Shown here piece after piece: positions 1 to 64,000 of a DNA stretch of 64,000 bases. Source of the stretch: Promethearchaeota archaeon (GTDB lineage: Archaea; Asgardarchaeota; Lokiarchaeia; Sigyniarchaeales; SOKP01); NCBI GenBank assembly GCA_048938005.1, contig JBHLMQ010000006.1, forward strand, positions 32,001 to 96,000, read 5' to 3'. How positions within the stretch are numbered: the stretch's first letter is position 1; every line of letters begins with the position of its first letter. Below the pieces are notes generated by a model. The model saw only the letters and a program-made list of their open reading frames with translations. It was not told the DNA's origin and ran no database searches. The position numbers were made by a program, and so were the translations under genes.

Positions 1-67
1 CTACTTCTTGTGAACTTGGGTTATAAAACTCTTTCATTGATTTTTTAAAATCTACTTTCGTTGGCAT
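1..67 (-). CDS. 5' end of a gene running off the window; N-terminus resembles GyrI-like small-molecule-binding proteins
   Basis: ATG at 67 preceded by AGGTGA SD; reads MPTKVDFKKSMKEFYNPSSQEV, open to the window edge. Confidence 0.55.
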   Translation of the reverse strand, partial: MPTKVDFKKSMKEFYNPSSQEV

Positions 68-96
68 TTATATCACCTAAATTTTATAGTTTGAGC

Positions 97-228
97 TTAT
101 TCCCTGGGTTGAAAAGCATTCGCAGGACAATTTTCAACATCAAGTGTAGCGGGAACTTCATGCCCAAAACAATCTCCTTTAGTGTCATCAATTGGTTTAT
201 AAAATTTACAATCTTTGCATTGAGCCAT
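97..228 (-). CDS. 43-aa four-cysteine miniprotein (putative Fe-S/metal binding)
   Basis: Manual translation MAQCKDCKFYKPIDDTKGDCFGHEVPATLDVENCPANAFQPRE*; GTGA upstream; below ORF-track cutoff. Confidence 0.75.
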   Translation of the reverse strand: MAQCKDCKFYKPIDDTKGDCFGHEVPATLDVENCPANAFQPRE

Positions 229-273
229 TATTTAAATCACATCAATTTTTTTTAGATATTAAGATAATAAATG

Positions 274-331
274 ATTTGTGACAATAAAAGATTTATTATA
301 TTACAAAATATATTTAAATAATGTCACAAAT
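274..331. promoter_or_regulatory. Inverted repeat ATTTGTGACA-N38-TGTCACAAAT in divergent promoter; candidate TrmB operator
   Basis: Perfect 10-bp arms at 274-283 and 322-331 flanking an AT-rich TATA-like stretch. Confidence 0.5.
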
Positions 332-372
332 TACTCTAATAACAATAAAGTAAAAATAAAAATTTTAATAAA

Positions 373-1389
373 ATGAATTCATATTTAGTTTCTGTTCTTA
401 ATGAGATTGGGTTTTCTAATATTCAAATAGATATTTACCTATATCTTTTAACACATAAATTTGGAACTATTAATGATATTAAAACAGAACTGAATTATTC
501 TTATACTCAAGTGTATCATAACCTCTTGTATTTAAAAGAAAAAAAGCTTATAGAATCTTCAAAAGATTCAAAACCTAGATTGTTTGTTAGAGTTAATCCT
601 AAGATTGCTTTAACCGAATTAATAAATAAGAAATTCATCACTTTTAAAAAAAATTTAGAGAAAATTGATGAGGAATTTAAAGCCCAAGAGAGTAAATTTG
701 GACGATGTCTTAAGGATATTAGCTTTTATCATTATTCTAGTGCCATCCTTGCTTATGAAAATTTTTACAACTTATTCGAAAAAACCCAAAAGGAGATTAT
801 AATGACCTCTTTACCTCCTTCTATGTTAAAAAGATTAGAACCAAGCCTTTATGAAGCTTATAGGAGGGGGATCAAAATAAAGCTTTATTTTTCATTAATA
901 GATTTTGAAGTAATATCTAATTATCTTGAAATTATCACAGATATTTTAAAAAGAATAAGAATTGAGATAATTCAAACAGAACAAAAAACGTGTCAAGTTG
1001 TTAGATATAATGACGAAATTGTGAATATGGGAAATATCCTTTTAGATGAGAATTATTTGAACTCAATTGTTTTCAAAGAAGATGAGACATTTCATATTGA
1101 TGGTTTTCGAAGTCCCTTCGCAAAACAAGCTAAAAACTATTTAGAAGTGTTAACAATAGTTAAAAGAATAGAAATTGAATATCCTGAACCAATTAAAAGA
1201 ATATTAGATACAATAAAAAATAATAAAATGATAAAGACTAGAGATCTTAGTAGTAAATCAAAATTAGGTGGTGGGAAGTTGAAAGAACTCCTTGAATTTT
1301 TAATTAGTGAAGGTTTAATTGAAGAAACAGTTTCTAAAGGAGAAAAAGCAGGGCGACCTCAACGTATATATTCTATTATAGAAAATTAA
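373..1389 (+). CDS. TrmB-family transcriptional regulator with extra C-terminal wHTH
   Basis: N-terminal HTH (IGFS..QIDIY..L...YTQVY..L..LKEKKLIE...KPRLF), central effector domain, C-terminal wHTH ending GRPQRIY. Confidence 0.85.
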   Translation: MNSYLVSVLNEIGFSNIQIDIYLYLLTHKFGTINDIKTELNYSYTQVYHNLLYLKEKKLIESSKDSKPRLFVRVNPKIALTELINKKFITFKKNLEKIDEEFKAQESKFGRCLKDISFYHYSSAILAYENFYNLFEKTQKEIIMTSLPPSMLKRLEPSLYEAYRRGIKIKLYFSLIDFEVISNYLEIITDILKRIRIEIIQTEQKTCQVVRYNDEIVNMGNILLDENYLNSIVFKEDETFHIDGFRSPFAKQAKNYLEVLTIVKRIEIEYPEPIKRILDTIKNNKMIKTRDLSSKSKLGGGKLKELLEFLISEGLIEETVSKGEKAGRPQRIYSIIEN

Positions 1390-1734
1390 AAGTCATAAAA
1401 TCCTACTATAATCTATAACTTTTTTTTAGGAAATCAACACTTAAATATTTTAGTCGGATATCTCTCCCCTAATAGACAAATTTGTATTATTTTTACAGCT
1501 ATTAGAAAATTGATACAGTGTATTTATTTATTTCTTATAAATCTGAGTATTGAATAATGTCAAAAGCAGTTTCATATTATGATTGGGAATTATCATTCAA
1601 GAATAAATCTAAATCTGAAAAGAATTTAAAAAAGGATAGTTTTAATTCCCTTGGTATGTCTGATAATAATTTTAAAGATTTTATGAAAAAATGGAAAGAA
1701 AAAAACTTTCATTAAAAAAATTGAAAAATTTATT

Positions 1735-3432
1735 TTATACTTCTTCTCCTCGTTTTCTAGCTTCCATATCTTTTAAGTCCTTACGAAGAACTTTACCTAC
1801 TAAAGTTTCTGGGAGCTCTTTTCGAAATTCTATGAATTTTGGCATTTTATAAGGTGCTAGATTTTGTCTTAGGAACTCTTTTATCTCACCTTTAATTTCA
1901 TCTGTCTCACGGTAACCATCTTTTAACACAACATATGCCTTTACTTTTTCACTGCCGCGGAGGTCAGGATCTGGGACACCTATTACAGAAGCATTTTCAA
2001 TAGCTTCATGTTCAAATAAAACATCTTCAAGTTCTCTTGGATAAACCTTGAAGCCGCTAACGATAATCATATCCTTTTTCCTATCCAGTATATATAGATA
2101 GCCATCTTCATCAATTTTCCCAATATCACCAGTTAGAAGCCATCCATCTTTCAATTGATTTGCTGTTTCCTCCGGTTTATTCCAATACCCTTTCATTACT
2201 TGAGGTCCCTTAATCATAATTTCACCTTGCTCACCAATAGGCATAATCTTAGTGTAATCATCGACATCGACAATTCTAGTTTCCGTACTTGGTAAAGCTA
2301 ATCCAACAGAGCCAATTTTCCTTTTTCCACCATATGGATTAACATGAGTTGCGGGTGAAGCTTCAGTCATCCCATATCCTTCAAGAACTGTAGCCCCAGT
2401 TCTTTCTTCGAATTCTTTTAGTACTTCAGGTGGCATAGGAGCTGCACCAGTGTTACAGACTTTAATAGATTTAAGATCTTTTGCATAATCTTCAAGATCA
2501 TCTCGTTCAAGTAAGCGCATATACATAGTTGGTACACCAGGAAAAAATTCAGGATGAGTAGCTTTAATGATTTCAAATAAAGTTTTTTGGTCGCGAGGAT
2601 CAGGAGCTAAAGCAATAGTTACTCCATTGTAAATAAAAAAATTCATACAGACATTCATTCCATAGATATGAAAAAGTGGTAAGGTTGTAAGTACTGTACC
2701 TTTTCCCCTCTCTCCCACAGACTTATTCCATTCGTATATCATAACACAATTAGAGATGAGATTTGAATGTGTAAGCATTGCTCCTTTAGGTAAACCCGTA
2801 GTACCTCCAGTATATTGTAGGACAGCTATTTCTTCATCAGCATTGGTTTCAAATTTAGGTGGTTTTGGTTTTGTTTTATTAACTAATTTTAGAAGTTGAA
2901 TAGTACCACTGATTTCTGGTGGTTCTCTTTGACCAAGTGGATTAGCCATTGGAGCATAGTCAAATACATTGGTTATTATTACATGTCTAAGACGCGTTCT
3001 TTCTTTAATGCTGTTAATTTTTTCAACTTGATTATCCCAAGCTATAATTATTTCAGCCCCAGAATCGTTTAATTGGTAAGCTAATTCGTGTTCAGTATGG
3101 AGTACACTACATGCTGTAACTATTCCTCCTGCTTTTAAAATACCATAGAAACTAAAAAGAAATTGAGGGAAATTTGGCAACATTATAGCAACAACGTCTC
3201 CTTTTTTAACTCCTAAATCTGCTAAAGCTGTGGCAAGTCTATCGGTTATATCCTTGAATTTTTTATATGAAATTTTATGTTCCATGAACCAAATTGCAGT
3301 TTTGCCACCAAATTCTTTTGCTGTATTATCAAGGCACTCATAGACATTAATTTTAGGAAAATCTATTTCAGTTGGAACATCATCGTCATAAAACTTTAAC
3401 CAAGGTTTCGCATCATATGGGTTTTCACTCAT
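1735..3432 (-). CDS. fadD: Long-chain fatty acid--CoA ligase
   Basis: YTGGTTGLPKG, EGYGMTEASP, GWLLTGD, DRKKDMI, GKVLR motifs. Confidence 0.93.
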   Translation of the reverse strand: MSENPYDAKPWLKFYDDDVPTEIDFPKINVYECLDNTAKEFGGKTAIWFMEHKISYKKFKDITDRLATALADLGVKKGDVVAIMLPNFPQFLFSFYGILKAGGIVTACSVLHTEHELAYQLNDSGAEIIIAWDNQVEKINSIKERTRLRHVIITNVFDYAPMANPLGQREPPEISGTIQLLKLVNKTKPKPPKFETNADEEIAVLQYTGGTTGLPKGAMLTHSNLISNCVMIYEWNKSVGERGKGTVLTTLPLFHIYGMNVCMNFFIYNGVTIALAPDPRDQKTLFEIIKATHPEFFPGVPTMYMRLLERDDLEDYAKDLKSIKVCNTGAAPMPPEVLKEFEERTGATVLEGYGMTEASPATHVNPYGGKRKIGSVGLALPSTETRIVDVDDYTKIMPIGEQGEIMIKGPQVMKGYWNKPEETANQLKDGWLLTGDIGKIDEDGYLYILDRKKDMIIVSGFKVYPRELEDVLFEHEAIENASVIGVPDPDLRGSEKVKAYVVLKDGYRETDEIKGEIKEFLRQNLAPYKMPKFIEFRKELPETLVGKVLRKDLKDMEARKRGEEV

Positions 3433-3633
3433 TTTTAATCAATTACTTTTAAATTATCTCGTTATATTAATTTAAACAATTAAATATTATATTATATTTA
3501 AAAACTATTAAATGTTTTATTGAACAAGAAAATATTATTGTAAAATATTATTGGAATAGGTATAATATTGCTATAGATTTATTAAAAAATCTAAATCTAT
3601 AAAAATTAGAGTTACAAAAAAAACCTTATAATT

Positions 3634-4227
3634 TTAATATTCAGAAATTTGGTCTAAGGCTTCTAAAGCTACAGTTGCAACTAGATCAGATTTATCATGA
3701 AGTAAAGACTTTAAAGCAGTAATAACTTTAGGGTCTTCTGGGTTTATTTTTGCTAGAGCTTCAACTGCGCGCCACCTAACAACAGGATTCTTATCTTCTA
3801 ATGCCTTTATTAATGAAGAAACAGCTGAAGTAGCGGAGGAACCTAATTTCCCCAAAGAAAGGGCTGCTTCTCTTCGTATAATATATTTTGGATCAACTAG
3901 AGCATATTCTAAAGCTGAAATAGCTTCTTCTGAATTTATTCCTATTTTCCCTAAAGTTCTTACTATTTCAACACGATACTGATTTTTTAAATCCCATATA
4001 AAGTATATCCGGATTAAAAGACCAATAATAGCGATTATTAATCCTAATAGTATTATTGATGGCCCTATGATAAAATAATATACATAATGATATTTGGCTG
4101 GCCATGAATAGAAAGCAGCATGGTAAGGAAACAAGAGATATTCCAAAACTGCCGCAATAACCACAATTAAACTAACAATAGTAGTTTTATTTAAACTTCT
4201 CAATTTTAAACACCAATTTTTATTCAT
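3634..4227 (-). CDS. Membrane-anchored HEAT-repeat (PBS lyase-type) protein
   Basis: Two N-terminal TM helices then L.D....VR..A..AL repeats. Confidence 0.85.
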   Translation of the reverse strand: MNKNWCLKLRSLNKTTIVSLIVVIAAVLEYLLFPYHAAFYSWPAKYHYVYYFIIGPSIILLGLIIAIIGLLIRIYFIWDLKNQYRVEIVRTLGKIGINSEEAISALEYALVDPKYIIRREAALSLGKLGSSATSAVSSLIKALEDKNPVVRWRAVEALAKINPEDPKVITALKSLLHDKSDLVATVALEALDQISEY

Positions 4228-5281
4228 TCAATTTCTTTTTTAATAAATTAGATTTAGAGTACAAACGCTCTCTTCTATAATCAATATCTTCTTCTTTAGA
4301 TTTCAAGATTCTAATTAAAGTTGGGATAGCATCTTTAGCATCAGCACCAATTGCGCCTATAGCAGATATGATCAGTTTTTGAATATCCATATCAGAGCTT
4401 TCAAGTGCTTCCAATAAAGCTGATACAGATTCTTTACCAATATTACTAAGCGCATTAGCAGCTTTTCCACGAACACCTTCATCTTTATCATTAAGCATTG
4501 TTGCTAATTTTTTGATTATCATCGGATCTGGTATCTTTAATTCTCCAAGAGCTTCCAATACTCCTTTCCTAACTATTGGATTGTAGTGTTCCAAGTATGC
4601 TAAAAGGCTTGGAACAGCACCAATTCCAATTTGAGAAAGAGTAGATATTATTGCTTTTCGAACTCTCCAATCTTTATCACCAAGCGCTTTAAGTAATGAT
4701 GGAATAGCTTTTCGTGTTCCCTTCCCAATATCTGATAATGCGGTCACCGCTGCTGCTCTAACGGACCAATTTTGATCCTTTATACTATTTAATAAGTCTG
4801 AAATGGCTACATGAGCATCAGGACCAATTTTTCCAAGAGATTCTGCAGCTTCTTTTCGAACTGCCTCACTATCATCATTTAATCCTTTAATCAGGCTAAA
4901 AATAGCCTCTTCTGAAGGATATCCGATTTTTCCTAGTGCTATTGCCGTTTCTTTTCTAATTGATTCCTCTTCATTTTCTATTAATTTTGATAATTGCGCT
5001 ACCCCATTCTCCGCAATATTCCCCATCTTTCCAAGTGATCGGACTGCTTCACGGCATATACTCCAATCATTGTCTTCTAAACATTCTACTAACTTGAAGA
5101 GCGCAGAACTTGATTTTTCAGCTAATTCTCCTAAAGCATAAATTGCATTGAATTTGATAGACCTAATTTCACTATCTAAATGACCAATAATTTCTTCTAT
5201 AATTGTTGGATCTTTTTCAACTCTAGCAAGAACTAAATCTATTCTCGCATCTCTTAATAATTTTTCTAAAGGAGCAGACAC
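4220..5281 (-). CDS. HEAT-repeat (PBS lyase-type) protein
   Basis: About 9-10 repeats of ~31 aa, LxDxxxxVRxxAAxxLGxIG. Confidence 0.9.
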   Translation of the reverse strand: MSAPLEKLLRDARIDLVLARVEKDPTIIEEIIGHLDSEIRSIKFNAIYALGELAEKSSSALFKLVECLEDNDWSICREAVRSLGKMGNIAENGVAQLSKLIENEEESIRKETAIALGKIGYPSEEAIFSLIKGLNDDSEAVRKEAAESLGKIGPDAHVAISDLLNSIKDQNWSVRAAAVTALSDIGKGTRKAIPSLLKALGDKDWRVRKAIISTLSQIGIGAVPSLLAYLEHYNPIVRKGVLEALGELKIPDPMIIKKLATMLNDKDEGVRGKAANALSNIGKESVSALLEALESSDMDIQKLIISAIGAIGADAKDAIPTLIRILKSKEEDIDYRRERLYSKSNLLKKKLNE

Positions 5282-5293
5282 TTTTAATTCACC

Positions 5294-6043
5294 TTAAATT
5301 CCTAAATAAACTTTTTTTATTCTGGGTTCCTTTTCTAGTTCCTGTTTTGTACCTCTCATCTCTATCTTTCCTTCTTCCAATACATGAATGTACTCTGCCG
5401 CATCAAATGCTAGAACAGCATCTTGTTCAACTAACAGTGTCGTTGTACCAGTTTCTTTGATTTGATCAATTGAATCAAATATTATTTTCTTAAATAATGG
5501 AGCCAAGCCCAATGACGGTTCATCAAGTAATAAAAGCTCTGGATTTGCCATTATTGCTCGACCTAGGGCAAGCATTTGTTGTTCTCCTCCGCTAAGAGTT
5601 TCCGCTCGCTGTTTTTTTCTTTCTTTTAGACGAGGAAACATTTTAAATACAAATTCCAAGAGTTCATTGTATTTTTCTCTATCTTTTAATGAAAAAGCAC
5701 CCATTTGAAGATTTTCGAGAACTGTCATATCATAGAAGAGTTTACGTCGTTCAGGGCACTGAGATATACCCATTCGTGCAATTTTATATGCATCCTCTTC
5801 ATCTATTCGTTTTCCCTTAAATAATATTTTACCTCTATCTATCTCTTCTAATCCAGAAATAGCCCGAAGTAAAGTAGTTTTCCCCGCTCCATTAGGGCCA
5901 ATGACTGCCTCAAGTGCTTGTTTTTCAAGACTTAAATTCACCTCTTCCAGCGCTCGAGCCTTTTCATAGTAATGATAGACCTTTCTCAATTCAATAACTT
6001 TATTTGTATCTTCTATAGGTGTGGATTTCTTTCGATTTCTCAT
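5294..6043 (-). CDS. livF: Branched-chain amino acid ABC transporter ATPase
   Basis: GPNGAGKTT, LSGGEQQMLA, LLLDEPSLGLAP, LLVEQ. Confidence 0.93.
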   Translation of the reverse strand: MRNRKKSTPIEDTNKVIELRKVYHYYEKARALEEVNLSLEKQALEAVIGPNGAGKTTLLRAISGLEEIDRGKILFKGKRIDEEDAYKIARMGISQCPERRKLFYDMTVLENLQMGAFSLKDREKYNELLEFVFKMFPRLKERKKQRAETLSGGEQQMLALGRAIMANPELLLLDEPSLGLAPLFKKIIFDSIDQIKETGTTTLLVEQDAVLAFDAAEYIHVLEEGKIEMRGTKQELEKEPRIKKVYLGI

Positions 6044-6047
6044 AATT

Positions 6048-6776
6048 TTAACCTCTTCCTAAATATGCTTCTACTACAATTTTAATATTAGCGACCTCTT
6101 TTGGAGGTCCATCTGCGATTAACTTACCTTGGTGCATAACAAGTACTCTTGGAACTAAAGCCATGAGCTCTCGTAATACATGTCCCGCTATTAAAATGGT
6201 GTATCCTTCTTCATTCAATTGCTTAATTAATTCAACTATGACCATTTGTTCTTCATATGATAGACCACTAAAAGGTTCGTCGAGAAGGAGTAATTCAGGA
6301 TTGGAAGCAAGTGCCCTAGCAATTTCAAGCTTTTTCAAATCACCGAAAGGTAGAATTACCGGGGGTATTCTTGCTTTATCTACTAATCCCACAGACGCAA
6401 GGATCGAACTCGCAAGTTGATTGATTCCAATAATCTCACTCATTGTTTTACCTCTTGGAGACATACATCCAACTATAACATTATCAAGACAGGTGAGATA
6501 TTTTAAAGGTCTGACTACTTGAAATGTTCTCGCTATTCCATATTTAACTCTTTTGTGAACACTAAATTTCGTAATATTTACACCATGAAGCCATATAGAT
6601 CCTGCATTAGGTTTTTCTGATCCAGCAATTAAATTAAATAATGTAGTTTTTCCTGCACCATTTGGTCCTATTAAACCGACAAGGGCACCACGCTCTACAT
6701 CAAAACTTACATCATTTACAGCAGTTAATCCTCCAAATCTTTTTGTTAAATTCTTTATTTGTAAAATTATTGCCAT
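6048..6776 (-). CDS. livG: Branched-chain amino acid ABC transporter ATPase
   Basis: FGGLTAV, GPNGAGKTTLFN, ARTFQ, LEIARALA, EAYLG. Confidence 0.92.
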   Translation of the reverse strand: MAIILQIKNLTKRFGGLTAVNDVSFDVERGALVGLIGPNGAGKTTLFNLIAGSEKPNAGSIWLHGVNITKFSVHKRVKYGIARTFQVVRPLKYLTCLDNVIVGCMSPRGKTMSEIIGINQLASSILASVGLVDKARIPPVILPFGDLKKLEIARALASNPELLLLDEPFSGLSYEEQMVIVELIKQLNEEGYTILIAGHVLRELMALVPRVLVMHQGKLIADGPPKEVANIKIVVEAYLGRG

Positions 6777-6815
6777 AGCTTTTTCCTCTTCTATTATTTT
6801 AGTTTTTTAATTTAA

Positions 6816-7964
6816 TTATTTTCCTAAAAGAATATCCCACAAGGTTTTTGTATGCTTTATTGCAGGTTCCATAATCCCCCGCTCCGTAAATCTAATAATT
6901 ATCAACAAAATAATTGCGAAAATAAACGCTGCTATAGTTTCAAAGTAAATCTGGAGTTCTGAAGGAAGAAATAATGAAAAAATTTCACTAATAGCTTTAG
7001 TTAATAATGTGAAAGTATATGCGCCCATTACAGCCCCAGAAATTGATGCAATCCCCCCTAAACATGTAAAAACTACCGGATAAAATGATAATGTAGTTGA
7101 AAACGAGAAGAACGTTACTAAACCACGGCGAAGTGTAAATAGAACACCAGCTAAACCTGCAAAAAATGAACTTATCATAAATGAGAATAATTTATACTTG
7201 GTGATATTAATCCCAGAAGCTTGAGTGGCATACTCATCATCGCGTATTCCTTGAAATATCTTACCAAGTCTGGAATTGTAAATAACAAGCATAATAACTA
7301 CACTTATAGTCATAAAAGCAAAAATAATGAAAAATTCTCTCAATATATTGCTTCTATACCAGAAATCTAATGTAAGGGGTAATTCTAGTTGATCTATGTT
7401 TAATTCGGGATATTGTAAAAGATAATAAAATAATAAACTAAATGCTAAGGTACCTAATGCTAAATAAGGTCCTTTAAGTCTAAGAGATGGAATTGCGATT
7501 ATTAACCCTACTAATACTGTTAATATTGCAGCAATAAATATAGCCAAGACCCAATTGATTTGAAACCCGAGCAACCAGGCAAAAGCATAACCACCAATCC
7601 CAAGAAAAGCAGCGTGACCAAAACTAACTTGTCCAGTAACTCCAGCTAATAAATCCCAACTAGCAGCATAAATGGAATATATCATTGCTACTATGAAAAG
7701 ATGATAATATTCAGCCGTATTTAAAATTAAAGGAAAAATGAGAGAAAAACCAAAGCAAAACAGAATTATCCCACCCCTAAATGATGTAATCCAACTTTTA
7801 AAGTTGTCTCTTGCTGCGGGAATTTTATAGTCCACGAATTTTCCTGTTCCCGTAATTATTCTTCTATAAAAGTTTTTAAAGGGTTCCCAAATTGGAAAAT
7901 GAGTTTTAACCTTTAATTCCTCAATTTCCTCAGGTTTTAATATAATTTCTTCTTTTTCAGCCAT
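6816..7964 (-). CDS. livM: Branched-chain amino acid ABC transporter permease
   Basis: GQVSFGHAAFLGIGGY, LRLKGPYLALGTLAF, IRDDE motifs. Confidence 0.92.
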   Translation of the reverse strand: MAEKEEIILKPEEIEELKVKTHFPIWEPFKNFYRRIITGTGKFVDYKIPAARDNFKSWITSFRGGIILFCFGFSLIFPLILNTAEYYHLFIVAMIYSIYAASWDLLAGVTGQVSFGHAAFLGIGGYAFAWLLGFQINWVLAIFIAAILTVLVGLIIAIPSLRLKGPYLALGTLAFSLLFYYLLQYPELNIDQLELPLTLDFWYRSNILREFFIIFAFMTISVVIMLVIYNSRLGKIFQGIRDDEYATQASGINITKYKLFSFMISSFFAGLAGVLFTLRRGLVTFFSFSTTLSFYPVVFTCLGGIASISGAVMGAYTFTLLTKAISEIFSLFLPSELQIYFETIAAFIFAIILLIIIRFTERGIMEPAIKHTKTLWDILLGK

Positions 7965-8000
7965 TTTTATCGTGTCTCCTTTTACTTACCTTATATTTAA

Positions 8001-8897
8001 TTATATTTTTTCTTTCTTTCCTAATATTCCTCGAGGTCTAATCATTAGCATTACTATTATAACGATAAGATACAAAATACTAGATAAATTGAAATATGGG
8101 TCAATAAAATATTGGCAAATGTATGTAGCGAATGAAAGAATAAACGCACCAATCACTGTTCCAGGAATACTTCCCATCCCTCCTAGAATTACCACTGACA
8201 TAGATAATAATAAGAAATGCCAACCACTCGCCATATCTAATGGTTCTTCAGGTACATATAGAAACGCAGCAAATCCAGCTAGAAAAGCAGACAGAGTCAC
8301 CGTAAATAATAGTACACTATCGATGTTTATCCCCATTAGTTGAGCAGCATCTTGGTCTTGTGAAACAGCCCTTATTGCTTTGCCAAATCTAGATTTCTTT
8401 ATAAATATTATTAACAAAACAATGACAACCGATGATATTATCATAATAAATATTTCATGATAACTGAATAAGATACCAAAAATACTAACAGCCCCAGAGA
8501 TGAATGAAGGAAATTGGAGAAATGTATAACCTGGCACAAGATGTTCGATTAACATTATTGTCTGTTGAATAAGAAAACCCAATGCAAATGTTGCAATCAT
8601 TACCATTATTTCATTATCACGAAATGGCTTTATAAGTGCGAAATAACTAAGTGCTCCAATTACTGTAATTATTGTTAGACCTAGAAATACTCCAAGCGCA
8701 TAATCCAATCCAAGATATTCAGGACTAGTAAAACTAAAGATAAGATAGCCGGTAAGAAAATAAAACATTCCATGACTCAAATTAATAACACCCCCAACGC
8801 CATAGACTAAAGAATAACCTAAAGAGATTATGGCTAAAATTAGCCCTAAACTGCTTCCAAAAATCAGAATTTCAATTATATCAGTAAAAAATGTCAA
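8001..8897 (-). CDS. livH: Branched-chain amino acid ABC transporter permease
   Basis: GYSLVYGVGGVINLSHG, GKAIRAVSQD..AA.LMGI, RPRGILG. Confidence 0.92.
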   Translation of the reverse strand: MTFFTDIIEILIFGSSLGLILAIISLGYSLVYGVGGVINLSHGMFYFLTGYLIFSFTSPEYLGLDYALGVFLGLTIITVIGALSYFALIKPFRDNEIMVMIATFALGFLIQQTIMLIEHLVPGYTFLQFPSFISGAVSIFGILFSYHEIFIMIISSVVIVLLIIFIKKSRFGKAIRAVSQDQDAAQLMGINIDSVLLFTVTLSAFLAGFAAFLYVPEEPLDMASGWHFLLLSMSVVILGGMGSIPGTVIGAFILSFATYICQYFIDPYFNLSSILYLIVIIVMLMIRPRGILGKKEKI

Positions 8898-9077
8898 ATC
8901 GAATCAATCTTTTAAGTGTTTGTAATAATTATATTAATTTTAGTTATTAATTAAAATTGGTTAAAAAACCTTTTGATTTTTAATTTTCCCTTAATGTAAA
9001 AATTCAATGAGATTACGCCAACGCGTTGAAAGAATATAAAAAAAAAATTTTTTAAATTTTAATTTAATTTAGTTAAG

Positions 9078-10610
9078 TTAATGTACACCAGGTAGCCACC
9101 AATGAGGAAACATTATTTCGTTGCTGTATGCTGTTTGGTTTAAGGGTATACCAAACTTTAGACCTATCGTGGGATATGTCACTGTGTCAAGAGGACCTTC
9201 TAAATTGGAAAAATAGCCAGGATGTCTTGTTTCATTTCCGTAATCCCATCCTGGAACGAGAGGACAAGTTTGATACATATATTGATTTGGATTCGAAAGA
9301 TTTAGAGGTTGCCACTGACGGAATTGATTTTCGCCCCATCCAACAGGCAGGCTTCCATTTTGAGGTAATATATCATGAGCTTCATCAAATCCTATAAATT
9401 GGTTAAGTCCTTGATATGGATTTGAGTAATCTAATTGCTCCAAAGCAAGAACAAGTTCATCACCATTTAAAATTTTATCCGCCGCTACCATTAAATCAAC
9501 AATTATATTAATACCATTAGCACCATTCCAGGTTGTATAGATTGGAGATTCTCCCCATTTTACGAAGTATTCCTCCAGAAAAGGTAATATATACGGAGTA
9601 CCATTGTTATATGAAAAACCATGGGAAGTAATTTCATACAATCCAGCATGTACTTTATAGCCAGCATTGTAAGTATATAATGGATATACGTCAAATTGTG
9701 CCATAACATTGATGCCTGCCACAAGAGCATTTGGGTGATAAAGACCGTAGCGTGCTCCGAAATTTGCTCCAACAGTTGGATCTGAGATTATTGGAACTAT
9801 TAAATGAGATTTGGATCCTGCTATGGTATACCACATTGTATCATAATCAAATGCGATTCCACCAGCAGGAATTTCTTTTAATATCATTGTAATACCTGGG
9901 TTTTTAGCTTGAACTGTTGCTATAAATTCATCTCTAACGTCTCCAACCCAAATAAGTTTCTCATATACAACTGTAATATTTTCAACTGGATATCCCATAT
10001 GGTTAGAAATGTTTCCTAAAAGTCTGTTATTTACATAATTTCCTATAATTACTCCCATTCTTTGATTATTAAGCGGACCCAACCGAAATGTATAATTATA
10101 TATTTCAGGCTGATTTTTCACTCTTACCCAACACCAATCTCTCGTTGCGGTACCGGTTATAAGAAAAGGAACGTGACCACCCATTGCTATAGTTTGGTAA
10201 TCCGAAAAAACTTCAGAACGGAAACCTCCCAGCATAGCATGAGGTGCATGTTCAATCATCGCATATGTAGCGGCCTCTGCTGTATCAAAATCATATGCTG
10301 CTTCTTTCGTATCTTCTGCCACCATGCCAACCCAATAGTTTACACCACCTATCTCTACACCACCACCTAAATTAATTCGGCGCGCTGCTATATACATTCC
10401 ACCCCAAGCTCCTTCACCGCTCCAACTCATATCATCGAGAAGTCCGAATTTAATCGTATTGCTCAATGGTTTTTTTGAGGGTTCAAGGCCTGGATATATA
10501 AAAGGATTTTCTGCTCCGGGAGCAAGGAAAAACCATGCTCCTACACCGATTCCCACGCCTATAACGGCAATAAGAACAATAGCTAGAATTCTTTTTGTTA
10601 AAGCTTCCAT
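9078..10610 (-). CDS. Liv-type ABC substrate-binding protein, N-terminal membrane anchor
   Basis: N-terminal TM, IKFGLL...IN..GGV...EDT...GGFRSE pattern; first gene of liv operon; ATG at 10610 preferred to GTG at 10622. Confidence 0.8.
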   Translation of the reverse strand: MEALTKRILAIVLIAVIGVGIGVGAWFFLAPGAENPFIYPGLEPSKKPLSNTIKFGLLDDMSWSGEGAWGGMYIAARRINLGGGVEIGGVNYWVGMVAEDTKEAAYDFDTAEAATYAMIEHAPHAMLGGFRSEVFSDYQTIAMGGHVPFLITGTATRDWCWVRVKNQPEIYNYTFRLGPLNNQRMGVIIGNYVNNRLLGNISNHMGYPVENITVVYEKLIWVGDVRDEFIATVQAKNPGITMILKEIPAGGIAFDYDTMWYTIAGSKSHLIVPIISDPTVGANFGARYGLYHPNALVAGINVMAQFDVYPLYTYNAGYKVHAGLYEITSHGFSYNNGTPYILPFLEEYFVKWGESPIYTTWNGANGINIIVDLMVAADKILNGDELVLALEQLDYSNPYQGLNQFIGFDEAHDILPQNGSLPVGWGENQFRQWQPLNLSNPNQYMYQTCPLVPGWDYGNETRHPGYFSNLEGPLDTVTYPTIGLKFGIPLNQTAYSNEIMFPHWWLPGVH

Positions 10611-10792
10611 AAAATAGATCACTTCTTATTTTATTTTTTTATATTTTTTATTTAAATTTAGATTTACAAGTACTATCTCATTTTAACATATATATAAAGT
10701 TTTCAACTTTTTATATCCAAAATCAGCATATATATATAAAAATTTGTAAAAACCATTCAAAAAAATGATCTACATTATTATTTAATTAATAC

Positions 10793-13700
10793 TTAGAAAA
10801 AATATATGTAATAAATCTGTAGAGCAAGCAATATTCCAAATAGAACAAGCAAAATAATTAAAATTATAAGGGTATAAAACCTCCACTTAATTGAAATATT
10901 TTCACGTTTTTCTTTAAAACTTATATAGGGTAACAAAATAGCCCCCATTATCCAAATTGATATCCAAATAGTGAAAATATACCAAACCCATGTTATAAAA
11001 GCAAACAAAAGAACAATAATGCTACCCCAGCTGATGATTAAACGCAACATTCTACGCCGAAACATTAAATCAGCATCTTCAGATTTTTTAGAAGGCATAA
11101 TAGAGTAAAGTATCCCAAAAATAGGAAAAACTAGTACTATTGAATGAACCAACCAGAGTGTAAGTATGTATGTAAGGATACCAAAAAATATTGATACAAA
11201 GAGGCTAAATATTATCCAAACATATTGAAAATTTTTCTTTAGGAAACTGACAATTTTAATAAATGTGTTCTTAATTAAGATTTTGACTTTTCTAAAGAAT
11301 ATTGTAAGATAATCAACTAATTTATTGAAGAGTTCTTTTAATTCTTCCAAAAGGAAAATAAATGGATAAACCATAACTGTAATGATAAAGATTGCTAATC
11401 CTGCAATCCAAGATAAAGAAATAAAATATATGATTATGCTTAATAAAACAAATATTATTACCCAAAAGGTGAGAGCTAAAATAGAATGTTCTTTAAAGGG
11501 TTTTATCTTTATTCCTAAGAACATTATAAAAACTAGAGAAGAGATACTTAAATTTAAAAAGATATTGAAATCTGGAATAAAATTCAATAATAAAAATACA
11601 TCAATAGATAATAGACCTCCAATTATTAGAAATGAGTAAGATCTCAAGGATTTTCGTAATGTTTCTTTTAGAACGCCTATGAAGTTATCGATATATGTAA
11701 GAATAAACATAATGAAAAGAGAGGCTAATGTTAAATTAAGGATGAGAAATGGATTTAAACTAGCAAAATATAATGGCCATGTCATGAAATTGAGATATGA
11801 CAAGCCAATTAGAGAAACTCTAATTTTCTCTTTGTTAGAAACAACTAATTGCCAAAAAAGTAATAATTTAAAAAGATAAGCGAACTCAAGGATTAAGATA
11901 AAAATGATTATAGGTATAACTGTTAATAAAAATGTAATAGAAAAAATATTATAAAGCCATATTAAATAAGTTGATGTAAATATCATAATTAAAATCCAAG
12001 ACATTACTTTTACATAACGAGTAGCTATTCCTAAAAACTTTAATAGATAACTATCTATAATCATTAATAGATGGATTAAAAGGCTTAAAATCAATAGTAT
12101 CAATGGGATTGGAAATCCCTGCAAAAATAATGCTTGGAATATTGAAATGGATAATGTAATGTAGAAACCCGTGCCTATTGTATGTTGAACATATGTTTGG
12201 ATTTTATTAAGAGCATCTTTGGTATTAGGGTAAAAATCCTTTAATGAGGCAAAAAGAGAATAATTAGTATAAAATTGCATTAGTATAAAAATAAAGATTT
12301 CCAAACTAAGCAGAAAAGGATATTGAGATATCAAATTGTTTAAAATTAGAAATAACATTAATGAAATTGTAAAAAAGCTGATAGTATGAACTAATGATGC
12401 ATAACTTCTCTTTACTTTCTTTATTGAATAAATATCTAACAATGTTAGTACAAATAATATTGATACAGATACCATTATACTTTCAATCAAATCAAAGCCT
12501 AAAAATTCACTAACCAAGCCATACATGATGATGCTTATTTCAAAATATAATATTAATAGCATGAATGAATTTATCTTCGGTAAAAAATTAGGATATTTTT
12601 GCTTATCTATCATAATATTAATGTATTTAATAGAATTGAATGAAAAGCATATCTCTATTAATATTATTAAATTAATCATGAAAAAGTTTAAATAATCTAA
12701 TATTGTGAAGATGTAAAAAAGACTTATAGCTAATAATCCTTGAAATAGGACGAAAAGAATAAATTCAATCCAATTTTTCAAACGTTTCTCAATTTTGACG
12801 AAAAAGAAACTTAGAGCATATAATAGAATAGTAGCGTTTTGAAATAACAAAGAATAGTAGGGAAAACCTTTTAATCCTTCAAAAAGTAGTATTAGTCCAT
12901 CAGAGATTAAAGAAGCTATATAAAAGGAACTCCATATAAATGAATTATAAATAAGGATTAAACGAGCTGTAGAGATCTTCTCTTTCGAAATATCTAAGTA
13001 AGATAAAAAATGGAGAAAAATAAGATTTAAAAGAGAGATTGTTAATACTAAAAGGAAAACATTTAAATGAAACAAATAAAGGAAAAGAGACAACGTATTG
13101 CTGAATATAAACCACGAACATACAATAAATTTATTTCGAGTTGAATTAAATAACAAATAGAAATAATTTCTATCCATTAAGTAACTCTCAATAAATGCTA
13201 TTCCACTAACTACTAATAAAAAAGAATAAATTGAAATTGCTAAATTGATAAAAACTAAATATAGAAGAAGATTTACAGCTAAAGCAAAAGGAATTAAAAG
13301 ATATAAAACAAAACTAATTTTATTGAAATAACGGAGTGGATTTTTTATTTTTATATCTAATTTTGATTTTTCAATATATTTTAAACAGAATAAGAATAAA
13401 AATGGCCAAATTATTAAAAAATCACAAATCTGGTAAACTATCAAAATTTGAGTAAATAGAAATAGCTTTAATAGATTTGGCAAAATAATTGCAATAAATA
13501 AGGAAATACAAATTGAGTTTAATAGAAAACCTGTAAGATTGAGCCATTTAACTTGATTCTCATCCTCAAAAAGCTTCAATATGCTATTTCTTTTTTCTGG
13601 TGTTTCAGCCTTCACTAAATTTTTAAATATATTAATTAAAATCTGAAAAGAAATGAGATAAAGTATCGCCCAAGTTAAAAACCATAAGGGTTGAATAAAC

Positions 13701-16700
13701 TCAAATATTAAGAGCAATTCTAAAATAAGTGTTGATATTGGAATTGGAATACCAAACCAGAGCATATATCGATATTCAGTGAATATAAAGTATAAGAAAA
13801 CGATAAACACTGAAGAAAACGTAGAAATTAAAATAGCAGGGGATGCTTTAAATATGATGGAAATTAAGGATGTCACTGAGAGGGATGCTCCAACTGCCAC
13901 TATTAAATACGGAATTATTTTATTAATACGGAATTTCATTTTATAACGATTAAATATGAAAAAGGAACATCCACCAACGGTTAATGCTAATGAAAAAGCA
14001 AACAATAATAAGCCCGGAAAAAAATTGAATGTGTTGAATGTCAACCATGAAAAATTAAAAATTAGAATCCAAGAGAGGCATAAATTTATTATTCTTTTGG
14101 GTAATTGTGTGTATTTAGAGGAAAAAAGACTGAATCCAATCACAATAAGACTAATGTTAACAGAAAAAATGGGATCCAAAATTATAGAATAAAGAACAAA
14201 GTAGATTGTTAAGAAAATTCCTAATAAAGTTATGAAATATGCACCTATTAAGATAATGCCAATTGATCTTATATTTGGGAAAAACGAATAAACAATCAAA
14301 AATAAGCCAATAACTAATATGTCAATAGAAATTGTAATTTCTGGTAAGATGCCGATTTCCATCAGATAAAATAACAAAAATCCAGCATTAATAACAGTTA
14401 ATGGGAATATCCATAAAATCGAAATAATTTTCCAATATTTAAATATTGCCAATAATGGCATTAATAAGATTGCTGAAAACAGACCAAAAGATAAATTTGT
14501 TAATAAAATGTCAGTCGGAAATAGATATTGACTTACCCAATATAATAAGAATAAGCTTTCACCCCAAATAATAAAAACAATTAGAGAAAAGTATTTCTTT
14601 ATTTTACTATACACTACTGGCAAGAAAAATAAGGAGCAAATTATAATTGATATTATTAGTGAGCCATCTACACTAAAGGCTCCGAATTGTAATGATTTAG
14701 TTAAAACATCTATTCCTGTGAAACTTTGATAAATAATATAAAAGTTAACAAAGGGAAGAATATTCCAAGCATACCACCCAGATTTCCAAATCGCCCAAGA
14801 TATTCTCCACTGGTAAATACCAATTGAAAGATAATATAAGAAAACTCCAAAATTAATTGCAACTATTAGAGGAACAACAGATAAAAGGGGCAAATCCAAG
14901 GATGCGATGATAAGAAAGTATAAAAAGGTTGGAAAAGAGAGCACAATTGATATAAGCACGATATAAAAGGATATCTTTCTAAATCGTACTGGTGAATTAT
15001 TATATAGAAGAACAAATCCAAAACCAGTTATACTCATTGTTAGTGTAAAAGTTAGAATAGGATTATATAATCCAAAAATCAGATTGTTAAAAAACCAAGA
15101 ATATGACATAAAGCTAGTAATGTCAAAGATAGCTAAAACCACACATGGTCTAATAAACCATTTATAACGCTCATCTTTTAGACGATAGAAGAAAAATCCT
15201 ATGAATAATAAAAAAATTAGAATTGAGATTGTTATGTTATAGATAATGAGGATATTAGTAAACGTAATTAGAGAGACAAAAGACAAGAGAGAAATGAGAA
15301 AATATAATGCAAATTTCTCTAAATTGTTATTTTTTTTAATGTTTATTAAAATCGAGAAAAATAAAGCCCAACTCATAGTTAAGAGGGATATAATGACGAG
15401 AATACTAAATCCCAATATGACACTATACATGCTTAAAATCGCTAGAACTTCAATAAATGTTATGTAGCTTAGTAGAAAATACGATACAAATCGAAAAATG
15501 GGGATTATACTCCTTTGAGAAAGAATTAGCGCATATGATATTAATGTAAGAAAAATTGTAAGAATTGAGTTAAAGTAAAGAAGACTTACTAGTAATAACA
15601 CTGATGGTATATAAAATTGGTATAAAGTAAAAACAGATCTTTCTTCTACAGTTTTGTTAAATCTTAAAAAGGAATAATATAGAAATAAAATTACATTAAC
15701 CGTAATAACTGTTATCTGTAATAAAAGATTCTGATTAAAGAAAGGGATGATAGCTGTTAGATTGTATAAAATTTCTAAATATATGCTTAATATTGAAATT
15801 ATAAATGTTATTAATGTTATTTTCTTCATTAAGAGTTGATTTTTGGCGGAAATATACTTTAAATTCCTTAGAATGTAAAGACTCAGAGGAGTTAAAAGAA
15901 TAAAAGTTAATGAAAACAAAAATATTTTATTTACAATGAAGAATTGGGGAATATAGAATTCAATTAGAGAAAGTGTTAAAGTGCACAAGATTATCTTAAT
16001 AACCAACCATGCTGTTAACTCTAAAATAATCTTTAACTGCGTTAATTTAAATTCTATCAGATTATCAAAAACAATCACAAACAAAAGAAATATTGTTAGA
16101 AAAAACCCTATTAACATCGATATGTAAAATACCAAATTAGGTAAGATAAACGCAAATAAATTAGTTGAGAGAATCAAAAATGTAAAAGTAAATGATATAG
16201 AAACAACTATTCCATAAACGATTATATCATGTAAATAATTAAATATCTTTAATTCCGGAAAATAATCAGATGATAACTTTAGTGTATACATACTTAAAAC
16301 AAAAAACATAAATAAAGAACAACTTATTATTAAAAGGGTAAAAGGGTTTAGCGTTATTGTTACGATAAAGATTGATGCTACATAATAAGATAAAAGCACT
16401 GTAAATAAAAACCAAGAAATAATTCCAGATAATTTGAAGCGTTTAATATAACTCTCTTTTAATTTAATTCTTACACTTAATAATTCAGAAATCTTTAAAA
16501 AACTAAATAAAAGGAATATTGTTGTAGTTAATATGAGAATTATATTTAATTTTAATCCAAATCTCGTTAAATCTAAACTAATAATTGTTGGTAAAGAAAT
16601 AATCAAACAAGATAAGACAATAAAGTCATAAATCGTTAATTTTTTAATCCATTCTAAATTAAAATATTCTTTTTTATATGAATAATAGAAAAGGAAAAGC

Positions 16701-19327
16701 CACGAAAATAGTAATAAGATTAACGGTAAGATTATACCATAAAAAGTCCCTATTAATAAGAAAAAGGGATAATAAAATATCGTTGTTGCACTTATACAAA
16801 ATGCTATGATTATTTGTAATTTCAGAAAAAATCTTACTCTATTCTCCCTAATTTTGACTTTCTTAGATATATAAAAGATACTTGTAAAAATTAAAAATAC
16901 GATATATAGCGTACAATTTATTACAGTTATTATCAAAAAGATTATATCAAAATATAAATTCAAATAGAATAATTCCAATCCTATAATAGTTGGAATTAAT
17001 GATATCGTGGTTGATAATAATATACTATTTATGATAAGAGATTTAGATATAAATTTATGGTATAATCTTTTCTTTCTTAAATATAATATTGGAAGGTAAA
17101 GAATTATACTCGAAACTAACAGTGGAACTATTAAAACATAAAGAGTACCAATTGTTAACAATAAAAAATAGTAGAATACTATCACGGTTGTATATAGCAG
17201 AATAAAACTGTTTATCTTTATATAAAGACCTTCAGAAAAGATCTCTTTTTTTGAAAAGATGTTGATTATTCCACAAACTAATGCCAATGATAAATATGTT
17301 GAATAAATTATGTTCTGAACTAGCGAAACCACTTGAAAGACTTGAAAGACACTCAAAAATAATAAGCAAAATACAGAAAAAAGTTCCACTGCTAATAAGT
17401 AAGAATTGATTTTAACATATTTTTTAAATTTAGATTCGGTTATTCTTTCCAATTTCAAACCAAACTTTAATATAAAATAATAAAAAATAGACGTAAAAAG
17501 GCAATCTAACGCTATTATAATAAAGTATGTAGTAAATAGGGATATTATTAACAGAGATATAAAAAAATCAAATAAAAATATCCAAAGTGAAAAATAGCAG
17601 AATTTCAAGAAATCTTTTAGGGGATACACATGTAAGCCATAATTTAAGTAAAGAAAAAATATGAAAACAATAGGAAATAAAACTGATGATATCAATATTC
17701 CTTGTAGAAAAGGAATTAGTTCAATCAAGAAATAGGTTCTAAATAATATAAAAGCAATAACAAATAATTCGACTAAAAAGCTATTAAATAATACAAAGAT
17801 CCTGAATAATTTCGGGGATTTTCTGTAGAAGTATCTCACACCTAAAACATACTGAGAGATTAAAAAAATTATTGAAATTATTAATGAGTGTAAGAGAACA
17901 TTTGAAATGAAAATTAATAATGGGTTTGATGTAAAAGTTGTTGGAAAGAAATAATACATAATCATTGGAAAGAAATAATACATAACCAAAGAAAAACTAG
18001 CAACGGCTAGCAAATTTTGAAAGATTAGAATGTTATCTTTAAGGAAATAATCTAATTTAACAAACACTTGCAAAACCAAATACAAAGAAATGCAAAATAC
18101 CAAAAAATTCAATAAGATGGTCTCTATTGTAGGTAGTATTATTCCAAAAGAGATGTAAATCAAGAGAGCAATAGAGTTTAATAAAATTACATATTTATTA
18201 TACTTCTTTGAACATAGTTCATACTTCTGTTCATAGTGAAGTAGTATATAAATAAATGGAAGGATAATTAAGATTAAGTATGGAATTTGGATTAGAAAAG
18301 AGAACAATGTAATTAATAGAATTAAAATTCCAGATAAATATGAATTGTATTTTTGATATTTAATATTTAGTGGGGGAGGACTTTCCTTAGACTCTTCAAT
18401 TTTATCAGACTTGTCATATAGATCAAGTTTAGAACCATAATAATAATTAACATAGAACCTAGATTTAAAATAGAATAAAATGAATATCAGTGTTAAGAAA
18501 GAGCTATTTAGGAGTTCTGCTAAGAGATTAAATGTTATAACAATAACTAATGGCATTTGAACTAATATAAAGAAAATAAGGCTAACTAAGGAAATTACAA
18601 AATTTTTTTTAAATAATATTAAGTCTCTTAAAAATGGTTTATTTTTAATTATGGAATCTTTTATTCTTTTTATTTGACTCTTAGTACCTGTTAATGTGAT
18701 GATATAAAATAGTAAGTTTGTTATAAGAGCATAAAGCCAGGAGAAATTAGTGGAAGCAGTAAAAGCTAAAAAAATAATATGAGTAACATAATTAACGAAA
18801 ATTAAGAAATTATATGGCTGCTTAACCATTAATGCAAAATTTTCGCTATGTTTGAATTCTCCATCTTCTATATTAAAAAAATCAATTGGTTGGAAATAAT
18901 AATAGTAGTAAACAATGTTGAAAAGAACTGCATAACTAATTAATGGAAGGAAAATAAATGAATCAAATGGTGAACCAAGTATAAAAATAGGAGTTGTAAC
19001 AAATGAAAGGATAGAAATTAAAAAAAGGACATGAATTCTAGCAGTAAGATTATTCCTTTTGTTAAGAAAAAAGGGATTATTTCTGTATTTATCATAAGCC
19101 TTATAGAAAAAAAGCAAAGTAAACACAAAACATTCTACTGATAAAGATAATGTAATGAATAGACCAACTCGAGAAAAATTTAGGATTAAAAAAAGTACAA
19201 CTGCTGCTATTAAAGGAGCAATAATTAAATAAAATGAAAACCACCAAAATTTCTGAAGTAGTTCCGTAGCCTTCGTTATTCTTTCTTTTGAATTATCGGT
19301 AGTTTTTGATCTCATCGCCCAACACAA
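10793..19327 (-). CDS. Giant polytopic membrane protein of unknown function (2844 aa)
   Basis: Uninterrupted 8.5-kb ORF of hydrophobic helices separated by short Lys-rich loops; likely start ATG 19315. Confidence 0.85.
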   Translation of the reverse strand: MCWAMRSKTTDNSKERITKATELLQKFWWFSFYLIIAPLIAAVVLFLILNFSRVGLFITLSLSVECFVFTLLFFYKAYDKYRNNPFFLNKRNNLTARIHVLFLISILSFVTTPIFILGSPFDSFIFLPLISYAVLFNIVYYYYYFQPIDFFNIEDGEFKHSENFALMVKQPYNFLIFVNYVTHIIFLAFTASTNFSWLYALITNLLFYIITLTGTKSQIKRIKDSIIKNKPFLRDLILFKKNFVISLVSLIFFILVQMPLVIVITFNLLAELLNSSFLTLIFILFYFKSRFYVNYYYGSKLDLYDKSDKIEESKESPPPLNIKYQKYNSYLSGILILLITLFSFLIQIPYLILIILPFIYILLHYEQKYELCSKKYNKYVILLNSIALLIYISFGIILPTIETILLNFLVFCISLYLVLQVFVKLDYFLKDNILIFQNLLAVASFSLVMYYFFPMIMYYFFPTTFTSNPLLIFISNVLLHSLIISIIFLISQYVLGVRYFYRKSPKLFRIFVLFNSFLVELFVIAFILFRTYFLIELIPFLQGILISSVLFPIVFIFFLYLNYGLHVYPLKDFLKFCYFSLWIFLFDFFISLLIISLFTTYFIIIALDCLFTSIFYYFILKFGLKLERITESKFKKYVKINSYLLAVELFSVFCLLFLSVFQVFQVVSLVQNIIYSTYLSLALVCGIINIFSKKEIFSEGLYIKINSFILLYTTVIVFYYFLLLTIGTLYVLIVPLLVSSIILYLPILYLRKKRLYHKFISKSLIINSILLSTTISLIPTIIGLELFYLNLYFDIIFLIITVINCTLYIVFLIFTSIFYISKKVKIRENRVRFFLKLQIIIAFCISATTIFYYPFFLLIGTFYGIILPLILLLFSWLFLFYYSYKKEYFNLEWIKKLTIYDFIVLSCLIISLPTIISLDLTRFGLKLNIILILTTTIFLLFSFLKISELLSVRIKLKESYIKRFKLSGIISWFLFTVLLSYYVASIFIVTITLNPFTLLIISCSLFMFFVLSMYTLKLSSDYFPELKIFNYLHDIIVYGIVVSISFTFTFLILSTNLFAFILPNLVFYISMLIGFFLTIFLLFVIVFDNLIEFKLTQLKIILELTAWLVIKIILCTLTLSLIEFYIPQFFIVNKIFLFSLTFILLTPLSLYILRNLKYISAKNQLLMKKITLITFIISILSIYLEILYNLTAIIPFFNQNLLLQITVITVNVILFLYYSFLRFNKTVEERSVFTLYQFYIPSVLLLVSLLYFNSILTIFLTLISYALILSQRSIIPIFRFVSYFLLSYITFIEVLAILSMYSVILGFSILVIISLLTMSWALFFSILINIKKNNNLEKFALYFLISLLSFVSLITFTNILIIYNITISILIFLLFIGFFFYRLKDERYKWFIRPCVVLAIFDITSFMSYSWFFNNLIFGLYNPILTFTLTMSITGFGFVLLYNNSPVRFRKISFYIVLISIVLSFPTFLYFLIIASLDLPLLSVVPLIVAINFGVFLYYLSIGIYQWRISWAIWKSGWYAWNILPFVNFYIIYQSFTGIDVLTKSLQFGAFSVDGSLIISIIICSLFFLPVVYSKIKKYFSLIVFIIWGESLFLLYWVSQYLFPTDILLTNLSFGLFSAILLMPLLAIFKYWKIISILWIFPLTVINAGFLLFYLMEIGILPEITISIDILVIGLFLIVYSFFPNIRSIGIILIGAYFITLLGIFLTIYFVLYSIILDPIFSVNISLIVIGFSLFSSKYTQLPKRIINLCLSWILIFNFSWLTFNTFNFFPGLLLFAFSLALTVGGCSFFIFNRYKMKFRINKIIPYLIVAVGASLSVTSLISIIFKASPAILISTFSSVFIVFLYFIFTEYRYMLWFGIPIPISTLILELLLIFEFIQPLWFLTWAILYLISFQILINIFKNLVKAETPEKRNSILKLFEDENQVKWLNLTGFLLNSICISLFIAIILPNLLKLFLFTQILIVYQICDFLIIWPFLFLFCLKYIEKSKLDIKIKNPLRYFNKISFVLYLLIPFALAVNLLLYLVFINLAISIYSFLLVVSGIAFIESYLMDRNYFYLLFNSTRNKFIVCSWFIFSNTLSLFLYLFHLNVFLLVLTISLLNLIFLHFLSYLDISKEKISTARLILIYNSFIWSSFYIASLISDGLILLFEGLKGFPYYSLLFQNATILLYALSFFFVKIEKRLKNWIEFILFVLFQGLLAISLFYIFTILDYLNFFMINLIILIEICFSFNSIKYINIMIDKQKYPNFLPKINSFMLLILYFEISIIMYGLVSEFLGFDLIESIMVSVSILFVLTLLDIYSIKKVKRSYASLVHTISFFTISLMLFLILNNLISQYPFLLSLEIFIFILMQFYTNYSLFASLKDFYPNTKDALNKIQTYVQHTIGTGFYITLSISIFQALFLQGFPIPLILLILSLLIHLLMIIDSYLLKFLGIATRYVKVMSWILIMIFTSTYLIWLYNIFSITFLLTVIPIIIFILILEFAYLFKLLLFWQLVVSNKEKIRVSLIGLSYLNFMTWPLYFASLNPFLILNLTLASLFIMFILTYIDNFIGVLKETLRKSLRSYSFLIIGGLLSIDVFLLLNFIPDFNIFLNLSISSLVFIMFLGIKIKPFKEHSILALTFWVIIFVLLSIIIYFISLSWIAGLAIFIITVMVYPFIFLLEELKELFNKLVDYLTIFFRKVKILIKNTFIKIVSFLKKNFQYVWIIFSLFVSIFFGILTYILTLWLVHSIVLVFPIFGILYSIMPSKKSEDADLMFRRRMLRLIISWGSIIVLLFAFITWVWYIFTIWISIWIMGAILLPYISFKEKRENISIKWRFYTLIILIILLVLFGILLALQIYYIYFF

Positions 19328-19508
19328 TTTTTTAATTGTATCTTGAGAGTAATGAAAATATGTGTTTATAAATATATTATAAGTATGTTTACTAGTTTGT
19401 TAGAGTATTTAAAGATTAATTCGAACTTTTACCAGTAAAAGTCGAGAAAATAGTAGTAAAACTTTTATTTTGGTGGTAGAAATTAGCGAATGTAAAAAAA
19501 CTGGTGGA

Positions 19509-20840
19509 TTATTTGAAATTAGGTAAATAACTTTTTTGTTGTTCAAACATTTCATTATAGATGTTTTCTGCCATTTCAAAACTCCCAACATTCGGATCAA
19601 TTGCTAAACAAGCAACAGCGATATCTTTAGATCTTTTTAAAACTGCTTCAACACACAAATCTTGGATTGACGCTTCAATGCGAAGTAACGCAGCAATATT
19701 TTTAGGTAAAGGACCTATATTAACACCATGAGCACCCTCCTTATTTATTACTGCAGAACACTCAATTATTGAATCTTGCGGCAAATTTTCAATAAGATTA
19801 TTGTTTGGAATATTAACAGCAAATTCATAGGAATTCTCATCATTAATGATTGCTTCTATTATTGGGATCGCTCTTTCTCCAGACAGTTCTTTTGATAAGA
19901 TTCCTTTTCTAGGATATCTTCCTCTTTTAAGCCTTTTATAATAATTACGGAATCTCTCATATATCATTTGTCCTTCATTGTCTATAAAATCAATCCAATC
20001 TATCATATCCTGGGTTTCTGTAAATTCCTCCCCAAATTGTAAGTATTCTCCAATATGATTATCCCCTACATATGGAAAATACCCAAATCTCTTATAAATT
20101 TCAAATGTAAGTGTAGAAAACTCGAATCTATCCTCATGTTCTTTGAAATATTTCATGGCATTAGTATTAAATGAAGGCATTAAATTCTTTCCTGTTAGTA
20201 AATCCTCCAAGCCTAATAAAAATGCAAAATGATTAAAACCTGCTACTTTCATTTTTAACTCTCTTATCGATTTTTTAAACATTTTAGGCAAATGTCTGAC
20301 CATAAACTCGATTTGATGACATAAACCAATAAACTTTAACTTTTTTACACTTCTTTTAATTGCTAAGCATACTCGAGATAATGGATTTGAAAAGTTGATG
20401 AAAAAAGCATTTGGACAAATTTTTTCGGCCTCTTTAACAATCTCAATAATTGGGGGAATTATTCTCCAAGCATGAAAAGTACCACCGGATCCTCCGCACT
20501 CCCCTAAAATCTGTGTTGACCCATATTTTCTTGGTATTTCATAGTCTTGTCGCCATAATTCCATTCGATTTCCAACTTCTATTGAATTAATTATGAAATC
20601 GGCGTTTTTAAGAGCTGTAGTTCTATCAATCGTTCTTTCTAGATTGAATTTATTATTTATTCTATCGTTTTCTACCATTAATAACTCATAAATCATTTCT
20701 AACTTCTCTTTATTAGTATCATGAAGTACTATTGTTGAACCTTCTAACACATCACTTAAATAAATATCATTAAACATTGGAGGTCCAAACGAAGTTGAAC
20801 CTGCTCCAATCAATACAATTTTCTTATTCATGTCGCTCAC
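19509..20840 (-). CDS. melA: Glycoside hydrolase family 4 (NAD+/Mn-dependent, alpha-galactosidase-like)
   Basis: IGAGSTSF, GECGGSGG, NFSNP, GLCH, AGFNH, GERAIPII. Confidence 0.85.
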   Translation of the reverse strand: MSDMNKKIVLIGAGSTSFGPPMFNDIYLSDVLEGSTIVLHDTNKEKLEMIYELLMVENDRINNKFNLERTIDRTTALKNADFIINSIEVGNRMELWRQDYEIPRKYGSTQILGECGGSGGTFHAWRIIPPIIEIVKEAEKICPNAFFINFSNPLSRVCLAIKRSVKKLKFIGLCHQIEFMVRHLPKMFKKSIRELKMKVAGFNHFAFLLGLEDLLTGKNLMPSFNTNAMKYFKEHEDRFEFSTLTFEIYKRFGYFPYVGDNHIGEYLQFGEEFTETQDMIDWIDFIDNEGQMIYERFRNYYKRLKRGRYPRKGILSKELSGERAIPIIEAIINDENSYEFAVNIPNNNLIENLPQDSIIECSAVINKEGAHGVNIGPLPKNIAALLRIEASIQDLCVEAVLKRSKDIAVACLAIDPNVGSFEMAENIYNEMFEQQKSYLPNFK

Positions 20841-20902
20841 AAACTAGTTTATTGGCAAATGATTTAATAATTTACTTATAAGTATAATTCAACAAATTCC
20901 GA

Positions 20903-20932
20903 TAAATGGGAAGTAAATGGGAAAGTTTATAA
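20903..20932 (+). promoter_or_regulatory. TAAATGGGAA direct repeat x2 followed by BRE/TATA (GAAAG-TTTATAA)
   Basis: Repeats near 20903 and 20914; TTTATAA at 20926-20932, about 20-25 nt before the structured region. Confidence 0.5.
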
Positions 20933-20950
20933 GGTTATTCTAACTTTTCC

Positions 20951-21181
20951 TAATTAATGAGTTTTTCACAGTATACTATGGATTATTGGTGTAAGATACA
21001 TATTACAGTATTACCTTTAATCCGTGGTATTAAGAGAGAATAAATCAAAAAATTTTGACCTCTTTCTTATAACTTTTACTGATTTGTTCTCTTTTATACT
21101 GCATCTCAATAATTATTATATGAAATAGGTCGTAATTAGATTGATCCTCCCAGTGAAGAATTCAATTAAAAATGGAGGTGA
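20951..21181 (+). ncRNA. Putative structured RNA / cis-regulatory 5' leader
   Basis: Stems 20973-20985/21018-21030 and 21032-21047/21080-21095 (two G-U pairs each), closing stems 20969-72/21098-101 and 20951-61/21105-15, loop pairing 21056-72/21116-32, anti-SD 21146-50. Confidence 0.6.
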
Positions 21182-21187
21182 AGTGTA

Positions 21188-21367
21188 CTGGAAAAAGAAT
21201 CAGATAAAATTGATCTGATATTAGATTATTATAAAGATTGGGATTCTTATAATGCTCCAGTTATGATGATGTTTAATGCGCCAAATGAGCTTTCAGAAAG
21301 TTTAGAGGCGGAGGATAGCAAAAAGTTGGAGTATTTAAGGAAAAAGTATCAAAATTCTTCGAAATGA
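21188..21367 (+). CDS. 59-aa small protein, probable CTG start
   Basis: GGAGGTGA at 21174-21181, 6 nt before CTG; reads (M)EKESDKIDLILDYYKDWDSYNAPVMMMFNAPNELSESLEAEDSKKLEYLRKKYQNSSK*; T-rich tract downstream. Confidence 0.65.
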   Translation: MEKESDKIDLILDYYKDWDSYNAPVMMMFNAPNELSESLEAEDSKKLEYLRKKYQNSSK

Positions 21368-21423
21368 TGACAATCTTTTTAGTTTTTATAATATAACTCT
21401 TTTTTTTTTATTTTTGTTATATT

Positions 21424-22599
21424 TTAAGTAAATAATGTTTCAATTCTTTCTAATGCTTGCCTAATCCGTTCTTCGGGTTGTGTTAAAGCAAATCTCACAA
21501 ATCCCTCTCCATATTGACCAAAACCTATTCCAGGTGTGATTATTACTCCTATATCAATTAATTTCTTTACAAAATCCATGCAGCTCATTTCACAGTACTT
21601 CTCTGGAATTTTAGTCCATACATAAAATGTTGCTTGAGGTTTGTCTGTTGTCCACCCTATATCATTTAAACCTTTAATTAGAATATCTCTCCGCTTCTCG
21701 TAAGTTTTTACTGTGCTTTCGACAACTTCTGGTTTTTTTTCTGATTTATATTCATTTAAACCTTTAATTACAGCTTTTTGTATAAAAATCGGACAACCCG
21801 AGTCGATCTGAGATTTGATCTTTCTTAACCCTTTTATAATATCTCTATTTCCTGCCACCCAACCACATCGGAATCCTGTCATATTGAACATTTTGGATGC
21901 ACTGTTAATCTCAATATGGTTTTGATCTATTTGTAATATGGATGGAGCAATATAATTACCAAATGTAAACTCTGAATAAGGATTATCATAAACAATAAAA
22001 AAATCATAATCCTCAGCATAATCCACTGCTTTTTTCAAGAATTCTTTTGGCATTATAGCACCAGTAGGATTATTTGGATAATTCAAATACATTAATTTAG
22101 CTTTTTTAAGAATTTTTTTATCAATTATATCTAAATCAGGCAAAAAATTATTTTCTTTCAATAAAGGCATTGAATATGGATTTGCATCACACAATTTTGT
22201 TGCTCCATTCTCATAAACTGGATATCCCGGATTAGGACAAAGAACTATATCTTCTGGATTAATAAAGGCTCTTGCAATATTCGCAACACCCTCCTTTCCT
22301 CCAATTACATTTGAAATCTCATCTTGAGGATCTAATTCCAGTTTAAATCTTACTTTATACCATCTTGCTACAGCTTCCCTAAAATCTTGTTCTCCCATAC
22401 TAGCAGGATAATTTTGATTCTCTGGAATTCTAACTTGCCTTATCATCTCGTTAATTATCAATTCTGGGGTAGTTAAATCAGGATCTCCAATCCCTAAAGG
22501 AATTAAATCAATCCGTTTTTTTCTTTTTTCTTCTAATAATTGCTCTATCTCTACAAAAATATATGTTGGGAGCCTTTTTACCCTCTCAGCATAATTCAT
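21424..22599 (-). CDS. Class I/II PLP aminotransferase, LL-diaminopimelate aminotransferase-like
   Basis: LGIGDPD, LNYPNNPTG, DNPYSE, SASKMFNMTGFRCG, GFGQYGEGFVRFAL. Confidence 0.88.
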   Translation of the reverse strand: MNYAERVKRLPTYIFVEIEQLLEEKRKKRIDLIPLGIGDPDLTTPELIINEMIRQVRIPENQNYPASMGEQDFREAVARWYKVRFKLELDPQDEISNVIGGKEGVANIARAFINPEDIVLCPNPGYPVYENGATKLCDANPYSMPLLKENNFLPDLDIIDKKILKKAKLMYLNYPNNPTGAIMPKEFLKKAVDYAEDYDFFIVYDNPYSEFTFGNYIAPSILQIDQNHIEINSASKMFNMTGFRCGWVAGNRDIIKGLRKIKSQIDSGCPIFIQKAVIKGLNEYKSEKKPEVVESTVKTYEKRRDILIKGLNDIGWTTDKPQATFYVWTKIPEKYCEMSCMDFVKKLIDIGVIITPGIGFGQYGEGFVRFALTQPEERIRQALERIETLFT

Positions 22600-22771
22600 C
22601 TTACTTTAAAACACCACAAATTTATTGATCATTTAAGAAAAGTATTGTCTAAAATCTTCTAAAATTGAAAAATTTAACTATTAACAAAAGGTTATGTTTA
22701 ATTTCAATGTAATTGTTCTATATTCTTTATAAAAAAAAATATTGAATATCCATGGATATTCAAAAAACTAC

Positions 22772-24100
22772 TTATAAATTTGGTTTTATTTCATATTGAT
22801 TACGATCCAAGAAGAGAAATGGGATTATTGCTAAACTCGATAGAATCATCATGGTTATAAATATTATTCCAAATATCACTATTACGTCAGCAGTTAAACC
22901 CGCGATTGCATCAAATATTAGCCCCGTAAAAATCAAGCCAAGTTGCGTGCCTAAATTGATAAACGTTGTACATATTGAATAGTAAGTACTAGGTGCTTCA
23001 GGATATTGTTGTGAATATTGTGTAGCAATAGCTGAAAAAGAAGAATTACTCCATCCACTTGAAGATCCGACCAAAAAGGCGAAAATTAATAAAATCATAC
23101 TATATGTTTTTGGAATTGGTATTAGAAGTAAAGCTAATGATCCCACAGTCAATAATATTGATGCAAAAAAAGCAGTTCTTCTTGAAATTTTGTCAGCAAT
23201 CATTCCTCCAATAAGAGCTCCTGCAAACACACCAATTCCTGTTAAAAATGTTATGATTGCTTGAGGAGGGTATAATGTAATATCTTCCTCCAACACACTT
23301 GTTGTTGCTCCAGCTGCTTCAACGTATCCTGATTGGATTAGAATAAATAAAGCTAAAAAGACGAATATAACACCATCAACGATTGCCATGAAAAGTGAGA
23401 AAATGTAAACTTTCCAATTCTCACGTTTTTTAAACATTACTTTTAGATTAGCAACTAGACTTATATCTTCAACTATAGGCTTATGTTTAATTATGAGAGT
23501 TAATGTTGAAAATATTATTGTCAAAACTCCTAGAGATATAAATACAAAAAATATATGAATAACACCTAGTAAGAGCAATATCAATGGACCTCCAACTATT
23601 ATTCCCACTGATCTACATGCCCAAACCATTCCTGTCGTACGTCCAAGAAGTTCTTTAGGACAAATTTCGATAATAAAACCATCCATTGCAGTATCTGCCA
23701 TTGCTACTCCTAATACAACAAAAAATCCTGCATATGTGAATAATGCCATCGCAGAATCGGGATTTATTGAGATTGTTAATAATAGAATTGTGATAATAAT
23801 CCACATTAGGCCAGAAAATGAAGCGCCCCCTATTATCCATGGTTTTCGCCTTCCAAACTTTCTTGATCTTATTTTATCTCCCAATATACCATAAATTAGC
23901 TTTAATATAAATGGAATAAATACGAAACTAAGCATAAATGATAATGCTGCTAAATCAACAGTTCCGAGAGAGTAAAGATAAATTGGTATTACTGCTGTAA
24001 AGATACTCTGATTTATACCCTGTATGAAATAATTGAGTGAGAAAATACCAGTATAGCTAAATTTATATTCAATATTACTGTTTTCCATAATAATACCCAA
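22772..24100 (-). CDS. MFS transporter (AmpG/BT1-like)
   Basis: About 12 TM; P.ILK..YG...D, GRRKPW, DTAMDG, ADKISRR. Confidence 0.88.
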   Translation of the reverse strand: MGIIMENSNIEYKFSYTGIFSLNYFIQGINQSIFTAVIPIYLYSLGTVDLAALSFMLSFVFIPFILKLIYGILGDKIRSRKFGRRKPWIIGGASFSGLMWIIITILLLTISINPDSAMALFTYAGFFVVLGVAMADTAMDGFIIEICPKELLGRTTGMVWACRSVGIIVGGPLILLLLGVIHIFFVFISLGVLTIIFSTLTLIIKHKPIVEDISLVANLKVMFKKRENWKVYIFSLFMAIVDGVIFVFLALFILIQSGYVEAAGATTSVLEEDITLYPPQAIITFLTGIGVFAGALIGGMIADKISRRTAFFASILLTVGSLALLLIPIPKTYSMILLIFAFLVGSSSGWSNSSFSAIATQYSQQYPEAPSTYYSICTTFINLGTQLGLIFTGLIFDAIAGLTADVIVIFGIIFITMMILSSLAIIPFLFLDRNQYEIKPNL

Positions 24101-24239
24101 AATTAATTTTACTTAATATTGATTAATTTATTTAAAAGGTATATTTATATTTGTAATATATATTTTTAAGGTTTAAGAAAATTTAACTATATTAAACATA
24201 AAATAAAAAAAATCTAAAAAGAAATCACAGATATAAGTT

Positions 24240-24431
24240 TCAAATTGGATAATCCTTCCGTATTTGAAGTTCACGTTTATAATGCTTAATTTGATTTTTA
24301 ATAAATCTGAGAGGTCTTGGCTTTATTAGATGAGCATATTTCTGTAAATGATCTTCTAAAAGATAAATCGAAAGCTCTAATTTATGTATTCTTTCTTGGA
24401 TTTCTTTCATCATAATTTTTTCTCTCCTCAA
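24240..24431 (-). CDS. Small basic helical protein
   Basis: ORF with GAGGAG SD; likely start ATG 24413. Confidence 0.6.
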   Translation of the reverse strand: MRREKIMMKEIQERIHKLELSIYLLEDHLQKYAHLIKPRPLRFIKNQIKHYKRELQIRKDYPI

Positions 24432-24634
24432 ACCCTTAATTTGATATTAATAAGGATTTAAGAACTACCAACTAAAAAATTCTAAGAGTCCTAAGATTTT
24501 ATAGATTTTTTCTAAAAATTTTGACATCTTTGAATACCATTGCCTTATTAAGTATTCTCATAATGTAATTAAATCATCAATATTTTTATCAATTAAGAAT
24601 ATTTTAAGAAATTTTAAATAAGGATATAACAAAA

Positions 24635-25732
24635 ATGACAGATAAATTCTGGTATAAAGTTGCCAGAACTATTATTAAAGCAGGAGTATTTCCTGTCCCT
24701 ATTAGTGATACTCTGATTGAAATATTACAAACTCTTTTAACTGAAGAACAAGCAAAATTTGTTTTAATATATAGAAAACCCTCAATGACTCTCGGACAAA
24801 TTAAACAAAGAATTGATATGCATGAAAAATCAATACTTGAAATGCTTGATACTTTAATGCAGAATGGAGTTATTGTTGGTACGAGGAGTAGAGGTACTGG
24901 GCTAATGGTTTATCGCTTAATGGGGCTATATCCAGGGATCTTTGAATACACATTTTTAAAAGGTACGACAAGAGAAAGAGATAAAAAGTTAGCAGAATTA
25001 TTCGAAAAGCTTTTTGTAGAAATAAGCAAGGGGACACAAAAGAATTATGAAAGTATTGTAAATGTGTTTAAAAATTTGCCACCAACTGATAGAACACTTC
25101 CGGTTGAAAAAGAAGTTGAAGTTGGAACTGAAACTGTAATGCCATTTGAGGAAATAAAGAAATACGTGGAAGAGTACGATGATATCGCCCTAGTACATTG
25201 TTATTGCCGTCATGCAAAAGATCTTATTAATGACCCTTGTAAATTAGGAGCATCAAAAGAAAATTGTTTCCTTTTTGATAAAACTGCTGTATTTGGAATT
25301 GAACAAGGTTTTGGTAGACCAGTATCAAAGGAGGAAGCAATTAAAATATTAAGAAAAGCAGAAGACGAAGGGTTAGTCCATAAAGTCTTTCATGTTCATT
25401 CGGATACAAATAGAGGAATTGAAGCTGTCTGTAATTGCTGTAATTGTTGTTGTGGGATGATCAATCTGTACTATCGTGGTGCAAAACCAATACATACAAT
25501 GTCGTCTTATATAGCAACTGTTGATGAAGATTTGTGTATAGGGTGCGGAACCTGTGTCGAAAAATGCCCTATGGAAACAATTGATTTAGAAGATACTATT
25601 GCTGTTGTGAATGAAGATAAGTGTATTGGATGTGGTGTGTGTGCTCATCATTGCCTTGAAAATGCAATGCATTTGAAAAGAATTGGTCCAAGACATATCT
25701 TTATCCCCCCAAAAAAGATCGAAGTAGAATAG
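24635..25732 (+). CDS. wHTH + Cys-rich + 2x[4Fe-4S] ferredoxin-domain protein
   Basis: CYCRH, CNCCNCCCG, CIGCGTC...CP, CIGCGVC...C. Confidence 0.85.
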   Translation: MTDKFWYKVARTIIKAGVFPVPISDTLIEILQTLLTEEQAKFVLIYRKPSMTLGQIKQRIDMHEKSILEMLDTLMQNGVIVGTRSRGTGLMVYRLMGLYPGIFEYTFLKGTTRERDKKLAELFEKLFVEISKGTQKNYESIVNVFKNLPPTDRTLPVEKEVEVGTETVMPFEEIKKYVEEYDDIALVHCYCRHAKDLINDPCKLGASKENCFLFDKTAVFGIEQGFGRPVSKEEAIKILRKAEDEGLVHKVFHVHSDTNRGIEAVCNCCNCCCGMINLYYRGAKPIHTMSSYIATVDEDLCIGCGTCVEKCPMETIDLEDTIAVVNEDKCIGCGVCAHHCLENAMHLKRIGPRHIFIPPKKIEVE

Positions 25733-25779
25733 ATTAAATCTTTTTGTAAGTTTCATTTTATCAATATGAGATTCAACTT

Positions 25780-26652
25780 ATGGTTGTTCGTATAGATTAT
25801 CATTGTAATAATGAAATTTTAGAGTGGCAATGGGCTTCAGATAATGAATTGATGCCCTATCCGTATTTTACATCTTGCTATTTAGTAGATGGGCTCCTTA
25901 TTGATTCTGGTGCCCCCGGAGGAGAGAATGATCTTAGAGAATTTGTAAAATCACTTAATCATAGTCAAATGATTGATAAATGTTTTATTACACATACACA
26001 TGAGGATCATGCTGGTGGAGCCCATATTTTGAACACAGAATTTAATATCCCAATATATACAAGTGAAAAAGCAAAAGAAATTTTAAAAACAGGTAAAATA
26101 TATCCAGAATACCGTCAAATAGCATGGGGTTCAAAATTATTACCTGTTAATGCCGAAATTATTGATAAATCAATAATAACAAAATCAAAAAAGTATAAAT
26201 TTGAATTATTTCCCATGATTGGCCACGCTCCAGAATTAGTTGCTTTAATTGAAAGAAAGCAACAATGGGCTTTCGTTGCTGATGCTGTACAGCCCAAGTA
26301 CAAAATGCTATTTGGAGGAAATAGTGATATTCAAGAGGATATATCATTAATATATCAGTCCCTTCAAAATTTATATGAATTTACTGAGGATATGGATGAG
26401 TTATTAATATTTTCAGCTGGAAATGGTGTTTTTCATGGTAGAGCCTTCTTAATTGAAAGAATGGATGAAATTCAAGAGATGCATAAAAATGTTTATGAAA
26501 GCTATAATAATTTTCTTAAAAATGGATTGTCTGAAACACAGGCAATTAAAAAGATATTAAAAGAAATTTTTAAAAAGGAAAGTATTATGGGGCAATTAAC
26601 TCAAGGAGATCTGTCAAAAAATAATTTAATAATATCATTTCTGAATTGGTAA
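25780..26652 (+). CDS. Metallo-beta-lactamase-fold hydrolase
   Basis: LIDSG, THTHEDHAGG, GHA, AD motifs. Confidence 0.88.
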   Translation: MVVRIDYHCNNEILEWQWASDNELMPYPYFTSCYLVDGLLIDSGAPGGENDLREFVKSLNHSQMIDKCFITHTHEDHAGGAHILNTEFNIPIYTSEKAKEILKTGKIYPEYRQIAWGSKLLPVNAEIIDKSIITKSKKYKFELFPMIGHAPELVALIERKQQWAFVADAVQPKYKMLFGGNSDIQEDISLIYQSLQNLYEFTEDMDELLIFSAGNGVFHGRAFLIERMDEIQEMHKNVYESYNNFLKNGLSETQAIKKILKEIFKKESIMGQLTQGDLSKNNLIISFLNW

Positions 26653-26692
26653 TTTAAATCCTAGAAAAAATTAATTTAAAGTTAAATTTCTC

Positions 26693-27697
26693 CTAAACTA
26701 AATTATTTATTATAATTTCAGAGATATCTCCAGCATATTCTCCTGTTCTTCTAATACTTTCCATAATATAACCTATTGCGATTGAAAATTCTGCACTGTT
26801 AGTTGTATTAAGACTTATCTTTTCTGTATTTGAAATTAATTCTTTTATTCGTTCTATGTTCTCATTCGCTAGAAGTATATTCTTTTGAAGCCAAGCATCA
26901 AGGCTTCTATTTAATAATTCTAATGATAATTTACTTGTTTTTAAGATGTTTTTAATCAAATCTTTATTAATCTTCTTGTAATCTATTAGCGATACATTCT
27001 TTGCTATACGCACTGCGTGATCACCGACTCTTTCAAGGAACCTCGAAATTTGTTGAAAATGATTAGCCTGCTCTAAAGTTAAACCCATCTTTTGGCAGAG
27101 TATAATATCTCTTAAGACTATGTGTGACTGACGACTGATTAACCAGTGTAATCTATCAACATCATTATCTCTTTTTATTACTTCTTCAGCCAAGTTTTTA
27201 TCATCGGCTTCTAAGGCATCAATAGCATCTTTGTGCATATCATGTACAAGTATATACATTCTTTTTATGGTTTTTTCAAAAGGCATTTCTGTGGGATTAA
27301 GTAAATCTTTAATAACTATGAAATTATTAGATTCTTCTACAACCTCAGGACCTATAGCAATTTGAGTAAAATTTATAATACAATCTCTTATGAAAGTTTC
27401 AAATTTTTTACTGGATTTAATAACAATTTTAGAAAAACCCATTATATATGCTCCAATTAAAATACGGAATAAATAGTTATCATCTTTAAAATCGTCAACT
27501 ATAATCTCTTTTATTTTGATCATTTTCTCTGTATCAATTTGAGGAGTGATAAGTAAATTTCCATCAGGTTGACTAAGTATACCAAGGGTATCGTGGTTCT
27601 CAACATGATATTTATCAATCCATACCTTAGGTAATGAAATTATATAACTTGAACCTCCTGTTTTTTGAACTTTTCTTGTTTCTATATGAAATGCCAT
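26693..27697 (-). CDS. phoU: Archaeal phosphate uptake regulator (AbrB DNA-binding + PhoU domains)
   Basis: ETRKVQKTGGSSYIISLPK.W AbrB domain; D.DVDRL and LERVGDHA PhoU motifs. Confidence 0.93.
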   Translation of the reverse strand: MAFHIETRKVQKTGGSSYIISLPKVWIDKYHVENHDTLGILSQPDGNLLITPQIDTEKMIKIKEIIVDDFKDDNYLFRILIGAYIMGFSKIVIKSSKKFETFIRDCIINFTQIAIGPEVVEESNNFIVIKDLLNPTEMPFEKTIKRMYILVHDMHKDAIDALEADDKNLAEEVIKRDNDVDRLHWLISRQSHIVLRDIILCQKMGLTLEQANHFQQISRFLERVGDHAVRIAKNVSLIDYKKINKDLIKNILKTSKLSLELLNRSLDAWLQKNILLANENIERIKELISNTEKISLNTTNSAEFSIAIGYIMESIRRTGEYAGDISEIIINNLV

Positions 27698-27757
27698 GAT
27701 TTAATCCTTTTTTTCATAATTATATAAAACAAATAAACCATATATTTAAATTCTAAT

Positions 27758-27775
27758 CTATATATTCTATATATT
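27758..27775. promoter_or_regulatory. CTATATATT x2 (9-bp period), candidate Pho-box-like operator
   Basis: 27758-27766 and 27767-27775 upstream of phoU; further AATATATAG at 27830-27838. Confidence 0.55.
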
Positions 27776-27880
27776 TTTTTTCCTTCTTTTTATTTTTTTT
27801 CCGTTTTTTATTAAAATATAACTATATTAAATATATAGATCAGATACGAATCAATTATTTTATTCCTATGTATTCGGATT

Positions 27881-28510
27881 TTAATAGAGGTTTTTAGAAA
27901 TTTTTAATTTTTTTTGTTTTTTTATATTTTCTTTTAAAAGAATAATCGATTCCTCTCTCGCTTTTAATAAAGCCCTATCCTTTATTCCAGCCATTTCTTT
28001 TGAAGTTATAATTTTCTCTTTTAATACTTTTCTAAATAATAAATACTCATCTTTTCTGCTGATGAATGGATCGACTTTTTCCTCATGAATGAATTCTTCA
28101 ATAGTAGTATTCTTTCCGTTGCAATTACCTTCGGTAAGATCAAATCGATAATCTTGATACACTAGAAAGCAATGAATCATTGGTACATAAGGAATGTTAT
28201 ATTTTTTTAAAATTTTATTTGTACCCGTTAAAATTTCCTCATTGAGTTTATAAATACCTACATGCTTGAATAGTGGTATATCGAGTTCTTTAGCAAGACC
28301 GGCGATTACCGCATGTTTAGATGTACAAGTACCTTTTTTCTCTTTAAAAAAGATTAATTTATCATCATAATTTGTATTATAACCATATTCAATATTATGT
28401 ACATAATCAGAAGCCTCCTTGAAAGTAGAAATTCCAAGCTCTAAAAATTTACTTGATATCTCCCCTGCAGACTTAATTTCAGCATCTGGTAATTTATTAT
28501 ATGAATCCAT
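27881..28510 (-). CDS. Transglutaminase-like fold protein (putative Cys-His-Asp)
   Basis: GTCTSKHA, IHCFL, RFDLT. Confidence 0.6.
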   Translation of the reverse strand: MDSYNKLPDAEIKSAGEISSKFLELGISTFKEASDYVHNIEYGYNTNYDDKLIFFKEKKGTCTSKHAVIAGLAKELDIPLFKHVGIYKLNEEILTGTNKILKKYNIPYVPMIHCFLVYQDYRFDLTEGNCNGKNTTIEEFIHEEKVDPFISRKDEYLLFRKVLKEKIITSKEMAGIKDRALLKAREESIILLKENIKKQKKLKISKNLY

Positions 28511-28665
28511 AAGAATATCCTTTAATATTTCAACTATAAATTTGATAATGTAACCAAGTTATAGTATAAAAAATTAGTTTCTAAGAATTATAAGTGAATC
28601 TAAAATTAGCTTAATCTTTATTGTTTAATTTGAAGGAAATCTTATAATAAGTTCAAAATTATAAT

Positions 28666-29352
28666 CTATTCTACACCAGTTAATAAAACCATTATGTAAT
28701 CAGCAACGCCTTCTATACTATCAGATATAGCCTCCAGAATATCGAAAATATTTCCTACCGTAAAAATAGTAAAAAAATTAACATCATAATGAGTTTCTTG
28801 AAGACTTCTCCTTAACTTAATATTTAAAAGATCTATTTCATGCTCATGGTAATTTATTTGTCTAGCGAATTCCTTAACATTCTTCCTCTCTTCTACTAAG
28901 TCTATTACAATTTTGTCTAAGAATTGAGAGCAATCTACTGTAAGGTTCATAATCTCACTAATTAATTTTATTGTCGTTTCACTGCTCTGCTCCCAAAATT
29001 TTACTGGAACAGTTGCAATCCTACGAGCAACTCCAGTGCAACAGTTAGCAACATCATCTATTCTCTTAATTAAATGTGATAAATTTTGCCTAACATTTGG
29101 ATCTAATTCTCCTCTTGAAATATCTTTTTGAAGGTCTCTTCTTAAACTATCAGCCTCACCTTCTAAAAAATCAACATTATGAAAAATGTCATGTGTTTTT
29201 GCAAGATCTCTTTCTTTTAGTAGTATTTGTAATCCTTTGTCCAATTCCCTAACACACTCTTGCACTTTTTGGGCATGTTTTATAGTTTTTTCCAAAGCAT
29301 TTAAGGCAGTTTCCCTTTTTAAATATTCAATTAAAGAACCCATTTTTACCAA
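28666..29352 (-). CDS. DUF47 / PhoU-like phosphate transport regulator
   Basis: LEGEADSLRR, IDDVAN, EHEID, ISDSIEGVAD; likely start ATG 29343. Confidence 0.88.
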   Translation of the reverse strand: MVKMGSLIEYLKRETALNALEKTIKHAQKVQECVRELDKGLQILLKERDLAKTHDIFHNVDFLEGEADSLRRDLQKDISRGELDPNVRQNLSHLIKRIDDVANCCTGVARRIATVPVKFWEQSSETTIKLISEIMNLTVDCSQFLDKIVIDLVEERKNVKEFARQINYHEHEIDLLNIKLRRSLQETHYDVNFFTIFTVGNIFDILEAISDSIEGVADYIMVLLTGVE

Positions 29353-29376
29353 TATTTTTATTCTAGCTTATAATGT

Positions 29377-29403
29377 CTATATAGAATATATAGAAATATA
29401 TAT
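29377..29403. promoter_or_regulatory. Three TATATA(G) repeats, candidate Pho-box-like operator
   Basis: CTATATAG-AATATATAG-AAATATATAT, periods 9 and 10. Confidence 0.6.
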
Positions 29404-29424
29404 CTTTTTATTATTAAAAATTTA

Positions 29425-30462
29425 TCAAGAAAAACCAAATGAACTTAATCCAAAATATATAAAGCCTGCCAAAATTGCAGCAATTGGGAATGTTAGCACC
29501 CAATAAAGTCCCATTTTACCTAATCCTTTATAATCCACTTCTTTTTTTTGGGCAATACTCATACCAATTATGCAGAAAACAATTACATGGCTATGGGAAA
29601 TTGGAAGAGAGAATAATGTGGCAATCATTAAAATAATTGCAGAACTAATCTGTATAATGAATCCTTCACTAGGGCGTGTATTAATCATATGAGATGCTAA
29701 ATTTCTAATTACATAACGTGCTGCAATATAAATACCCAAAAAAGAAAATATTCCACAGAAAATTACAAGTGTAAGATATTGGCCGCTAGATATAGAATTA
29801 TTTTCTCTAAGCCCCAAAAGAATACCTAAAGCTTCTCCTGAATTAGCCCCAACCCAAATTTCAGCAAATAAAACAGCAATTAACAAAAGCCATTTAAAAT
29901 TTTTTTCAGATTTTTCGATCTGATTTAAACCTTTTAAACGAGATAATATAAATTTAGCACTGATTTTGAAGAGAATATATGTTATTAATAGTCCAGATAT
30001 GGGAGATATAAACCAACTTAAAACAACATCTCTTAATTTCTCATAATTAAATGCAGTGTTAAGATCAATTCCTCCTTGAAAGAGTGCATAAACTATAACA
30101 ACACCAACAATGCTACCAATTAATGAGTGAGTGCTACTTAAAGGTATGCCTGCAAAACTACCTATTACTAACCATATAATACTACTTATTAATACTGCTA
30201 AAAGCATATAATTAGTATACTTTTCTTCTAGTCCTTCACCCAAAAGACTTTTACCTACTGTTTCCGGGACAAAACCTCCACTAAAAAGAATCATACCAGA
30301 ACCTATTGCAATACCACCTAATATAAGTGCTATTTTAAATTTTAACACGCCAGCCCCAACCAAAGATGCTAGAGTTTCATCATTCGCCCCAATGCTAAAA
30401 GCTAGGCCAATTGACATAATTATTAAGATTATGACTAAGATTATAGTTAACTCTTCAGCCAT
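29425..30462 (-). CDS. pit: Inorganic phosphate transporter, PiT family
   Basis: GAND, PLSSTH, GANS, PISHSH; W..SP and W.LTFP motifs. Confidence 0.88.
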   Translation of the reverse strand: MAEELTIILVIILIIMSIGLAFSIGANDETLASLVGAGVLKFKIALILGGIAIGSGMILFSGGFVPETVGKSLLGEGLEEKYTNYMLLAVLISSIIWLVIGSFAGIPLSSTHSLIGSIVGVVIVYALFQGGIDLNTAFNYEKLRDVVLSWFISPISGLLITYILFKISAKFILSRLKGLNQIEKSEKNFKWLLLIAVLFAEIWVGANSGEALGILLGLRENNSISSGQYLTLVIFCGIFSFLGIYIAARYVIRNLASHMINTRPSEGFIIQISSAIILMIATLFSLPISHSHVIVFCIIGMSIAQKKEVDYKGLGKMGLYWVLTFPIAAILAGFIYFGLSSFGFS

Positions 30463-30485
30463 GTTGATTCTTGCCTTTTAATTTT

Positions 30486-31148
30486 TTAATCAAAGATTAG
30501 ATATTTTGTTGCAAGAAACTGAATATATTCCGAGAAATTTTTAATATGATCGGCCAACATCATTATATCTTCAATCAATTCTTTCAGATATATGAATGTA
30601 CGAGATAAGTAGTCCATATCGTAATTGTAGAGACGATTTAATAATTTCCATTCTTCTTTTCTCATTTTTCTACGTTCTTCTTTTATTTCTTCACATATAT
30701 CGTGAGCTTTACTAAGATCAGAACCAATTGATTTCACAGCACTTGATAAATTGTTAGAAATATTTTTTAACATATTAAGGATACTTAAAATTTGTTGCTT
30801 AAACTGCTCATCAGGGAAAACAGCTTTATAAAGAAGCATTTTATTTGCTAAAAATTCCCCGATATTTTTGATATCATTTATTTTAGTGAATAATTTTAAT
30901 CTATCAGCTTTAGAGAACATTAATTTTGATTTGAATATTTTAGATTCAAACTTTTTTTTTATTTGGACTTCAGTATTAGTTCCAATCACATAATTCATAT
31001 TATCTTTAAATTTATTAAAATCCTCTTGAACAAGAAATTCAATCCCTTCTATCAATTTTAGATTTTGTTCATTTATATTCTCTATAAATAATTGCGTTAA
31101 TTCATCAATACTAAGTTTTTTTAGTTCTTTATCGTCAATCTCTTTCAT
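30486..31148 (-). CDS. Divergent DUF47 / PhoU-like protein
   Basis: Helical; DRLKL...INDI, IEDIMMLADHI; directly upstream of pit. Confidence 0.65.
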   Translation of the reverse strand: MKEIDDKELKKLSIDELTQLFIENINEQNLKLIEGIEFLVQEDFNKFKDNMNYVIGTNTEVQIKKKFESKIFKSKLMFSKADRLKLFTKINDIKNIGEFLANKMLLYKAVFPDEQFKQQILSILNMLKNISNNLSSAVKSIGSDLSKAHDICEEIKEERRKMRKEEWKLLNRLYNYDMDYLSRTFIYLKELIEDIMMLADHIKNFSEYIQFLATKYLIFD

Positions 31149-31173
31149 TTTTTGAAAACTTATGTTCTATTAT

Positions 31174-31212
31174 CTATATAGTATAATATACATCTATTAA
31201 ATTTCTATATAT
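31174..31212. promoter_or_regulatory. CTATATAG / CTATATAT motifs upstream of the DUF47-pit unit
   Basis: 31174-31181 and 31205-31212. Confidence 0.45.
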
Positions 31213-31412
31213 AATTTAATATAATTATTGATTTATTAATCTCTAAATATTGCTATGAATAAATCCGAATTAAGGTATTTATTTATTTTTAGAATTTTAC
31301 TATTTCGATATAAATATCTTTAAAAAAAGTAGATTTGTAAAGAAAATATTAGATTAGAAGGAAAAAGAGCAAATAAAAATTTGATTAAAATTATAAAAAA
31401 GACCTTTTTTCT

Positions 31413-32096
31413 TTAAGTTTTCTTAGCTACTGTTAACATGATTATATAATCAGCAACATCTTCAGCATTATCACTTACTGCTTCTAAAGTGGAGATACAA
31501 TTATGAATTTCAATCGCACTAAAAGGATTGATATTCGGATTATTTGATACTAGTATTCTGTTTATTCCATGACGTAGTTCATCACATTTATGTTCTAACA
31601 TATTAATTTCTTCACCTAATTGATAGATCTCTTCTTCAGTAGCAGTCAGTAATTTATTAACCATAATATTTACCTTCTTAACTGAATCTACGGAGATTCT
31701 CGCCATTTCTAAGAACTTTTTATGAACTTCTTCATCCAACTTCAAAAAGTCAGCATGATTCATGTATATAAAAATCCTTGCTCCTGCATTGGCAGCATTT
31801 GCTATATCATCGATTCTTTGGGTAAGATGAATCAAATTTTCTCGTATTGTGGTACTGAGTTCTGCCTTCGAAAGCATATTTAATATATTCCGCCGAATTC
31901 CATCAGCCTGATGTTCGATTTCATCTACACGAAAAAAAACTTTTAAAGCAAGGTCTATATTCTTTTCATCAATAAGATAAGACACCGCTTTTTCATATTC
32001 AACCACACACTCGAGAACTTTTTGCATATGGACTAATGTTTTATTAATTGCACTTTCTTCATTTCTGGATTGAAAAAATTTAAATAAAGAACTCAT
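31413..32096 (-). CDS. DUF47 / PhoU-like phosphate transport regulator
   Basis: IEHQADGIRR, IDDIAN, LEHKCD, VSDNAEDVAD. Confidence 0.9.
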   Translation of the reverse strand: MSSLFKFFQSRNEESAINKTLVHMQKVLECVVEYEKAVSYLIDEKNIDLALKVFFRVDEIEHQADGIRRNILNMLSKAELSTTIRENLIHLTQRIDDIANAANAGARIFIYMNHADFLKLDEEVHKKFLEMARISVDSVKKVNIMVNKLLTATEEEIYQLGEEINMLEHKCDELRHGINRILVSNNPNINPFSAIEIHNCISTLEAVSDNAEDVADYIIMLTVAKKT

Positions 32097-32136
32097 TTTC
32101 TTAAAAACCTCTTTTTTAATTTAATTTTGATTAATA

Positions 32137-33360
32137 TTATTCTAATTTCAATACTTCTTTTATGTATTGCTCTCCCGGATGTTTAAATAAAATACCTAAT
32201 TCTTTAGGAAAATAAATTGTCACCGCTGAATTTTCTAAAAAAGTATTATGAACTTCATAGGTTGCAGGAATTGTAACAATCATTATTTTCTCTTGCCTAT
32301 TTATTTTAATAATAACTTCAAACCGATAAAAAACCCCCATAAATTTTCGGCGATTTATTTTTCCTAAACAAGCATTTTTTTTATCTTTTATTCGATTTCC
32401 TAACCTTATCTTCATATGATTAGCTCGAACTACTAATATTATTTTATCTCCATGATTAATCTTATCGAATTTGCCCTTCTTCACATATGCGGCAACCATA
32501 TCATCAAAACCTATGTCTATTGGCATTGGAATTGAATCTTTATGAATTTCTGTATAGAATTTATCACTCTGCTTTGATTTTTTATAAATATCCCAAGTTG
32601 GTTTATTGTTTTTTATACATTTTCCCTCAAAGATATTTATTTCACTCATGAAATTTGCAACAAAGAGATTTATTGGATTATAGTAGATTTCATTAGGTGT
32701 TCCGATTTGAATAATTTTTCCTTGATCCATAACAGCTAATCTGTCAGCAACCATCATAGCTTCTTGCTCATCATTAGTTACGTGTATTACTGTCAATTCT
32801 AATTCTTTAGATTTTGCCATTAATAATAGTTCTCTCCGTAATTCCATTCTAAGCCCTGCATCAAGGGCTTTTAAAGGTTCATCTAATATTAATAACTTAG
32901 TTTGCTCTAGATTTAAAAGAGCTCGACATAAAGCAACTCGTTGTTTCATACCACCACTTAATTCTTCTGGTATAGCTGTATTTCTTCCTGTTAAAAGTGT
33001 CATCATCAAAACTTGATCTACAAGGATTTGTGTCTGCTTGGGATCTCTAGCATGAACCCGACTACTATATGAAATATTTTCTACAATGTTCATATGGGGA
33101 AATAAAGCATAATTTTCGAACATAAATCCCAAATTACGTTCCTCAGATGTTAGTTTTGTTACTTCTTTACTATTAAAAAATATCTTTCCATTATCCGGTT
33201 TTTCAAGACCTGCTATTATTTTAAGTAAAGTAGTTTTGCCTGCCCCTGTTGGACCAAGAATTATAAAATACTCTTTATCCTTAATTTCAAGTGAAATTTC
33301 ATCAAGAGCTTGGAAATTTCTGAAAGATTTCGAAACGTTCTTTAATTCAATTCTTACCAT
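32137..33360 (-). CDS. ABC transporter ATPase (PotA/FbpC-like, TOBE domain)
   Basis: GPTGAGKTT, LSGGMKQRVAL, LILDEPL, HVTND. Confidence 0.9.
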   Translation of the reverse strand: MVRIELKNVSKSFRNFQALDEISLEIKDKEYFIILGPTGAGKTTLLKIIAGLEKPDNGKIFFNSKEVTKLTSEERNLGFMFENYALFPHMNIVENISYSSRVHARDPKQTQILVDQVLMMTLLTGRNTAIPEELSGGMKQRVALCRALLNLEQTKLLILDEPLKALDAGLRMELRRELLLMAKSKELELTVIHVTNDEQEAMMVADRLAVMDQGKIIQIGTPNEIYYNPINLFVANFMSEINIFEGKCIKNNKPTWDIYKKSKQSDKFYTEIHKDSIPMPIDIGFDDMVAAYVKKGKFDKINHGDKIILVVRANHMKIRLGNRIKDKKNACLGKINRRKFMGVFYRFEVIIKINRQEKIMIVTIPATYEVHNTFLENSAVTIYFPKELGILFKHPGEQYIKEVLKLE

Positions 33361-33378
33361 TTATTCTCACCAATATTA

Positions 33379-34524
33379 TTATGTCAAAGAAAGTTCATTG
33401 AATAGATTTTCAGGACTCTTAAATATATGCATATCATCCATATGAATACCAATTATCAATTCCTGTCCCGGAATAAAGTTTTCCTCAAAATTTCCAGGCT
33501 TTAAGGATGAAAATCTATCTCCATTATCCAATATTAAATAAAACCTTTTAGTTGTTCCTATAAATCTTGAAATTTCTAAAATTGCATTAAATAATTGCAT
33601 TTTAGACCAATCATATGGACTGGATTCAAAATTATAATCTTTTGGAAATAGATAAACATCTTCAAAACGAAAGGCAATAACAAGATTATCATCAAGATTA
33701 AATCTATTTTTAAAATTATTGCATACGATTTGCGGGCCACCTAAACGAATCCAGACATTCATTTTTTCATTTTCTAATAGTTTCAGAACAAATCCTTGGA
33801 AAAAATTTGTTTCTCCTAAAAAATTTGCAACAAATATACTGTTTGGATTCTCATATAATTCATATGGAGTCCCCATTTGAAGTATTCTTCCGGATCTCAT
33901 AATGATTATTTTATCTGCGATTGCCATCGCTTCTTCTTGATTATGAGTTACATGTATAGCTGTTAAACCTAAATCCTTGATTAGGTTTCTTAGCTCATGA
34001 CGGAATACTTTTGATACTTTTGGATCTAATGAACCTAAGGGTTCATCCATGATTAAAATTTTAGCTCCGGTTGCTATAGCTCGAGCGATACCCAATTTCT
34101 GTAAACCTGGATTTCCGAATATGTTTGGATATTCATCTGCATAATCTAATAATCCAACCATATTTAATGCTTTTTCAGCTTCTTTTATAATATAATCATC
34201 TTCATACCCACGCATCTCTAAACCAAATGTGACATTTTCCCATACAGTTAAGTGTTCAAAAATTTCAAAATGTTGAAAAATGAAACCCATATCTCTATTT
34301 TCGGGTGGTATTCCCTGTACCTTTTTTCCCTCTATTAAAACTTCTCCGCTCGTTGGTTCTTCAAGCCCTGCAATCATTCTTAATGTAGTAGTTTTTCCAC
34401 ATCCAGTAGGTCCAAGGAGAAATACATAATCTCCATCATCAATTTTTAGAGAGACATTATCAACCGCAAGAACTCGTCCTTCATTGAAAGTTTTGCTGAC
34501 ATTTATTAATTCTATCGAAGGTAT
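33379..34524 (-). CDS. ABC transporter ATPase with degenerate signature; probable ATA start
   Basis: Frame extends 49 codons above ATG 34377 to include Walker A GPTGCGKTT; GGAGGT 7 nt before ATA 34524; LSGG replaced by FGNP. Confidence 0.88.
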   Translation of the reverse strand: MPSIELINVSKTFNEGRVLAVDNVSLKIDDGDYVFLLGPTGCGKTTTLRMIAGLEEPTSGEVLIEGKKVQGIPPENRDMGFIFQHFEIFEHLTVWENVTFGLEMRGYEDDYIIKEAEKALNMVGLLDYADEYPNIFGNPGLQKLGIARAIATGAKILIMDEPLGSLDPKVSKVFRHELRNLIKDLGLTAIHVTHNQEEAMAIADKIIIMRSGRILQMGTPYELYENPNSIFVANFLGETNFFQGFVLKLLENEKMNVWIRLGGPQIVCNNFKNRFNLDDNLVIAFRFEDVYLFPKDYNFESSPYDWSKMQLFNAILEISRFIGTTKRFYLILDNGDRFSSLKPGNFEENFIPGQELIIGIHMDDMHIFKSPENLFNELSLT

Positions 34525-34525
34525 T

Positions 34526-36163
34526 TTAATTACCTCCCTTTTTTTTAATTGTTCGTAAAATAAAAATCAAAAAGGCGCTAAAGATTATAACAATTACACT
34601 GGCGAATATAGCACTGGGAAATGCATTTGCCTCTACCCAATCAACTATAAGGACTGGTACGGTCCTAATACTGCCCATAACTACAATGGTAGCTCCTGTT
34701 TCCCCTAAAGAGCGAGTAAATACCATAATACAACCAGCAATAATTCCTTGTTTTATATTAGGAAGTGTTATCCTTCTAAATACCGTTAAATTTGATGCAC
34801 CTAAAGTACGAGCCGCTTCCTCAACCCCTTTATTTGAAGTTTCCAATACTCCTATAATGGGTCTTACCATGTAAGGAAAGGTAAAAGCAACATGGACGAA
34901 TAAAATCATAAAAAATCCAGACTGAAACAATCCTAAACCTGCGGGACCCCAAAATAAGAAGGTTGCAAATCCTAAAGCTGCTGAAGGTATTGCTATAGGG
35001 ATATCTAAAATTGTATCTAAAAATGTTATAATCCTACCCCACTTTCTTTTAGTAATTATAAATGCAAATGGAATTCCAAAAATGAGGTTAATCAAGACAG
35101 CCAAGGCACCTATTCCTATTGAATAAATAAAGCTCGTGTACAAATATGCCCATTTATAATCTTGCCCTAAAAACAAATCTCCTATTAAATTTTCTCCAAA
35201 TAAATCAACAATTATATAAAAAGCAGGAATAAGAATAAAACTTAGGAGAATTACTAATGCTAGAATATCTCTTAAATATCTTAAATTCCTACGACTTAAG
35301 AATCGTTCTATCCTGGGCCAAACTGATTTCACTGGAAATCCTACCTTTCGAGTTAAGAACTTAATTGAAAAAAGGAGTATAAGTGAAATTGCTATTAATA
35401 TACCTGCTAATAGTGAAGCAGATGGTATCTCTAATTGTCTTCTAAACCCTACAATCATAATGGGTGCGGTTTCAACCAAACCTGAAAGTATAATTGTAGC
35501 GCCTGTTTCACCGAGACTTCTTGTAAATGCTAGAACTGCTCCCGCAATTAATCCCTCTTTCATCATTGGTAATGTAATTGTCCGAAAAACTGTAAATCCT
35601 GGAGCTCCTAGAGTTCGAGCTGCGTCTTCATATAATGTAGAGGTTTTTTCTAATACAATTTTCATATTACGTACAATATAAGGAAATGTGAAAATTACAT
35701 GCCCAAATAAAATTAATATAAATCCCGGTTCAATCCCAAATATCCCCCAAAATAATAATACAGAAAAACCTAACGCACTCGTTGGAATTGCCATAGGTAA
35801 ATCTACTAGGGCATCAAGAATTTTTTTTCCTCTAAAATCATAGCGGGTTAATATGATTGAAATTGGAAAAGCAATTATGATATCAATTGCAACAGCAATT
35901 GCAGCAATAGTGAATGAATAACCAAGAGCGCTCAACATATTGAGCCATTGTAGATTTCCTAATAACTCATCATTAAATACATCTTGATTTATAGCTGGAA
36001 TATTTAAGAGAATAGTTGAAAAAATGTTAATTACAGGACCAATAATAACTAAAAGAAAGAAAATAATAACAATAATATCTAAGCTTTTTCGATATATAGG
36101 TTTAGAAAAAAATCTGTCTACTTTTAAATTAAAAGGTAATTTTAATTCATCAACTATATGCAT
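34526..36163 (-). CDS. Fused double ABC permease (FbpB/ThiP/ModB-like)
   Basis: Two EAA loops (EDAARTLGA, EEAARTLGA) and FTRSLGETGAT twice; possible ATT start at 36211. Confidence 0.92.
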   Translation of the reverse strand: MHIVDELKLPFNLKVDRFFSKPIYRKSLDIIVIIFFLLVIIGPVINIFSTILLNIPAINQDVFNDELLGNLQWLNMLSALGYSFTIAAIAVAIDIIIAFPISIILTRYDFRGKKILDALVDLPMAIPTSALGFSVLLFWGIFGIEPGFILILFGHVIFTFPYIVRNMKIVLEKTSTLYEDAARTLGAPGFTVFRTITLPMMKEGLIAGAVLAFTRSLGETGATIILSGLVETAPIMIVGFRRQLEIPSASLLAGILIAISLILLFSIKFLTRKVGFPVKSVWPRIERFLSRRNLRYLRDILALVILLSFILIPAFYIIVDLFGENLIGDLFLGQDYKWAYLYTSFIYSIGIGALAVLINLIFGIPFAFIITKRKWGRIITFLDTILDIPIAIPSAALGFATFLFWGPAGLGLFQSGFFMILFVHVAFTFPYMVRPIIGVLETSNKGVEEAARTLGASNLTVFRRITLPNIKQGIIAGCIMVFTRSLGETGATIVVMGSIRTVPVLIVDWVEANAFPSAIFASVIVIIFSAFLIFILRTIKKKGGN

Positions 36164-36223
36164 CTCTTCCAGATACTGGATTTCTTTTTTATTTTTTTTG
36201 TGTGATCTAATTTTTATAACCTC

Positions 36224-37348
36224 CTATGCTGTTGCTTTACAAAGTAGCCATAAATCTGGAATTTTCAACAAAATCTCTCCATCTTTAGGTATTTTTAATT
36301 CCGGTATGTTAAGTTCGTAGGCAATTCCATTATTTTCATAATTAAAGACTTCGGGATCTAAGGGAATTGAAGGATCAATTGGTCTAAAACCATATTGTAG
36401 TGCAGATGCAACAGTTTCATTCTTATTAAGAAAATTTAGAAAGGATTCTGCTACTACTCTTTGTTCAGATGTAATCCAATTAGCATTTAATATACAAAAG
36501 GGGTGATCACTGTATAAAGTTCCTTCCTCGGGGTAAATAGCAATTATTTTGCCTCCAGTTGCGGTACTCGATATATCTCTTATTAAATTTTCGTATAAAA
36601 AAGCTATATTTAAAGCACTAGGGCCTTCACTTTTCATATAACGAGCTAAAAATCCTGTAGATTTTCCATACAATACCGCTCTTGATTCAAATTCCCTCAA
36701 CCATTGTTGATTGTTTGAATTAGTAAGATCACTTATTGATAAATTTTCTGAAGGTGTCCCTGAGACTGCAGATAATGCCATAATAACGCTCATAAAACCA
36801 GAATTTGACAGACGTGGATCAGTGTGAGCCATTCTGATATTTAAACTTTGATCTAAACTTAAATTATGAACATCTGCAAATCCTTTAATATTATGAGTTA
36901 AGTTAAAAGCTTCCCACGTAGCAATTACTATAGGAGAATATATTATTTTTACAGCATCACTAATATTAACTATAGGATCTATGCTTTTAGTTAAATCCGC
37001 CCACTTTTTATTTAATATAGGCATCCAAATCGAACTAGCAGGGCTCCAAATCGTTGGAAATATCTCACTATTTAACATAGAAATTATTGAATCTGAAGAA
37101 CCATATGGATGCATATCGATGCTAATTGGTTCATCTGGATGTGTGTTTTTCCATTCATCCATAAAATCTGAGTAAGCAACAGTCATCCAGCTTGCCTTTT
37201 CAGAACTATAAATGATCGTAATATGAATTTTCTGTCCTGCGGCCCCAAGTATAATATTGGCAGAGAGACTTCCAATAAAGAACCCTAATATAAAAATAAT
37301 CACTATATTTATTTTATTTTGCTTTTTAACTTTGCGTGATTGATTCAT
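36224..37348 (-). CDS. ABC substrate-binding protein (PBP2; vWA-associated SBP type, no vWA domain)
   Basis: N-terminal TM; YSSEK..W, PTIWSPASS.W, SPIVIA.W, HTDP..SNSG, YP.EGT..SDHP, YGFRP. Confidence 0.85.
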   Translation of the reverse strand: MNQSRKVKKQNKINIVIIFILGFFIGSLSANIILGAAGQKIHITIIYSSEKASWMTVAYSDFMDEWKNTHPDEPISIDMHPYGSSDSIISMLNSEIFPTIWSPASSIWMPILNKKWADLTKSIDPIVNISDAVKIIYSPIVIATWEAFNLTHNIKGFADVHNLSLDQSLNIRMAHTDPRLSNSGFMSVIMALSAVSGTPSENLSISDLTNSNNQQWLREFESRAVLYGKSTGFLARYMKSEGPSALNIAFLYENLIRDISSTATGGKIIAIYPEEGTLYSDHPFCILNANWITSEQRVVAESFLNFLNKNETVASALQYGFRPIDPSIPLDPEVFNYENNGIAYELNIPELKIPKDGEILLKIPDLWLLCKATA

Positions 37349-37376
37349 AATTTTCTAAGGGTCATTATATTTTAGT

Positions 37377-37475
37377 TTAAATAAAAGATCTAATATAACT
37401 ATCTAAAAAAGTGAACAAGATACCACATAATATCCCTAATATCAATACGATTAGAAACAAGGTTCCTTTGTTCAT
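37377..37475 (-). CDS. 32-aa single-TM peptide heading the ABC operon
   Basis: MNKGTLFLIVLILGILCGILFTFLDSYIRSFI*; ends 28 nt before the SBP start. Confidence 0.55.
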   Translation of the reverse strand: MNKGTLFLIVLILGILCGILFTFLDSYIRSFI

Positions 37476-37569
37476 AAGACTTGCTTATTCAAACACTATA
37501 TATTTTTTTAAGATTAAAATTACACTTCTGTTTGAAAATAATTAGTTGTAAGTTATTTGAATAGTTTTA

Positions 37570-37605
37570 CTATATATCCTATATAGCCTATATAGAGATA
37601 TATAG
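37570..37605. promoter_or_regulatory. Four tandem CTATATAG-type repeats, candidate Pho-box-like operator
   Basis: CTATATAT 37570, CTATATAG 37579, CTATATAG 37588, ATATATAG 37598. Confidence 0.7.
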
Positions 37606-37619
37606 CTTTGAAGCAATAA

Positions 37620-39194
37620 TTATAGTAAACTCTCTCCAACAATACTCTTATGTGGCTCTTTTCCTAAAATTTTTAATAATGTTGGGACTATATCTGTTAT
37701 TTTACAATAAGTAATGTGCTTATGTGGAATTTCTAAAGATCCTCCTATTATTAATGGAACAACCATACAATTCCGTAAGCCTCTATCATGATCATAGATA
37801 TTTTTACCCTTATGTTTTCCATGATGAATATTAAAAATCACAGTTTCATCATTACTGAGAATAATATCAGAACTTCTAGGATTTTTAAAGTGACGTGGTA
37901 TTAAATCGGGATACATCGGGTAATCAAGATGATGTGTAGCCTCCAACCATTCTTGAGTTGAGTGAAATTTATTATCCAATAAACCACTTGCAATATTATC
38001 ATCTATGTATCCAAAAATATCTTTCTCATCGTTTTCCAAGATATACCGTGTTTTATATTCTAAACCATTTCCATCATATTCAATTCTTCCCTTTATTATT
38101 TCACCAGAAGCTTTGATTTTTCTTTTAAGATATATCGTTCCTTTATTGTATGTATTCCCATTATCTCTGTAGTACATTAGATGGCTTCCAGGGATTCTAT
38201 ATAATTCGTTTAATAGGTTTATTCTTTTCGGACCGTAATTCTTGAGTTCTTTTAGACTAGGGCGAGACCAGCTATTTTTAAAATTGGAGCGATCATTACC
38301 CTTAAAATTAAAGAATCCTACACCTGAATAATCAGCAAGATCCATATTTCCCTTTAAATTTTTAAGAGGGTGATAATGAGTTAAACCATTCTGTCTAAAG
38401 AAGTTTGATAAATTTCCAACTTTATCGGCTTTGTAATTTCCATGGTCTGAAGTAATTGCTATAACAGTATCATCTAAATATCCCATTTTTTCTAAATTAT
38501 CTATTAGTATCCCTATAACTTTATCAATGTGTAATAGATTCAATTTATATATACGCGAATCGAAACCAAACTTATGCAATAAAAGATCAGATGAGATAAA
38601 CCACAGTATCGAGCAAATTGGGGGCTCTGAATTCTCAAAGAATTTTTTAGGTTTCTTGAAAGTTTCCAGCAATTTTTGCATAATTACTGAGTTGGATCTA
38701 ATCATCCTCCTTTTTACACTAGGGTAATATTTTAAAAGGAGATAATACAAGGCAAGTCTTGTTTTTCTTTCAGGAAAAACATAATTAGAACCTCTATTAA
38801 TAAATTGAGCTATACTTGCACTATTACCATCTCCCACCATTTCAAAAATCGTTCTACAATTATTTCCTATTTCATTATTAATTTTGTAGATTTGTAGATT
38901 TTTAGCAGCATAACTTCTTAAAATTGGTGGAGAGAAGTCACGTCCCATCCAATTTATTAATGGAACTCCGTGGGATGGTTCTTTCTTAAAATTTCCAGTA
39001 TAGGTTCCAGTTATTATAGATACGTGGGCAGGATAAGTAATAGGAGGAAAATCAGTTATACAGTTCTCAGAATAAATCCCCTTTTCCAATAATTTTTTCA
39101 TATTAGGGAGTAAACCTTTATTTATATAATCGAAAAAGTGTTCAGCCCTTACGTCGTCAATGATACAAAGAATAACCCTGTTGATCTTATTTAT
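37620..39194 (-). CDS. Alkaline phosphatase superfamily (nucleotide pyrophosphatase/phosphodiesterase); probable ATA start
   Basis: FPPITYPAH...TG, D...H..G, TSDHG; metal-binding ILCIIDDVR lies above ATG 39101, up to ATA 39194 after GGTGA. Confidence 0.88.
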   Translation of the reverse strand: MNKINRVILCIIDDVRAEHFFDYINKGLLPNMKKLLEKGIYSENCITDFPPITYPAHVSIITGTYTGNFKKEPSHGVPLINWMGRDFSPPILRSYAAKNLQIYKINNEIGNNCRTIFEMVGDGNSASIAQFINRGSNYVFPERKTRLALYYLLLKYYPSVKRRMIRSNSVIMQKLLETFKKPKKFFENSEPPICSILWFISSDLLLHKFGFDSRIYKLNLLHIDKVIGILIDNLEKMGYLDDTVIAITSDHGNYKADKVGNLSNFFRQNGLTHYHPLKNLKGNMDLADYSGVGFFNFKGNDRSNFKNSWSRPSLKELKNYGPKRINLLNELYRIPGSHLMYYRDNGNTYNKGTIYLKRKIKASGEIIKGRIEYDGNGLEYKTRYILENDEKDIFGYIDDNIASGLLDNKFHSTQEWLEATHHLDYPMYPDLIPRHFKNPRSSDIILSNDETVIFNIHHGKHKGKNIYDHDRGLRNCMVVPLIIGGSLEIPHKHITYCKITDIVPTLLKILGKEPHKSIVGESLL

Positions 39195-39327
39195 TAAGTT
39201 TCACCACTCGTAATTCTAGTTATGTATACCTATTCTTCCAAATAAATACATACTATTATAAAAAATTAACTAAGATTTTATACAAATATATAGAAAAGAG
39301 AAAAATGGTCTGAAATGTTGGGTATAA

Positions 39328-39432
39328 TGGAGCCCCCGACGGGATTTGAACCCGCGACCTGCAGATTACAAGTCTGCTGCTATACCGCTTAGCCAAATAA
39401 TAAGTTCATAAATTATTTTAAGCTACGGAGGC
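39328..39432 (-). tRNA. tRNA-Thr(TGT) with encoded CCA and ~30-nt intron in the D-arm (about 39389-39418)
   Basis: Acceptor GCCTCCG/CGGGGGC, anticodon arm GCAGA-CTTGTAA-TCTGC, T-arm GCGGG-TTCAAAT-CCCGT; AT-rich hairpin insertion after GCT. Confidence 0.93.
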
Positions 39433-39526
39433 TAGGGGGCTTTATAAATTTAATTTTATATTTTATATGAAAGTGTTATAAATTTTTAATTTTGTGGTTT
39501 TAGACGCTTTTAAAAACTAACCAAAA

Positions 39527-39594
39527 TAATTAAAAGTTTACTTATCTTTTTGTTAATCAATTATCTTATTATTAATTAAAAGTTCACTTATCTT
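39527..39594. repeat. 22-bp direct repeat TAATTAAAAGTTYACTTATCTT x2
   Basis: 39527-39548 and 39573-39594, one mismatch; partial copy AATTATCTT between. Confidence 0.7.
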
Positions 39595-39632
39595 ACTTAG
39601 GAATAATATATAACAAGATGAGGTAAAAAAAA

Positions 39633-39977
39633 GTGTCTCCATTCACGAAAGAGGATGTAACTTCTCTAGCATTTAAAATTTATAAGGAAAATAAGAGTTT
39701 AGATAAATCTATTTGGGAATTGGCTGAGCTTTGTGTCACGATTAATAAAAATGTTAAAGATGGATATGATATCAAACCATTAGAAACAGATAACTTAATT
39801 CTTTTAATAAGAGAAAATGTTAACGGTCAATTGATTGTTCCTTCCGAAGGTGAAATTAAAGTAGTTGCTGAAATTATTTATCATGAAAATCCCTCCAAGA
39901 GTCAACTCGATTGGTACATAGCCGAGAAACAACTTCTTTTAGAAGAAATTAAAAGATTAATTAATAATAACAGATAG
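39633..39977 (+). CDS. Small protein with two internal DUF2934-like repeats
   Basis: LAFKIYKEN...IWELAE versus VAEIIYHEN...DWYIAE; GAGGT SD before GTG. Confidence 0.7.
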   Translation: MSPFTKEDVTSLAFKIYKENKSLDKSIWELAELCVTINKNVKDGYDIKPLETDNLILLIRENVNGQLIVPSEGEIKVVAEIIYHENPSKSQLDWYIAEKQLLLEEIKRLINNNR

Positions 39978-40115
39978 AAACAGATTTTCATAAACACAAA
40001 TCAAGTAATTCTTCCTTTTTCCATATATTAAATAAGGAATAGTGGGTATTATAATAAATATTATAATAATTATTTATATTAGAGATTGAAATATTATTTT
40101 TTATTGGTTTGAAAA

Positions 40116-43022
40116 TTGCCAAGTCCAAAAAAGAAAAAATCAGATGATAAGGCTCAGAAATCACTCTTTTCTTTCGTTAGTGAAAAAGAAGAGGGAAAAG
40201 AAAAGCTGAAAGAAATGATTAAGGAAAGAAAAACAGAAGAAATAGAAGAAGAGAAGAAAATTAAGGAAAAGGCACATAGAGTAGTGGAAATTACAAAAGA
40301 GGTTCCTGCTCCCTTGTCTTTTAGAGGAGATGATAAACCATTTGGCTTAAAAGAGGGGAATATCAAGTTAGCCAAGGTACTGCGCGAAAATGTTTCTTCA
40401 AAATATATTCGTTACCTAATTGAAAAAGATGAAATTGTTGAAAATATAGAGAGAGGGTTTTTACTTGATGTAGATTATGACGGTGGACAAAATAAAGCAT
40501 ACTGTAAATTTTATGATTTAGATTCTGATGATATAAAGATTTGGATCGATACCACTGATCATGAGCCTTATTGTTTAAGTAAAGAACCTATTTCAGAATT
40601 AGAAAAACTATATTATACTGAAAAAACGGGACAGAAAACAAAACTGACTGATTATCAAGGATTTAATCGGTTTGAAGAAATAAAGCGGTTTGATTTGTTA
40701 GATGATCAAGAGATTGACATGATTAAGATTTATGGTAAAACACCAACGAATATTGGAGGCTCTGGAATAAATATACGTAATATTTTAGGAAACAATGAAA
40801 AAAAAGCTTGGGAAGCTGATATTCGGTATCACCTTAATTATATATTTGATAGGCAATTAATTCCAGGTTTAATTTATAAAATTGAAAACGGTAAGCTTGA
40901 AAAATTATCTTTTGAGAAAATTGATGAAAATTCGAAAAAAATGGCTAATGAGCTTCGAGAATTATTTAAAAATGAAACTCCAGAAATTCAAGAATTTTCT
41001 GAGGAATTTTTAGATATTTTTATAACTCCAATCCCAGAAGTTAAACGTTTAGCTATGGACATTGAAGTTATGGTCGGCGAAAGAGATTATAAAATCCCTG
41101 ATCCCCATTTAGCTAAGCAAGAAGTTATTAGCGTTTCATTTGTAGCGACAGATGGATTAAAATTAGTTTATATGCTTGAACGAGAAGGATATACATTCGA
41201 AAAAATGCATAAGAAATTCCCTTCTGACGCTAAAATTATGTTCTTCAAATCAGAGAAAGAGTTATTAATAGAAACTTTTCGCCTTATATGGGAGTATCCT
41301 ATAGTTATTACTTTTAATGGAGATAATTTTGACTTAAATTATTTATACCATAGAGCTGAAAAATTAAAAATCGAAAAGGATCTAAATCCTATTCATGTAA
41401 AAAGAGGTTTTGGGATTCTATCTAAAGCTGAATGTGATTTAAGAAAAGGAATACATATTGACTTATTTAATCTATTTTTCAATAGAAGTATTTCTGGTTA
41501 CGCATTTAGTGGCGCTTATGAGAGTGCCTCTCTTAATGCTATTAGTGCTGCCTTATTAGGAGAAGAAAAATTTAAGCATGATGAGATAATTCATGAAATG
41601 GAATATGATATTCTTTCTTGGTATAATCTTAAAGATTCTATATTAACCTTAGAATTAACAAAATTTAACAATTCACTAGTATGGAATCTAATCATTTTAT
41701 TATGCCGAATAACCAAGATGCCTATTCATGATATGGTTCGGAGGCAAATTTCAACATGGATTCAAAATATCTTTTATTTTGAACATAGGAGAAAAAAAGC
41801 TCTAATTCCTCGTCGATCAGAAATAAAGGAGTCAAAACCAGGAGGAATCCTGTCCTCTAAATTTGATGACGAAAAATTTTTAGGAGCTTACGTAGTAGAT
41901 CCGGTCCCAGGGATTCACTACGATGTAGTTGTTATGGATTTTGCAAGCCTATATCCTTCTATTATAAAAGAATATAATTTATCATACGAAACAGTCTTAT
42001 GCCCTCATAAAGATGATGAAGATAACCTTGTAAAAGGTACTCCTTATCACATATGTACTCATAAAATGGGAATCTTTGCATATGTTGTAGGTTTTTTTAG
42101 AGATATAAGAGTAAAATACTTTAAACCGAAATCAGGAGATAAAAATTTAACCGAAAAGCAAAGAAATTATTATCAAACAATCCAACAAGCTCTCAAAGTA
42201 TTCATCAACGGCTCGTATGGCGTTTTTGGATCCCAGAATTTCCCTTTATTTTGTTTACCTGTAGCAGAAAGCACTACAGGAATAGGACAATATTCTATTA
42301 AACAAACTATCAATAAGGCTGAACAATTGGGAGTAGAAGTATTATATGGTGATACAGATTCCGTTTTTCTGAAAAATCCTACAAAAGATCAAATGAAAGA
42401 AATTTCTGATTGGAGTAAAAAAGAACTTGATCTTGATTTGGAAGAGGAAAAAACATATCAATTCTTAGCCCTCTCTGAGAGAAAAAAGAATTATGTTGGG
42501 ATTTATAAGGATACTAAATATACAGATATAAAAGGTTTAGTAGCTAAAAAGAAAAATACTCCTGAATTTATTAAGACCGTATTTAGCGAAATGATTGAGA
42601 TATTGAAAAATATTACTAACAATGATGAATTTTTGAAAGCTAAGGATAAAATTATAGAAATTGTAAGAGATAACCTAAAGAAAATAGGAAAACCAGATAC
42701 TTTTACTTTAGAAGATTATGCGATCAATATTGCTATACAAAAGAACCTTAGAAGTTACACTAAAGTCGTTCCACAGCATGTGAGAGCAGCACTAGAAATA
42801 CGAGATGTAACAGGAAAAGAATATCAGAAAGGGGAAACAATAAGTTTTATCAAAAGTAAGGGGGCGATCGGAGCAAAAGCAATCGAATTAGCCAAACTCC
42901 AAGATGTTGATACCAAAAAATATAAGGAACTTTTAATATCCGCTTTAGAACAAGTGCTAGATGCACTCGGTATTACATTTGATGAAATTAAGGGTATTAA
43001 AAAGATGGATGCTTTTTTTTAA
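40116..43022 (+). CDS. polB: Family B DNA polymerase, PolB1-like
   Basis: DIEV, FNGDNFD, YNLKD exonuclease motifs; DFASLYPS, KVFINGSYG, YGDTDS, KKNY. Confidence 0.96.
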   Translation: MPSPKKKKSDDKAQKSLFSFVSEKEEGKEKLKEMIKERKTEEIEEEKKIKEKAHRVVEITKEVPAPLSFRGDDKPFGLKEGNIKLAKVLRENVSSKYIRYLIEKDEIVENIERGFLLDVDYDGGQNKAYCKFYDLDSDDIKIWIDTTDHEPYCLSKEPISELEKLYYTEKTGQKTKLTDYQGFNRFEEIKRFDLLDDQEIDMIKIYGKTPTNIGGSGINIRNILGNNEKKAWEADIRYHLNYIFDRQLIPGLIYKIENGKLEKLSFEKIDENSKKMANELRELFKNETPEIQEFSEEFLDIFITPIPEVKRLAMDIEVMVGERDYKIPDPHLAKQEVISVSFVATDGLKLVYMLEREGYTFEKMHKKFPSDAKIMFFKSEKELLIETFRLIWEYPIVITFNGDNFDLNYLYHRAEKLKIEKDLNPIHVKRGFGILSKAECDLRKGIHIDLFNLFFNRSISGYAFSGAYESASLNAISAALLGEEKFKHDEIIHEMEYDILSWYNLKDSILTLELTKFNNSLVWNLIILLCRITKMPIHDMVRRQISTWIQNIFYFEHRRKKALIPRRSEIKESKPGGILSSKFDDEKFLGAYVVDPVPGIHYDVVVMDFASLYPSIIKEYNLSYETVLCPHKDDEDNLVKGTPYHICTHKMGIFAYVVGFFRDIRVKYFKPKSGDKNLTEKQRNYYQTIQQALKVFINGSYGVFGSQNFPLFCLPVAESTTGIGQYSIKQTINKAEQLGVEVLYGDTDSVFLKNPTKDQMKEISDWSKKELDLDLEEEKTYQFLALSERKKNYVGIYKDTKYTDIKGLVAKKKNTPEFIKTVFSEMIEILKNITNNDEFLKAKDKIIEIVRDNLKKIGKPDTFTLEDYAINIAIQKNLRSYTKVVPQHVRAALEIRDVTGKEYQKGETISFIKSKGAIGAKAIELAKLQDVDTKKYKELLISALEQVLDALGITFDEIKGIKKMDAFF

Positions 43023-43042
43023 TTTTTCTTACATTTAATACT

Positions 43043-44125
43043 TCACAATAGATAATACAAACATCCCATAATTAAGGCACAAAAAATAGGATTTAAGATA
43101 TTATCATCAATTTTTAAATTTAAAAAGTCAATAATAAAAAAAACTATAGCTCCACTGCTAGCAATAATTATAATCTTGCTGAAATTTAATGTAGATTCGA
43201 ATATTAATAACATTAATATACTTATTCCGAAAGACGCCAAAAAACCAGCAATATATCCAACCACTGTCTTATCTGAAGATTTAGGGAAATAAATTTTTCC
43301 AAATCGAAGCCCAAAAACTGAGGCGGCACCATCACCGATAGTAGCTATTAAGCTAGCAGCAGCAAATACTCCAAACGGAAAGAAAAAAATAGGTGCAAAG
43401 GATAATACTAATATTGTAGGTTTAATAAATTCATAATTTTCCTTACGTTTCATCGATTTTCCTAACAAGTTCAAAACATTATCAGGTATTAAATGAAAAA
43501 AATTTCGACTCTCAAAAATATATGAGAGTCTTATATAATCTAAAGCACCAAATATTAAAATTCCCGAATATCCTGCAGTTAAAATTAAAAATTTTCCAAA
43601 TTCCTCACCAGTAATACCCCAAATGTTGTCGGCATTCCCTATCCCATCCCAAATATATACTGAAAAAATCCAGAGAAGAATTATTATTCCTGCTGGAAAT
43701 AAATGTAAGGCTTTCCGATGCAAATCAGTTTTTAAAATTTGCTTTCTTTCACTTGTTATACCATTATTTTTTTCATCAAATCTTTTAAGAAAGGCTTCAA
43801 TGTTTCTTTTTTCTTTGATATCTGGTTTCCTTTTTACAACAAATTGAAATTGATAATATAATATTAGAAATATCAACCCAGGTGTAAAGATACATATGAA
43901 AAATGTAGATAAGACTTGAAACAATCCAAAGTCCGTATTTTCGGTCCAAAAAAAAATAGGATATATCAACCCAGCTAATATCCATAGAACAAAAGTCAAA
44001 ATACTATTCAAAAAATTATGCTGTTCTGGATATTTTTTTCTTAATTCGATAGCATAATAAAATAAACCACCACCACAAATGACAAAGAGAATCGTTACAG
44101 GTAGAGTGATTATATTGTATACCAT
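43043..44125 (-). CDS. CTP-dependent polyprenol/diacylglycerol kinase (dolichol/phytol kinase family)
   Basis: RKALH, MKRKE, GDGAASVFG..FG, KTVVG, DDNILNP. Confidence 0.85.
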   Translation of the reverse strand: MVYNIITLPVTILFVICGGGLFYYAIELRKKYPEQHNFLNSILTFVLWILAGLIYPIFFWTENTDFGLFQVLSTFFICIFTPGLIFLILYYQFQFVVKRKPDIKEKRNIEAFLKRFDEKNNGITSERKQILKTDLHRKALHLFPAGIIILLWIFSVYIWDGIGNADNIWGITGEEFGKFLILTAGYSGILIFGALDYIRLSYIFESRNFFHLIPDNVLNLLGKSMKRKENYEFIKPTILVLSFAPIFFFPFGVFAAASLIATIGDGAASVFGLRFGKIYFPKSSDKTVVGYIAGFLASFGISILMLLIFESTLNFSKIIIIASSGAIVFFIIDFLNLKIDDNILNPIFCALIMGCLYYLL

Positions 44126-44288
44126 GATAAAATTAATTAAATCACTATCTCAAAAATATGTTTTGTAAAAATAATTGATTTAAGTTGAGTAAAGAAAATA
44201 ACTGTTTATGATATTTAGACTTTTTAATTTTAAATTGATTATTGAAAAATTAATATTAAAAATGGTTAAAAAGAGAATAAAAAAAAAA

Positions 44289-44576
44289 TTATAATCCCAT
44301 AAGAAGGATATCATCTATGGTCTTGCGAAGTTTCTTTAAATTTTCATCCCCAATGGCTTTATCAACTTGGACTTTTAAATCTAAAGCAGTACTAATAGCT
44401 TTAAAGATTGAATTTTGTATAAGGCTATTAAAGCTACTTTTTTCTCCCTTCACTTCTTTAAATTCTTCTACTCGTCTAAGCATTGCGTCTTCATAATCTT
44501 TCGCTGTTGACGTCCTTAGCTCCGCTAATTTTCGGATTTTTATGCCATCTTTATCTTCAAAGGTTTCTTCAGGCAT
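44289..44576 (-). CDS. Hypothetical protein abutting tes
   Basis: ATG immediately after tes stop, AGGTGA SD. Confidence 0.75.
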   Translation of the reverse strand: MPEETFEDKDGIKIRKLAELRTSTAKDYEDAMLRRVEEFKEVKGEKSSFNSLIQNSIFKAISTALDLKVQVDKAIGDENLKKLRKTIDDILLMGL

Positions 44577-46313
44577 TTATTTATCACCTTCCTTTTCAAT
44601 TCCACCATTACGGGCTACTTCTTGCTGAACCTCTTCAACAGCCTGACCTGTAGAGGTATCAAATTCATCCCTTACTTTTGCTGTAAGTTGCTTGGCAATT
44701 TGTTTCTCAATAATAGGTCTATGAATAGTGTTCATTGTACAGAATGAAATCTCTTTAACTGTCTTATCAGGCATTGCTATCCCAAAATGCACAATACACC
44801 TTTTAGTTCTTTCAATATCCATATTATAGGCATCCTGAAAATGCATGCTCGAAAGTAGCAATGCGCCATAGCTAAATGAACTCACACTCTCCCAATCTCC
44901 ACGCATTACTAGCCTTGAAAACATCTCCATGAGCTTTCCTGGTTTTTTCATATATTGTAATACTCCAAGTAAAAATCTCGCTCGAAGCTGCGTTTTGTCT
45001 AAAAAATTAAGTCCTTTATCAAGTGTCTTACCAAAATCACCAAATATATCTTCAAAAATTTTAATTGGTTTCTTCTCTTTATGCTTTATTTTAGCCCAAA
45101 AACGGTTTGCGAAATCTATAACTTTTAATGGGTCAAAATATTCCATTATAGGCATCATTTCCCCACTATCAGGGTCTGTGACTAAATATGAAGCAAAACC
45201 GCAATCAGGATGACATGTAAACTCTATAGGGTCGACATCTGCTAAATAAGCTATAACTCTACCGAATTCCACAATGGTACTTAGCGGATACCATGCATTT
45301 TCCATACTAATCTTTCCTCCGGTTTGTTTCTCGATCTCTTTGAGAATATCTGCATTTGTTATTCGAAGATCTTCTCTCTCTTCAAATGCAATTCGTCCAC
45401 AAAGCGATACGGGTTGAAATGTTATCCCCCGTACAACATCCACATTATCAATAGCATATTGAATAATATTACCAACTTCGATGTCTGTAACTCCTTTAGC
45501 AATTGTAGCAACCAACACTATGGAATCTAAACCCGCTTTACGGCAATTTTCTATAACTCTTTGTTTGTATGCCATAAGGTTCTTAATTCCGCGAGTTTTT
45601 TCGTATGTAGCATCATTTATGCCATCGAATTGGAAGTATAATGTATCTAAACCCGCTTGTTTTACCTTTTTAGTCCATTCTAGGCCACCATTTTTCTTTT
45701 GGAAGCCATAACCATTTGTAGCTACGATAACCTCTTTAAATCCGTTATCTTTTGCCATTTTGCAAATTTCAGGAAAGTCCTTTCTAACAGTAGGTTCTCC
45801 ACCGGTAAACATTATAGCAATTGCTGGAATTGGTTTACTTCTAAAATGTTTCATAATTCTATCGATTTCTTCCAATGTAGGTTCAACTAAATAGCCAGAT
45901 TTTTGTACATTCGCATAACAAAAGTTACAATTAAAATTACAGCGATTTGTTAAATCTATTAAAGCTAATGAGCAAGTTGAAATGTGTTGTTCACATAAGC
46001 CACAATTATATGGACAGCCCCTTGGATCTTCACCAATAAAATCAGGAGGATTAGTTTCACCATCTTTATCAAATTTCCAAACAATGTTTCCATCTTTATC
46101 TCTTATAGCCCAATGTGTCCATTTATAATATTTAGCACTCGAACTAAGTTTATCTTTGAAAAATCCATGTTCTTCACATGATTTTTTCATCCAAATTTGA
46201 TCATCTTCTTCATAAACTTCAGCATCAATAGGTTCTAAACATTCTGGACAAACACTTCGCGTTTTTCGATAATATGGTACACTTAAATACTCATCATCGT
46301 CTAAATGGTACAT
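44577..46313 (-). CDS. tes: Radical SAM tetraether (GDGT) synthase homolog
   Basis: SVCPEC..C.EHG, GCPYNCGLC..H, LTNRCNFNCNFC, HPDCG, MHFQDAYN.D.ER.KRC, SFC; MJ0619/Tes architecture. Confidence 0.88.
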   Translation of the reverse strand: MYHLDDDEYLSVPYYRKTRSVCPECLEPIDAEVYEEDDQIWMKKSCEEHGFFKDKLSSSAKYYKWTHWAIRDKDGNIVWKFDKDGETNPPDFIGEDPRGCPYNCGLCEQHISTCSLALIDLTNRCNFNCNFCYANVQKSGYLVEPTLEEIDRIMKHFRSKPIPAIAIMFTGGEPTVRKDFPEICKMAKDNGFKEVIVATNGYGFQKKNGGLEWTKKVKQAGLDTLYFQFDGINDATYEKTRGIKNLMAYKQRVIENCRKAGLDSIVLVATIAKGVTDIEVGNIIQYAIDNVDVVRGITFQPVSLCGRIAFEEREDLRITNADILKEIEKQTGGKISMENAWYPLSTIVEFGRVIAYLADVDPIEFTCHPDCGFASYLVTDPDSGEMMPIMEYFDPLKVIDFANRFWAKIKHKEKKPIKIFEDIFGDFGKTLDKGLNFLDKTQLRARFLLGVLQYMKKPGKLMEMFSRLVMRGDWESVSSFSYGALLLSSMHFQDAYNMDIERTKRCIVHFGIAMPDKTVKEISFCTMNTIHRPIIEKQIAKQLTAKVRDEFDTSTGQAVEEVQQEVARNGGIEKEGDK

Positions 46314-46579
46314 TTTCTGTATACTCCAAATTAAAAAATTTTAATAAAATAGTTATTTATCCAAAAATGCATTTGATTATTTTTAAATTTTTTACGATGA
46401 ATACGATTCTTAAGAATAATATTATTAAAGTTCGTAAAACTTAAAAATTAATCGATTTGAGTCTCTCATACCCTTTATTGGAGAATATTATTTTTGAAAA
46501 TTAAATTCAAGTAAATGTTAATAATTAGAAAAACCAAGTAAATACTTAAGAAAATATTACTAAAATTTATTAGAAAAAA

Positions 46580-47959
46580 ATGAAGACTATGAGCTCTGGT
46601 TTTATAAATAACCAAAATATGATTTTAGCTACGGATTTTTATCAATTAACGATGGGAGCGGCCTATTATCAATATAATCTGGAAAATAATATTGATGAAA
46701 AAGATGATATTGCTACTTTTGAATTATTTATTCGACAATTTCCTAGAAATCGTAATTATTTAATTTTTGCAGGTTTAGAACAAGCAGTTCACTTCCTATT
46801 AAATGCTAGATTTACAGAGCGTACTATTGAATTTTTAAGAGAGAAAGCAGTTTTTAAAAATATTGATGCAAATTTTTTCAATGAGTACTTACCTAATTTT
46901 AAATTCAATTTGAATGTCTGGGCAATGAAGGAAGGAAACTTTTTCTTCCCAAATGAACCAATTATAAGAGTAGAGGGTCCTATGTTTCATGCTCAAATTG
47001 TTGAAACATATTTGCTTAATGTAATTAATTATCAAACTCTTGTTGCTTCTAAAGCATCAAGAATTAAAAATATAGCTCCAGATAAAGTTCTTCTTGAATT
47101 TGGCACAAGACGATCACATAGTCCACTTGCTGGTGTATATGCTGCCCGAGCAAGCTATATTGCAGGATTTAACGCTACCAGCAATGTAGTTGCAGATCTG
47201 GAATTATCAATTAATTCTACTGGCACTATGGCTCACAGTTTTGTTCAAAAATTCGAGAGCGAATTAGACAGTTTTGACTCATATTATAAAATTTATGATA
47301 AAGACTCTATCCTATTAATAGACACATACCATACTGAGAAAGCAGCTGAAAAATCTTGTAAGTTTGGAAATAATATAAAAGGAGTTCGAATAGATTCTGG
47401 CGATCTAATTGATCATGCCAAAAAAGTTCGAAAAATTTTGGATGATAATGGATGTGAAAAAGTGTTAATTGTAGCAAGTTCAGATTTGAATGAATATAAG
47501 ATAAAAGAGATTATTGATAGAAATGCTCCCATAGATGCTTTTGGTATTGGAACTGAATTAGCAACCTCTAGTGACGATCCCACGATTTCTGGAGTATATA
47601 AATTAATAGAATATAATAATATACCTAAAATAAAGATAAGTGAAGAAAAATTAACCTATCCTGGAGTAAAACAGGTTTATAGGATATACGACAAAGATGG
47701 GATGTTTAAAGAAGATTTATTAGCTTTGGAAAACGAAACTGCACCTCCCAATTCAGAAGCGTTATTAATTCCTGTAATAAAGAATGGTGAATTAATTAAC
47801 CCTTACCCTAAATTAGATAATATCCAGAATTATTATTTAGAGAATATAAAGAAACTACCTGATACTTATAAGAAATTGAAGGAAGCCAAAATATTCAAAT
47901 TGAAAGTTTCTAAAAAATTAGAGCAACTTACAAATTCATTAGCACAAAAATATCCTTAA
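46580..47959 (+). CDS. pncB: Nicotinate phosphoribosyltransferase
   Basis: TDFYQLTM, EFGTRR, GTMAHS, LIDTY, GVRIDSGD, GVYKL. Confidence 0.95.
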   Translation: MKTMSSGFINNQNMILATDFYQLTMGAAYYQYNLENNIDEKDDIATFELFIRQFPRNRNYLIFAGLEQAVHFLLNARFTERTIEFLREKAVFKNIDANFFNEYLPNFKFNLNVWAMKEGNFFFPNEPIIRVEGPMFHAQIVETYLLNVINYQTLVASKASRIKNIAPDKVLLEFGTRRSHSPLAGVYAARASYIAGFNATSNVVADLELSINSTGTMAHSFVQKFESELDSFDSYYKIYDKDSILLIDTYHTEKAAEKSCKFGNNIKGVRIDSGDLIDHAKKVRKILDDNGCEKVLIVASSDLNEYKIKEIIDRNAPIDAFGIGTELATSSDDPTISGVYKLIEYNNIPKIKISEEKLTYPGVKQVYRIYDKDGMFKEDLLALENETAPPNSEALLIPVIKNGELINPYPKLDNIQNYYLENIKKLPDTYKKLKEAKIFKLKVSKKLEQLTNSLAQKYP

Positions 47960-47991
47960 AAAGATACTTCAATAATATAAAATCATACTTT

Positions 47992-48831
47992 TTAATGATT
48001 TAACCTCGTAAGGTTAGCACATATATCCCAAAGTTTTTTTGCAACAGAAGTATCATAGGTAATTTCTTTAGATTTTGCCTCATTCTTATCTATAAAAAAC
48101 TTTCCGCTTACACCTTCTACTTCAGGAGAAGAAGCAAGATAAATTGAAGTCTTAGCTCCTTCTTCTGGGCTCTTAGCAAGACTAAAGATAATTTTTGTAA
48201 AAAATTTAATGATTCCTTTATAATAGCGAGTAATATTGGTCTTTATGAATCCTGGATGAAGACAATTTACTGTAATTCCAGTACCTTTTAACCGCCTAGC
48301 AAATTCATATGTGATAAGAATAAGAGCAGTTTTGGATCGAGAATACGCCTTCCATGATCTAAAGTATTTTTTAGATTGAAGTTTTTCAAAATTAATAGAT
48401 TTGCTTTGCACATTCGATGCAACATTAATTACTCTAGCAGGGCTACTGTTTTTTAGAGTTGGAATTAACAAATTTGTTAGTAAAAAAGGGGCTAAAGTGT
48501 TAATAGCAAATGCTTTTTCAATACCATCCACTGTTTCATATCTTTTACTGGGATTGACTCCTGCATTATTTATTAGGACATTTAATTTATCATATTTTTT
48601 TTTGAAATCTGAAACAAAGTCTCGAATAGATTGCTGTGAAGAAAGATCTGCTAGCATTAATTCAATTAACTCATTTCCACTTTCATTTATTATTTCAAAC
48701 TGTGCTTCTTCGCCTCGAGATTTATCGCGACAAAGCATTATAATATGTGCTCCTAATTGAGCCAGTCCTAATGCTGTTGCTTTACCTATTCCTGAATTAG
48801 CTCCTGTTACAATACAGATTTTATCTTTCAT
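47992..48831 (-). CDS. Short-chain dehydrogenase/reductase (retinol dehydrogenase-like)
   Basis: TGANSGIG, NNAG, YSRSK, LHPG. Confidence 0.92.
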   Translation of the reverse strand: MKDKICIVTGANSGIGKATALGLAQLGAHIIMLCRDKSRGEEAQFEIINESGNELIELMLADLSSQQSIRDFVSDFKKKYDKLNVLINNAGVNPSKRYETVDGIEKAFAINTLAPFLLTNLLIPTLKNSSPARVINVASNVQSKSINFEKLQSKKYFRSWKAYSRSKTALILITYEFARRLKGTGITVNCLHPGFIKTNITRYYKGIIKFFTKIIFSLAKSPEEGAKTSIYLASSPEVEGVSGKFFIDKNEAKSKEITYDTSVAKKLWDICANLTRLNH

Positions 48832-48960
48832 GTAATTAGATATTTAGTTACTAAAAACTGTAGTTATTAAATCCCTAGGTATGAATAAATTAAAATATTT
48901 CTGATTTCAAAATGAAGAGAGAAAAATTAAAGATTTTAAATAGGACTCTTAGTGTATTGA

Positions 48961-49908
48961 TTATTTCCTCGCAGCTTTTCTAACATTCTTTACTATATAA
49001 CCCCAAAAATTATCTTTATCCAATTTACCATTAAAGTTGATTTTATCTCCTTTTTTAAAACTGTTTTCACTCTGTAGTTTTTCACTAATTCTCACTTTTA
49101 AATTTTCAACATTTTCGATATCTTCTTCACGATAATCACTTGCTTTTTTCAATTTAGGACCAAACTTAATATTTTTAAGCGAAGCTATAAAAAATCTTGT
49201 TATATTCCCTTGAAATTCAGATTCTCTTTCAAGGATCTCCGTAATTTCACCTTCATATACAGTTATAGATGAATTAAGAAAATTCATTAATTTGGCGCCC
49301 GACGATGTCTCATCGATAAGAACTGCGGCTTCTTGTATTTTCTCAACTTTTTCCCCAACTTGCGCTCCTGCAAGTTTAATAGTTTTAATTTTTTCTTCAA
49401 AATCATCCGGTATAGCAGTTAAAGTCCAATCTTTAAGTTTAAACCAATTTTGTTTTAATGAAAAAATAAATCCAATCCAAAAATGACTGCAAAATCCCAT
49501 ATTCGCCCCAATCCGACAATCGCAATCACGCTCAGGATTATCTATATTTTTTGGAGTAATGGATAAAAATGATTGTACTTCCCAATTCCACCCTTTAAAT
49601 AATAACTCAATTTCATGATCATCAGGATTTACTATTTTTATTTCGGCGATACTTTCTCTATTTTCACCATTAATTTTCTTTATTGCTAAATCAATTCCAT
49701 TAGATATTATTTCAATTTCTTTTTGTTGTAATAGTTCATTATATTCTTCTTCTGCTAACGAATCAAGAATATAATCAATTAATTCCAATTTCTTAAGCTT
49801 TGAAAATCCTTTAATTTCAAAATCTCGGCATATTTGTTTCAAATTATCCAAATTTAAGTATTGTAAAAGAAAATTCAAGTAAGTTCTATTATCTATAGAT
49901 CTATTCAT
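48961..49908 (-). CDS. SAP/Rho_N-like + SWIM zinc finger + possible OB-fold protein
   Basis: LKQICRDFEIKGFSKLKKLELID; CDC...FCSH; beta-rich C-terminus. Confidence 0.65.
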   Translation of the reverse strand: MNRSIDNRTYLNFLLQYLNLDNLKQICRDFEIKGFSKLKKLELIDYILDSLAEEEYNELLQQKEIEIISNGIDLAIKKINGENRESIAEIKIVNPDDHEIELLFKGWNWEVQSFLSITPKNIDNPERDCDCRIGANMGFCSHFWIGFIFSLKQNWFKLKDWTLTAIPDDFEEKIKTIKLAGAQVGEKVEKIQEAAVLIDETSSGAKLMNFLNSSITVYEGEITEILERESEFQGNITRFFIASLKNIKFGPKLKKASDYREEDIENVENLKVRISEKLQSENSFKKGDKINFNGKLDKDNFWGYIVKNVRKAARK

Positions 49909-50121
49909 TTTATTTCAAGCCCAATAATTATAAAATACTAATTCTCCAAGAATTATTTTGATTTATTGCTTATAATTATAACTGCTGTAAAAATTCTTTC
50001 ATCATATTATTATTAGAAAATCTAATTGTAGTAAAGCGTGAAAATGATAGGAATCTCCCAAAAAAGTGTAATTTAAGCGGGATCAATTTTTTAAATATAA
50101 AGAAAGTAAAATAAAAATCGT

Positions 50122-50736
50122 TTAATCTGTCATAGTCCCTCTAACAAGAAAATCTGTCAGATTCTTAATAAGTTTTTCCTCTTCAAGTTCAAAATCACTC
50201 CGAATCCACCAATTAAATACTCCCAGTACTGTAGATGTCCAAACTCTAGCTGTTACACTGGGATTTTGGCTACGAGCTCCATATTCTACTAGCTTTAAGA
50301 TAATTTTTTCTACTTCATCTGTAAACTTATCAATAATCTCATTTCTTTTCGCTCTGTATTTATTATTAATCCCACCCATTTGTTCAAGAAAAATGAGGAA
50401 AGTCTCTTTTTTTGCTTTAAATATCTTTGCATATCCTCGAAAGAGGTTCTTAACAGCAGAGATTGGGGGGATTCTATTTTCTTGGAAATAAATGAATAAT
50501 TCTCTAAACTTCCCGATCATAAGCTCAGCTAATCCACTAATTATGACTTCAAATATTTCCTCCTTACTTTTAAAATAATTATAAAAATTTCCTACTGAAG
50601 TTCCAGCCTTTTTTGTAATATCTTTTATCCGAGTGTTATTAAATCCTTTTTCTTCAAAAACAGAGAGTGCTGATATTAAATATAGGTTTCTCTTTTCCTT
50701 CTTAATTATTTCAGACTTTCTTGCTCTTAAAGACAT
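50122..50736 (-). CDS. TetR/AcrR-family regulator (FadR-like)
   Basis: F.EKGF..T.IKDI..KAG.SVGNFYNYFKSKE. Confidence 0.93.
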   Translation of the reverse strand: MSLRARKSEIIKKEKRNLYLISALSVFEEKGFNNTRIKDITKKAGTSVGNFYNYFKSKEEIFEVIISGLAELMIGKFRELFIYFQENRIPPISAVKNLFRGYAKIFKAKKETFLIFLEQMGGINNKYRAKRNEIIDKFTDEVEKIILKLVEYGARSQNPSVTARVWTSTVLGVFNWWIRSDFELEEEKLIKNLTDFLVRGTMTD

Positions 50737-50989
50737 TTATAATCATCTCAAAAAATATTATATAATTTATATCAAAGCAAAATTCATTAGAAATGTTATT
50801 ACATGTTAAGAAATTAAGTTAAAATTTATTACTTTTTATTTTTCAAATTTCAATAGGTTTATTAATTTTCTTACAATTTTTTAATAAAATTCGATTAATG
50901 GAAGTAGGAAAATGATGAGAATTATATAAATGTGCTATTTTAATATCTTTTCTAAAATAATTCGTTGTAAAATAAAGATAAGGATCTAA

Positions 50990-51007
50990 TGAATGAATAT
51001 TCATTCA
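50990..51007. promoter_or_regulatory. Perfect 18-bp palindrome TGAATGAATATTCATTCA, TetR/FadR-type operator
   Basis: Perfect dyad upstream of the TetR gene; extra half-site TGAATGA at 51009-51015. Confidence 0.8.
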
Positions 51008-51146
51008 GTGAATGACGATTCGGAAAAATCCACCATTGGAAGCGTATGAAAATATTTATATAGTAAAGTATCTTTCTTATTAAAAAATAATTATTTAATT
51101 AAAAAAACATTTGAATAAAAGATTAACACTAAAGGTGAAAATATAA

Positions 51147-51356
51147 ATGAGTATTCTGAACCCGGATTTCTTATTAAAGTTTGGCGAGATAAAATTCGCG
51201 GAAGAAAATAGTATTCTTATTAATGATTTTGAGCTTTCTTTAAAGAAATATTTATCGACCCGCGATAAAATTCCACGAGGACGTTATAAGTTCGGTGAAA
51301 TTGACAATTCTGCTGTAAAGGATTTTACACGTTCATTTTTGAGTTATTTTGAATAA
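51147..51356 (+). CDS. Small hypothetical protein
   Basis: AGGTGA SD 8 nt before ATG; T-rich tract after stop. Confidence 0.65.
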   Translation: MSILNPDFLLKFGEIKFAEENSILINDFELSLKKYLSTRDKIPRGRYKFGEIDNSAVKDFTRSFLSYFE

Positions 51357-51435
51357 ATTTTTAATATTATTTTTTAACCAACTTAAATAATATTTTTCTT
51401 GTTTTTATTTACTTATTTCTGATATTGAAAACATT

Positions 51436-51461
51436 AATTTAAAGAATGAATTCTTTAAATT
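51436..51461. promoter_or_regulatory. Inverted repeat AATTTAAAGAAT-GA-ATTCTTTAAATT
   Basis: Perfect 12-bp arms about 40 bp upstream of the hydrolase. Confidence 0.5.
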
Positions 51462-51503
51462 TATAATTACTTTTCTAAAAAATATATTATCAGGTAAATT
51501 TAA

Positions 51504-52340
51504 ATGGAATATATGAATGAAATAGAAGAAGTTTTTATTGAAACCAATGGAATTAAACTTCATACTATCATTGTTGGATCTGGAGAACCCTTAATCTTAC
51601 TACATGGCTTTCCAGAGTTTTGGTATTGTTGGTCAAAAGTAATCCCCTTCCTTAAAGACGACTTTAAATTGATAATCCCCGATATGAGAGGGTATAATTT
51701 ATCTGAAAAACCTGAAAGCGTTGAAAATTATAAGGTAGAAATTCTAATAGAAGATATTAAAGGATTGAGTGAATCATTGAAATTAGGAAAGTTCAATCTT
51801 GCGGGACATGATTGGGGAGGTACTGTAGCATGGATATTTGCCGAAAAATATCCTGATCTATTAAATAAGTTAATTATATTGAATGCTCCACACCATAAAA
51901 TTTTTCAACATTTATTAAGAACTAATAAAGAGCAGCAAGAAGCAAGTTACTATATTTTTAAGTTTTTAAAGCCAAATGGAGAGAAGTTCATAATTGAGAA
52001 TGACTATGAAGCACTGAAAGAAGTAGTATTTACAGAAAGCTTTACTGAGTTTGATAAAGAAAAATACCTTGAAGCGTGGTCTAAACCTGGGGCAATACTG
52101 GGAGGAGTGAATTATTACAGGGCAAATACAAGCTTTAAGCAATGGACAGGTATCATTGAGACACCTACATTAATACTTTGGGGAATGAATGACATTGCTT
52201 TAAAACCTCAATTATTAGATGGATTGTCCGATTATGTTAAAGATTTAAGAATAGAACGTAATGAAGAATCTTCTCATTGGATTACTCACGACGCTCCTAA
52301 ATTTGTCTCTTCAAAAATCCGGGAATTCATTCAAAATTAA
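51504..52340 (+). CDS. Alpha/beta hydrolase, epoxide hydrolase-like
   Basis: HGFPEFWY.W, D.RGY..S, GHDWGG, NYYRA, SHW. Confidence 0.92.
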   Translation: MEYMNEIEEVFIETNGIKLHTIIVGSGEPLILLHGFPEFWYCWSKVIPFLKDDFKLIIPDMRGYNLSEKPESVENYKVEILIEDIKGLSESLKLGKFNLAGHDWGGTVAWIFAEKYPDLLNKLIILNAPHHKIFQHLLRTNKEQQEASYYIFKFLKPNGEKFIIENDYEALKEVVFTESFTEFDKEKYLEAWSKPGAILGGVNYYRANTSFKQWTGIIETPTLILWGMNDIALKPQLLDGLSDYVKDLRIERNEESSHWITHDAPKFVSSKIREFIQN

Positions 52341-52560
52341 TTATCTTTAGGGAAAACCTTTTTATTTTTATTTAAAATATTTTTCATACAAAATCTTTGT
52401 AAGATGGCAAAATATATGAGAAGATAACCTGACATTGGATATTATAGAATGAAATCAATAAATTTATAAGTTTCATTTATTGGTTACAATATAATAAGCT
52501 TTGAAAAAATTTTAATTCTTATTTTGAATTCTATCAATTAGATAAAAAAACATATTAAAA

Positions 52561-53028
52561 ATGGAAGAAGACAATAAACAATTCTCTTGGACGACAAAAC
52601 TCGATTGGTTAAATATTTTATCAAAGCTTAACCTAGGGAGTATTAGCCAGATTCCAGAATTCAAAAGGGATAAAGCACTCAGAAGAATTACTAAGTTCTA
52701 TGGTACAGAAGCACTTATGGAATTTGAACCAAATTATTTAGATAAACTTGTTGTAAATGAATTAAAAGAATTAATGAAAAAAGAATTACTACTAAATGTG
52801 AGAAAACAAGAAAGAATAGAAAAAGACATTCGGAATAAAATAATCCCAATGAAAAGGGGTGGTATTATTAGGCTTGATCCTAATGATCTTAAAGACTTTA
52901 AAGGAGATCCTGAGGAAATTCAGGATATGTTGAAATATTTCTATAAAAAGTTCCTAGGAAAGGACGATGATGATAATGATGACGAAAGGGATAATTACAA
53001 GGAAGATAATACAGGATATTACATTTAA
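52561..53028 (+). CDS. Hypothetical protein with acidic C-terminal tail
   Basis: 155-aa ORF filling the gap; DDDDNDDER...GYYI tail. Confidence 0.75.
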   Translation: MEEDNKQFSWTTKLDWLNILSKLNLGSISQIPEFKRDKALRRITKFYGTEALMEFEPNYLDKLVVNELKELMKKELLLNVRKQERIEKDIRNKIIPMKRGGIIRLDPNDLKDFKGDPEEIQDMLKYFYKKFLGKDDDDNDDERDNYKEDNTGYYI

Positions 53029-53070
53029 AAAACTTACTTCTTAAAGTTAATAAAAAATTAATAAAAAAAA

Positions 53071-54675
53071 TTAATATATTTTACGATTTAACAGCTTTAA
53101 ATCTACTCGTTTTATCTTTCTATAACTAAAAAAGAAAATTAGATAAATAAATCCCGACCAAATCATCCACGATAAAACTTGGTATACATCCATGTTTAAA
53201 ATATAATTAATAAAATCCTCCAAAACATAAAATCCAAAATCATTCAAATCGCTAGGAAAGTCTACTATTTTTGGATTCAGATCAATCGCAATAACTTCAT
53301 GTGTATTATTTTTTAAAGTTTCAAATACGTTAGCTATAGTTAGATTTGTTGGATCAGCTAACCTCACTTTAATAAATGTATTTAAATCCTCATTTGAATG
53401 AATATCACTACCTCCTATACATGTTAGATTATTATTTAAACAATAAGTCCTTATTTGTTGATATTTAGTACTATAACTACCGCCATTTACAATTTCAAAT
53501 CCATCAATACCCCAATCTCTTAATTGACTTAGATTATATGGAATCCCATATCCTCCATGTGGATTTGGATCATAATTATAATGATTTACAGTTATATATC
53601 CTCCCTGTGATTTCACATAAGCTATCAAATCAGACGCGTTCATCGCAACCGGTCCTCCAGGAGTATAAGATTCAAGTGGTACAATTTCTTCAGCAATCCC
53701 AAAATAATTCATATGAATATCATTCTCGTGATCTGTCCATTCTTCTGCTATGAACACAACAAAATTCAATCCATGTTGAGCTACATAATTTTGAGCCATT
53801 GTAGCACCTCTTATATTATCATGGTCAGAAAAAGCAGCCCCTGATATGCCTTGTTGGATGTACCAATGAATTCTTTCTTCAACTGTTAACCATCCATCTG
53901 AAAATGTAGTATGAACATGAAAATCGAATAAAAATTCATCATCATCGAGTGGTCCTATAGGAACTATTTCGTGGGGTGTAAAAGGAGTAGAGATTAAAAC
54001 GATATTACTGCAAATTAGTAAAGCACCAATTCCAAAGTAAAAAATTGTTTCTCGCATTACTCGCTTTTTTACTTTCTTTCTTGTTTTTCGGAATAAGGAT
54101 TTCTTAGATAAGTTAAGTGTAAGGTTTGGATGCAATAATTTGATAATAGTATAAGCTACTTTTATGAAAATGAGAATAAGGCTAATATGAAATCCTAATT
54201 GAATAGGCACCATAAAATTTCTACTTACAAAGAAATAACCTTGAAAAGCATAACCAATAAGAATGTATATTCCAATTATCAAAACAGCTAGCATCAACAC
54301 TTTAAAAGAAAAAGAAATGATATCTGCTAAGGGGTAAGTGATATATCTATATTTCTCTGAATTAAACTTACCCCTTCTTTTTAAGTATAAATAAATTCCT
54401 CTTAGAATCGGATAAAAAATCAAAAAAAGATACATCCATGTAAATTCATACTCTAAAACATAGGCAATTGCATAAAAAGGCTCTATAAAATATCTTTGCA
54501 CTGGCAATTCACTTGAAAATTCTGACGAAACATCGACTTGTCCAAGAGCATCATAGAATATTACCGTTCTTTGACCAATGATTGATAAAACAACGAGGAA
54601 AACAAGCCATACTAAGAAAGCAACAGAAATAATCGTGAAAAATTTATTATTTTTTATTAAAGATCGAATCTTCAT
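53071..54675 (-). CDS. Membrane-bound PHP-domain phosphoesterase
   Basis: DFHVHTTFSDG, SDHD, NH, GGSDIH; about five N-terminal and one C-terminal TM. Confidence 0.88.
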   Translation of the reverse strand: MKIRSLIKNNKFFTIISVAFLVWLVFLVVLSIIGQRTVIFYDALGQVDVSSEFSSELPVQRYFIEPFYAIAYVLEYEFTWMYLFLIFYPILRGIYLYLKRRGKFNSEKYRYITYPLADIISFSFKVLMLAVLIIGIYILIGYAFQGYFFVSRNFMVPIQLGFHISLILIFIKVAYTIIKLLHPNLTLNLSKKSLFRKTRKKVKKRVMRETIFYFGIGALLICSNIVLISTPFTPHEIVPIGPLDDDEFLFDFHVHTTFSDGWLTVEERIHWYIQQGISGAAFSDHDNIRGATMAQNYVAQHGLNFVVFIAEEWTDHENDIHMNYFGIAEEIVPLESYTPGGPVAMNASDLIAYVKSQGGYITVNHYNYDPNPHGGYGIPYNLSQLRDWGIDGFEIVNGGSYSTKYQQIRTYCLNNNLTCIGGSDIHSNEDLNTFIKVRLADPTNLTIANVFETLKNNTHEVIAIDLNPKIVDFPSDLNDFGFYVLEDFINYILNMDVYQVLSWMIWSGFIYLIFFFSYRKIKRVDLKLLNRKIY

Positions 54676-54732
54676 AATAACTATTTTTATTGAACTTATT
54701 AATAAACTTTAAAACAAAGTCAACTGAGGTAA

Positions 54733-55950
54733 CTAATCTAATGGAGCTACTATATAATTGTCTAATGTTGTTAACGAAGACTCAAATTTTTGGTAAATTT
54801 TAATATCTATAATAGGGAATGTATTACAAAGTTTTCTTCTTAAATCTTTTTCGTTAATCTTGCATGATTTAGAAGGTTTTTTACCTTTTAGAATCAGATA
54901 TAATACTGGCATTTGAGGGTTAGATGGATGAAGATCATAATTCAGATAATTTATTGAGGATGATAATTTTTCATTTAAATATGGTTCAATATCATTCTTA
55001 TTTCTTATTTCAAAATTGAAATTAATTGTTACCCAGAGATATTTTCGATTAATTAAACGAATTTTTTTAACTTGTTTTACGAATTTTTCAAATTTTTTTG
55101 AAATTTCTACTAAAAAAATACCTCTTTTAAAGGAATTATCTATGGAACATACAGCCTCTGAAGATCCTGGGTTATATATCCAATCTTCAAGAACAAATTG
55201 TTTATGGAAATGACCTAAAGCTAAATAATCAACCCGATGTCGTAAGGGGTGGATATCTTCTAATTTGATGCCGGAAACATTTTCCATTTGACCTTCGATG
55301 CCAAAATGCTGTAAAAGAATGTTAAATAGACCATTATCCTTTATTATCGCCTTTCTTATTCTTGAAAGATAAGAAATTGGCTGTTCACCAAGATAGCGAG
55401 TACCATAAATCATTACATTTTTAACTTGTATTTTACCCCCTTTTTTTGTATTAAAACAAAAAGGCTTAAACATCTCTTCAGAAGGCGCTTCTAAATCAGC
55501 ATCAAGAAGGATTATCAATCCTAAACTATTTAAAAGTTTTAACCATGACTGACCTCGTCTTTCGAATCTAACTCCTCTTGAAAATTTACGGATATCATGA
55601 TTACCCTCTATTGCTATGATTAAAATAGTTCCATTTGTAAATTCTTTGAAATCCTTCAATATATTAACAATTTTAGTTAATTTTCCTGGTAAGATTTCTA
55701 ATGAAGTAAATACATCTCCACCTAATAAAATAAAATCAACATGATGCTTAATTGCTAATTCTAATATTTCTTGGAAAGCTTGAATAAAATCATTTGATCT
55801 ATAATCGTTGCGATATTGAGCAGCGCCGAGATGTATATCACTGGCATGAATAAATTTAACCGAATCATGGTTTGTATATTTTAGAACTATTGAATTTCCT
55901 AATTTCGTTTCAAAACAGTTCTCGATTGTCATAAATAAAAAATGGTTCAA
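54733..55950 (-). CDS. Mre11/SbcD-like metallophosphoesterase nuclease
   Basis: HASDIHLG, GGDVF, GNHD, ALGHFH, YNPGS. Confidence 0.88.
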   Translation of the reverse strand: MNHFLFMTIENCFETKLGNSIVLKYTNHDSVKFIHASDIHLGAAQYRNDYRSNDFIQAFQEILELAIKHHVDFILLGGDVFTSLEILPGKLTKIVNILKDFKEFTNGTILIIAIEGNHDIRKFSRGVRFERRGQSWLKLLNSLGLIILLDADLEAPSEEMFKPFCFNTKKGGKIQVKNVMIYGTRYLGEQPISYLSRIRKAIIKDNGLFNILLQHFGIEGQMENVSGIKLEDIHPLRHRVDYLALGHFHKQFVLEDWIYNPGSSEAVCSIDNSFKRGIFLVEISKKFEKFVKQVKKIRLINRKYLWVTINFNFEIRNKNDIEPYLNEKLSSSINYLNYDLHPSNPQMPVLYLILKGKKPSKSCKINEKDLRRKLCNTFPIIDIKIYQKFESSLTTLDNYIVAPLD

Positions 55951-56108
55951 TTTTTTATGTACAATTAATAATTATATCAGAACCAGCTTTTTAAGTAATA
56001 AAAGTCTAAAAAAGTAGTGAAGAGTAAGTAACTGAAATTACAAACAAAATTATTATTATTTTTAAAATTATTCGACTTACTATAATCTAAATCTATTTGA
56101 AAATCAAA

Positions 56109-56684
56109 ATGGAAAGTGAAGAATCTAAGTACGAAATTGGTGTGATTCATGGAAGATTCCAAGTTTTGCATAATGACCATATAAAATATCTTCTAGCGGG
56201 TAAAAAATTATGCAACCATCTTATAGTGGGTATTACAAATCCAGATCCTTCCTTAACAAGAGATTCAGAAGCAAATCCTCATAGGAGTACTCCCATAGCG
56301 AATCCATTAACTTATTATGAACGTTATATAATGGTACAAGATGCACTAATAGAGCAAGGTTTAAAATTTCCGGAGTTTTCCATTGTGCCATTCCCAATAA
56401 ATATTCCAGACCTTATTAAATATTATGTCCCAATCAACGCTATTTTCTTTCTAACTATATATGATGATTGGGGTCGTCTAAAAAAGAATTTTTTAGAATC
56501 ATTAGGGTTGAAAATTCATGTTCTATGGGAAGTAACTCTCGAGAATAAAGGACTTAGCTCAAGTGATATTCGTGAAGCCATGATTCAAGGTAAACAATGG
56601 GAACAGTTCGTACCAATAAGTGTGGCAAGACTTATGAAAGAATGGAATATAATTACTCGTCTTAAAAAATTAAGTCGATTATAA
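56109..56684 (+). CDS. Nicotinamide/nicotinate-nucleotide adenylyltransferase (NadM-like)
   Basis: HGRFQVLHNDH, NPLTYYER, SSSDIR. Confidence 0.85.
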   Translation: MESEESKYEIGVIHGRFQVLHNDHIKYLLAGKKLCNHLIVGITNPDPSLTRDSEANPHRSTPIANPLTYYERYIMVQDALIEQGLKFPEFSIVPFPINIPDLIKYYVPINAIFFLTIYDDWGRLKKNFLESLGLKIHVLWEVTLENKGLSSSDIREAMIQGKQWEQFVPISVARLMKEWNIITRLKKLSRL

Positions 56685-56795
56685 ACATAAAAATTATACT
56701 AAGATTAATTTGTTTAATTTATAACCAAATCTGAATATTAACAAATAATTATTAATATTAATTGAACCATATAAAAATTAAATTAAACGTTACTG

Positions 56796-57530
56796 GTGGT
56801 ATCAATAGTTTTATTTCAGAATCCTATTACACGAATTATATTAGTTTACGTAATTCAAGGAATTATGCTGATTTTTTTTTCCTCACTGGCTTACCAAATA
56901 GTAAGAAGAAGAAGACAACGCTTAAATCTAATATTTAGTGGATTCTTTATAAGTATGATTATTGCTTTTATTCTCAATATGATTTATTTCGTTATCAACG
57001 TCGAATATGAGGAAATCGTTATATTTCTTCATTTTTTATCTTGGTTCTTTGTAACTTTTGGATTAATTTTTATTTTAATTGTAAATATGATAATATTAGA
57101 ATCAACTATTATCTTCTCAGTAAAAAGGCAAAATAGATATATTTTATTATTTGGACTATTACATTTCTTTGGGATGTTAATAATTTTATTAGTTTCCAAC
57201 GGAGTTTCGATAAATCCACAAGGATATCCAGTTTGGAAACTGCAATTTTTTATTTATATGGCGTCAATCGTAACTGTGTTTGAAATTATTCCAATAATTT
57301 ATACTATGTGGAAAATATATATTAGCTTTGAAACCAAAGAATTGAAGAGGAGATGGCTCTATTATTTAATAGGCTCATTAGGCTTAATTATTTGTAATTT
57401 ATATTCGATAATGATATCACATTTATTGAATATTGCTGAATTTAGGGATTTTATAATGATATTAGGGGTTTCAGTTCTATTATGGGTTTCTTTGATGTAT
57501 TATGGAATTGGTGCGAAATTAAAAAAATAA
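56796..57530 (+). CDS. Stand-alone seven-TM protein
   Basis: Seven hydrophobic segments, longer loop between TM4 and TM5, no soluble output domain. Confidence 0.75.
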   Translation: MVSIVLFQNPITRIILVYVIQGIMLIFFSSLAYQIVRRRRQRLNLIFSGFFISMIIAFILNMIYFVINVEYEEIVIFLHFLSWFFVTFGLIFILIVNMIILESTIIFSVKRQNRYILLFGLLHFFGMLIILLVSNGVSINPQGYPVWKLQFFIYMASIVTVFEIIPIIYTMWKIYISFETKELKRRWLYYLIGSLGLIICNLYSIMISHLLNIAEFRDFIMILGVSVLLWVSLMYYGIGAKLKK

Positions 57531-57686
57531 AAGGTTCCCCTGTGTTTATTAAAATAAATAGTATATATACTAATTAATGTTTCACGATCTTTTTATTTAT
57601 TTCATGTAAAAGAATCGAAAACCTTATAAAGACTTATATGAAGTATTAATTAGTATTTAAAGAATTCATCACTCCACAAATTTACT

Positions 57687-58781
57687 ATGCAAACTGCCAG
57701 CAAAAAGTATATATTAACACAAGAGGATAAACTCTATTTTCAAAAATTTGTAGCTAAAGATGGAGAAGAATATGGATTAAGATTTGGAAATCCTAATGAT
57801 GCGATAACTATTTCTAGGATCTTCAAAGAAATTTATGGTTTTGAATATGTTAATCCCATAGTATACAATATCAATCTTTTAAAAAGAGAGTTATCAAAAA
57901 AAAATAATCTGTGGTTTATTGGTGAATCAATAAAAAATAATGAAATTGCTGGAGCGGGATTAATAGAAGTTGATAGATACATTGCACATGCCAGTAAAGC
58001 TGTAACTAAGAAAAAATATCAAGGTCAAGGAATCACAACAAAAATAGGAGCTGCGGGTATTTTAACAGTAACAAAAATGCCTCAATTTGATAATGTGTTA
58101 AGACTTGATTCTGATGTAAGAAGCTCTTCGATTCGATCTCAAAAACTTATCGAAAATGCTGGGGCTGTGCCTTATGGTTTAATTCCTGCATATAACAATT
58201 TTGGAGATAAAAGACATTATAATTTGGATGAAAATAAGCCGTTTCCTCCACAAACAGAAGAAGGAGCATTCCTATATTCCATTTTATTTAAAAATTTATG
58301 GAATAAAAGAGATAAAAATGTCTATTTATTAAATAATGAGGACGTTATCTTTTTCTATGAATTTATTAAAAAAATATCAAAAAAAATGAATAATGATATC
58401 TTAATACTTGAAAATGGTATAAAAAATAAAGGTTATGAATTGTATGGTGTTTCTAAGGAACCATACAACGGGATTGTGAAACTATACGGCTATATTAAAG
58501 AAAAATCTTTAAACAATCTACTAAAAACGTATCGTGACTGGCGAATTATTCTATGGAGAATCCCAACAATTAAAAATGGAATTTCTTCAATGTGTCTTGC
58601 TTTAAGTAAAGGGTTTAAGATAGTTGGTTATGATATTGGCTTTAATAATATAAATTGGACATTATATGATTCGGTTATTTTTGCATATTATCCTAAATGT
58701 AATTATGGATGTTTAGAAGTAAACTGCACTAATACTCCCAAACCATTAGTAAAAAAGATAAAGGAATCATTTAGGTCTTAA
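57687..58781 (+). CDS. GNAT-family acetyltransferase
   Basis: YQGQGI acetyl-CoA motif, SQKL.E..G. Confidence 0.75.
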   Translation: MQTASKKYILTQEDKLYFQKFVAKDGEEYGLRFGNPNDAITISRIFKEIYGFEYVNPIVYNINLLKRELSKKNNLWFIGESIKNNEIAGAGLIEVDRYIAHASKAVTKKKYQGQGITTKIGAAGILTVTKMPQFDNVLRLDSDVRSSSIRSQKLIENAGAVPYGLIPAYNNFGDKRHYNLDENKPFPPQTEEGAFLYSILFKNLWNKRDKNVYLLNNEDVIFFYEFIKKISKKMNNDILILENGIKNKGYELYGVSKEPYNGIVKLYGYIKEKSLNNLLKTYRDWRIILWRIPTIKNGISSMCLALSKGFKIVGYDIGFNNINWTLYDSVIFAYYPKCNYGCLEVNCTNTPKPLVKKIKESFRS

Positions 58782-58815
58782 AAAATTTAATCTGGTTATC
58801 CGTTATCACTTTCAA

Positions 58816-59271
58816 TTATGTTAATAAAGATACTACTTTTTCTTCCAAAGTTTGTGTACCAGTTCCGAAGATTTTATTAATTATTATCTTAAAAGGCTCA
58901 AACTGACCAATTTTCGTAAGATTACAGCCATCATATTGAGAGATAAATCTTTTTAATAATTTTTCCAATAAGGGTAAAATAGTTTTATGTAAATATTTCT
59001 CAAGTCTATAATCCTTATCCAAAACTATGAAAGCTACGATCTCTTGTACATCCCTATATAAGTCTTTTATCGAACCTTTCTTAAAAATTATGGAATATTT
59101 ATCACTTTCAAAATATTCTACTGGTTCCATTAAGCATTCAGCAAAGGATAAGAGTCCACTCATTAGCCCGCTTGAACAAACTAAATTTGTCTTTTGTTTA
59201 CTAGCCCTATGATAGCTAGTGAAGATAATGGGAATTCCATGGAAGAGTATACCAGCTTCTCGAATCAACAT
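58816..59271 (-). CDS. Longin-like (profilin/roadblock-type fold) protein
   Basis: I...GIPI...Y, SGLMSGLLSFA, LLKRF...Y...F..F pattern. Confidence 0.65.
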   Translation of the reverse strand: MLIREAGILFHGIPIIFTSYHRASKQKTNLVCSSGLMSGLLSFAECLMEPVEYFESDKYSIIFKKGSIKDLYRDVQEIVAFIVLDKDYRLEKYLHKTILPLLEKLLKRFISQYDGCNLTKIGQFEPFKIIINKIFGTGTQTLEEKVVSLLT

Positions 59272-59527
59272 AGTGAACTATGACGTAAATTAAACCAAAT
59301 CGCTATTATAATATATTCTTATAAGAATATTCCTAATACACGACGAAACTCATATATTTAAATCTAATTGTTTGTGGTAATATTCCGTCGCAATAGTACG
59401 ACATTATTGTAAAAGAGAATTTTGTCGAAGAAATAATCTTAATTTATACAATATTAATTGTTTTACCAAAAATACAAGTATGAAAAAAAGTAGAGGTAAG
59501 GATATTTAAATCTAATTCCATATAAAT

Positions 59528-60742
59528 TTAATTCATTGTATTACTATCTAAATCTGTATCTAACTTGTTTAATGCATGGTGGCATATCTCTATACAACCA
59601 TTAAGATTTTTTGACAAGCACTTTTCTGGTGTATCGGTTGAACTATGGATAAATTTTGAATCCTTTTTTGAATTAAACCAACAAACTTGTAATTCTTTTT
59701 TTAGTTTTTTAGCAAAAAATTTAAATATTATATGGTCACTCAAAAATGATATTGATTTTGTTTCCTTTATCAAAGAAATCTCTTTCTCTCTTGCGATATC
59801 TTCTAAAATATTATTTAGACTTTTATTTAAGATAGTTTTTTTAAAAATTCCAACTTTATCAATCAATCCAATATAAGATCCAACCATATCGATATTTATA
59901 TTATAAGATTTATTGAGGTTATAATTCTTATCTAACCACTCAAAATTTCTGGCACAATAATTTTTTGTGCCCCATAACCCAAACTCTTCAGCACCAGCCC
60001 ATAAAAAGATTAAATCTATATTATTAAGCGGGTTGGTATGAAAAATTTTTGCTAACTCGATTAATATGGCTGTACCACTGGCATTATCAATTGAACCATT
60101 TGATTTATTATTAATTCTAATACTAAGGAAAAATCCTAAAAAGACTAAAAATGTTATACAACTCAGTAATTTAGCAATAAAATGAAGATCTATGATATAA
60201 CTTATTGGAAAATAAATGGAAAAATAAGAAACATAAATTAAAAACATGTATTTTAAGAACCTTTCAGGATAATTAAAACAAGCGGAATCATAATGGGCAG
60301 AAAAAATAGCAACTGGTCCTTCCATAAAATTTGTTTTAGCCTTAACCTTAGTAAGAATATTTTGTGAACAAAATTGCTTTTTAAATGATCTTACTCTGCC
60401 TAAATTTGATTTATAGTCTATAAAATCTATAATGTTTTTTATGAAATAAATTACTATTAACATGAATATTAACTTAAAAAACTCAAATCCCCCAACGAGA
60501 ATACTGCTTAAAACGGCAATAAACATTAAAAAATTAACACTTAAAAAACATACCCATAAATTACGCAAAAATGGGGGCCATAAAAAATATTCTGTTTCAA
60601 ATTTTATACTTTCTTCTTTTAACATATCTTTTATATAGTTAATAGTCTTTAATTCTCCTTTAGTTCCTGCCTTTCGCCCAAATGCTAGAGATTTTACATG
60701 ATTGAGTGCTGCTTGTTTGTTATATAAAGATGAAGATGAAAT
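59528..60742 (-). CDS. Membrane-associated M28 peptidase; probable ATT start
   Basis: SAHYDS, DNASG, GAEEFGL.G, NIDMVG, SDH, HS..D; N-terminal FGRKAGTKGE lies above ATG 60625. Confidence 0.88.
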   Translation of the reverse strand: MSSSSLYNKQAALNHVKSLAFGRKAGTKGELKTINYIKDMLKEESIKFETEYFLWPPFLRNLWVCFLSVNFLMFIAVLSSILVGGFEFFKLIFMLIVIYFIKNIIDFIDYKSNLGRVRSFKKQFCSQNILTKVKAKTNFMEGPVAIFSAHYDSACFNYPERFLKYMFLIYVSYFSIYFPISYIIDLHFIAKLLSCITFLVFLGFFLSIRINNKSNGSIDNASGTAILIELAKIFHTNPLNNIDLIFLWAGAEEFGLWGTKNYCARNFEWLDKNYNLNKSYNINIDMVGSYIGLIDKVGIFKKTILNKSLNNILEDIAREKEISLIKETKSISFLSDHIIFKFFAKKLKKELQVCWFNSKKDSKFIHSSTDTPEKCLSKNLNGCIEICHHALNKLDTDLDSNTMN

Positions 60743-60937
60743 ATTGTATCATCTCTACATTATAAATTTCGAATAAAATATTTTGTTTCGAACTACTTTA
60801 AGAAGAAATTATTATTATAAGTTCGTAAAATTTATTGTATAAGATAATTTTCGAAGGAATAAGGCAATCTCCTAATTTTACCTTGATAATTAAAAAAAAA
60901 ATAATTAAAATTTCGAAATTTTTATATGTTATATTTA

Positions 60938-61258
60938 TTATTCAGGCATTTTCATTCCTATTGTTGCCAAGGCTTCTCCTGGTTCTAACCAAACCTCATA
61001 TGAATATTCAAACCCCTCGATTTCATTGTACATAGCTAAAATCTCATTACCGCGAGTTAGAGCTTCTTCGAGTTTCCCTTTATTTACTCGGGATATAGTA
61101 ACAACTTTTATTCCAAATGTTGTCGTTTTAACAGCAGCATTTACAAGAGTCTCTCCTAATGATTCATCATCAGGATATTTACTTAATTGCTCTAGAAACT
61201 TTTTTGCTGCCTCGGGTGCTTTATGGCTTGGAAAGATAGCAGTTGTAAAGGTATACAT
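60938..61258 (-). CDS. Small alpha/beta hypothetical protein
   Basis: 106-aa ORF with GAGGTGG SD. Confidence 0.8.
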   Translation of the reverse strand: MYTFTTAIFPSHKAPEAAKKFLEQLSKYPDDESLGETLVNAAVKTTTFGIKVVTISRVNKGKLEEALTRGNEILAMYNEIEGFEYSYEVWLEPGEALATIGMKMPE

Positions 61259-61454
61259 ATTTTACCACCTCTATTATTATTTTATTTTTAAATAACATTA
61301 GATTTTAAGGCAAACGTTAAATTATTTCCGTGATATAAAAATCTTTACATTTTTAGCAAAAATGAAGAAATGGAATGTCATTTAAAAACAAAAAGAAACC
61401 GATCTAAAATGAAAGATATAGCTCTAGTTGATAAATCATTAATCATAACTCTAT

Positions 61455-62573
61455 TTATTTATTTTTTAGTTTATTTTTTTCCACTAGAATCATATTGTAA
61501 AGATCATCCATAGTTTGAGGAGGAACATATTGTTCTTCCTTTTTCTGAAGTGATATAGCTTCAGAAGGACATACAGCAACACAATTCCCGCAACCAATAC
61601 ATCGCTTTCTTTCTATTGAAGAAATGTCATCCTTTAATGTTATAGCTTTTAACTGGCATCGATCGATACATGTTTCACATCCGGTGCATAAATCAGGATC
61701 TACTTCAGCATAATAATTAGAAACCACATAATTTGCAGGATCTGGTACTTTTAATAAACCTCCTATCCCTCCATCACAACAATAGCAGCAACTACATATA
61801 AAGTCTATGTTTTGAGCATTATTTGGTCGAAAAATCAAGCCCTCTTCCTGATTTTGGTGTAATATTTTAAGAGTTTCTTCTTTGCTAATTTGGGTACCCC
61901 ATCCCTGATCAATATAATGTTGAGCCATATTCCCGAAGGTAATACAATTACTTTTGTGATTAGTCATTTTACATGGTTCTCCGTGGATTTCCATTTCTTG
62001 ACGGCAAATACAATTAACTTTAAGAAAAGGACCTTCATGTTTTTCTATGATTTTTTTTACATTATCATAAGGGGCAATATAATGCTCTGGTATAATGTCA
62101 ATATCAACTGGAATAATACGCAACTGCCCATAATCCGTTGGGTTAGCTTTTTCTCGCCATATTTCACTTAAATACTCATTTAAATCCTTTAAAAATTCCT
62201 TCGTAAGACTATTAACTTGGTATTCATACATACCGACTATTAATGGTGCAGTACCGAAAAATTTCTTATTTTCAACTCGTTTAGATATGATGGAACCCTT
62301 TTTTGCCATGATATCCAAAATTTTTTCTAATTCTTTTAAAGTTATTCCCGTATTCTTAGTTTGTTCATAAATTTGATCTAATGCCTCTATATCTCTATAC
62401 CAGCCAAAATTTAAAAATGTAGCAATTTTGGCTTCTTCAGGTGTAAAAAGATGCCTTAGAACGCGAATGTCTGATCCTGATTCTGCGCGAGGGAATCCAA
62501 TTGGCATTTGATCTAGATGCTTTTGTAATTTTCTATAAACATCAAGATCCTCAACATTATTTCCTTCAGCCAT
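61455..62573 (-). CDS. wHTH + Cys-rich + 2x[4Fe-4S] protein, paralog of 24635..25732
   Basis: LFTPEEA, GMYEY, CICRQ, CSCCYCC, CTGCETC, CIGCGNC. Confidence 0.87.
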   Translation of the reverse strand: MAEGNNVEDLDVYRKLQKHLDQMPIGFPRAESGSDIRVLRHLFTPEEAKIATFLNFGWYRDIEALDQIYEQTKNTGITLKELEKILDIMAKKGSIISKRVENKKFFGTAPLIVGMYEYQVNSLTKEFLKDLNEYLSEIWREKANPTDYGQLRIIPVDIDIIPEHYIAPYDNVKKIIEKHEGPFLKVNCICRQEMEIHGEPCKMTNHKSNCITFGNMAQHYIDQGWGTQISKEETLKILHQNQEEGLIFRPNNAQNIDFICSCCYCCDGGIGGLLKVPDPANYVVSNYYAEVDPDLCTGCETCIDRCQLKAITLKDDISSIERKRCIGCGNCVAVCPSEAISLQKKEEQYVPPQTMDDLYNMILVEKNKLKNK

Positions 62574-62774
62574 ATTTTATTCATCCTAGTAATATTCGAT
62601 TTACAAATTACGTAATATTCTTAGTCTGCTTTTTATAAATTCTTTTTCATTTTGAAAAAGAAGATGAGCTCAACTAGAACTAATTAATAAAAATTCTAAA
62701 AAAGTTGAATTATGTAAATTTTATCCATGTCTTACATAAATAAATAAAAAATATAAGAAAAAAATGTAATAAAT

Positions 62775-64000
62775 TTATTTCTTCTTCCTTTTAGGCTCAA
62801 TTTTCTTAATTATAATTGATTCTGCGTGGATCTTGCAGTTTTTAAGGATTACTTTAAAACCTCCAGCACCACCTACTCCAGGGATTGTCATTCCAACAGT
62901 TCCCATTGGAACCATCGCACCCTCTTCTTCCCATTCCTCTTCTACTTCTTCTACACCACCAATAACAGCCTTAAACTCTTCAGTTTCTATAATTGGATGA
63001 CCAACTTTTTCCAACCATGATGGTAATTCACTCAAATCAGAAACATCCTCTTCAGTTGCAATTTTATCCCTTAAATCTTCTGGAAGGAATTCATATACTC
63101 GATCCTTAACTGTTTTACCCATCCATACGATTGTATAAATTCCTCCATCCAATCCTGATTTTATACCATCATATTTCTGGTATTTAGGTGAAATAATGTA
63201 TTGTATGCTTATACCGTTAAAACCAGGCATTTGTTTTCCTCCACCTGTCTGATTAGCCATTGCACTAAAAGGTAAACCATTAATAGCAACTCCATCAAAA
63301 CTTCTATCGATAATTCCATGACCTGCTCCTGTCTCTGGAATAAAGAAATCAATTGCTTCAAAACAACCGCATGAGGTATGGGGATATTCCATTCCCGAAT
63401 AAAGATAAATTCTATTGATTTCTCCTAGTGATCGCTTTTTTATCATCTCGTTAACTCCAGAAAATTCACCCGCTAATTCGTTTAAACATTCACCCATTGG
63501 AACTTCAAAAAGAGGTCCTTTCGGATCGACTCTAGCTGCAGCTCTTGCATCAAACCATGAAATAGAGCCACATAAACTCATCCGATTTGGTGTTATGCAA
63601 CAAGCATGAGTCGGAGCGAAACTCTGACATAAAACACACCCATAAAACATATCAACATCTTCATCATTGATGCTTCGGGCTCTTTCATCTCTTTTCTTAT
63701 AAATTTCTAATGCAAAATCATATGGTTCTTTAATTTTTTCAGGATCAGTATAGAATGTAACTTGAGCTTTTTTAATAATTGGAAGTTCAGCTTTATACAG
63801 TCTAATTAAAATAGTTCCAAGCATCTGAAAATTATCAAATCCTTTTTCTACAGCAGATTTAGAAATTCGCATCCAATTGGTATATCTTTGGTTTAAATGC
63901 ATTATTCCATTTACAAAATTGCAAAACTCATGAACCCTCCTTTCAAATACAGCTTCTAAATCTTCTTCAAGCTCAGGTCCGGCAACTTCTACCAAAATTC
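62775..64000 (-). CDS. cdhC: CO dehydrogenase/acetyl-CoA synthase beta subunit (5' end outside window)
   Basis: ERRVHEF.N...G.MHLNQR, CVLCQSFAPTH, SLCG, PHTSCGCFE, archaeal KVILKN..IHAE tail. Confidence 0.95.
   Translation of the reverse strand, partial: ILVEVAGPELEEDLEAVFERRVHEFCNFVNGIMHLNQRYTNWMRISKSAVEKGFDNFQMLGTILIRLYKAELPIIKKAQVTFYTDPEKIKEPYDFALEIYKKRDERARSINDEDVDMFYGCVLCQSFAPTHACCITPNRMSLCGSISWFDARAAARVDPKGPLFEVPMGECLNELAGEFSGVNEMIKKRSLGEINRIYLYSGMEYPHTSCGCFEAIDFFIPETGAGHGIIDRSFDGVAINGLPFSAMANQTGGGKQMPGFNGISIQYIISPKYQKYDGIKSGLDGGIYTIVWMGKTVKDRVYEFLPEDLRDKIATEEDVSDLSELPSWLEKVGHPIIETEEFKAVIGGVEEVEEEWEEEGAMVPMGTVGMTIPGVGGAGGFKVILKNCKIHAESIIIKKIEPKRKKK

Follow-up and report, generated by a model that had tools for sequence, protein, structure and literature searches.

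A giant polytopic membrane protein with an estimated 86 transmembrane helices from an orphan Asgard archaeal family

A giant single-frame gene conserved in one order of Asgard archaea

The giant gene analysed here (10793..19327, (-) strand) is located within a window of 64,000 nucleotides, the whole stretch of DNA that was studied, and is real and conserved, belonging to an orphan family that encodes giant polytopic membrane proteins. It comprises one open reading frame (ORF) of 2844 codons with a TTG start and is single-copy in the window's own genome; all features described below lie on the same (-) strand. A database protein, P0002, is 100% identical to the query and 2840 aa long, and therefore translation probably begins at an ATG, residue 5 of the frame (nt 19315), which gives the 2840-aa form. 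The composition is dominated by Leu (18.2%), Ile (15.9%), Phe (12.3%) and Val (5.3%), which together account for 52% of the residues. The preliminary description, made from the sequence by eye, had reported no sizeable soluble domain; indeed, the longest stretch outside predicted transmembrane (TM) segments is 51 aa (TM caller at penalty 4), and the AF2 models are all-helical, bar one small β-hairpin.

We identified 116 homologues of the full-length class, all from Asgard archaea where the source is named. Among 400 genomes from the phylum, 117 contain a match, with 101 of 134 genomes in family f1, one of one in f2, 11 of 14 in f3, two of four in f4 and one of three in f5, and none in any other family among these 400 genomes. 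Within f1, matches were missing from both genomes of genus g7, from the one genome of g10 and from eight of ten in g11. The giant-hairpin family is confined to one Asgard order, apart from a single match in another part of the class. Of the homologous loci, 59 were read fully, having been picked for large open frames, and each contains an uninterrupted single ORF of 2538–4920 aa rather than several separate small genes. Relatives appear to carry 100–125 TM helices. The signature common to the family is an invariant core flanked by two long arms of TM hairpins within a single frame that exceeds 2500 aa. The DNA is also present in sediment and mangrove metagenome runs, with no RNA run among those listed.

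The genes surrounding the giant gene are partly shared between loci. Upstream of it resides a gene for a GH4-family glycosidase (19509..20840, (-); Pfam) that adjoins the giant gene at 35 of the 60 loci, while an aminotransferase is nearby in 29 of 60 and a solute-binding protein in 19 of 60, the latter all from the same genus. All three are absent beside the giant gene in the loci of family f3. We considered this neighbourhood as a clue to function and rejected it, shared genome ancestry being judged too likely, such that the GH4 link is not taken as functional evidence.

Searches for relatives outside the family

A Pfam-A hmmscan of the whole protein yielded no family at E≤1, Piezo included, and NCBIfam yielded no matches. 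Likewise, Pfam searches with 24 core sequences returned nothing relevant at E≤10 and those with relatives of 4905 aa and 4356 aa returned no informative extra domain, and a profile search of PDB sequences had no match at E≤10. A profile search of 1.84 billion (1.84e9) representative proteins recovered 62 matches only, which we read, from their lengths and core matches, as family members or fragments. Foldseek searches with both AF2 models gave no match at E≤1e-3, the models being above the size for reliable single-domain detection, and two VIA fold comparisons returned only non-significant or generic helical matches. Thus, across Pfam, NCBIfam, the PDB, the 1.84 billion proteins and the fold searches, no match to a characterised family and no signature of an enzyme or transporter emerged. 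To judge from these searches, the family appears to be without a name, a Pfam model or a detectable relative among the 1.84 billion representative proteins. No description of it was found in the titles and abstract openings returned by literature searches, the supplementary tables of Asgard genome and proteome papers being a place where the family may be listed.

The nearest Pfam-bearing cluster in an ESM Atlas feature search was DUF2339 (PF10101), with a score of 0.83 that falls in the tool's stated chance range. DUF2339 proteins are similar to the giant protein in being large, repetitive, polytopic and without known function, and they are bacterial. This candidate was rejected, as a search with DUF2339 at E≤10 is empty for the genome that carries the window but recovers the family in four control genomes, and the Pfam scans were empty.

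Transmembrane helices and topology

We estimate that the giant protein contains approximately 86 TM helices, with a range of 76–90. The count comes from a semi-Markov caller of our own, which depends on the penalty chosen and uses scales and log-odds that do not come from a validated predictor. It returned 78–90 TM segments at penalties 2–5, 69–79 at penalty 6, 54–61 at penalty 7 and fewer above. At penalty 4 the total of 86 is made up of eight segments in the N-terminal module, 69 within aa 334–2529 and nine in the rest. The 69 segments called within aa 334–2529 compare with 70 long helices counted in two AF2 models, of which 32 are in the N-arm model (mb678165c3b78, aa 334–1329, pLDDT 85.0) and 38 in a second model (pLDDT 79.1) that covers the core and C arm and ends at aa 2529. 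A strict test on the Hessa dG scale gives 58 segments with dG<0. The agreement between the penalty-4 caller and the AF2 helix count sustains the initial estimate of 80 or more TM segments rather than one of far fewer.

Lys/Arg-rich loops recur every ~60–66 aa and the K/R counts alternate from one loop to the next. The K/R profile of the family has 49 peaks with a median spacing of 59, ~45 of them being distinct loops, and the autocorrelation reveals a period of 63–66 aa with harmonics to lag ~390 and r of about 0.5 out to lag ~380. The recurrence of K/R loops at ~60–66 aa fits ~43–44 helical hairpins that are anchored on the inside. We note that the regular period may merely reflect uniformly short loops.

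The initial reading of the chain as an in-membrane solenoid holds in part. Its structural side is borne out by the highly periodic row of TM hairpins, by four-helix units that are gained and lost (see below) and by AF2 models that consist of long helices only. The models are confident locally but have pTM values of only 0.49–0.51, and the overall shape may be a flat ribbon, an arc, a ring or a compact bundle.

The N-terminal module and two arms of variable length

The N-terminal module (aa 1–333; 18329..19327) contains ~8 TM segments (eight at penalty 4) and ends in a 46-aa low-complexity linker. Its occupancy in the alignment is ~0.62; about a third of the homologues are without it, and deletions of ~220–300 aa are seen in several loci. 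The N arm (aa 334–1329; 15341..18328) follows as a row of hairpins comprising 32 long helices in the AF2 model mb678165c3b78, with a periodicity of 66 and 133 aa, and the same stretch varies from 849 to 1667 aa in homologues. On the other side of the core, the C arm (aa 1928–2660; 11348..13546) forms a second hairpin row with a periodicity of 62–63, 125 and 253 aa, modelled by AF2 up to aa 2529. Conserved polar residues at mid-membrane positions within the C arm include E2263, E2481, Q2351/N2355 and H2419; elsewhere in the protein, E648, Q437, Q1895 and N1528 are further examples.

The N arm contains the clearest internal repeat, which had been described as a 133-aa unit of about four helices. 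Because a whole-protein self-BLAST finds the identity match only, windowed searches with a reversed-sequence control were used instead. These aligned aa 701–825 with aa 835–957 (52.8 bits, 32.5% identity), the only self-match to score higher than the best control match (45.4 bits), and a profile–profile comparison scored 137 (P 99%), where the controls reached 33.4 at most. The repeat as first described is upheld: copy 1 (aa 702–834; 16826..17224) and copy 2 (aa 835–967; 16427..16825) score 133.5 and 144.5 bits with the unit HMM, are 33% identical, and contain four AF2 helices each. Single-sequence self-matches at E≤0.01 numbered 169 in the real sequence versus 327 in the control, and those other than the 133-aa pair are composition noise.

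Homologues carry one, two or four tandem copies of the 133-aa unit, as counted with the unit HMM. In P0101 two copies are 91% identical, and therefore the duplication there is recent. Relative to the query, homologues differ in length at two places: the change is +126–134, +246–261 or −111 aa at aa ~800 and +249–252 aa at aa ~2200–2340. The copy numbers and length changes show that four-helix units are gained and lost whole between homologues.

The C arm holds a second pair of related segments, repeat A (aa 1976–2141; 12905..13402) and repeat B (aa 2227–2400; 12128..12649), which match each other by hhalign with a score of 70 (P 95.5%; control maximum 33.4) and share 22% identity in a global alignment. 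Further hhalign matches within the C arm score 34–37, barely above the control maximum of 33.4, at offsets that are multiples of ~125. Elsewhere in the giant protein the unit HMM gives negative scores that are no better than those of reversed sequences. Thus, a composition of the whole protein from divergent versions of this unit was not established, the unit HMM being at control level elsewhere, and demonstrable homology among repeats is limited to the tandem 133-aa copies and to the pair A and B of the C arm.

A central core with invariant residues and a C-terminal cap

The core (aa 1330–1905; 13613..15340) spans ~575 aa and ~20 helices and resides between the two variable-length arms. It is the most conserved part of the protein, abundant in invariant Trp, Pro, Gly and Phe. 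Of 188 positions with at least 80% identity across 60 sequences, 90 fall within it; the 188 positions as a whole are mostly F, L, S, Y, W, G and P, a structural type of conservation. A core profile is matched over positions 1–581 in all family members, and the invariants that define the family are W1514, W1521, P1525, N1528, S1556, P1570, W1588, W1597, P1624, W1632, W1639, P1684 and Y1697 (alignment A1). The Trp-rich island that had been noticed in the sequence lies within this core at aa 1501–1521 (14765..14827), where it would form an interfacial amphipathic helix (short helix H182–192 in the model) that includes the invariant W1514 and W1521. The alignment and model then indicate a broken helix, containing the invariant P1525 and N1528, which leads into the longest outward loop of the protein, the two together spanning 14660..14764. 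This loop contains a small β-hairpin, D1540 (82%) and the invariant S1556, and from K/R parity we infer that it lies outside. Model confidence is lowest in this part of the core (pLDDT 46–73 at aa ~1500–1600).

Beyond the C arm, a conserved cytoplasmic amphipathic helix extends over aa 2661–2701 (11225..11347; muH 0.61 and 0.50), where E2661 is 93% conserved. Within it, aa 2665–2682 have a muH of 0.61, the third highest among all 18-aa windows, in agreement with the amphipathic helix proposed earlier near the C-terminus. The remaining residues form a C-terminal cap (aa 2702–2844; 10796..11224) that is assigned the last ~5 TM segments from the TM caller and conservation, and whose cytoplasmic loop contains the invariant E2806 and R2816.

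Discussion

The best explanation of these features, which we favour tentatively, is that the protein acts as a structural ribbon within the membrane, with a tunable length and a specific conserved core; both the geometry and the scaffold function are putative. The chain, with its N-terminus inside, would cross the membrane ~86 times as ~43–44 helical hairpins, each consisting of two helices of ~25–30 aa and an outer turn of 2–8 aa, and successive hairpins would be connected by K/R-rich cytoplasmic loops of 10–25 aa. The predicted order of parts is the optional N-terminal module, N arm, core, C arm, amphipathic helix and C-terminal cap, with the only sizeable outward loop within the core. The arms consist partly of four-helix units (~125–133 aa) multiplied or lost by tandem duplication and deletion. 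Stacked side by side, the hairpins may form a long narrow ribbon in the plane of the membrane. How long it is would depend on how many units it contains, and about 1 nm per hairpin gives an estimate of ~40 nm. Such a ribbon could play a structural part in the membrane by scaffolding, stiffening, bending or partitioning it. Its hold on the inner leaflet, or on partners in the cytoplasm, would come from the cationic loops and the amphipathic helix, while the invariant core would serve as a specific interaction or gating site.

A more far-reaching proposal, which we regard as doubtful, is that a ~40-nm ribbon or closed arc of ~43 hairpins constitutes a ‘membrane skeleton’ that builds, stiffens or senses the curvature of the membrane and protrusions in Asgard archaea of this order, with the length tuned by four-helix units. 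Were this so, the family would represent a membrane-shaping class without bacterial or eukaryotic counterpart and would have more TM helices in one chain than any protein known, with versions of 100–125 helices in a related family that includes single-contig genomes.

The soluble α-solenoids of the TPR and HEAT type, such as Ski3, IFT-A, Ctr9 and mTOR, resemble the giant protein in having a long row of stacked hairpins and a variable number of repeats. The top-ranked Foldseek rows for both models, although non-significant, are soluble α-solenoids (8q9t_E, E 3.3e-3; 4buj_B, E 1.8e-2). In contrast to these proteins, the giant protein has hydrophobic helices of TM length, positive-inside loops and a hairpin period of ~63 aa rather than 34–40 aa. 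Rigid superposition is poor, with TM about 0.1 and, in a second comparison, an rmsd of 22–34 Å for Ski3, and no TPR or HEAT motif was matched by Pfam in the whole protein.

Piezo channels are built of 38 helices in 4-TM units, with nine units preceding a C-terminal pore module, and have a large extracellular cap (CED); among characterised proteins, a total of 38 is commonly quoted as the highest. Piezo1/2 and the giant protein are alike in being very large polytopic chains with membrane arms of repeated four-helix units and a distinct, conserved module outside the repeats. By analogy, the giant protein might be a convergent Piezo-like mechanosensor or channel, possibly oligomeric, in which the arms are levers or curvature sensors and the core forms or gates a pore. 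We consider this unlikely, since the conserved module is C-terminal in Piezo but mid-chain (aa 1330–1905) here, an extracellular cap is absent (non-TM stretches ≤51 aa), and a sequence relationship is absent, Pfam giving no match to Piezo at E≤1. Moreover, each chain has ~86 helices rather than 38, and the units are pairs of hairpins with minimal loops in a protein restricted to one archaeal order, whereas Piezo is eukaryotic. Piezo chains are not among the listed Foldseek and VIA rows, in searches whose models were far above the size for reliable single-domain detection. The preliminary description had offered Piezo as an analogy only, and the missing Pfam match and cap leave it as such.

For several of the conserved mid-membrane polar residues, a role in handling ions or substrates would be no poorer a fit than scaffolding alone, and the mid-membrane Glu, Gln/Asn and His could then line a polar pathway through chained translocating modules of the complex I or Mrp type, or through a lipid handler. 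The membrane arm of complex I contains broken helices, acidic residues within the membrane and a long amphipathic helix, and the giant protein shares these features with it and with Mrp (NuoL/M/N-type) subunits, the acidic residues being conserved, together with a putative elongated in-plane arrangement of many TM helices. Nevertheless, such a machine appears improbable: there is no match to PF00361 (Proton_antipo_M) in the whole protein or the core sequences, nor to a transporter family, and structural matches to complex I and Mrp are at noise level only. Unlike the antiporter-like subunits, the giant protein has conserved mid-membrane Glu but no conserved mid-membrane Lys, and it is one polypeptide with a variable number of modules, whereas the complex I arm consists of many subunits. 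In addition, whole four-helix units come and go among close relatives, which is unusual for a coupled pathway, and conserved polar residues are few in the arms.

It is more improbable still that the protein is an EccD-like large polytopic membrane platform for the envelope or secretion, serving as an anchor for structures at the surface, for the cytoskeleton or for secretion machinery. Its outward loops of 2–8 aa, with one exception, would leave little to anchor outside, no secretion, S-layer or cytoskeleton genes lie beside the giant gene in the window, and the shared synteny may reflect only genome relatedness. Finally, a non-functional ORF, arising by chance or decaying, deserves next to no credence and is refuted by conservation: the extreme composition (GC ~26%, 0.23–0.27 across the gene) and the absence of a family match would agree with a product of AT-rich DNA, but 8.5 kb are stop-free at such composition (the chance for ~2844 codons is ~1e-111, estimated from base composition), giant frames are intact in 59 other genomes at 17–72% identity in the arms and core, residues are invariant in the alignment, and the independently found database record is 100% identical to the query.

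How complex membranes came about before eukaryotes is one reason for the study of Asgard archaea. A repeat protein this large, embedded in the membrane and specific to one lineage, is an obvious candidate for the unusual membrane architecture of these archaea, and it raises the question of how 86 helices are inserted and folded without eukaryotic-type insertion machinery. The gene is near-universal, single-copy and strongly conserved in an Asgard order that includes single-contig genomes.

Sequence, distribution and layout of the giant protein

The giant gene is a single open reading frame on the minus strand (10793..19327 in the ORF listing of the window), encoding 2844 aa from a TTG codon. 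An identical database protein, P0002, comprises 2840 aa and thus points to the ATG at residue 5 as the likely true start. A stop-free frame of 8.5 kb at a GC content of 0.23–0.27 cannot have arisen by chance, and the gene is genuine. The GC content of the flanks is 0.29–0.34, and the coding strand of the gene is T-rich. Within 10001–20000 of the window, AT skew over the gene reaches 0.12–0.21, higher than in the flanks, and coincides with the lower GC of 0.23–0.27; this footprint of coding rich in Phe, Ile, Leu and Tyr could pass for foreign DNA.

The giant proteins are an orphan, order-restricted and single-copy family. The gene is present once in the window's own genome (3.72 Mb, 95% complete), and the core of the protein has a match in 117 of the 400 genomes examined from the phylum. 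Excluding genome G000, matches occur in 101/134, 1/1, 11/14 and 2/4 genomes of four families (f1–f4) sharing the order of the window's genome, in 1/3 of a family from another order of the same class (f5) and in none from every other family. Some well-assembled genera of f1 are unmatched by the core query (0/2 and 0/1 genomes). From 60 loci picked for large open frames, one (L109) was dropped because of masked bases; all 59 usable loci carry uninterrupted frames of 2538–4920 aa. Smaller frames among the core matches mostly seem to begin at contig ends. The largest versions (3151–4920 aa) belong to f3, where some genomes are assembled as a single contig. One of these, G138, encodes two paralogues of 4920 aa (L099) and 3151 aa (L100); nearly all other genomes have one copy.

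The family layout comprises an optional N module (aa 1–333), an N arm (334–1329), a conserved core (1330–1905), a C arm (1928–2660), and an amphipathic helix (2661–2701) followed by a cap (2702–2844), with modular arms. In all cases the core match positions place the core between two long arms. One source names the homologue P0111 (2675 aa) a ‘zinc ribbon domain-containing protein’ and it has up to 97 aa in a row outside transmembrane segments; a small soluble module, N-terminal or internal, may thus be present in some members.

Membrane helices and topology

Leu, Ile, Phe and Val constitute 51.7% of residues, and Lys, Arg, Asp and Glu 11%. Transmembrane (TM) segments were called with our own unvalidated semi-Markov caller, which uses log-odds values; the count is 78–90 at penalties 2–5, 69–79 at 6, 54–61 at 7 and lower beyond. 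Under a strict criterion (Hessa scale), 58 segments have dG<0. AlphaFold2 models, each based on a 47-row alignment of in-frame stretches from the fetched genomes, cover aa 334–1330 (pLDDT 85.0, pTM 0.49) and aa 1330–2529 (pLDDT 79.1, pTM 0.51), and contain 32 and 38 long helices, respectively (counted by hand, about 15 residues or more, kinked helices merged), besides a handful of short helices and a single small beta-hairpin. With the penalty set to 4, the caller finds 69 segments over the same span, compared with 32 + 38 in the models; with 8 in aa 1–333 and 9 in aa 2530–2844, which come from the caller alone, the total is 86. With the longest non-TM stretch being 51 aa at this penalty, the preliminary description of a protein made almost wholly of membrane helices is borne out. 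The same caller finds 73–124 segments in the homologues to which it was applied.

Over long runs, the Lys/Arg counts of successive loops switch between high and zero, and the family-averaged Lys/Arg profile has 49 peaks, corresponding to ~45 distinct loops, at a median interval of 59 aa. Autocorrelated hydropathy, polarity and Lys/Arg density, taken over the family, have periods of 66–68 aa in the N arm, where the 130–133-aa harmonic exceeds the fundamental, 55–58 aa in the core, and 61–63 aa in the C arm, with harmonics of r ~0.5 out to lags of 377–394. The periodicity and charge alternation fit ~43–44 inside-anchored hairpins, each of which would comprise two full-length helices, an outer turn of 2–8 aa and a cationic cytoplasmic loop of 10–25 aa. 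Positively charged loops of membrane proteins face the inside, and by this positive-inside rule the N-terminus would lie inside.

Repeated units within the arms

A 133-aa internal repeat of about four helices per unit, noticed from the sequence at the outset, proved to be real. In a windowed self-search, aa 701–825 match aa 835–957 with 52.8 bits and 32.5% identity, the sole match exceeding the reversed-sequence maximum of 45.4 bits, and each unit forms four AlphaFold2 helices. Family profiles recover the pair with a score of 137 (P 99%; reversed-profile maximum 33.4), and the same offset continues at aa 777–876 versus 911–1006 (score 61). Profiles also detect a second pair in the C arm, aa 1976–2141 versus 2227–2400 (score 70, P 95.5%). 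Homologous repeats are established for these two cases, not for the rest of the arms.

With an HMM of the 133-aa unit, different homologues show 1, 2 or 4 copies in tandem, and nothing elsewhere in their sequences rises above control. Relative to the query, homologues differ at this site by +126–134, +246–261 or −111 aa, and their C arms contain insertions of +249–252 aa. In the homologue P0101, which has four units, the neighbouring units at aa 827–955 and 955–1083 are 91% identical, reflecting a very recent tandem duplication within a membrane protein, whereas the query copies share 33% identity and each is nearer to the copy at the equivalent position in other proteins. Together, the length shifts and copy identities indicate that the array grows and shrinks by whole units, recently in some lineages.

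Conserved core and candidate sites

Conservation across an alignment of 95 sequences is highest at aa ~1350–1800; occupancy falls to one third of sequences at aa ~800–850 and is ~62% at aa 1–300. Across 60 complete ORFs, with the most distant family represented, at least 80% identity is reached at 188 positions, 90 of them within aa 1330–1905; residues so conserved are chiefly Phe, Leu, Ser, Tyr, Trp, Gly and Pro. The Trp-rich island seen in the initial reading lies here, at aa 1501–1521; its W1514 and W1521 are invariant. After the island come a broken helix, in which P1525 and N1528 do not vary, the longest of the loops predicted to face outward, which bears the beta-hairpin, and invariant S1556; model confidence is lowest in this region (pLDDT 46–73). 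Conserved polar residues are found mid-membrane at E648, E2263, E2481, Q437, Q1895, Q2351/N2355 and H2419. The cap is also conserved and includes a cytoplasmic loop with invariant E2806 and R2816, and the amphipathic helix first noticed near the C-terminus is located at aa 2661–2701 (muH 0.61).

Known relatives and possible function

The giant protein has no match in Pfam or NCBIfam at E≤1. Searches of Pfam returned nothing but isolated single matches for 24 core sequences (E≤10) and none for two giant relatives, and the core profile matched no PDB sequence at E≤10. Against 1.84 billion representative proteins, hmmsearch with this profile gave 62 matches (E≤1e-3), most of them giant proteins, the short ones covering part of the core only; from a library lacking names and context, we judge all to be probable family members or fragments. 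The best ESM Atlas clusters are unnamed (0.90); the nearest named family, DUF2339 (0.83), was rejected as a relative after a search for PF10101 in the window's own genome, which gave no match at E≤10. Neither AlphaFold2 model matched the PDB in Foldseek at E≤1e-3, the top non-significant rows being soluble TPR/HEAT solenoids (TM ~0.1).

We suggest that the hairpins would line up next to one another to form a long ribbon in the plane of the membrane, which would scaffold or shape the membrane, the core being its specific site. This reading is favoured because the arms accommodate the addition or removal of whole units, because conservation is of the structural type, and because a transporter or enzyme signature is absent. 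Readings of the protein as a channel or transporter stay in play through Glu, Asn and His residues conserved within the membrane, and likewise through the broken helix. Piezo is a useful comparison, by analogy only as originally proposed; those of its defining features that could be tested are not seen in the giant protein.

Genomic neighbourhood

The gene neighbours are ordinary: downstream is a branched-chain-type ABC transporter (one binding protein, two permeases and two ATPases), and upstream are a GH4 glycosidase, an aminotransferase and an MFS transporter. The order aminotransferase, GH4 glycosidase, giant gene (19509–22599, minus strand; loci L051–L107) is common to several genera, with GH4 at 35/60 loci (64–81% identity) and the aminotransferase at 29/60; loci of f3 have neither. 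Immediately downstream of both ABC ATPase genes, 4220–5281 (minus strand) encodes a 353-aa protein with HEAT repeats throughout (HEAT_2, E 1.6e-62). Elsewhere, the window encodes a 534-aa protein whose sole domain match is a weak one to a PHP domain (53071–54675, minus strand), a family B DNA polymerase of 968 aa (40116–43022, plus strand) and a radical-SAM protein with an HMPTM-type N-terminal zinc ribbon (44577–46313, minus strand).

What the first reader, a model, noticed from the sequence alone, without database searches (positions are those of the whole stretch)
20903..21367. Multi-stem, pseudoknot-capable RNA leader in front of a CTG-initiated small ORF
Seen: starting about 20 nt after a BRE/TATA, the + strand forms outer stems (20951-61/21105-15, 10 of 11; CAGT/ACTG) enclosing two adjacent hairpins of 13 bp and 16 bp. 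All four non-Watson-Crick pairs in those hairpins are G-U on this strand, which favours RNA over a DNA palindrome. The second loop (21056-21072) is complementary at 15 of 17 positions to 21116-21132, giving a pseudoknot or alternative fold. CCTCC (21146-50) can then occlude the GGAGGTGA SD of a 59-aa ORF whose only SD-spaced start is CTG. I do not recognise it as a known RNA family. Inference: an undescribed archaeal riboswitch, thermosensor or translation-control element, or an ncRNA with a linked peptide.
Basis: partly seen in the sequence, partly recalled or inferred. Interest (0 to 1): 0.85.

Follow-up and report, generated by a model that had tools for sequence, protein, structure and literature searches.

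The report
Conserved structured mRNA leader in Lokiarchaeia
This stretch is the folded 5' leader of a small-protein mRNA, and it belongs to a previously undescribed family of pseudoknotted leader RNAs in Loki-type Asgard archaea that also sits in front of leucyl-tRNA synthetase genes, so it is probably a translation-control element.

Summary
The + strand 20955-21190 folds better than shuffles (z -3.95). Both hairpins, the four G-U pairs, the 15/17 loop pseudoknot, the SD and the CTG start are all there. Rfam gives no credible hit. The region is single-copy. It is conserved in 20 of 24 same-genus genomes searched, and I collected 71 distinct versions. On these, a closing helix P1 (20959-69:21153-63), hairpin H2 and the pseudoknot covary: 26 of 45 pairs have double changes and 0 of 500 shuffles reach the observed values. 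Hairpin H1 has 69 different sequences but one shape. The ORF is a real gene (median dN/dS 0.28) with CTG, TTG, ACG or ATG at the SD-proximal start position.

New here: a covariance model of H2 finds a second copy in this genome, directly upstream of the archaeal-type leuS. Further copies lie before bacterial-type leuS (one genus plus one genome), a FrhB/TrmB fusion, and 36-68-aa ORFs in other genera. It hits 109 of 131 further genomes of the family and 0 of 19 in sister families.

Best reading: an undescribed cis-acting translational control leader. Its effector is unknown but probably tied to LeuRS or tRNA-Leu. Expression data are weak and no ligand was identified.

The parts
20903..20923 (+). 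Direct repeat TAAATGGGAA x2 just upstream of the BRE/TATA. Likely a transcription-factor site (inferred).
   Evidence: D5. ATGGGAA-N4-ATGGG is invariant in the genus alignment. It becomes ATGGGAA-N6-CCCA(C/T) in many genomes of the second genus. There are only 8 matches in the own genome and no evident regulon.
20922..20933 (+). BRE/TATA-like promoter AAAGTTTATAAG. The transcript start is predicted near 20955-20959 (inferred from the usual archaeal TATA-to-start distance; not mapped).
   Evidence: Nearly invariant block in 20 genomes, while the next ~20 nt vary and invariance resumes at TAATGAG.
20955..20969 (+). S1, the 5' strand UAAUGAGUUUUUCAC. It pairs with 21153-63 (P1) or, alternatively, with the SD and spacer at 21178-86.
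   Evidence: P1: 10 of 11 pairs have changes on both sides across 71 sequences. Cognate duplex -9.7 against non-cognate -7.75 and shuffled -4.5 kcal/mol. The alternative with the SD is 87% paired with no covariation.
20973..21030 (+). H1, a long hairpin with a conserved base and a freely varying upper part.
   Evidence: 69 distinct sequences among 71; 67 of 71 fold as one hairpin; mean z -4.06 against dinucleotide shuffles.
21031..21096 (+). H2, a 16-17-bp hairpin (arms 21031-47 and 21080-96) with a 32-nt loop.
   Evidence: 94.5% paired in A2. Across the whole family it is 92.9% paired, and 10 of 15 pairs have double changes, for example AU:66/CG:29 and CG:46/UG:36/UA:15.
21056..21072 (+). Pseudoknot 5' strand, inside the H2 loop (UGACCUCUUUCUUAUAA).
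   Evidence: Pairs with 21116-32. 13 of 17 pairs have double changes and 9 of 12 core pairs do so family-wide. Duplex cognate -16.4, non-cognate -12.7, shuffled -8.1.
21116..21132 (+). Pseudoknot 3' strand (UUAUAUGAAAUAGGUCG).
   Evidence: As above.
21146..21150 (+). Pyrimidine tract CCUCC, an anti-SD-like sequence immediately 5' of the P1 3' strand.
   Evidence: Complementarity to GGAGG is kept in 92.8% of cells against 59-72% for slid controls, with no covariation.
21153..21169 (+). P1 3' strand GUGAAGAAUUC(A)AUUAA. It resembles the SD and spacer sequence GUGAAAAA.
21174..21181 (+). Shine-Dalgarno GGAGGTGA.
   Evidence: GAGGTG is invariant in 71 sequences.
21188..21367 (+). 59-codon ORF starting at CTG, with stop TGA at 21365-67. 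It encodes a small acidic protein with a basic tail and belongs to no Pfam or NCBIfam family.
   Evidence: Start position: CTG 26, TTG 24, ATG 8, GTG 1, ACG only 12, of 71. Median dN/dS 0.28 over 411 pairs of 31 sequences.
21400..21409 (+). T10 run, a likely archaeal terminator of the leader+ORF transcript (inferred).
   Evidence: A T-run is conserved in all 20 aligned genomes.

Best explanation
Window 20955-21190 is the 5' untranslated leader of the mRNA of a 59-aa protein. The transcript runs from a conserved BRE/TATA promoter to a T-run after the ORF. The leader is one paralogue of an undescribed family of structured cis-regulatory RNAs found in one family of Loki-type Asgard archaea. Its architecture, shown by covariation, is a 5' strand S1 that closes the domain by pairing with a strand just upstream of the SD (P1), a long variable hairpin H1, a conserved hairpin H2, and a pseudoknot between the H2 loop and a purine-rich downstream strand. 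Inferred mechanism: the folded domain decides whether the SD and the weak (CUG/UUG/ACG) start codon are free. S1 can pair either with P1's 3' strand, which looks like the SD region, or with the SD and spacer itself. A pyrimidine tract (CCUCC) next to P1 can also cover the SD. So an effector that stabilises or destabilises the P1/pseudoknot fold would switch translation. The effector is not identified. The same RNA module was placed independently in front of two unrelated types of LeuRS gene, so I think a signal of the leucine-charging system (uncharged tRNA-Leu or LeuRS itself) is the most likely effector. That last step is inference only.
For: - Fold and strand: z -3.95 on + against -2.37 on -.
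- Not a repeat: one BLAST copy in the own genome.
- Conservation: 20 of 24 same-genus genomes at 70-86% identity, with a sharp onset at the predicted transcript start.
- Covariation, 71 sequences: 82.1% paired, 26 of 45 pairs with double changes, 0 of 500 shuffles on all five measures, slid controls 46-55%.
- Covariation, whole family (99 rows): 85.1% paired, 20 of 28 pairs with double changes, 0 of 500 shuffles, slid controls 43-59%. The pseudoknot was not part of the model that made that alignment.
- H1: 69 distinct sequences, one shape.
- Several gene contexts. The covariance model hits 110 of 151 genomes of the order: 109 of 131 in the family and 0 of 19 in three sister families. There are 2 hits in the own genome.
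- Of 41 second-site loci fetched, 22 precede archaeal-type leuS, 16 precede small ORFs and 3 precede a FrhB/TrmB fusion.
- 4 loci of one genus and 1 further genome have it before bacterial-type leuS. Those 5 genomes gave no archaeal-type LeuRS. The own genome's bacterial-type leuS has no such leader.
- The start codon lies 66-104 nt after H2 in these 41 contexts.
- One 288-nt metatranscriptome contig of a relative spans 20972-21258, covering leader and ORF together.
- ORF under purifying selection, with lowered dS in its first 24 codons.
- A near-cognate start is conserved.
Against: - No ligand, no mapped 5' end and no expression data from this organism. The RNA contig comes from a relative, and such libraries can hold DNA.
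- The two SD-occluding pairings (S1:SD and CCUCC:SD) show conserved complementarity but no covariation, so the switch logic is not demonstrated.
- In the 41 second-site leaders my automated P1 test gave no signal: cognate -6.5, non-cognate -6.2, shuffled -6.0. Individual clear P1 helices do exist there.
- The H2 stem is almost invariant within the window's subfamily, which is unusual for metabolite aptamers.
- The regulon is not purely leucine-related: it includes small proteins of unknown function and a FrhB/TrmB fusion.
- tRNA-Leu genes could not be recovered from this genome, so mimicry or complementarity was not tested.
- Shuffle controls ignore relatedness. A4 is fitted to H2 and holds 3 reverse-strand rows.
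Confidence: 0.7

Rival explanations
1. Small-molecule riboswitch. The S1-H1-H2-pseudoknot domain is an aptamer for a metabolite (leucine or something unrelated), and P1 or pseudoknot stabilisation gates the SD.
For: A pseudoknotted, covarying domain is reused before several unrelated genes. A closing helix lies next to the SD, as in translational riboswitches.
Against: aaRS genes are not typical targets of amino-acid riboswitches (general knowledge). The long helices are nearly invariant in sequence within the subfamily. No biosynthesis or transport genes were seen among the 46 non-window-type contexts inspected.
Confidence: 0.2
2. Constitutive structural 5' UTR or RNA thermometer. The fold only stabilises the mRNA or melts with temperature to expose the SD, with no specific effector.
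For: The U-rich S1 can pair with the SD and spacer (87% of cells). An anti-SD tract is conserved. No effector has been found.
Against: A 230-nt architecture with a covarying pseudoknot, kept before five kinds of gene, is far more elaborate than known thermometers. The LeuRS association arose twice.
Confidence: 0.12
3. A stand-alone non-coding RNA with its own trans-acting function. The downstream ORF would be a separate or merely co-transcribed gene.
For: The RNA domain is autonomous and recurs in different places.
Against: Every one of the 117 loci inspected (71 + 5 + 41) has an ORF start at a fixed short distance on the same strand. There is no T-run of 5 or more between 20970 and the ORF end. 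One RNA contig joins leader and ORF.
Confidence: 0.06
4. A DNA-level element: palindromic protein-binding sites or a mobile-element remnant rather than an RNA structure.
For: The inverted repeats are real at the DNA level.
Against: G-U-dependent strand asymmetry. Covariation passes through G-U intermediates. The pseudoknot pairing has no palindromic logic. There are only two copies per genome.
Confidence: 0.02

Closest known systems
T-box riboswitches (bacterial tRNA-sensing leaders of aaRS and amino-acid genes, including the translational, SD-sequestering type)
   Same: A long (>200 nt) structured leader with a long 5' hairpin, placed before an aminoacyl-tRNA synthetase gene and other genes, and ending next to the SD.
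   Different: No Rfam T-box match. The window's leader has no UGGN after H2. The core is a hairpin-loop pseudoknot. It is archaeal, its commonest context is a small ORF, and tRNA binding is untested.
Autoregulatory aaRS operators (E. coli thrS type; recalled from general knowledge)
   Same: An mRNA structure next to the SD of a synthetase gene that could be bound by the synthetase.
   Different: Here the same module also precedes non-synthetase genes. tRNA mimicry could not be examined, because no tRNA-Leu was recovered.
H-type pseudoknot riboswitches (SAM-II, preQ1-II/III, fluoride; recalled)
   Same: A hairpin loop pairs with a 3' strand close to the ribosome-binding site. The strands are purine- and pyrimidine-rich.
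   Different: The stems are 16-17 bp instead of a few bp, the domain has an extra long hairpin and a closing helix, there is no sequence or model similarity, and the ligand is unknown.
Glutamine riboswitch before gifB (small protein IF17) in cyanobacteria (PMC6212724; I saw only the title and the start of the abstract in a search listing)
   Same: A structured 5' UTR controlling synthesis of a small regulatory protein.
   Different: Unrelated RNA, a bacterial system, and a known ligand.
leuA-Halobacteria RNA motif (Rfam RF03001)
   Same: An archaeal cis-regulatory candidate linked to leucine metabolism.
   Different: The only match is inside the ORF (21304-21360): 14.1 bits against a gathering score of 47.9, E = 6. 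The window's leader is not a member.

Membership tests
Any Rfam 15 family | A covariance-model score at or above the family's gathering score | tested here: not met
   (window 20500-21800, E <= 10): 4 weak matches, none within 20903-21190 and none above 21 bits. (8 related loci, E <= 1): one 22-bit miRNA match against a gathering score of 87.
T-box riboswitch | Match to the T-box model, and a conserved T-box UGGN that pairs with the tRNA NCCA end | tested here: not met
   No RF00230 hit. A UUGG follows H2 in many second-site leaders, but the window's subfamily has UUUUA or UUAAC there.
T-box riboswitch | A specifier codon for the cognate amino acid in a Stem I internal loop | tested here: inconclusive
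   UUA, UUG and CUN triplets are frequent in these AU-rich loops. One candidate stretch in H1 of the leuS leaders appeared, by eye, to lie in paired positions. No position was found that is always an unpaired Leu codon.
T-box riboswitch | Binds tRNA and senses its charging state | not testable with these tools
   Needs binding or probing experiments. tRNA-Leu genes were not recovered.
Riboswitch (generic) | A conserved structured domain with covariation | tested here: met
   0 of 500 shuffles reach the observed values, and slid controls are far lower.
Riboswitch (generic) | The same domain upstream of several different genes | tested here: met
   Small ORFs of two types, archaeal-type leuS, bacterial-type leuS and a FrhB/TrmB fusion.
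Riboswitch (generic) | An expression platform with mutually exclusive pairings that involve the SD | tested here: inconclusive
   S1:SD is 87% paired and CCUCC:SD 92.8% paired, both without covariation. P1 competes with S1:SD for the S1 strand.
Riboswitch (generic) | Direct, specific ligand binding | not testable with these tools
RNA thermometer (ROSE or fourU type) | A simple hairpin whose imperfect stem covers the SD or start codon | tested here: not met
   The SD is unpaired in the MFE fold. The element is a 230-nt multi-helix pseudoknotted domain.
Repeat or mobile element (MITE-like) | Many dispersed copies per genome | tested here: not met
   One BLAST copy and two covariance-model hits in a 3.7-Mb genome.

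The most novel reading that the evidence does not exclude
The family is an archaeal functional counterpart of the bacterial T-box and aaRS-feedback systems. It would be an RNA that reads the charging state of tRNA-Leu (or free LeuRS, or leucine) and sets translation of LeuRS and of a set of small Asgard-specific proteins. That would make it the first such sensor known in archaea, in the closest prokaryotic relatives of eukaryotes.
Probability: 0.3. Interest if true: 0.9.

Novelty: new variant of a known kind. Interest (0 to 1): 0.78.

Why it matters
Few cis-regulatory RNAs are known in archaea, and I found none described for Asgard archaea. Three literature searches listed no paper on such a leader, and Rfam 15 has no model that matches.

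This is a covariation-supported, pseudoknotted leader family with about 110 genomic instances and five gene contexts. It gives a concrete object for studying translational control, non-AUG initiation and synthetase regulation in the lineage closest to eukaryotes. It also flags a family of 36-68-aa proteins, and the second LeuRS of these organisms, as a co-regulated set whose function can now be tested.

Tried and rejected
- Small ORF as a remnant of the LeuRS N-terminus: hhalign of 71 small proteins against 16 LeuRS N-termini gave probability 0.35%. Rejected.
- A 19-codon uORF behind the own leuS leader: not conserved in relatives, and the leuS start itself lies at the usual distance. Rejected.
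- A regulon of the ATGGGAA repeat: 8 matches in the genome and none convincing. Dropped.
- ESM Atlas look-up of the peptide: no usable hit.
- Pfam and NCBIfam for the peptide and for two related small ORFs: nothing.
- ARAGORN and the Rfam tRNA model did not yield a tRNA-Leu. ARAGORN gave 9 genes without introns and more with introns; the Rfam model gave 25 hits. Mimicry and anticodon tests were therefore not done.
- RNA runs: only two metatranscriptomes held a small share of the words. The contigs laid are from relatives, and parts without cover are not evidence.
- The line 'in-frame stop ... 0 of 71' came from an indexing slip in my script and is not used.
- Structure prediction and complex prediction were not run. 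I make no binding claim.
- Supplementary files were not consulted. Of papers I saw only search listings with the starts of abstracts.

Full report
**What is at the coordinates.** The finding lies in a 583-nt gap. On one side is a GH4-type glycosidase gene (19509-20840, - strand). On the other is a DapL-like aminotransferase gene (21424-22599, - strand).

- a direct repeat TAAATGGGAA x2 (20903-23);
- AAAGTTTATAAG (20922-33);
- hairpin H1 (20973-21030);
- hairpin H2 (21031-47 / 21080-96);
- complementarity of the H2 loop (21056-72) to 21116-32 at 15 of 17 positions;
- CCTCC (21146-50) and GGAGGTGA (21174-81);
- CTG at 21188 opening a 59-codon frame that ends at 21367.

The four non-Watson-Crick pairs of the two hairpins are G-U on this strand. 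In line with that, 20940-21200 folds to -63.3 kcal/mol on + (z -3.95; 1 of 200 dinucleotide shuffles as good) and only -49.1 on - (z -2.37).

Rfam 15 at E <= 10 gave four weak matches in 20500-21800. None lies within the leader and none comes near a gathering score. ARAGORN found no tRNA in the window. BLAST of the leader against the 3.7-Mb genome found only itself.

**Conservation.** Of 24 other genomes of the same genus, 20 carry a 70-86% identical stretch. In the alignment the promoter block ATGGGAA-N4-ATGGG-AAAGTTTATAA is nearly invariant. The next ~20 nt vary, and invariance resumes at TAATGAGTTTTTCAC. This fits a transcript start near 20955-59, which is inferred and not mapped. A T-run after the ORF is conserved in all 20.

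The peptide is found by six-frame search in 87 of 151 genomes of the order: 47 of 52 in the genus, 36 of 42 in a second genus and 1 of 1 in a third. Two further hits were weak, at E about 0.006-0.008. Public databases call it only 'hypothetical protein', from Promethearchaeota or Lokiarchaeota-labelled metagenome bins. It has no Pfam or NCBIfam family.

From the loci fetched I extracted 71 distinct leader sequences.

**Structure and covariation in the window's subfamily.** The tests below use a MAFFT alignment of the 71 sequences (A2). I tested three helices together:
- P1: 20959-69 with 21153-63;
- H2;
- the pseudoknot PK: 21056-72 with 21116-32.

Results:
- 82.1% of 3057 cells are paired.
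- 26 of 45 pairs have changes on both sides.
- 0 of 500 shuffles reach the observed value on any of the five measures.
- Controls with the 3' partner slid by 1-3 columns give 46-55% paired.
- Per helix, double changes occur in 10 of 11 P1 pairs, 3 of 17 H2 pairs (6 never vary) and 13 of 17 PK pairs.

Duplex energies agree. PK gives -16.4 kcal/mol for cognate strands, -12.7 for non-cognate and -8.1 for shuffled. P1 gives -9.7, -7.75 and -4.5.

H1 cannot be aligned by sequence. It has 69 distinct versions among the 71, yet 67 of 71 fold as a single hairpin, with mean z -4.06.

It is 72.6% paired and 14 of 500 shuffles reach that. Half of the cells are gaps, because the second genus lacks it. It competes with P1 for the same 5' strand.

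Two SD-covering pairings keep complementarity without covariation, because the SD is invariant:
- S1 with 21178-86 is 87.1% paired, and 165 of 500 shuffles score as high.
- CCUCC with GGAGG is 92.8% paired, against 59-72% when slid.

**The ORF.** The start-codon count takes the first in-frame NTG codon 4-14 nt after GGAGGTGA. Among the 71 sequences it is CTG in 26, TTG in 24, ATG in 8 and GTG in 1. The remaining 12 have only ACG there. A few CTG species also have ATG or ATA one codon upstream.

Across 411 pairs of 31 same-genus sequences, median dN/dS is 0.28. dS is much lower in the first 24 codons (0.46) than in the rest (1.25). The ORF is thus a real protein-coding gene whose 5' end carries extra nucleotide-level constraint.

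Synteny is conserved: large membrane protein and/or GH4 gene <- | leader+ORF -> | <- aminotransferase. Among the same-genus loci, 32 of 34 have the aminotransferase downstream. In 13 of 13 wider loci across two genera it is also there. The same convergent aminotransferase follows the small ORFs in several other genera.

**Expression.** Only two metatranscriptome runs held a small share of the sequence. When they were laid, one 288-nt contig of a relative covered 20972-21048 and 21174-21258 on a single record. That puts leader and ORF on one molecule. This is weak evidence: it is a relative, contigs show no ends, and DNA can be present in such libraries.

**The leader is one member of a family.** An IUPAC pattern for the H2 arms gave one site per genome, and the reversed control pattern gave none in the listed rows. 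Hits by genus:
- 48 of 53 genomes of the genus;
- 35 of 42 of the second genus;
- 1 of 1 of the third;
- unexpectedly, 4 of 5 of a fourth genus;
- 0 of 33 genomes of the other nine genera of the family.

In the fourth genus the element lies about 135 nt upstream of a leuS gene, not a small ORF. That gene scores above the cutoff as bacterial-type leuS (TIGR00396, 658 bits). One genome of a fifth genus (G080) has a diverged copy before its bacterial-type leuS. That copy keeps S1, H1, H2, the pseudoknot and an 11-bp P1, all with compensatory changes that I read by eye.

I then built a covariance model of H2 with its flanks (121 positions). In the own genome it finds two sites:
- the window's leader (94 bits);
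- C65:14833-14942 on the - strand (50.8 bits, E 3e-5).

The second site lies directly upstream of an archaeal-type leuS. NCBIfam TIGR00395 gives 546 bits on the N-terminal 479 residues, far above any other family. The own genome's bacterial-type leuS has no such leader.

Over 151 genomes of the order the model hits 110. That is 109 of 131 further genomes of the family and 0 of 19 in three sister families. Most genomes of the genus have two hits.

I fetched 40 second sites plus the own one. Their downstream genes are:
- archaeal-type leuS in 22;
- a FrhB/FdhB-like protein fused to a TrmB domain in 3;
- small ORFs of 36-68 aa in 16.

The small ORFs are of two related kinds. One ends ...E(K/E)xIAW-stop. 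The other resembles the window's protein (...GYL(W/R)xKYxKxSK). In these 41 loci the start codon lies 66-104 nt after H2. The four genomes of the fourth genus and G080 gave no archaeal-type LeuRS at E <= 1e-30 (no positive control in that call). There the leader sits on the only LeuRS found.

**Family-wide covariation.** I aligned 99 matches to the model. They come from 96 loci and include 3 spurious reverse-strand rows that I could not remove. On this alignment H2 plus 12 core pseudoknot pairs give:
- 85.1% paired;
- 20 of 28 pairs with double changes;
- 213 cells with double changes against 95 expected;
- 0 of 500 shuffles on all measures;
- slid controls at 43-59%.

H2 now covaries clearly, for example AU:66/CG:29 and CG:46/UG:36/UA:15. 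The alignment is fitted to H2, so the H2 counts lean towards it. The pseudoknot was not in the model, so its 9 of 12 covarying pairs are independent of that fitting.

In the 41 second-site leaders the pseudoknot duplex gives -23.1 (cognate), -16.7 (non-cognate) and -10.2 (shuffled). My automated P1 test shows no signal there (-6.5, -6.2, -6.0). Clear individual P1 helices do exist. In several of those leaders S1 pairs best with the SD itself.

Rfam found nothing credible in eight of these loci.

**Mechanism.**

*Shown:*
- a strand-specific, covarying architecture of S1/P1, H1, H2 and a pseudoknot;
- its position immediately 5' of an SD and start codon;
- its reuse before five kinds of gene.

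*Inferred:*
- S1 is anti-SD-like, and P1's 3' strand mimics the SD and spacer region (GUGAAGAA against GUGAAAAA).
- A pyrimidine tract next to P1 can also cover the SD.
- Whatever stabilises the P1/pseudoknot fold would therefore decide SD access at a weak start codon.

I cannot tell which state is 'on'.

*Effector:* unknown. The module was recruited to two evolutionarily distinct LeuRS genes. I saw it before no other synthetase among the loci inspected. That points to the leucine-charging system: tRNA-Leu, LeuRS or leucine. The small proteins and the FrhB/TrmB fusion do not obviously fit, so this step carries perhaps 0.3-0.4 probability.

**Rivals.** The alternatives are a metabolite riboswitch, a constitutive or thermosensing structure, a stand-alone ncRNA and a DNA-level palindrome. 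They are weighed in the fields above.

**Comparison with known systems.** The nearest functional analogues are T-box leaders and aaRS operators, followed by H-type pseudoknot riboswitches. Membership in any of them is not supported. There is no model match. The window's leader has no UGGN box. A specifier codon could not be established. Binding cannot be tested here.

**Verdict.** The object is larger than first thought: a family of about 110 genomic instances. I rate it as a new variant of a known kind (a structured cis-regulatory mRNA leader) and of high interest. Its ligand and switching logic are still open.

Noticed in passing
window 10793-19327 (-): A 2844-aa ORF made almost entirely of hydrophobic helices. 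It is syntenic with the leader locus across two genera.
   Followed up: partly
window 39339-39395 (-) (= C31:71339-71395): The Rfam tRNA model hits here (49 bits, model positions 8-63), where ARAGORN reported no tRNA in the window. It is probably a partial or intron-bearing tRNA. Many tRNAs of this genome carry introns.
   Followed up: no
own genome C65:14833-14942 (-) and C97:~170717-172078 (-), outside the window: The genome has two LeuRS genes, one archaeal-type and one bacterial-type. Only the archaeal-type one carries the leader.
   Followed up: yes
L236 89-1543 (+); also L202, L221, L224: The same leader precedes a 484-aa fusion of 4Fe-4S, FrhB/FdhB-like and TrmB HTH domains in some genomes of two genera.
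   Followed up: partly
L238 196-333 and 582-752 (+): In one genome a 45-aa '...DLAW-stop' ORF behind the leader is followed by a 56-aa ORF of the window's type, and then by the convergent aminotransferase. Other genomes have two leader+ORF units in tandem.
   Followed up: partly
window 20903-20923 and the related loci: The promoter-proximal direct repeat ATGGGAA-N4-ATGGG is replaced by an inverted arrangement ATGGGAA-N6-CCCA(C/T) in many genomes of the second genus. This suggests a dimeric DNA-binding regulator.
   Followed up: no
window 21199-21219 (+): A small hairpin AUCAGAU-N7-AUCUGAU lies 11 nt into the ORF. Its inner four pairs change from AUCA/UGAU to AUCC/GGAU in two relatives. The first 24 codons also show lowered synonymous divergence.
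   Followed up: partly
window 21172-21207 (+): An ATG overlapping the SD opens an 11-codon frame (MEVKCTGKRIR, stop TAA at 21205-07). It is in another frame than the conserved ORF and is not conserved in relatives.
   Followed up: partly
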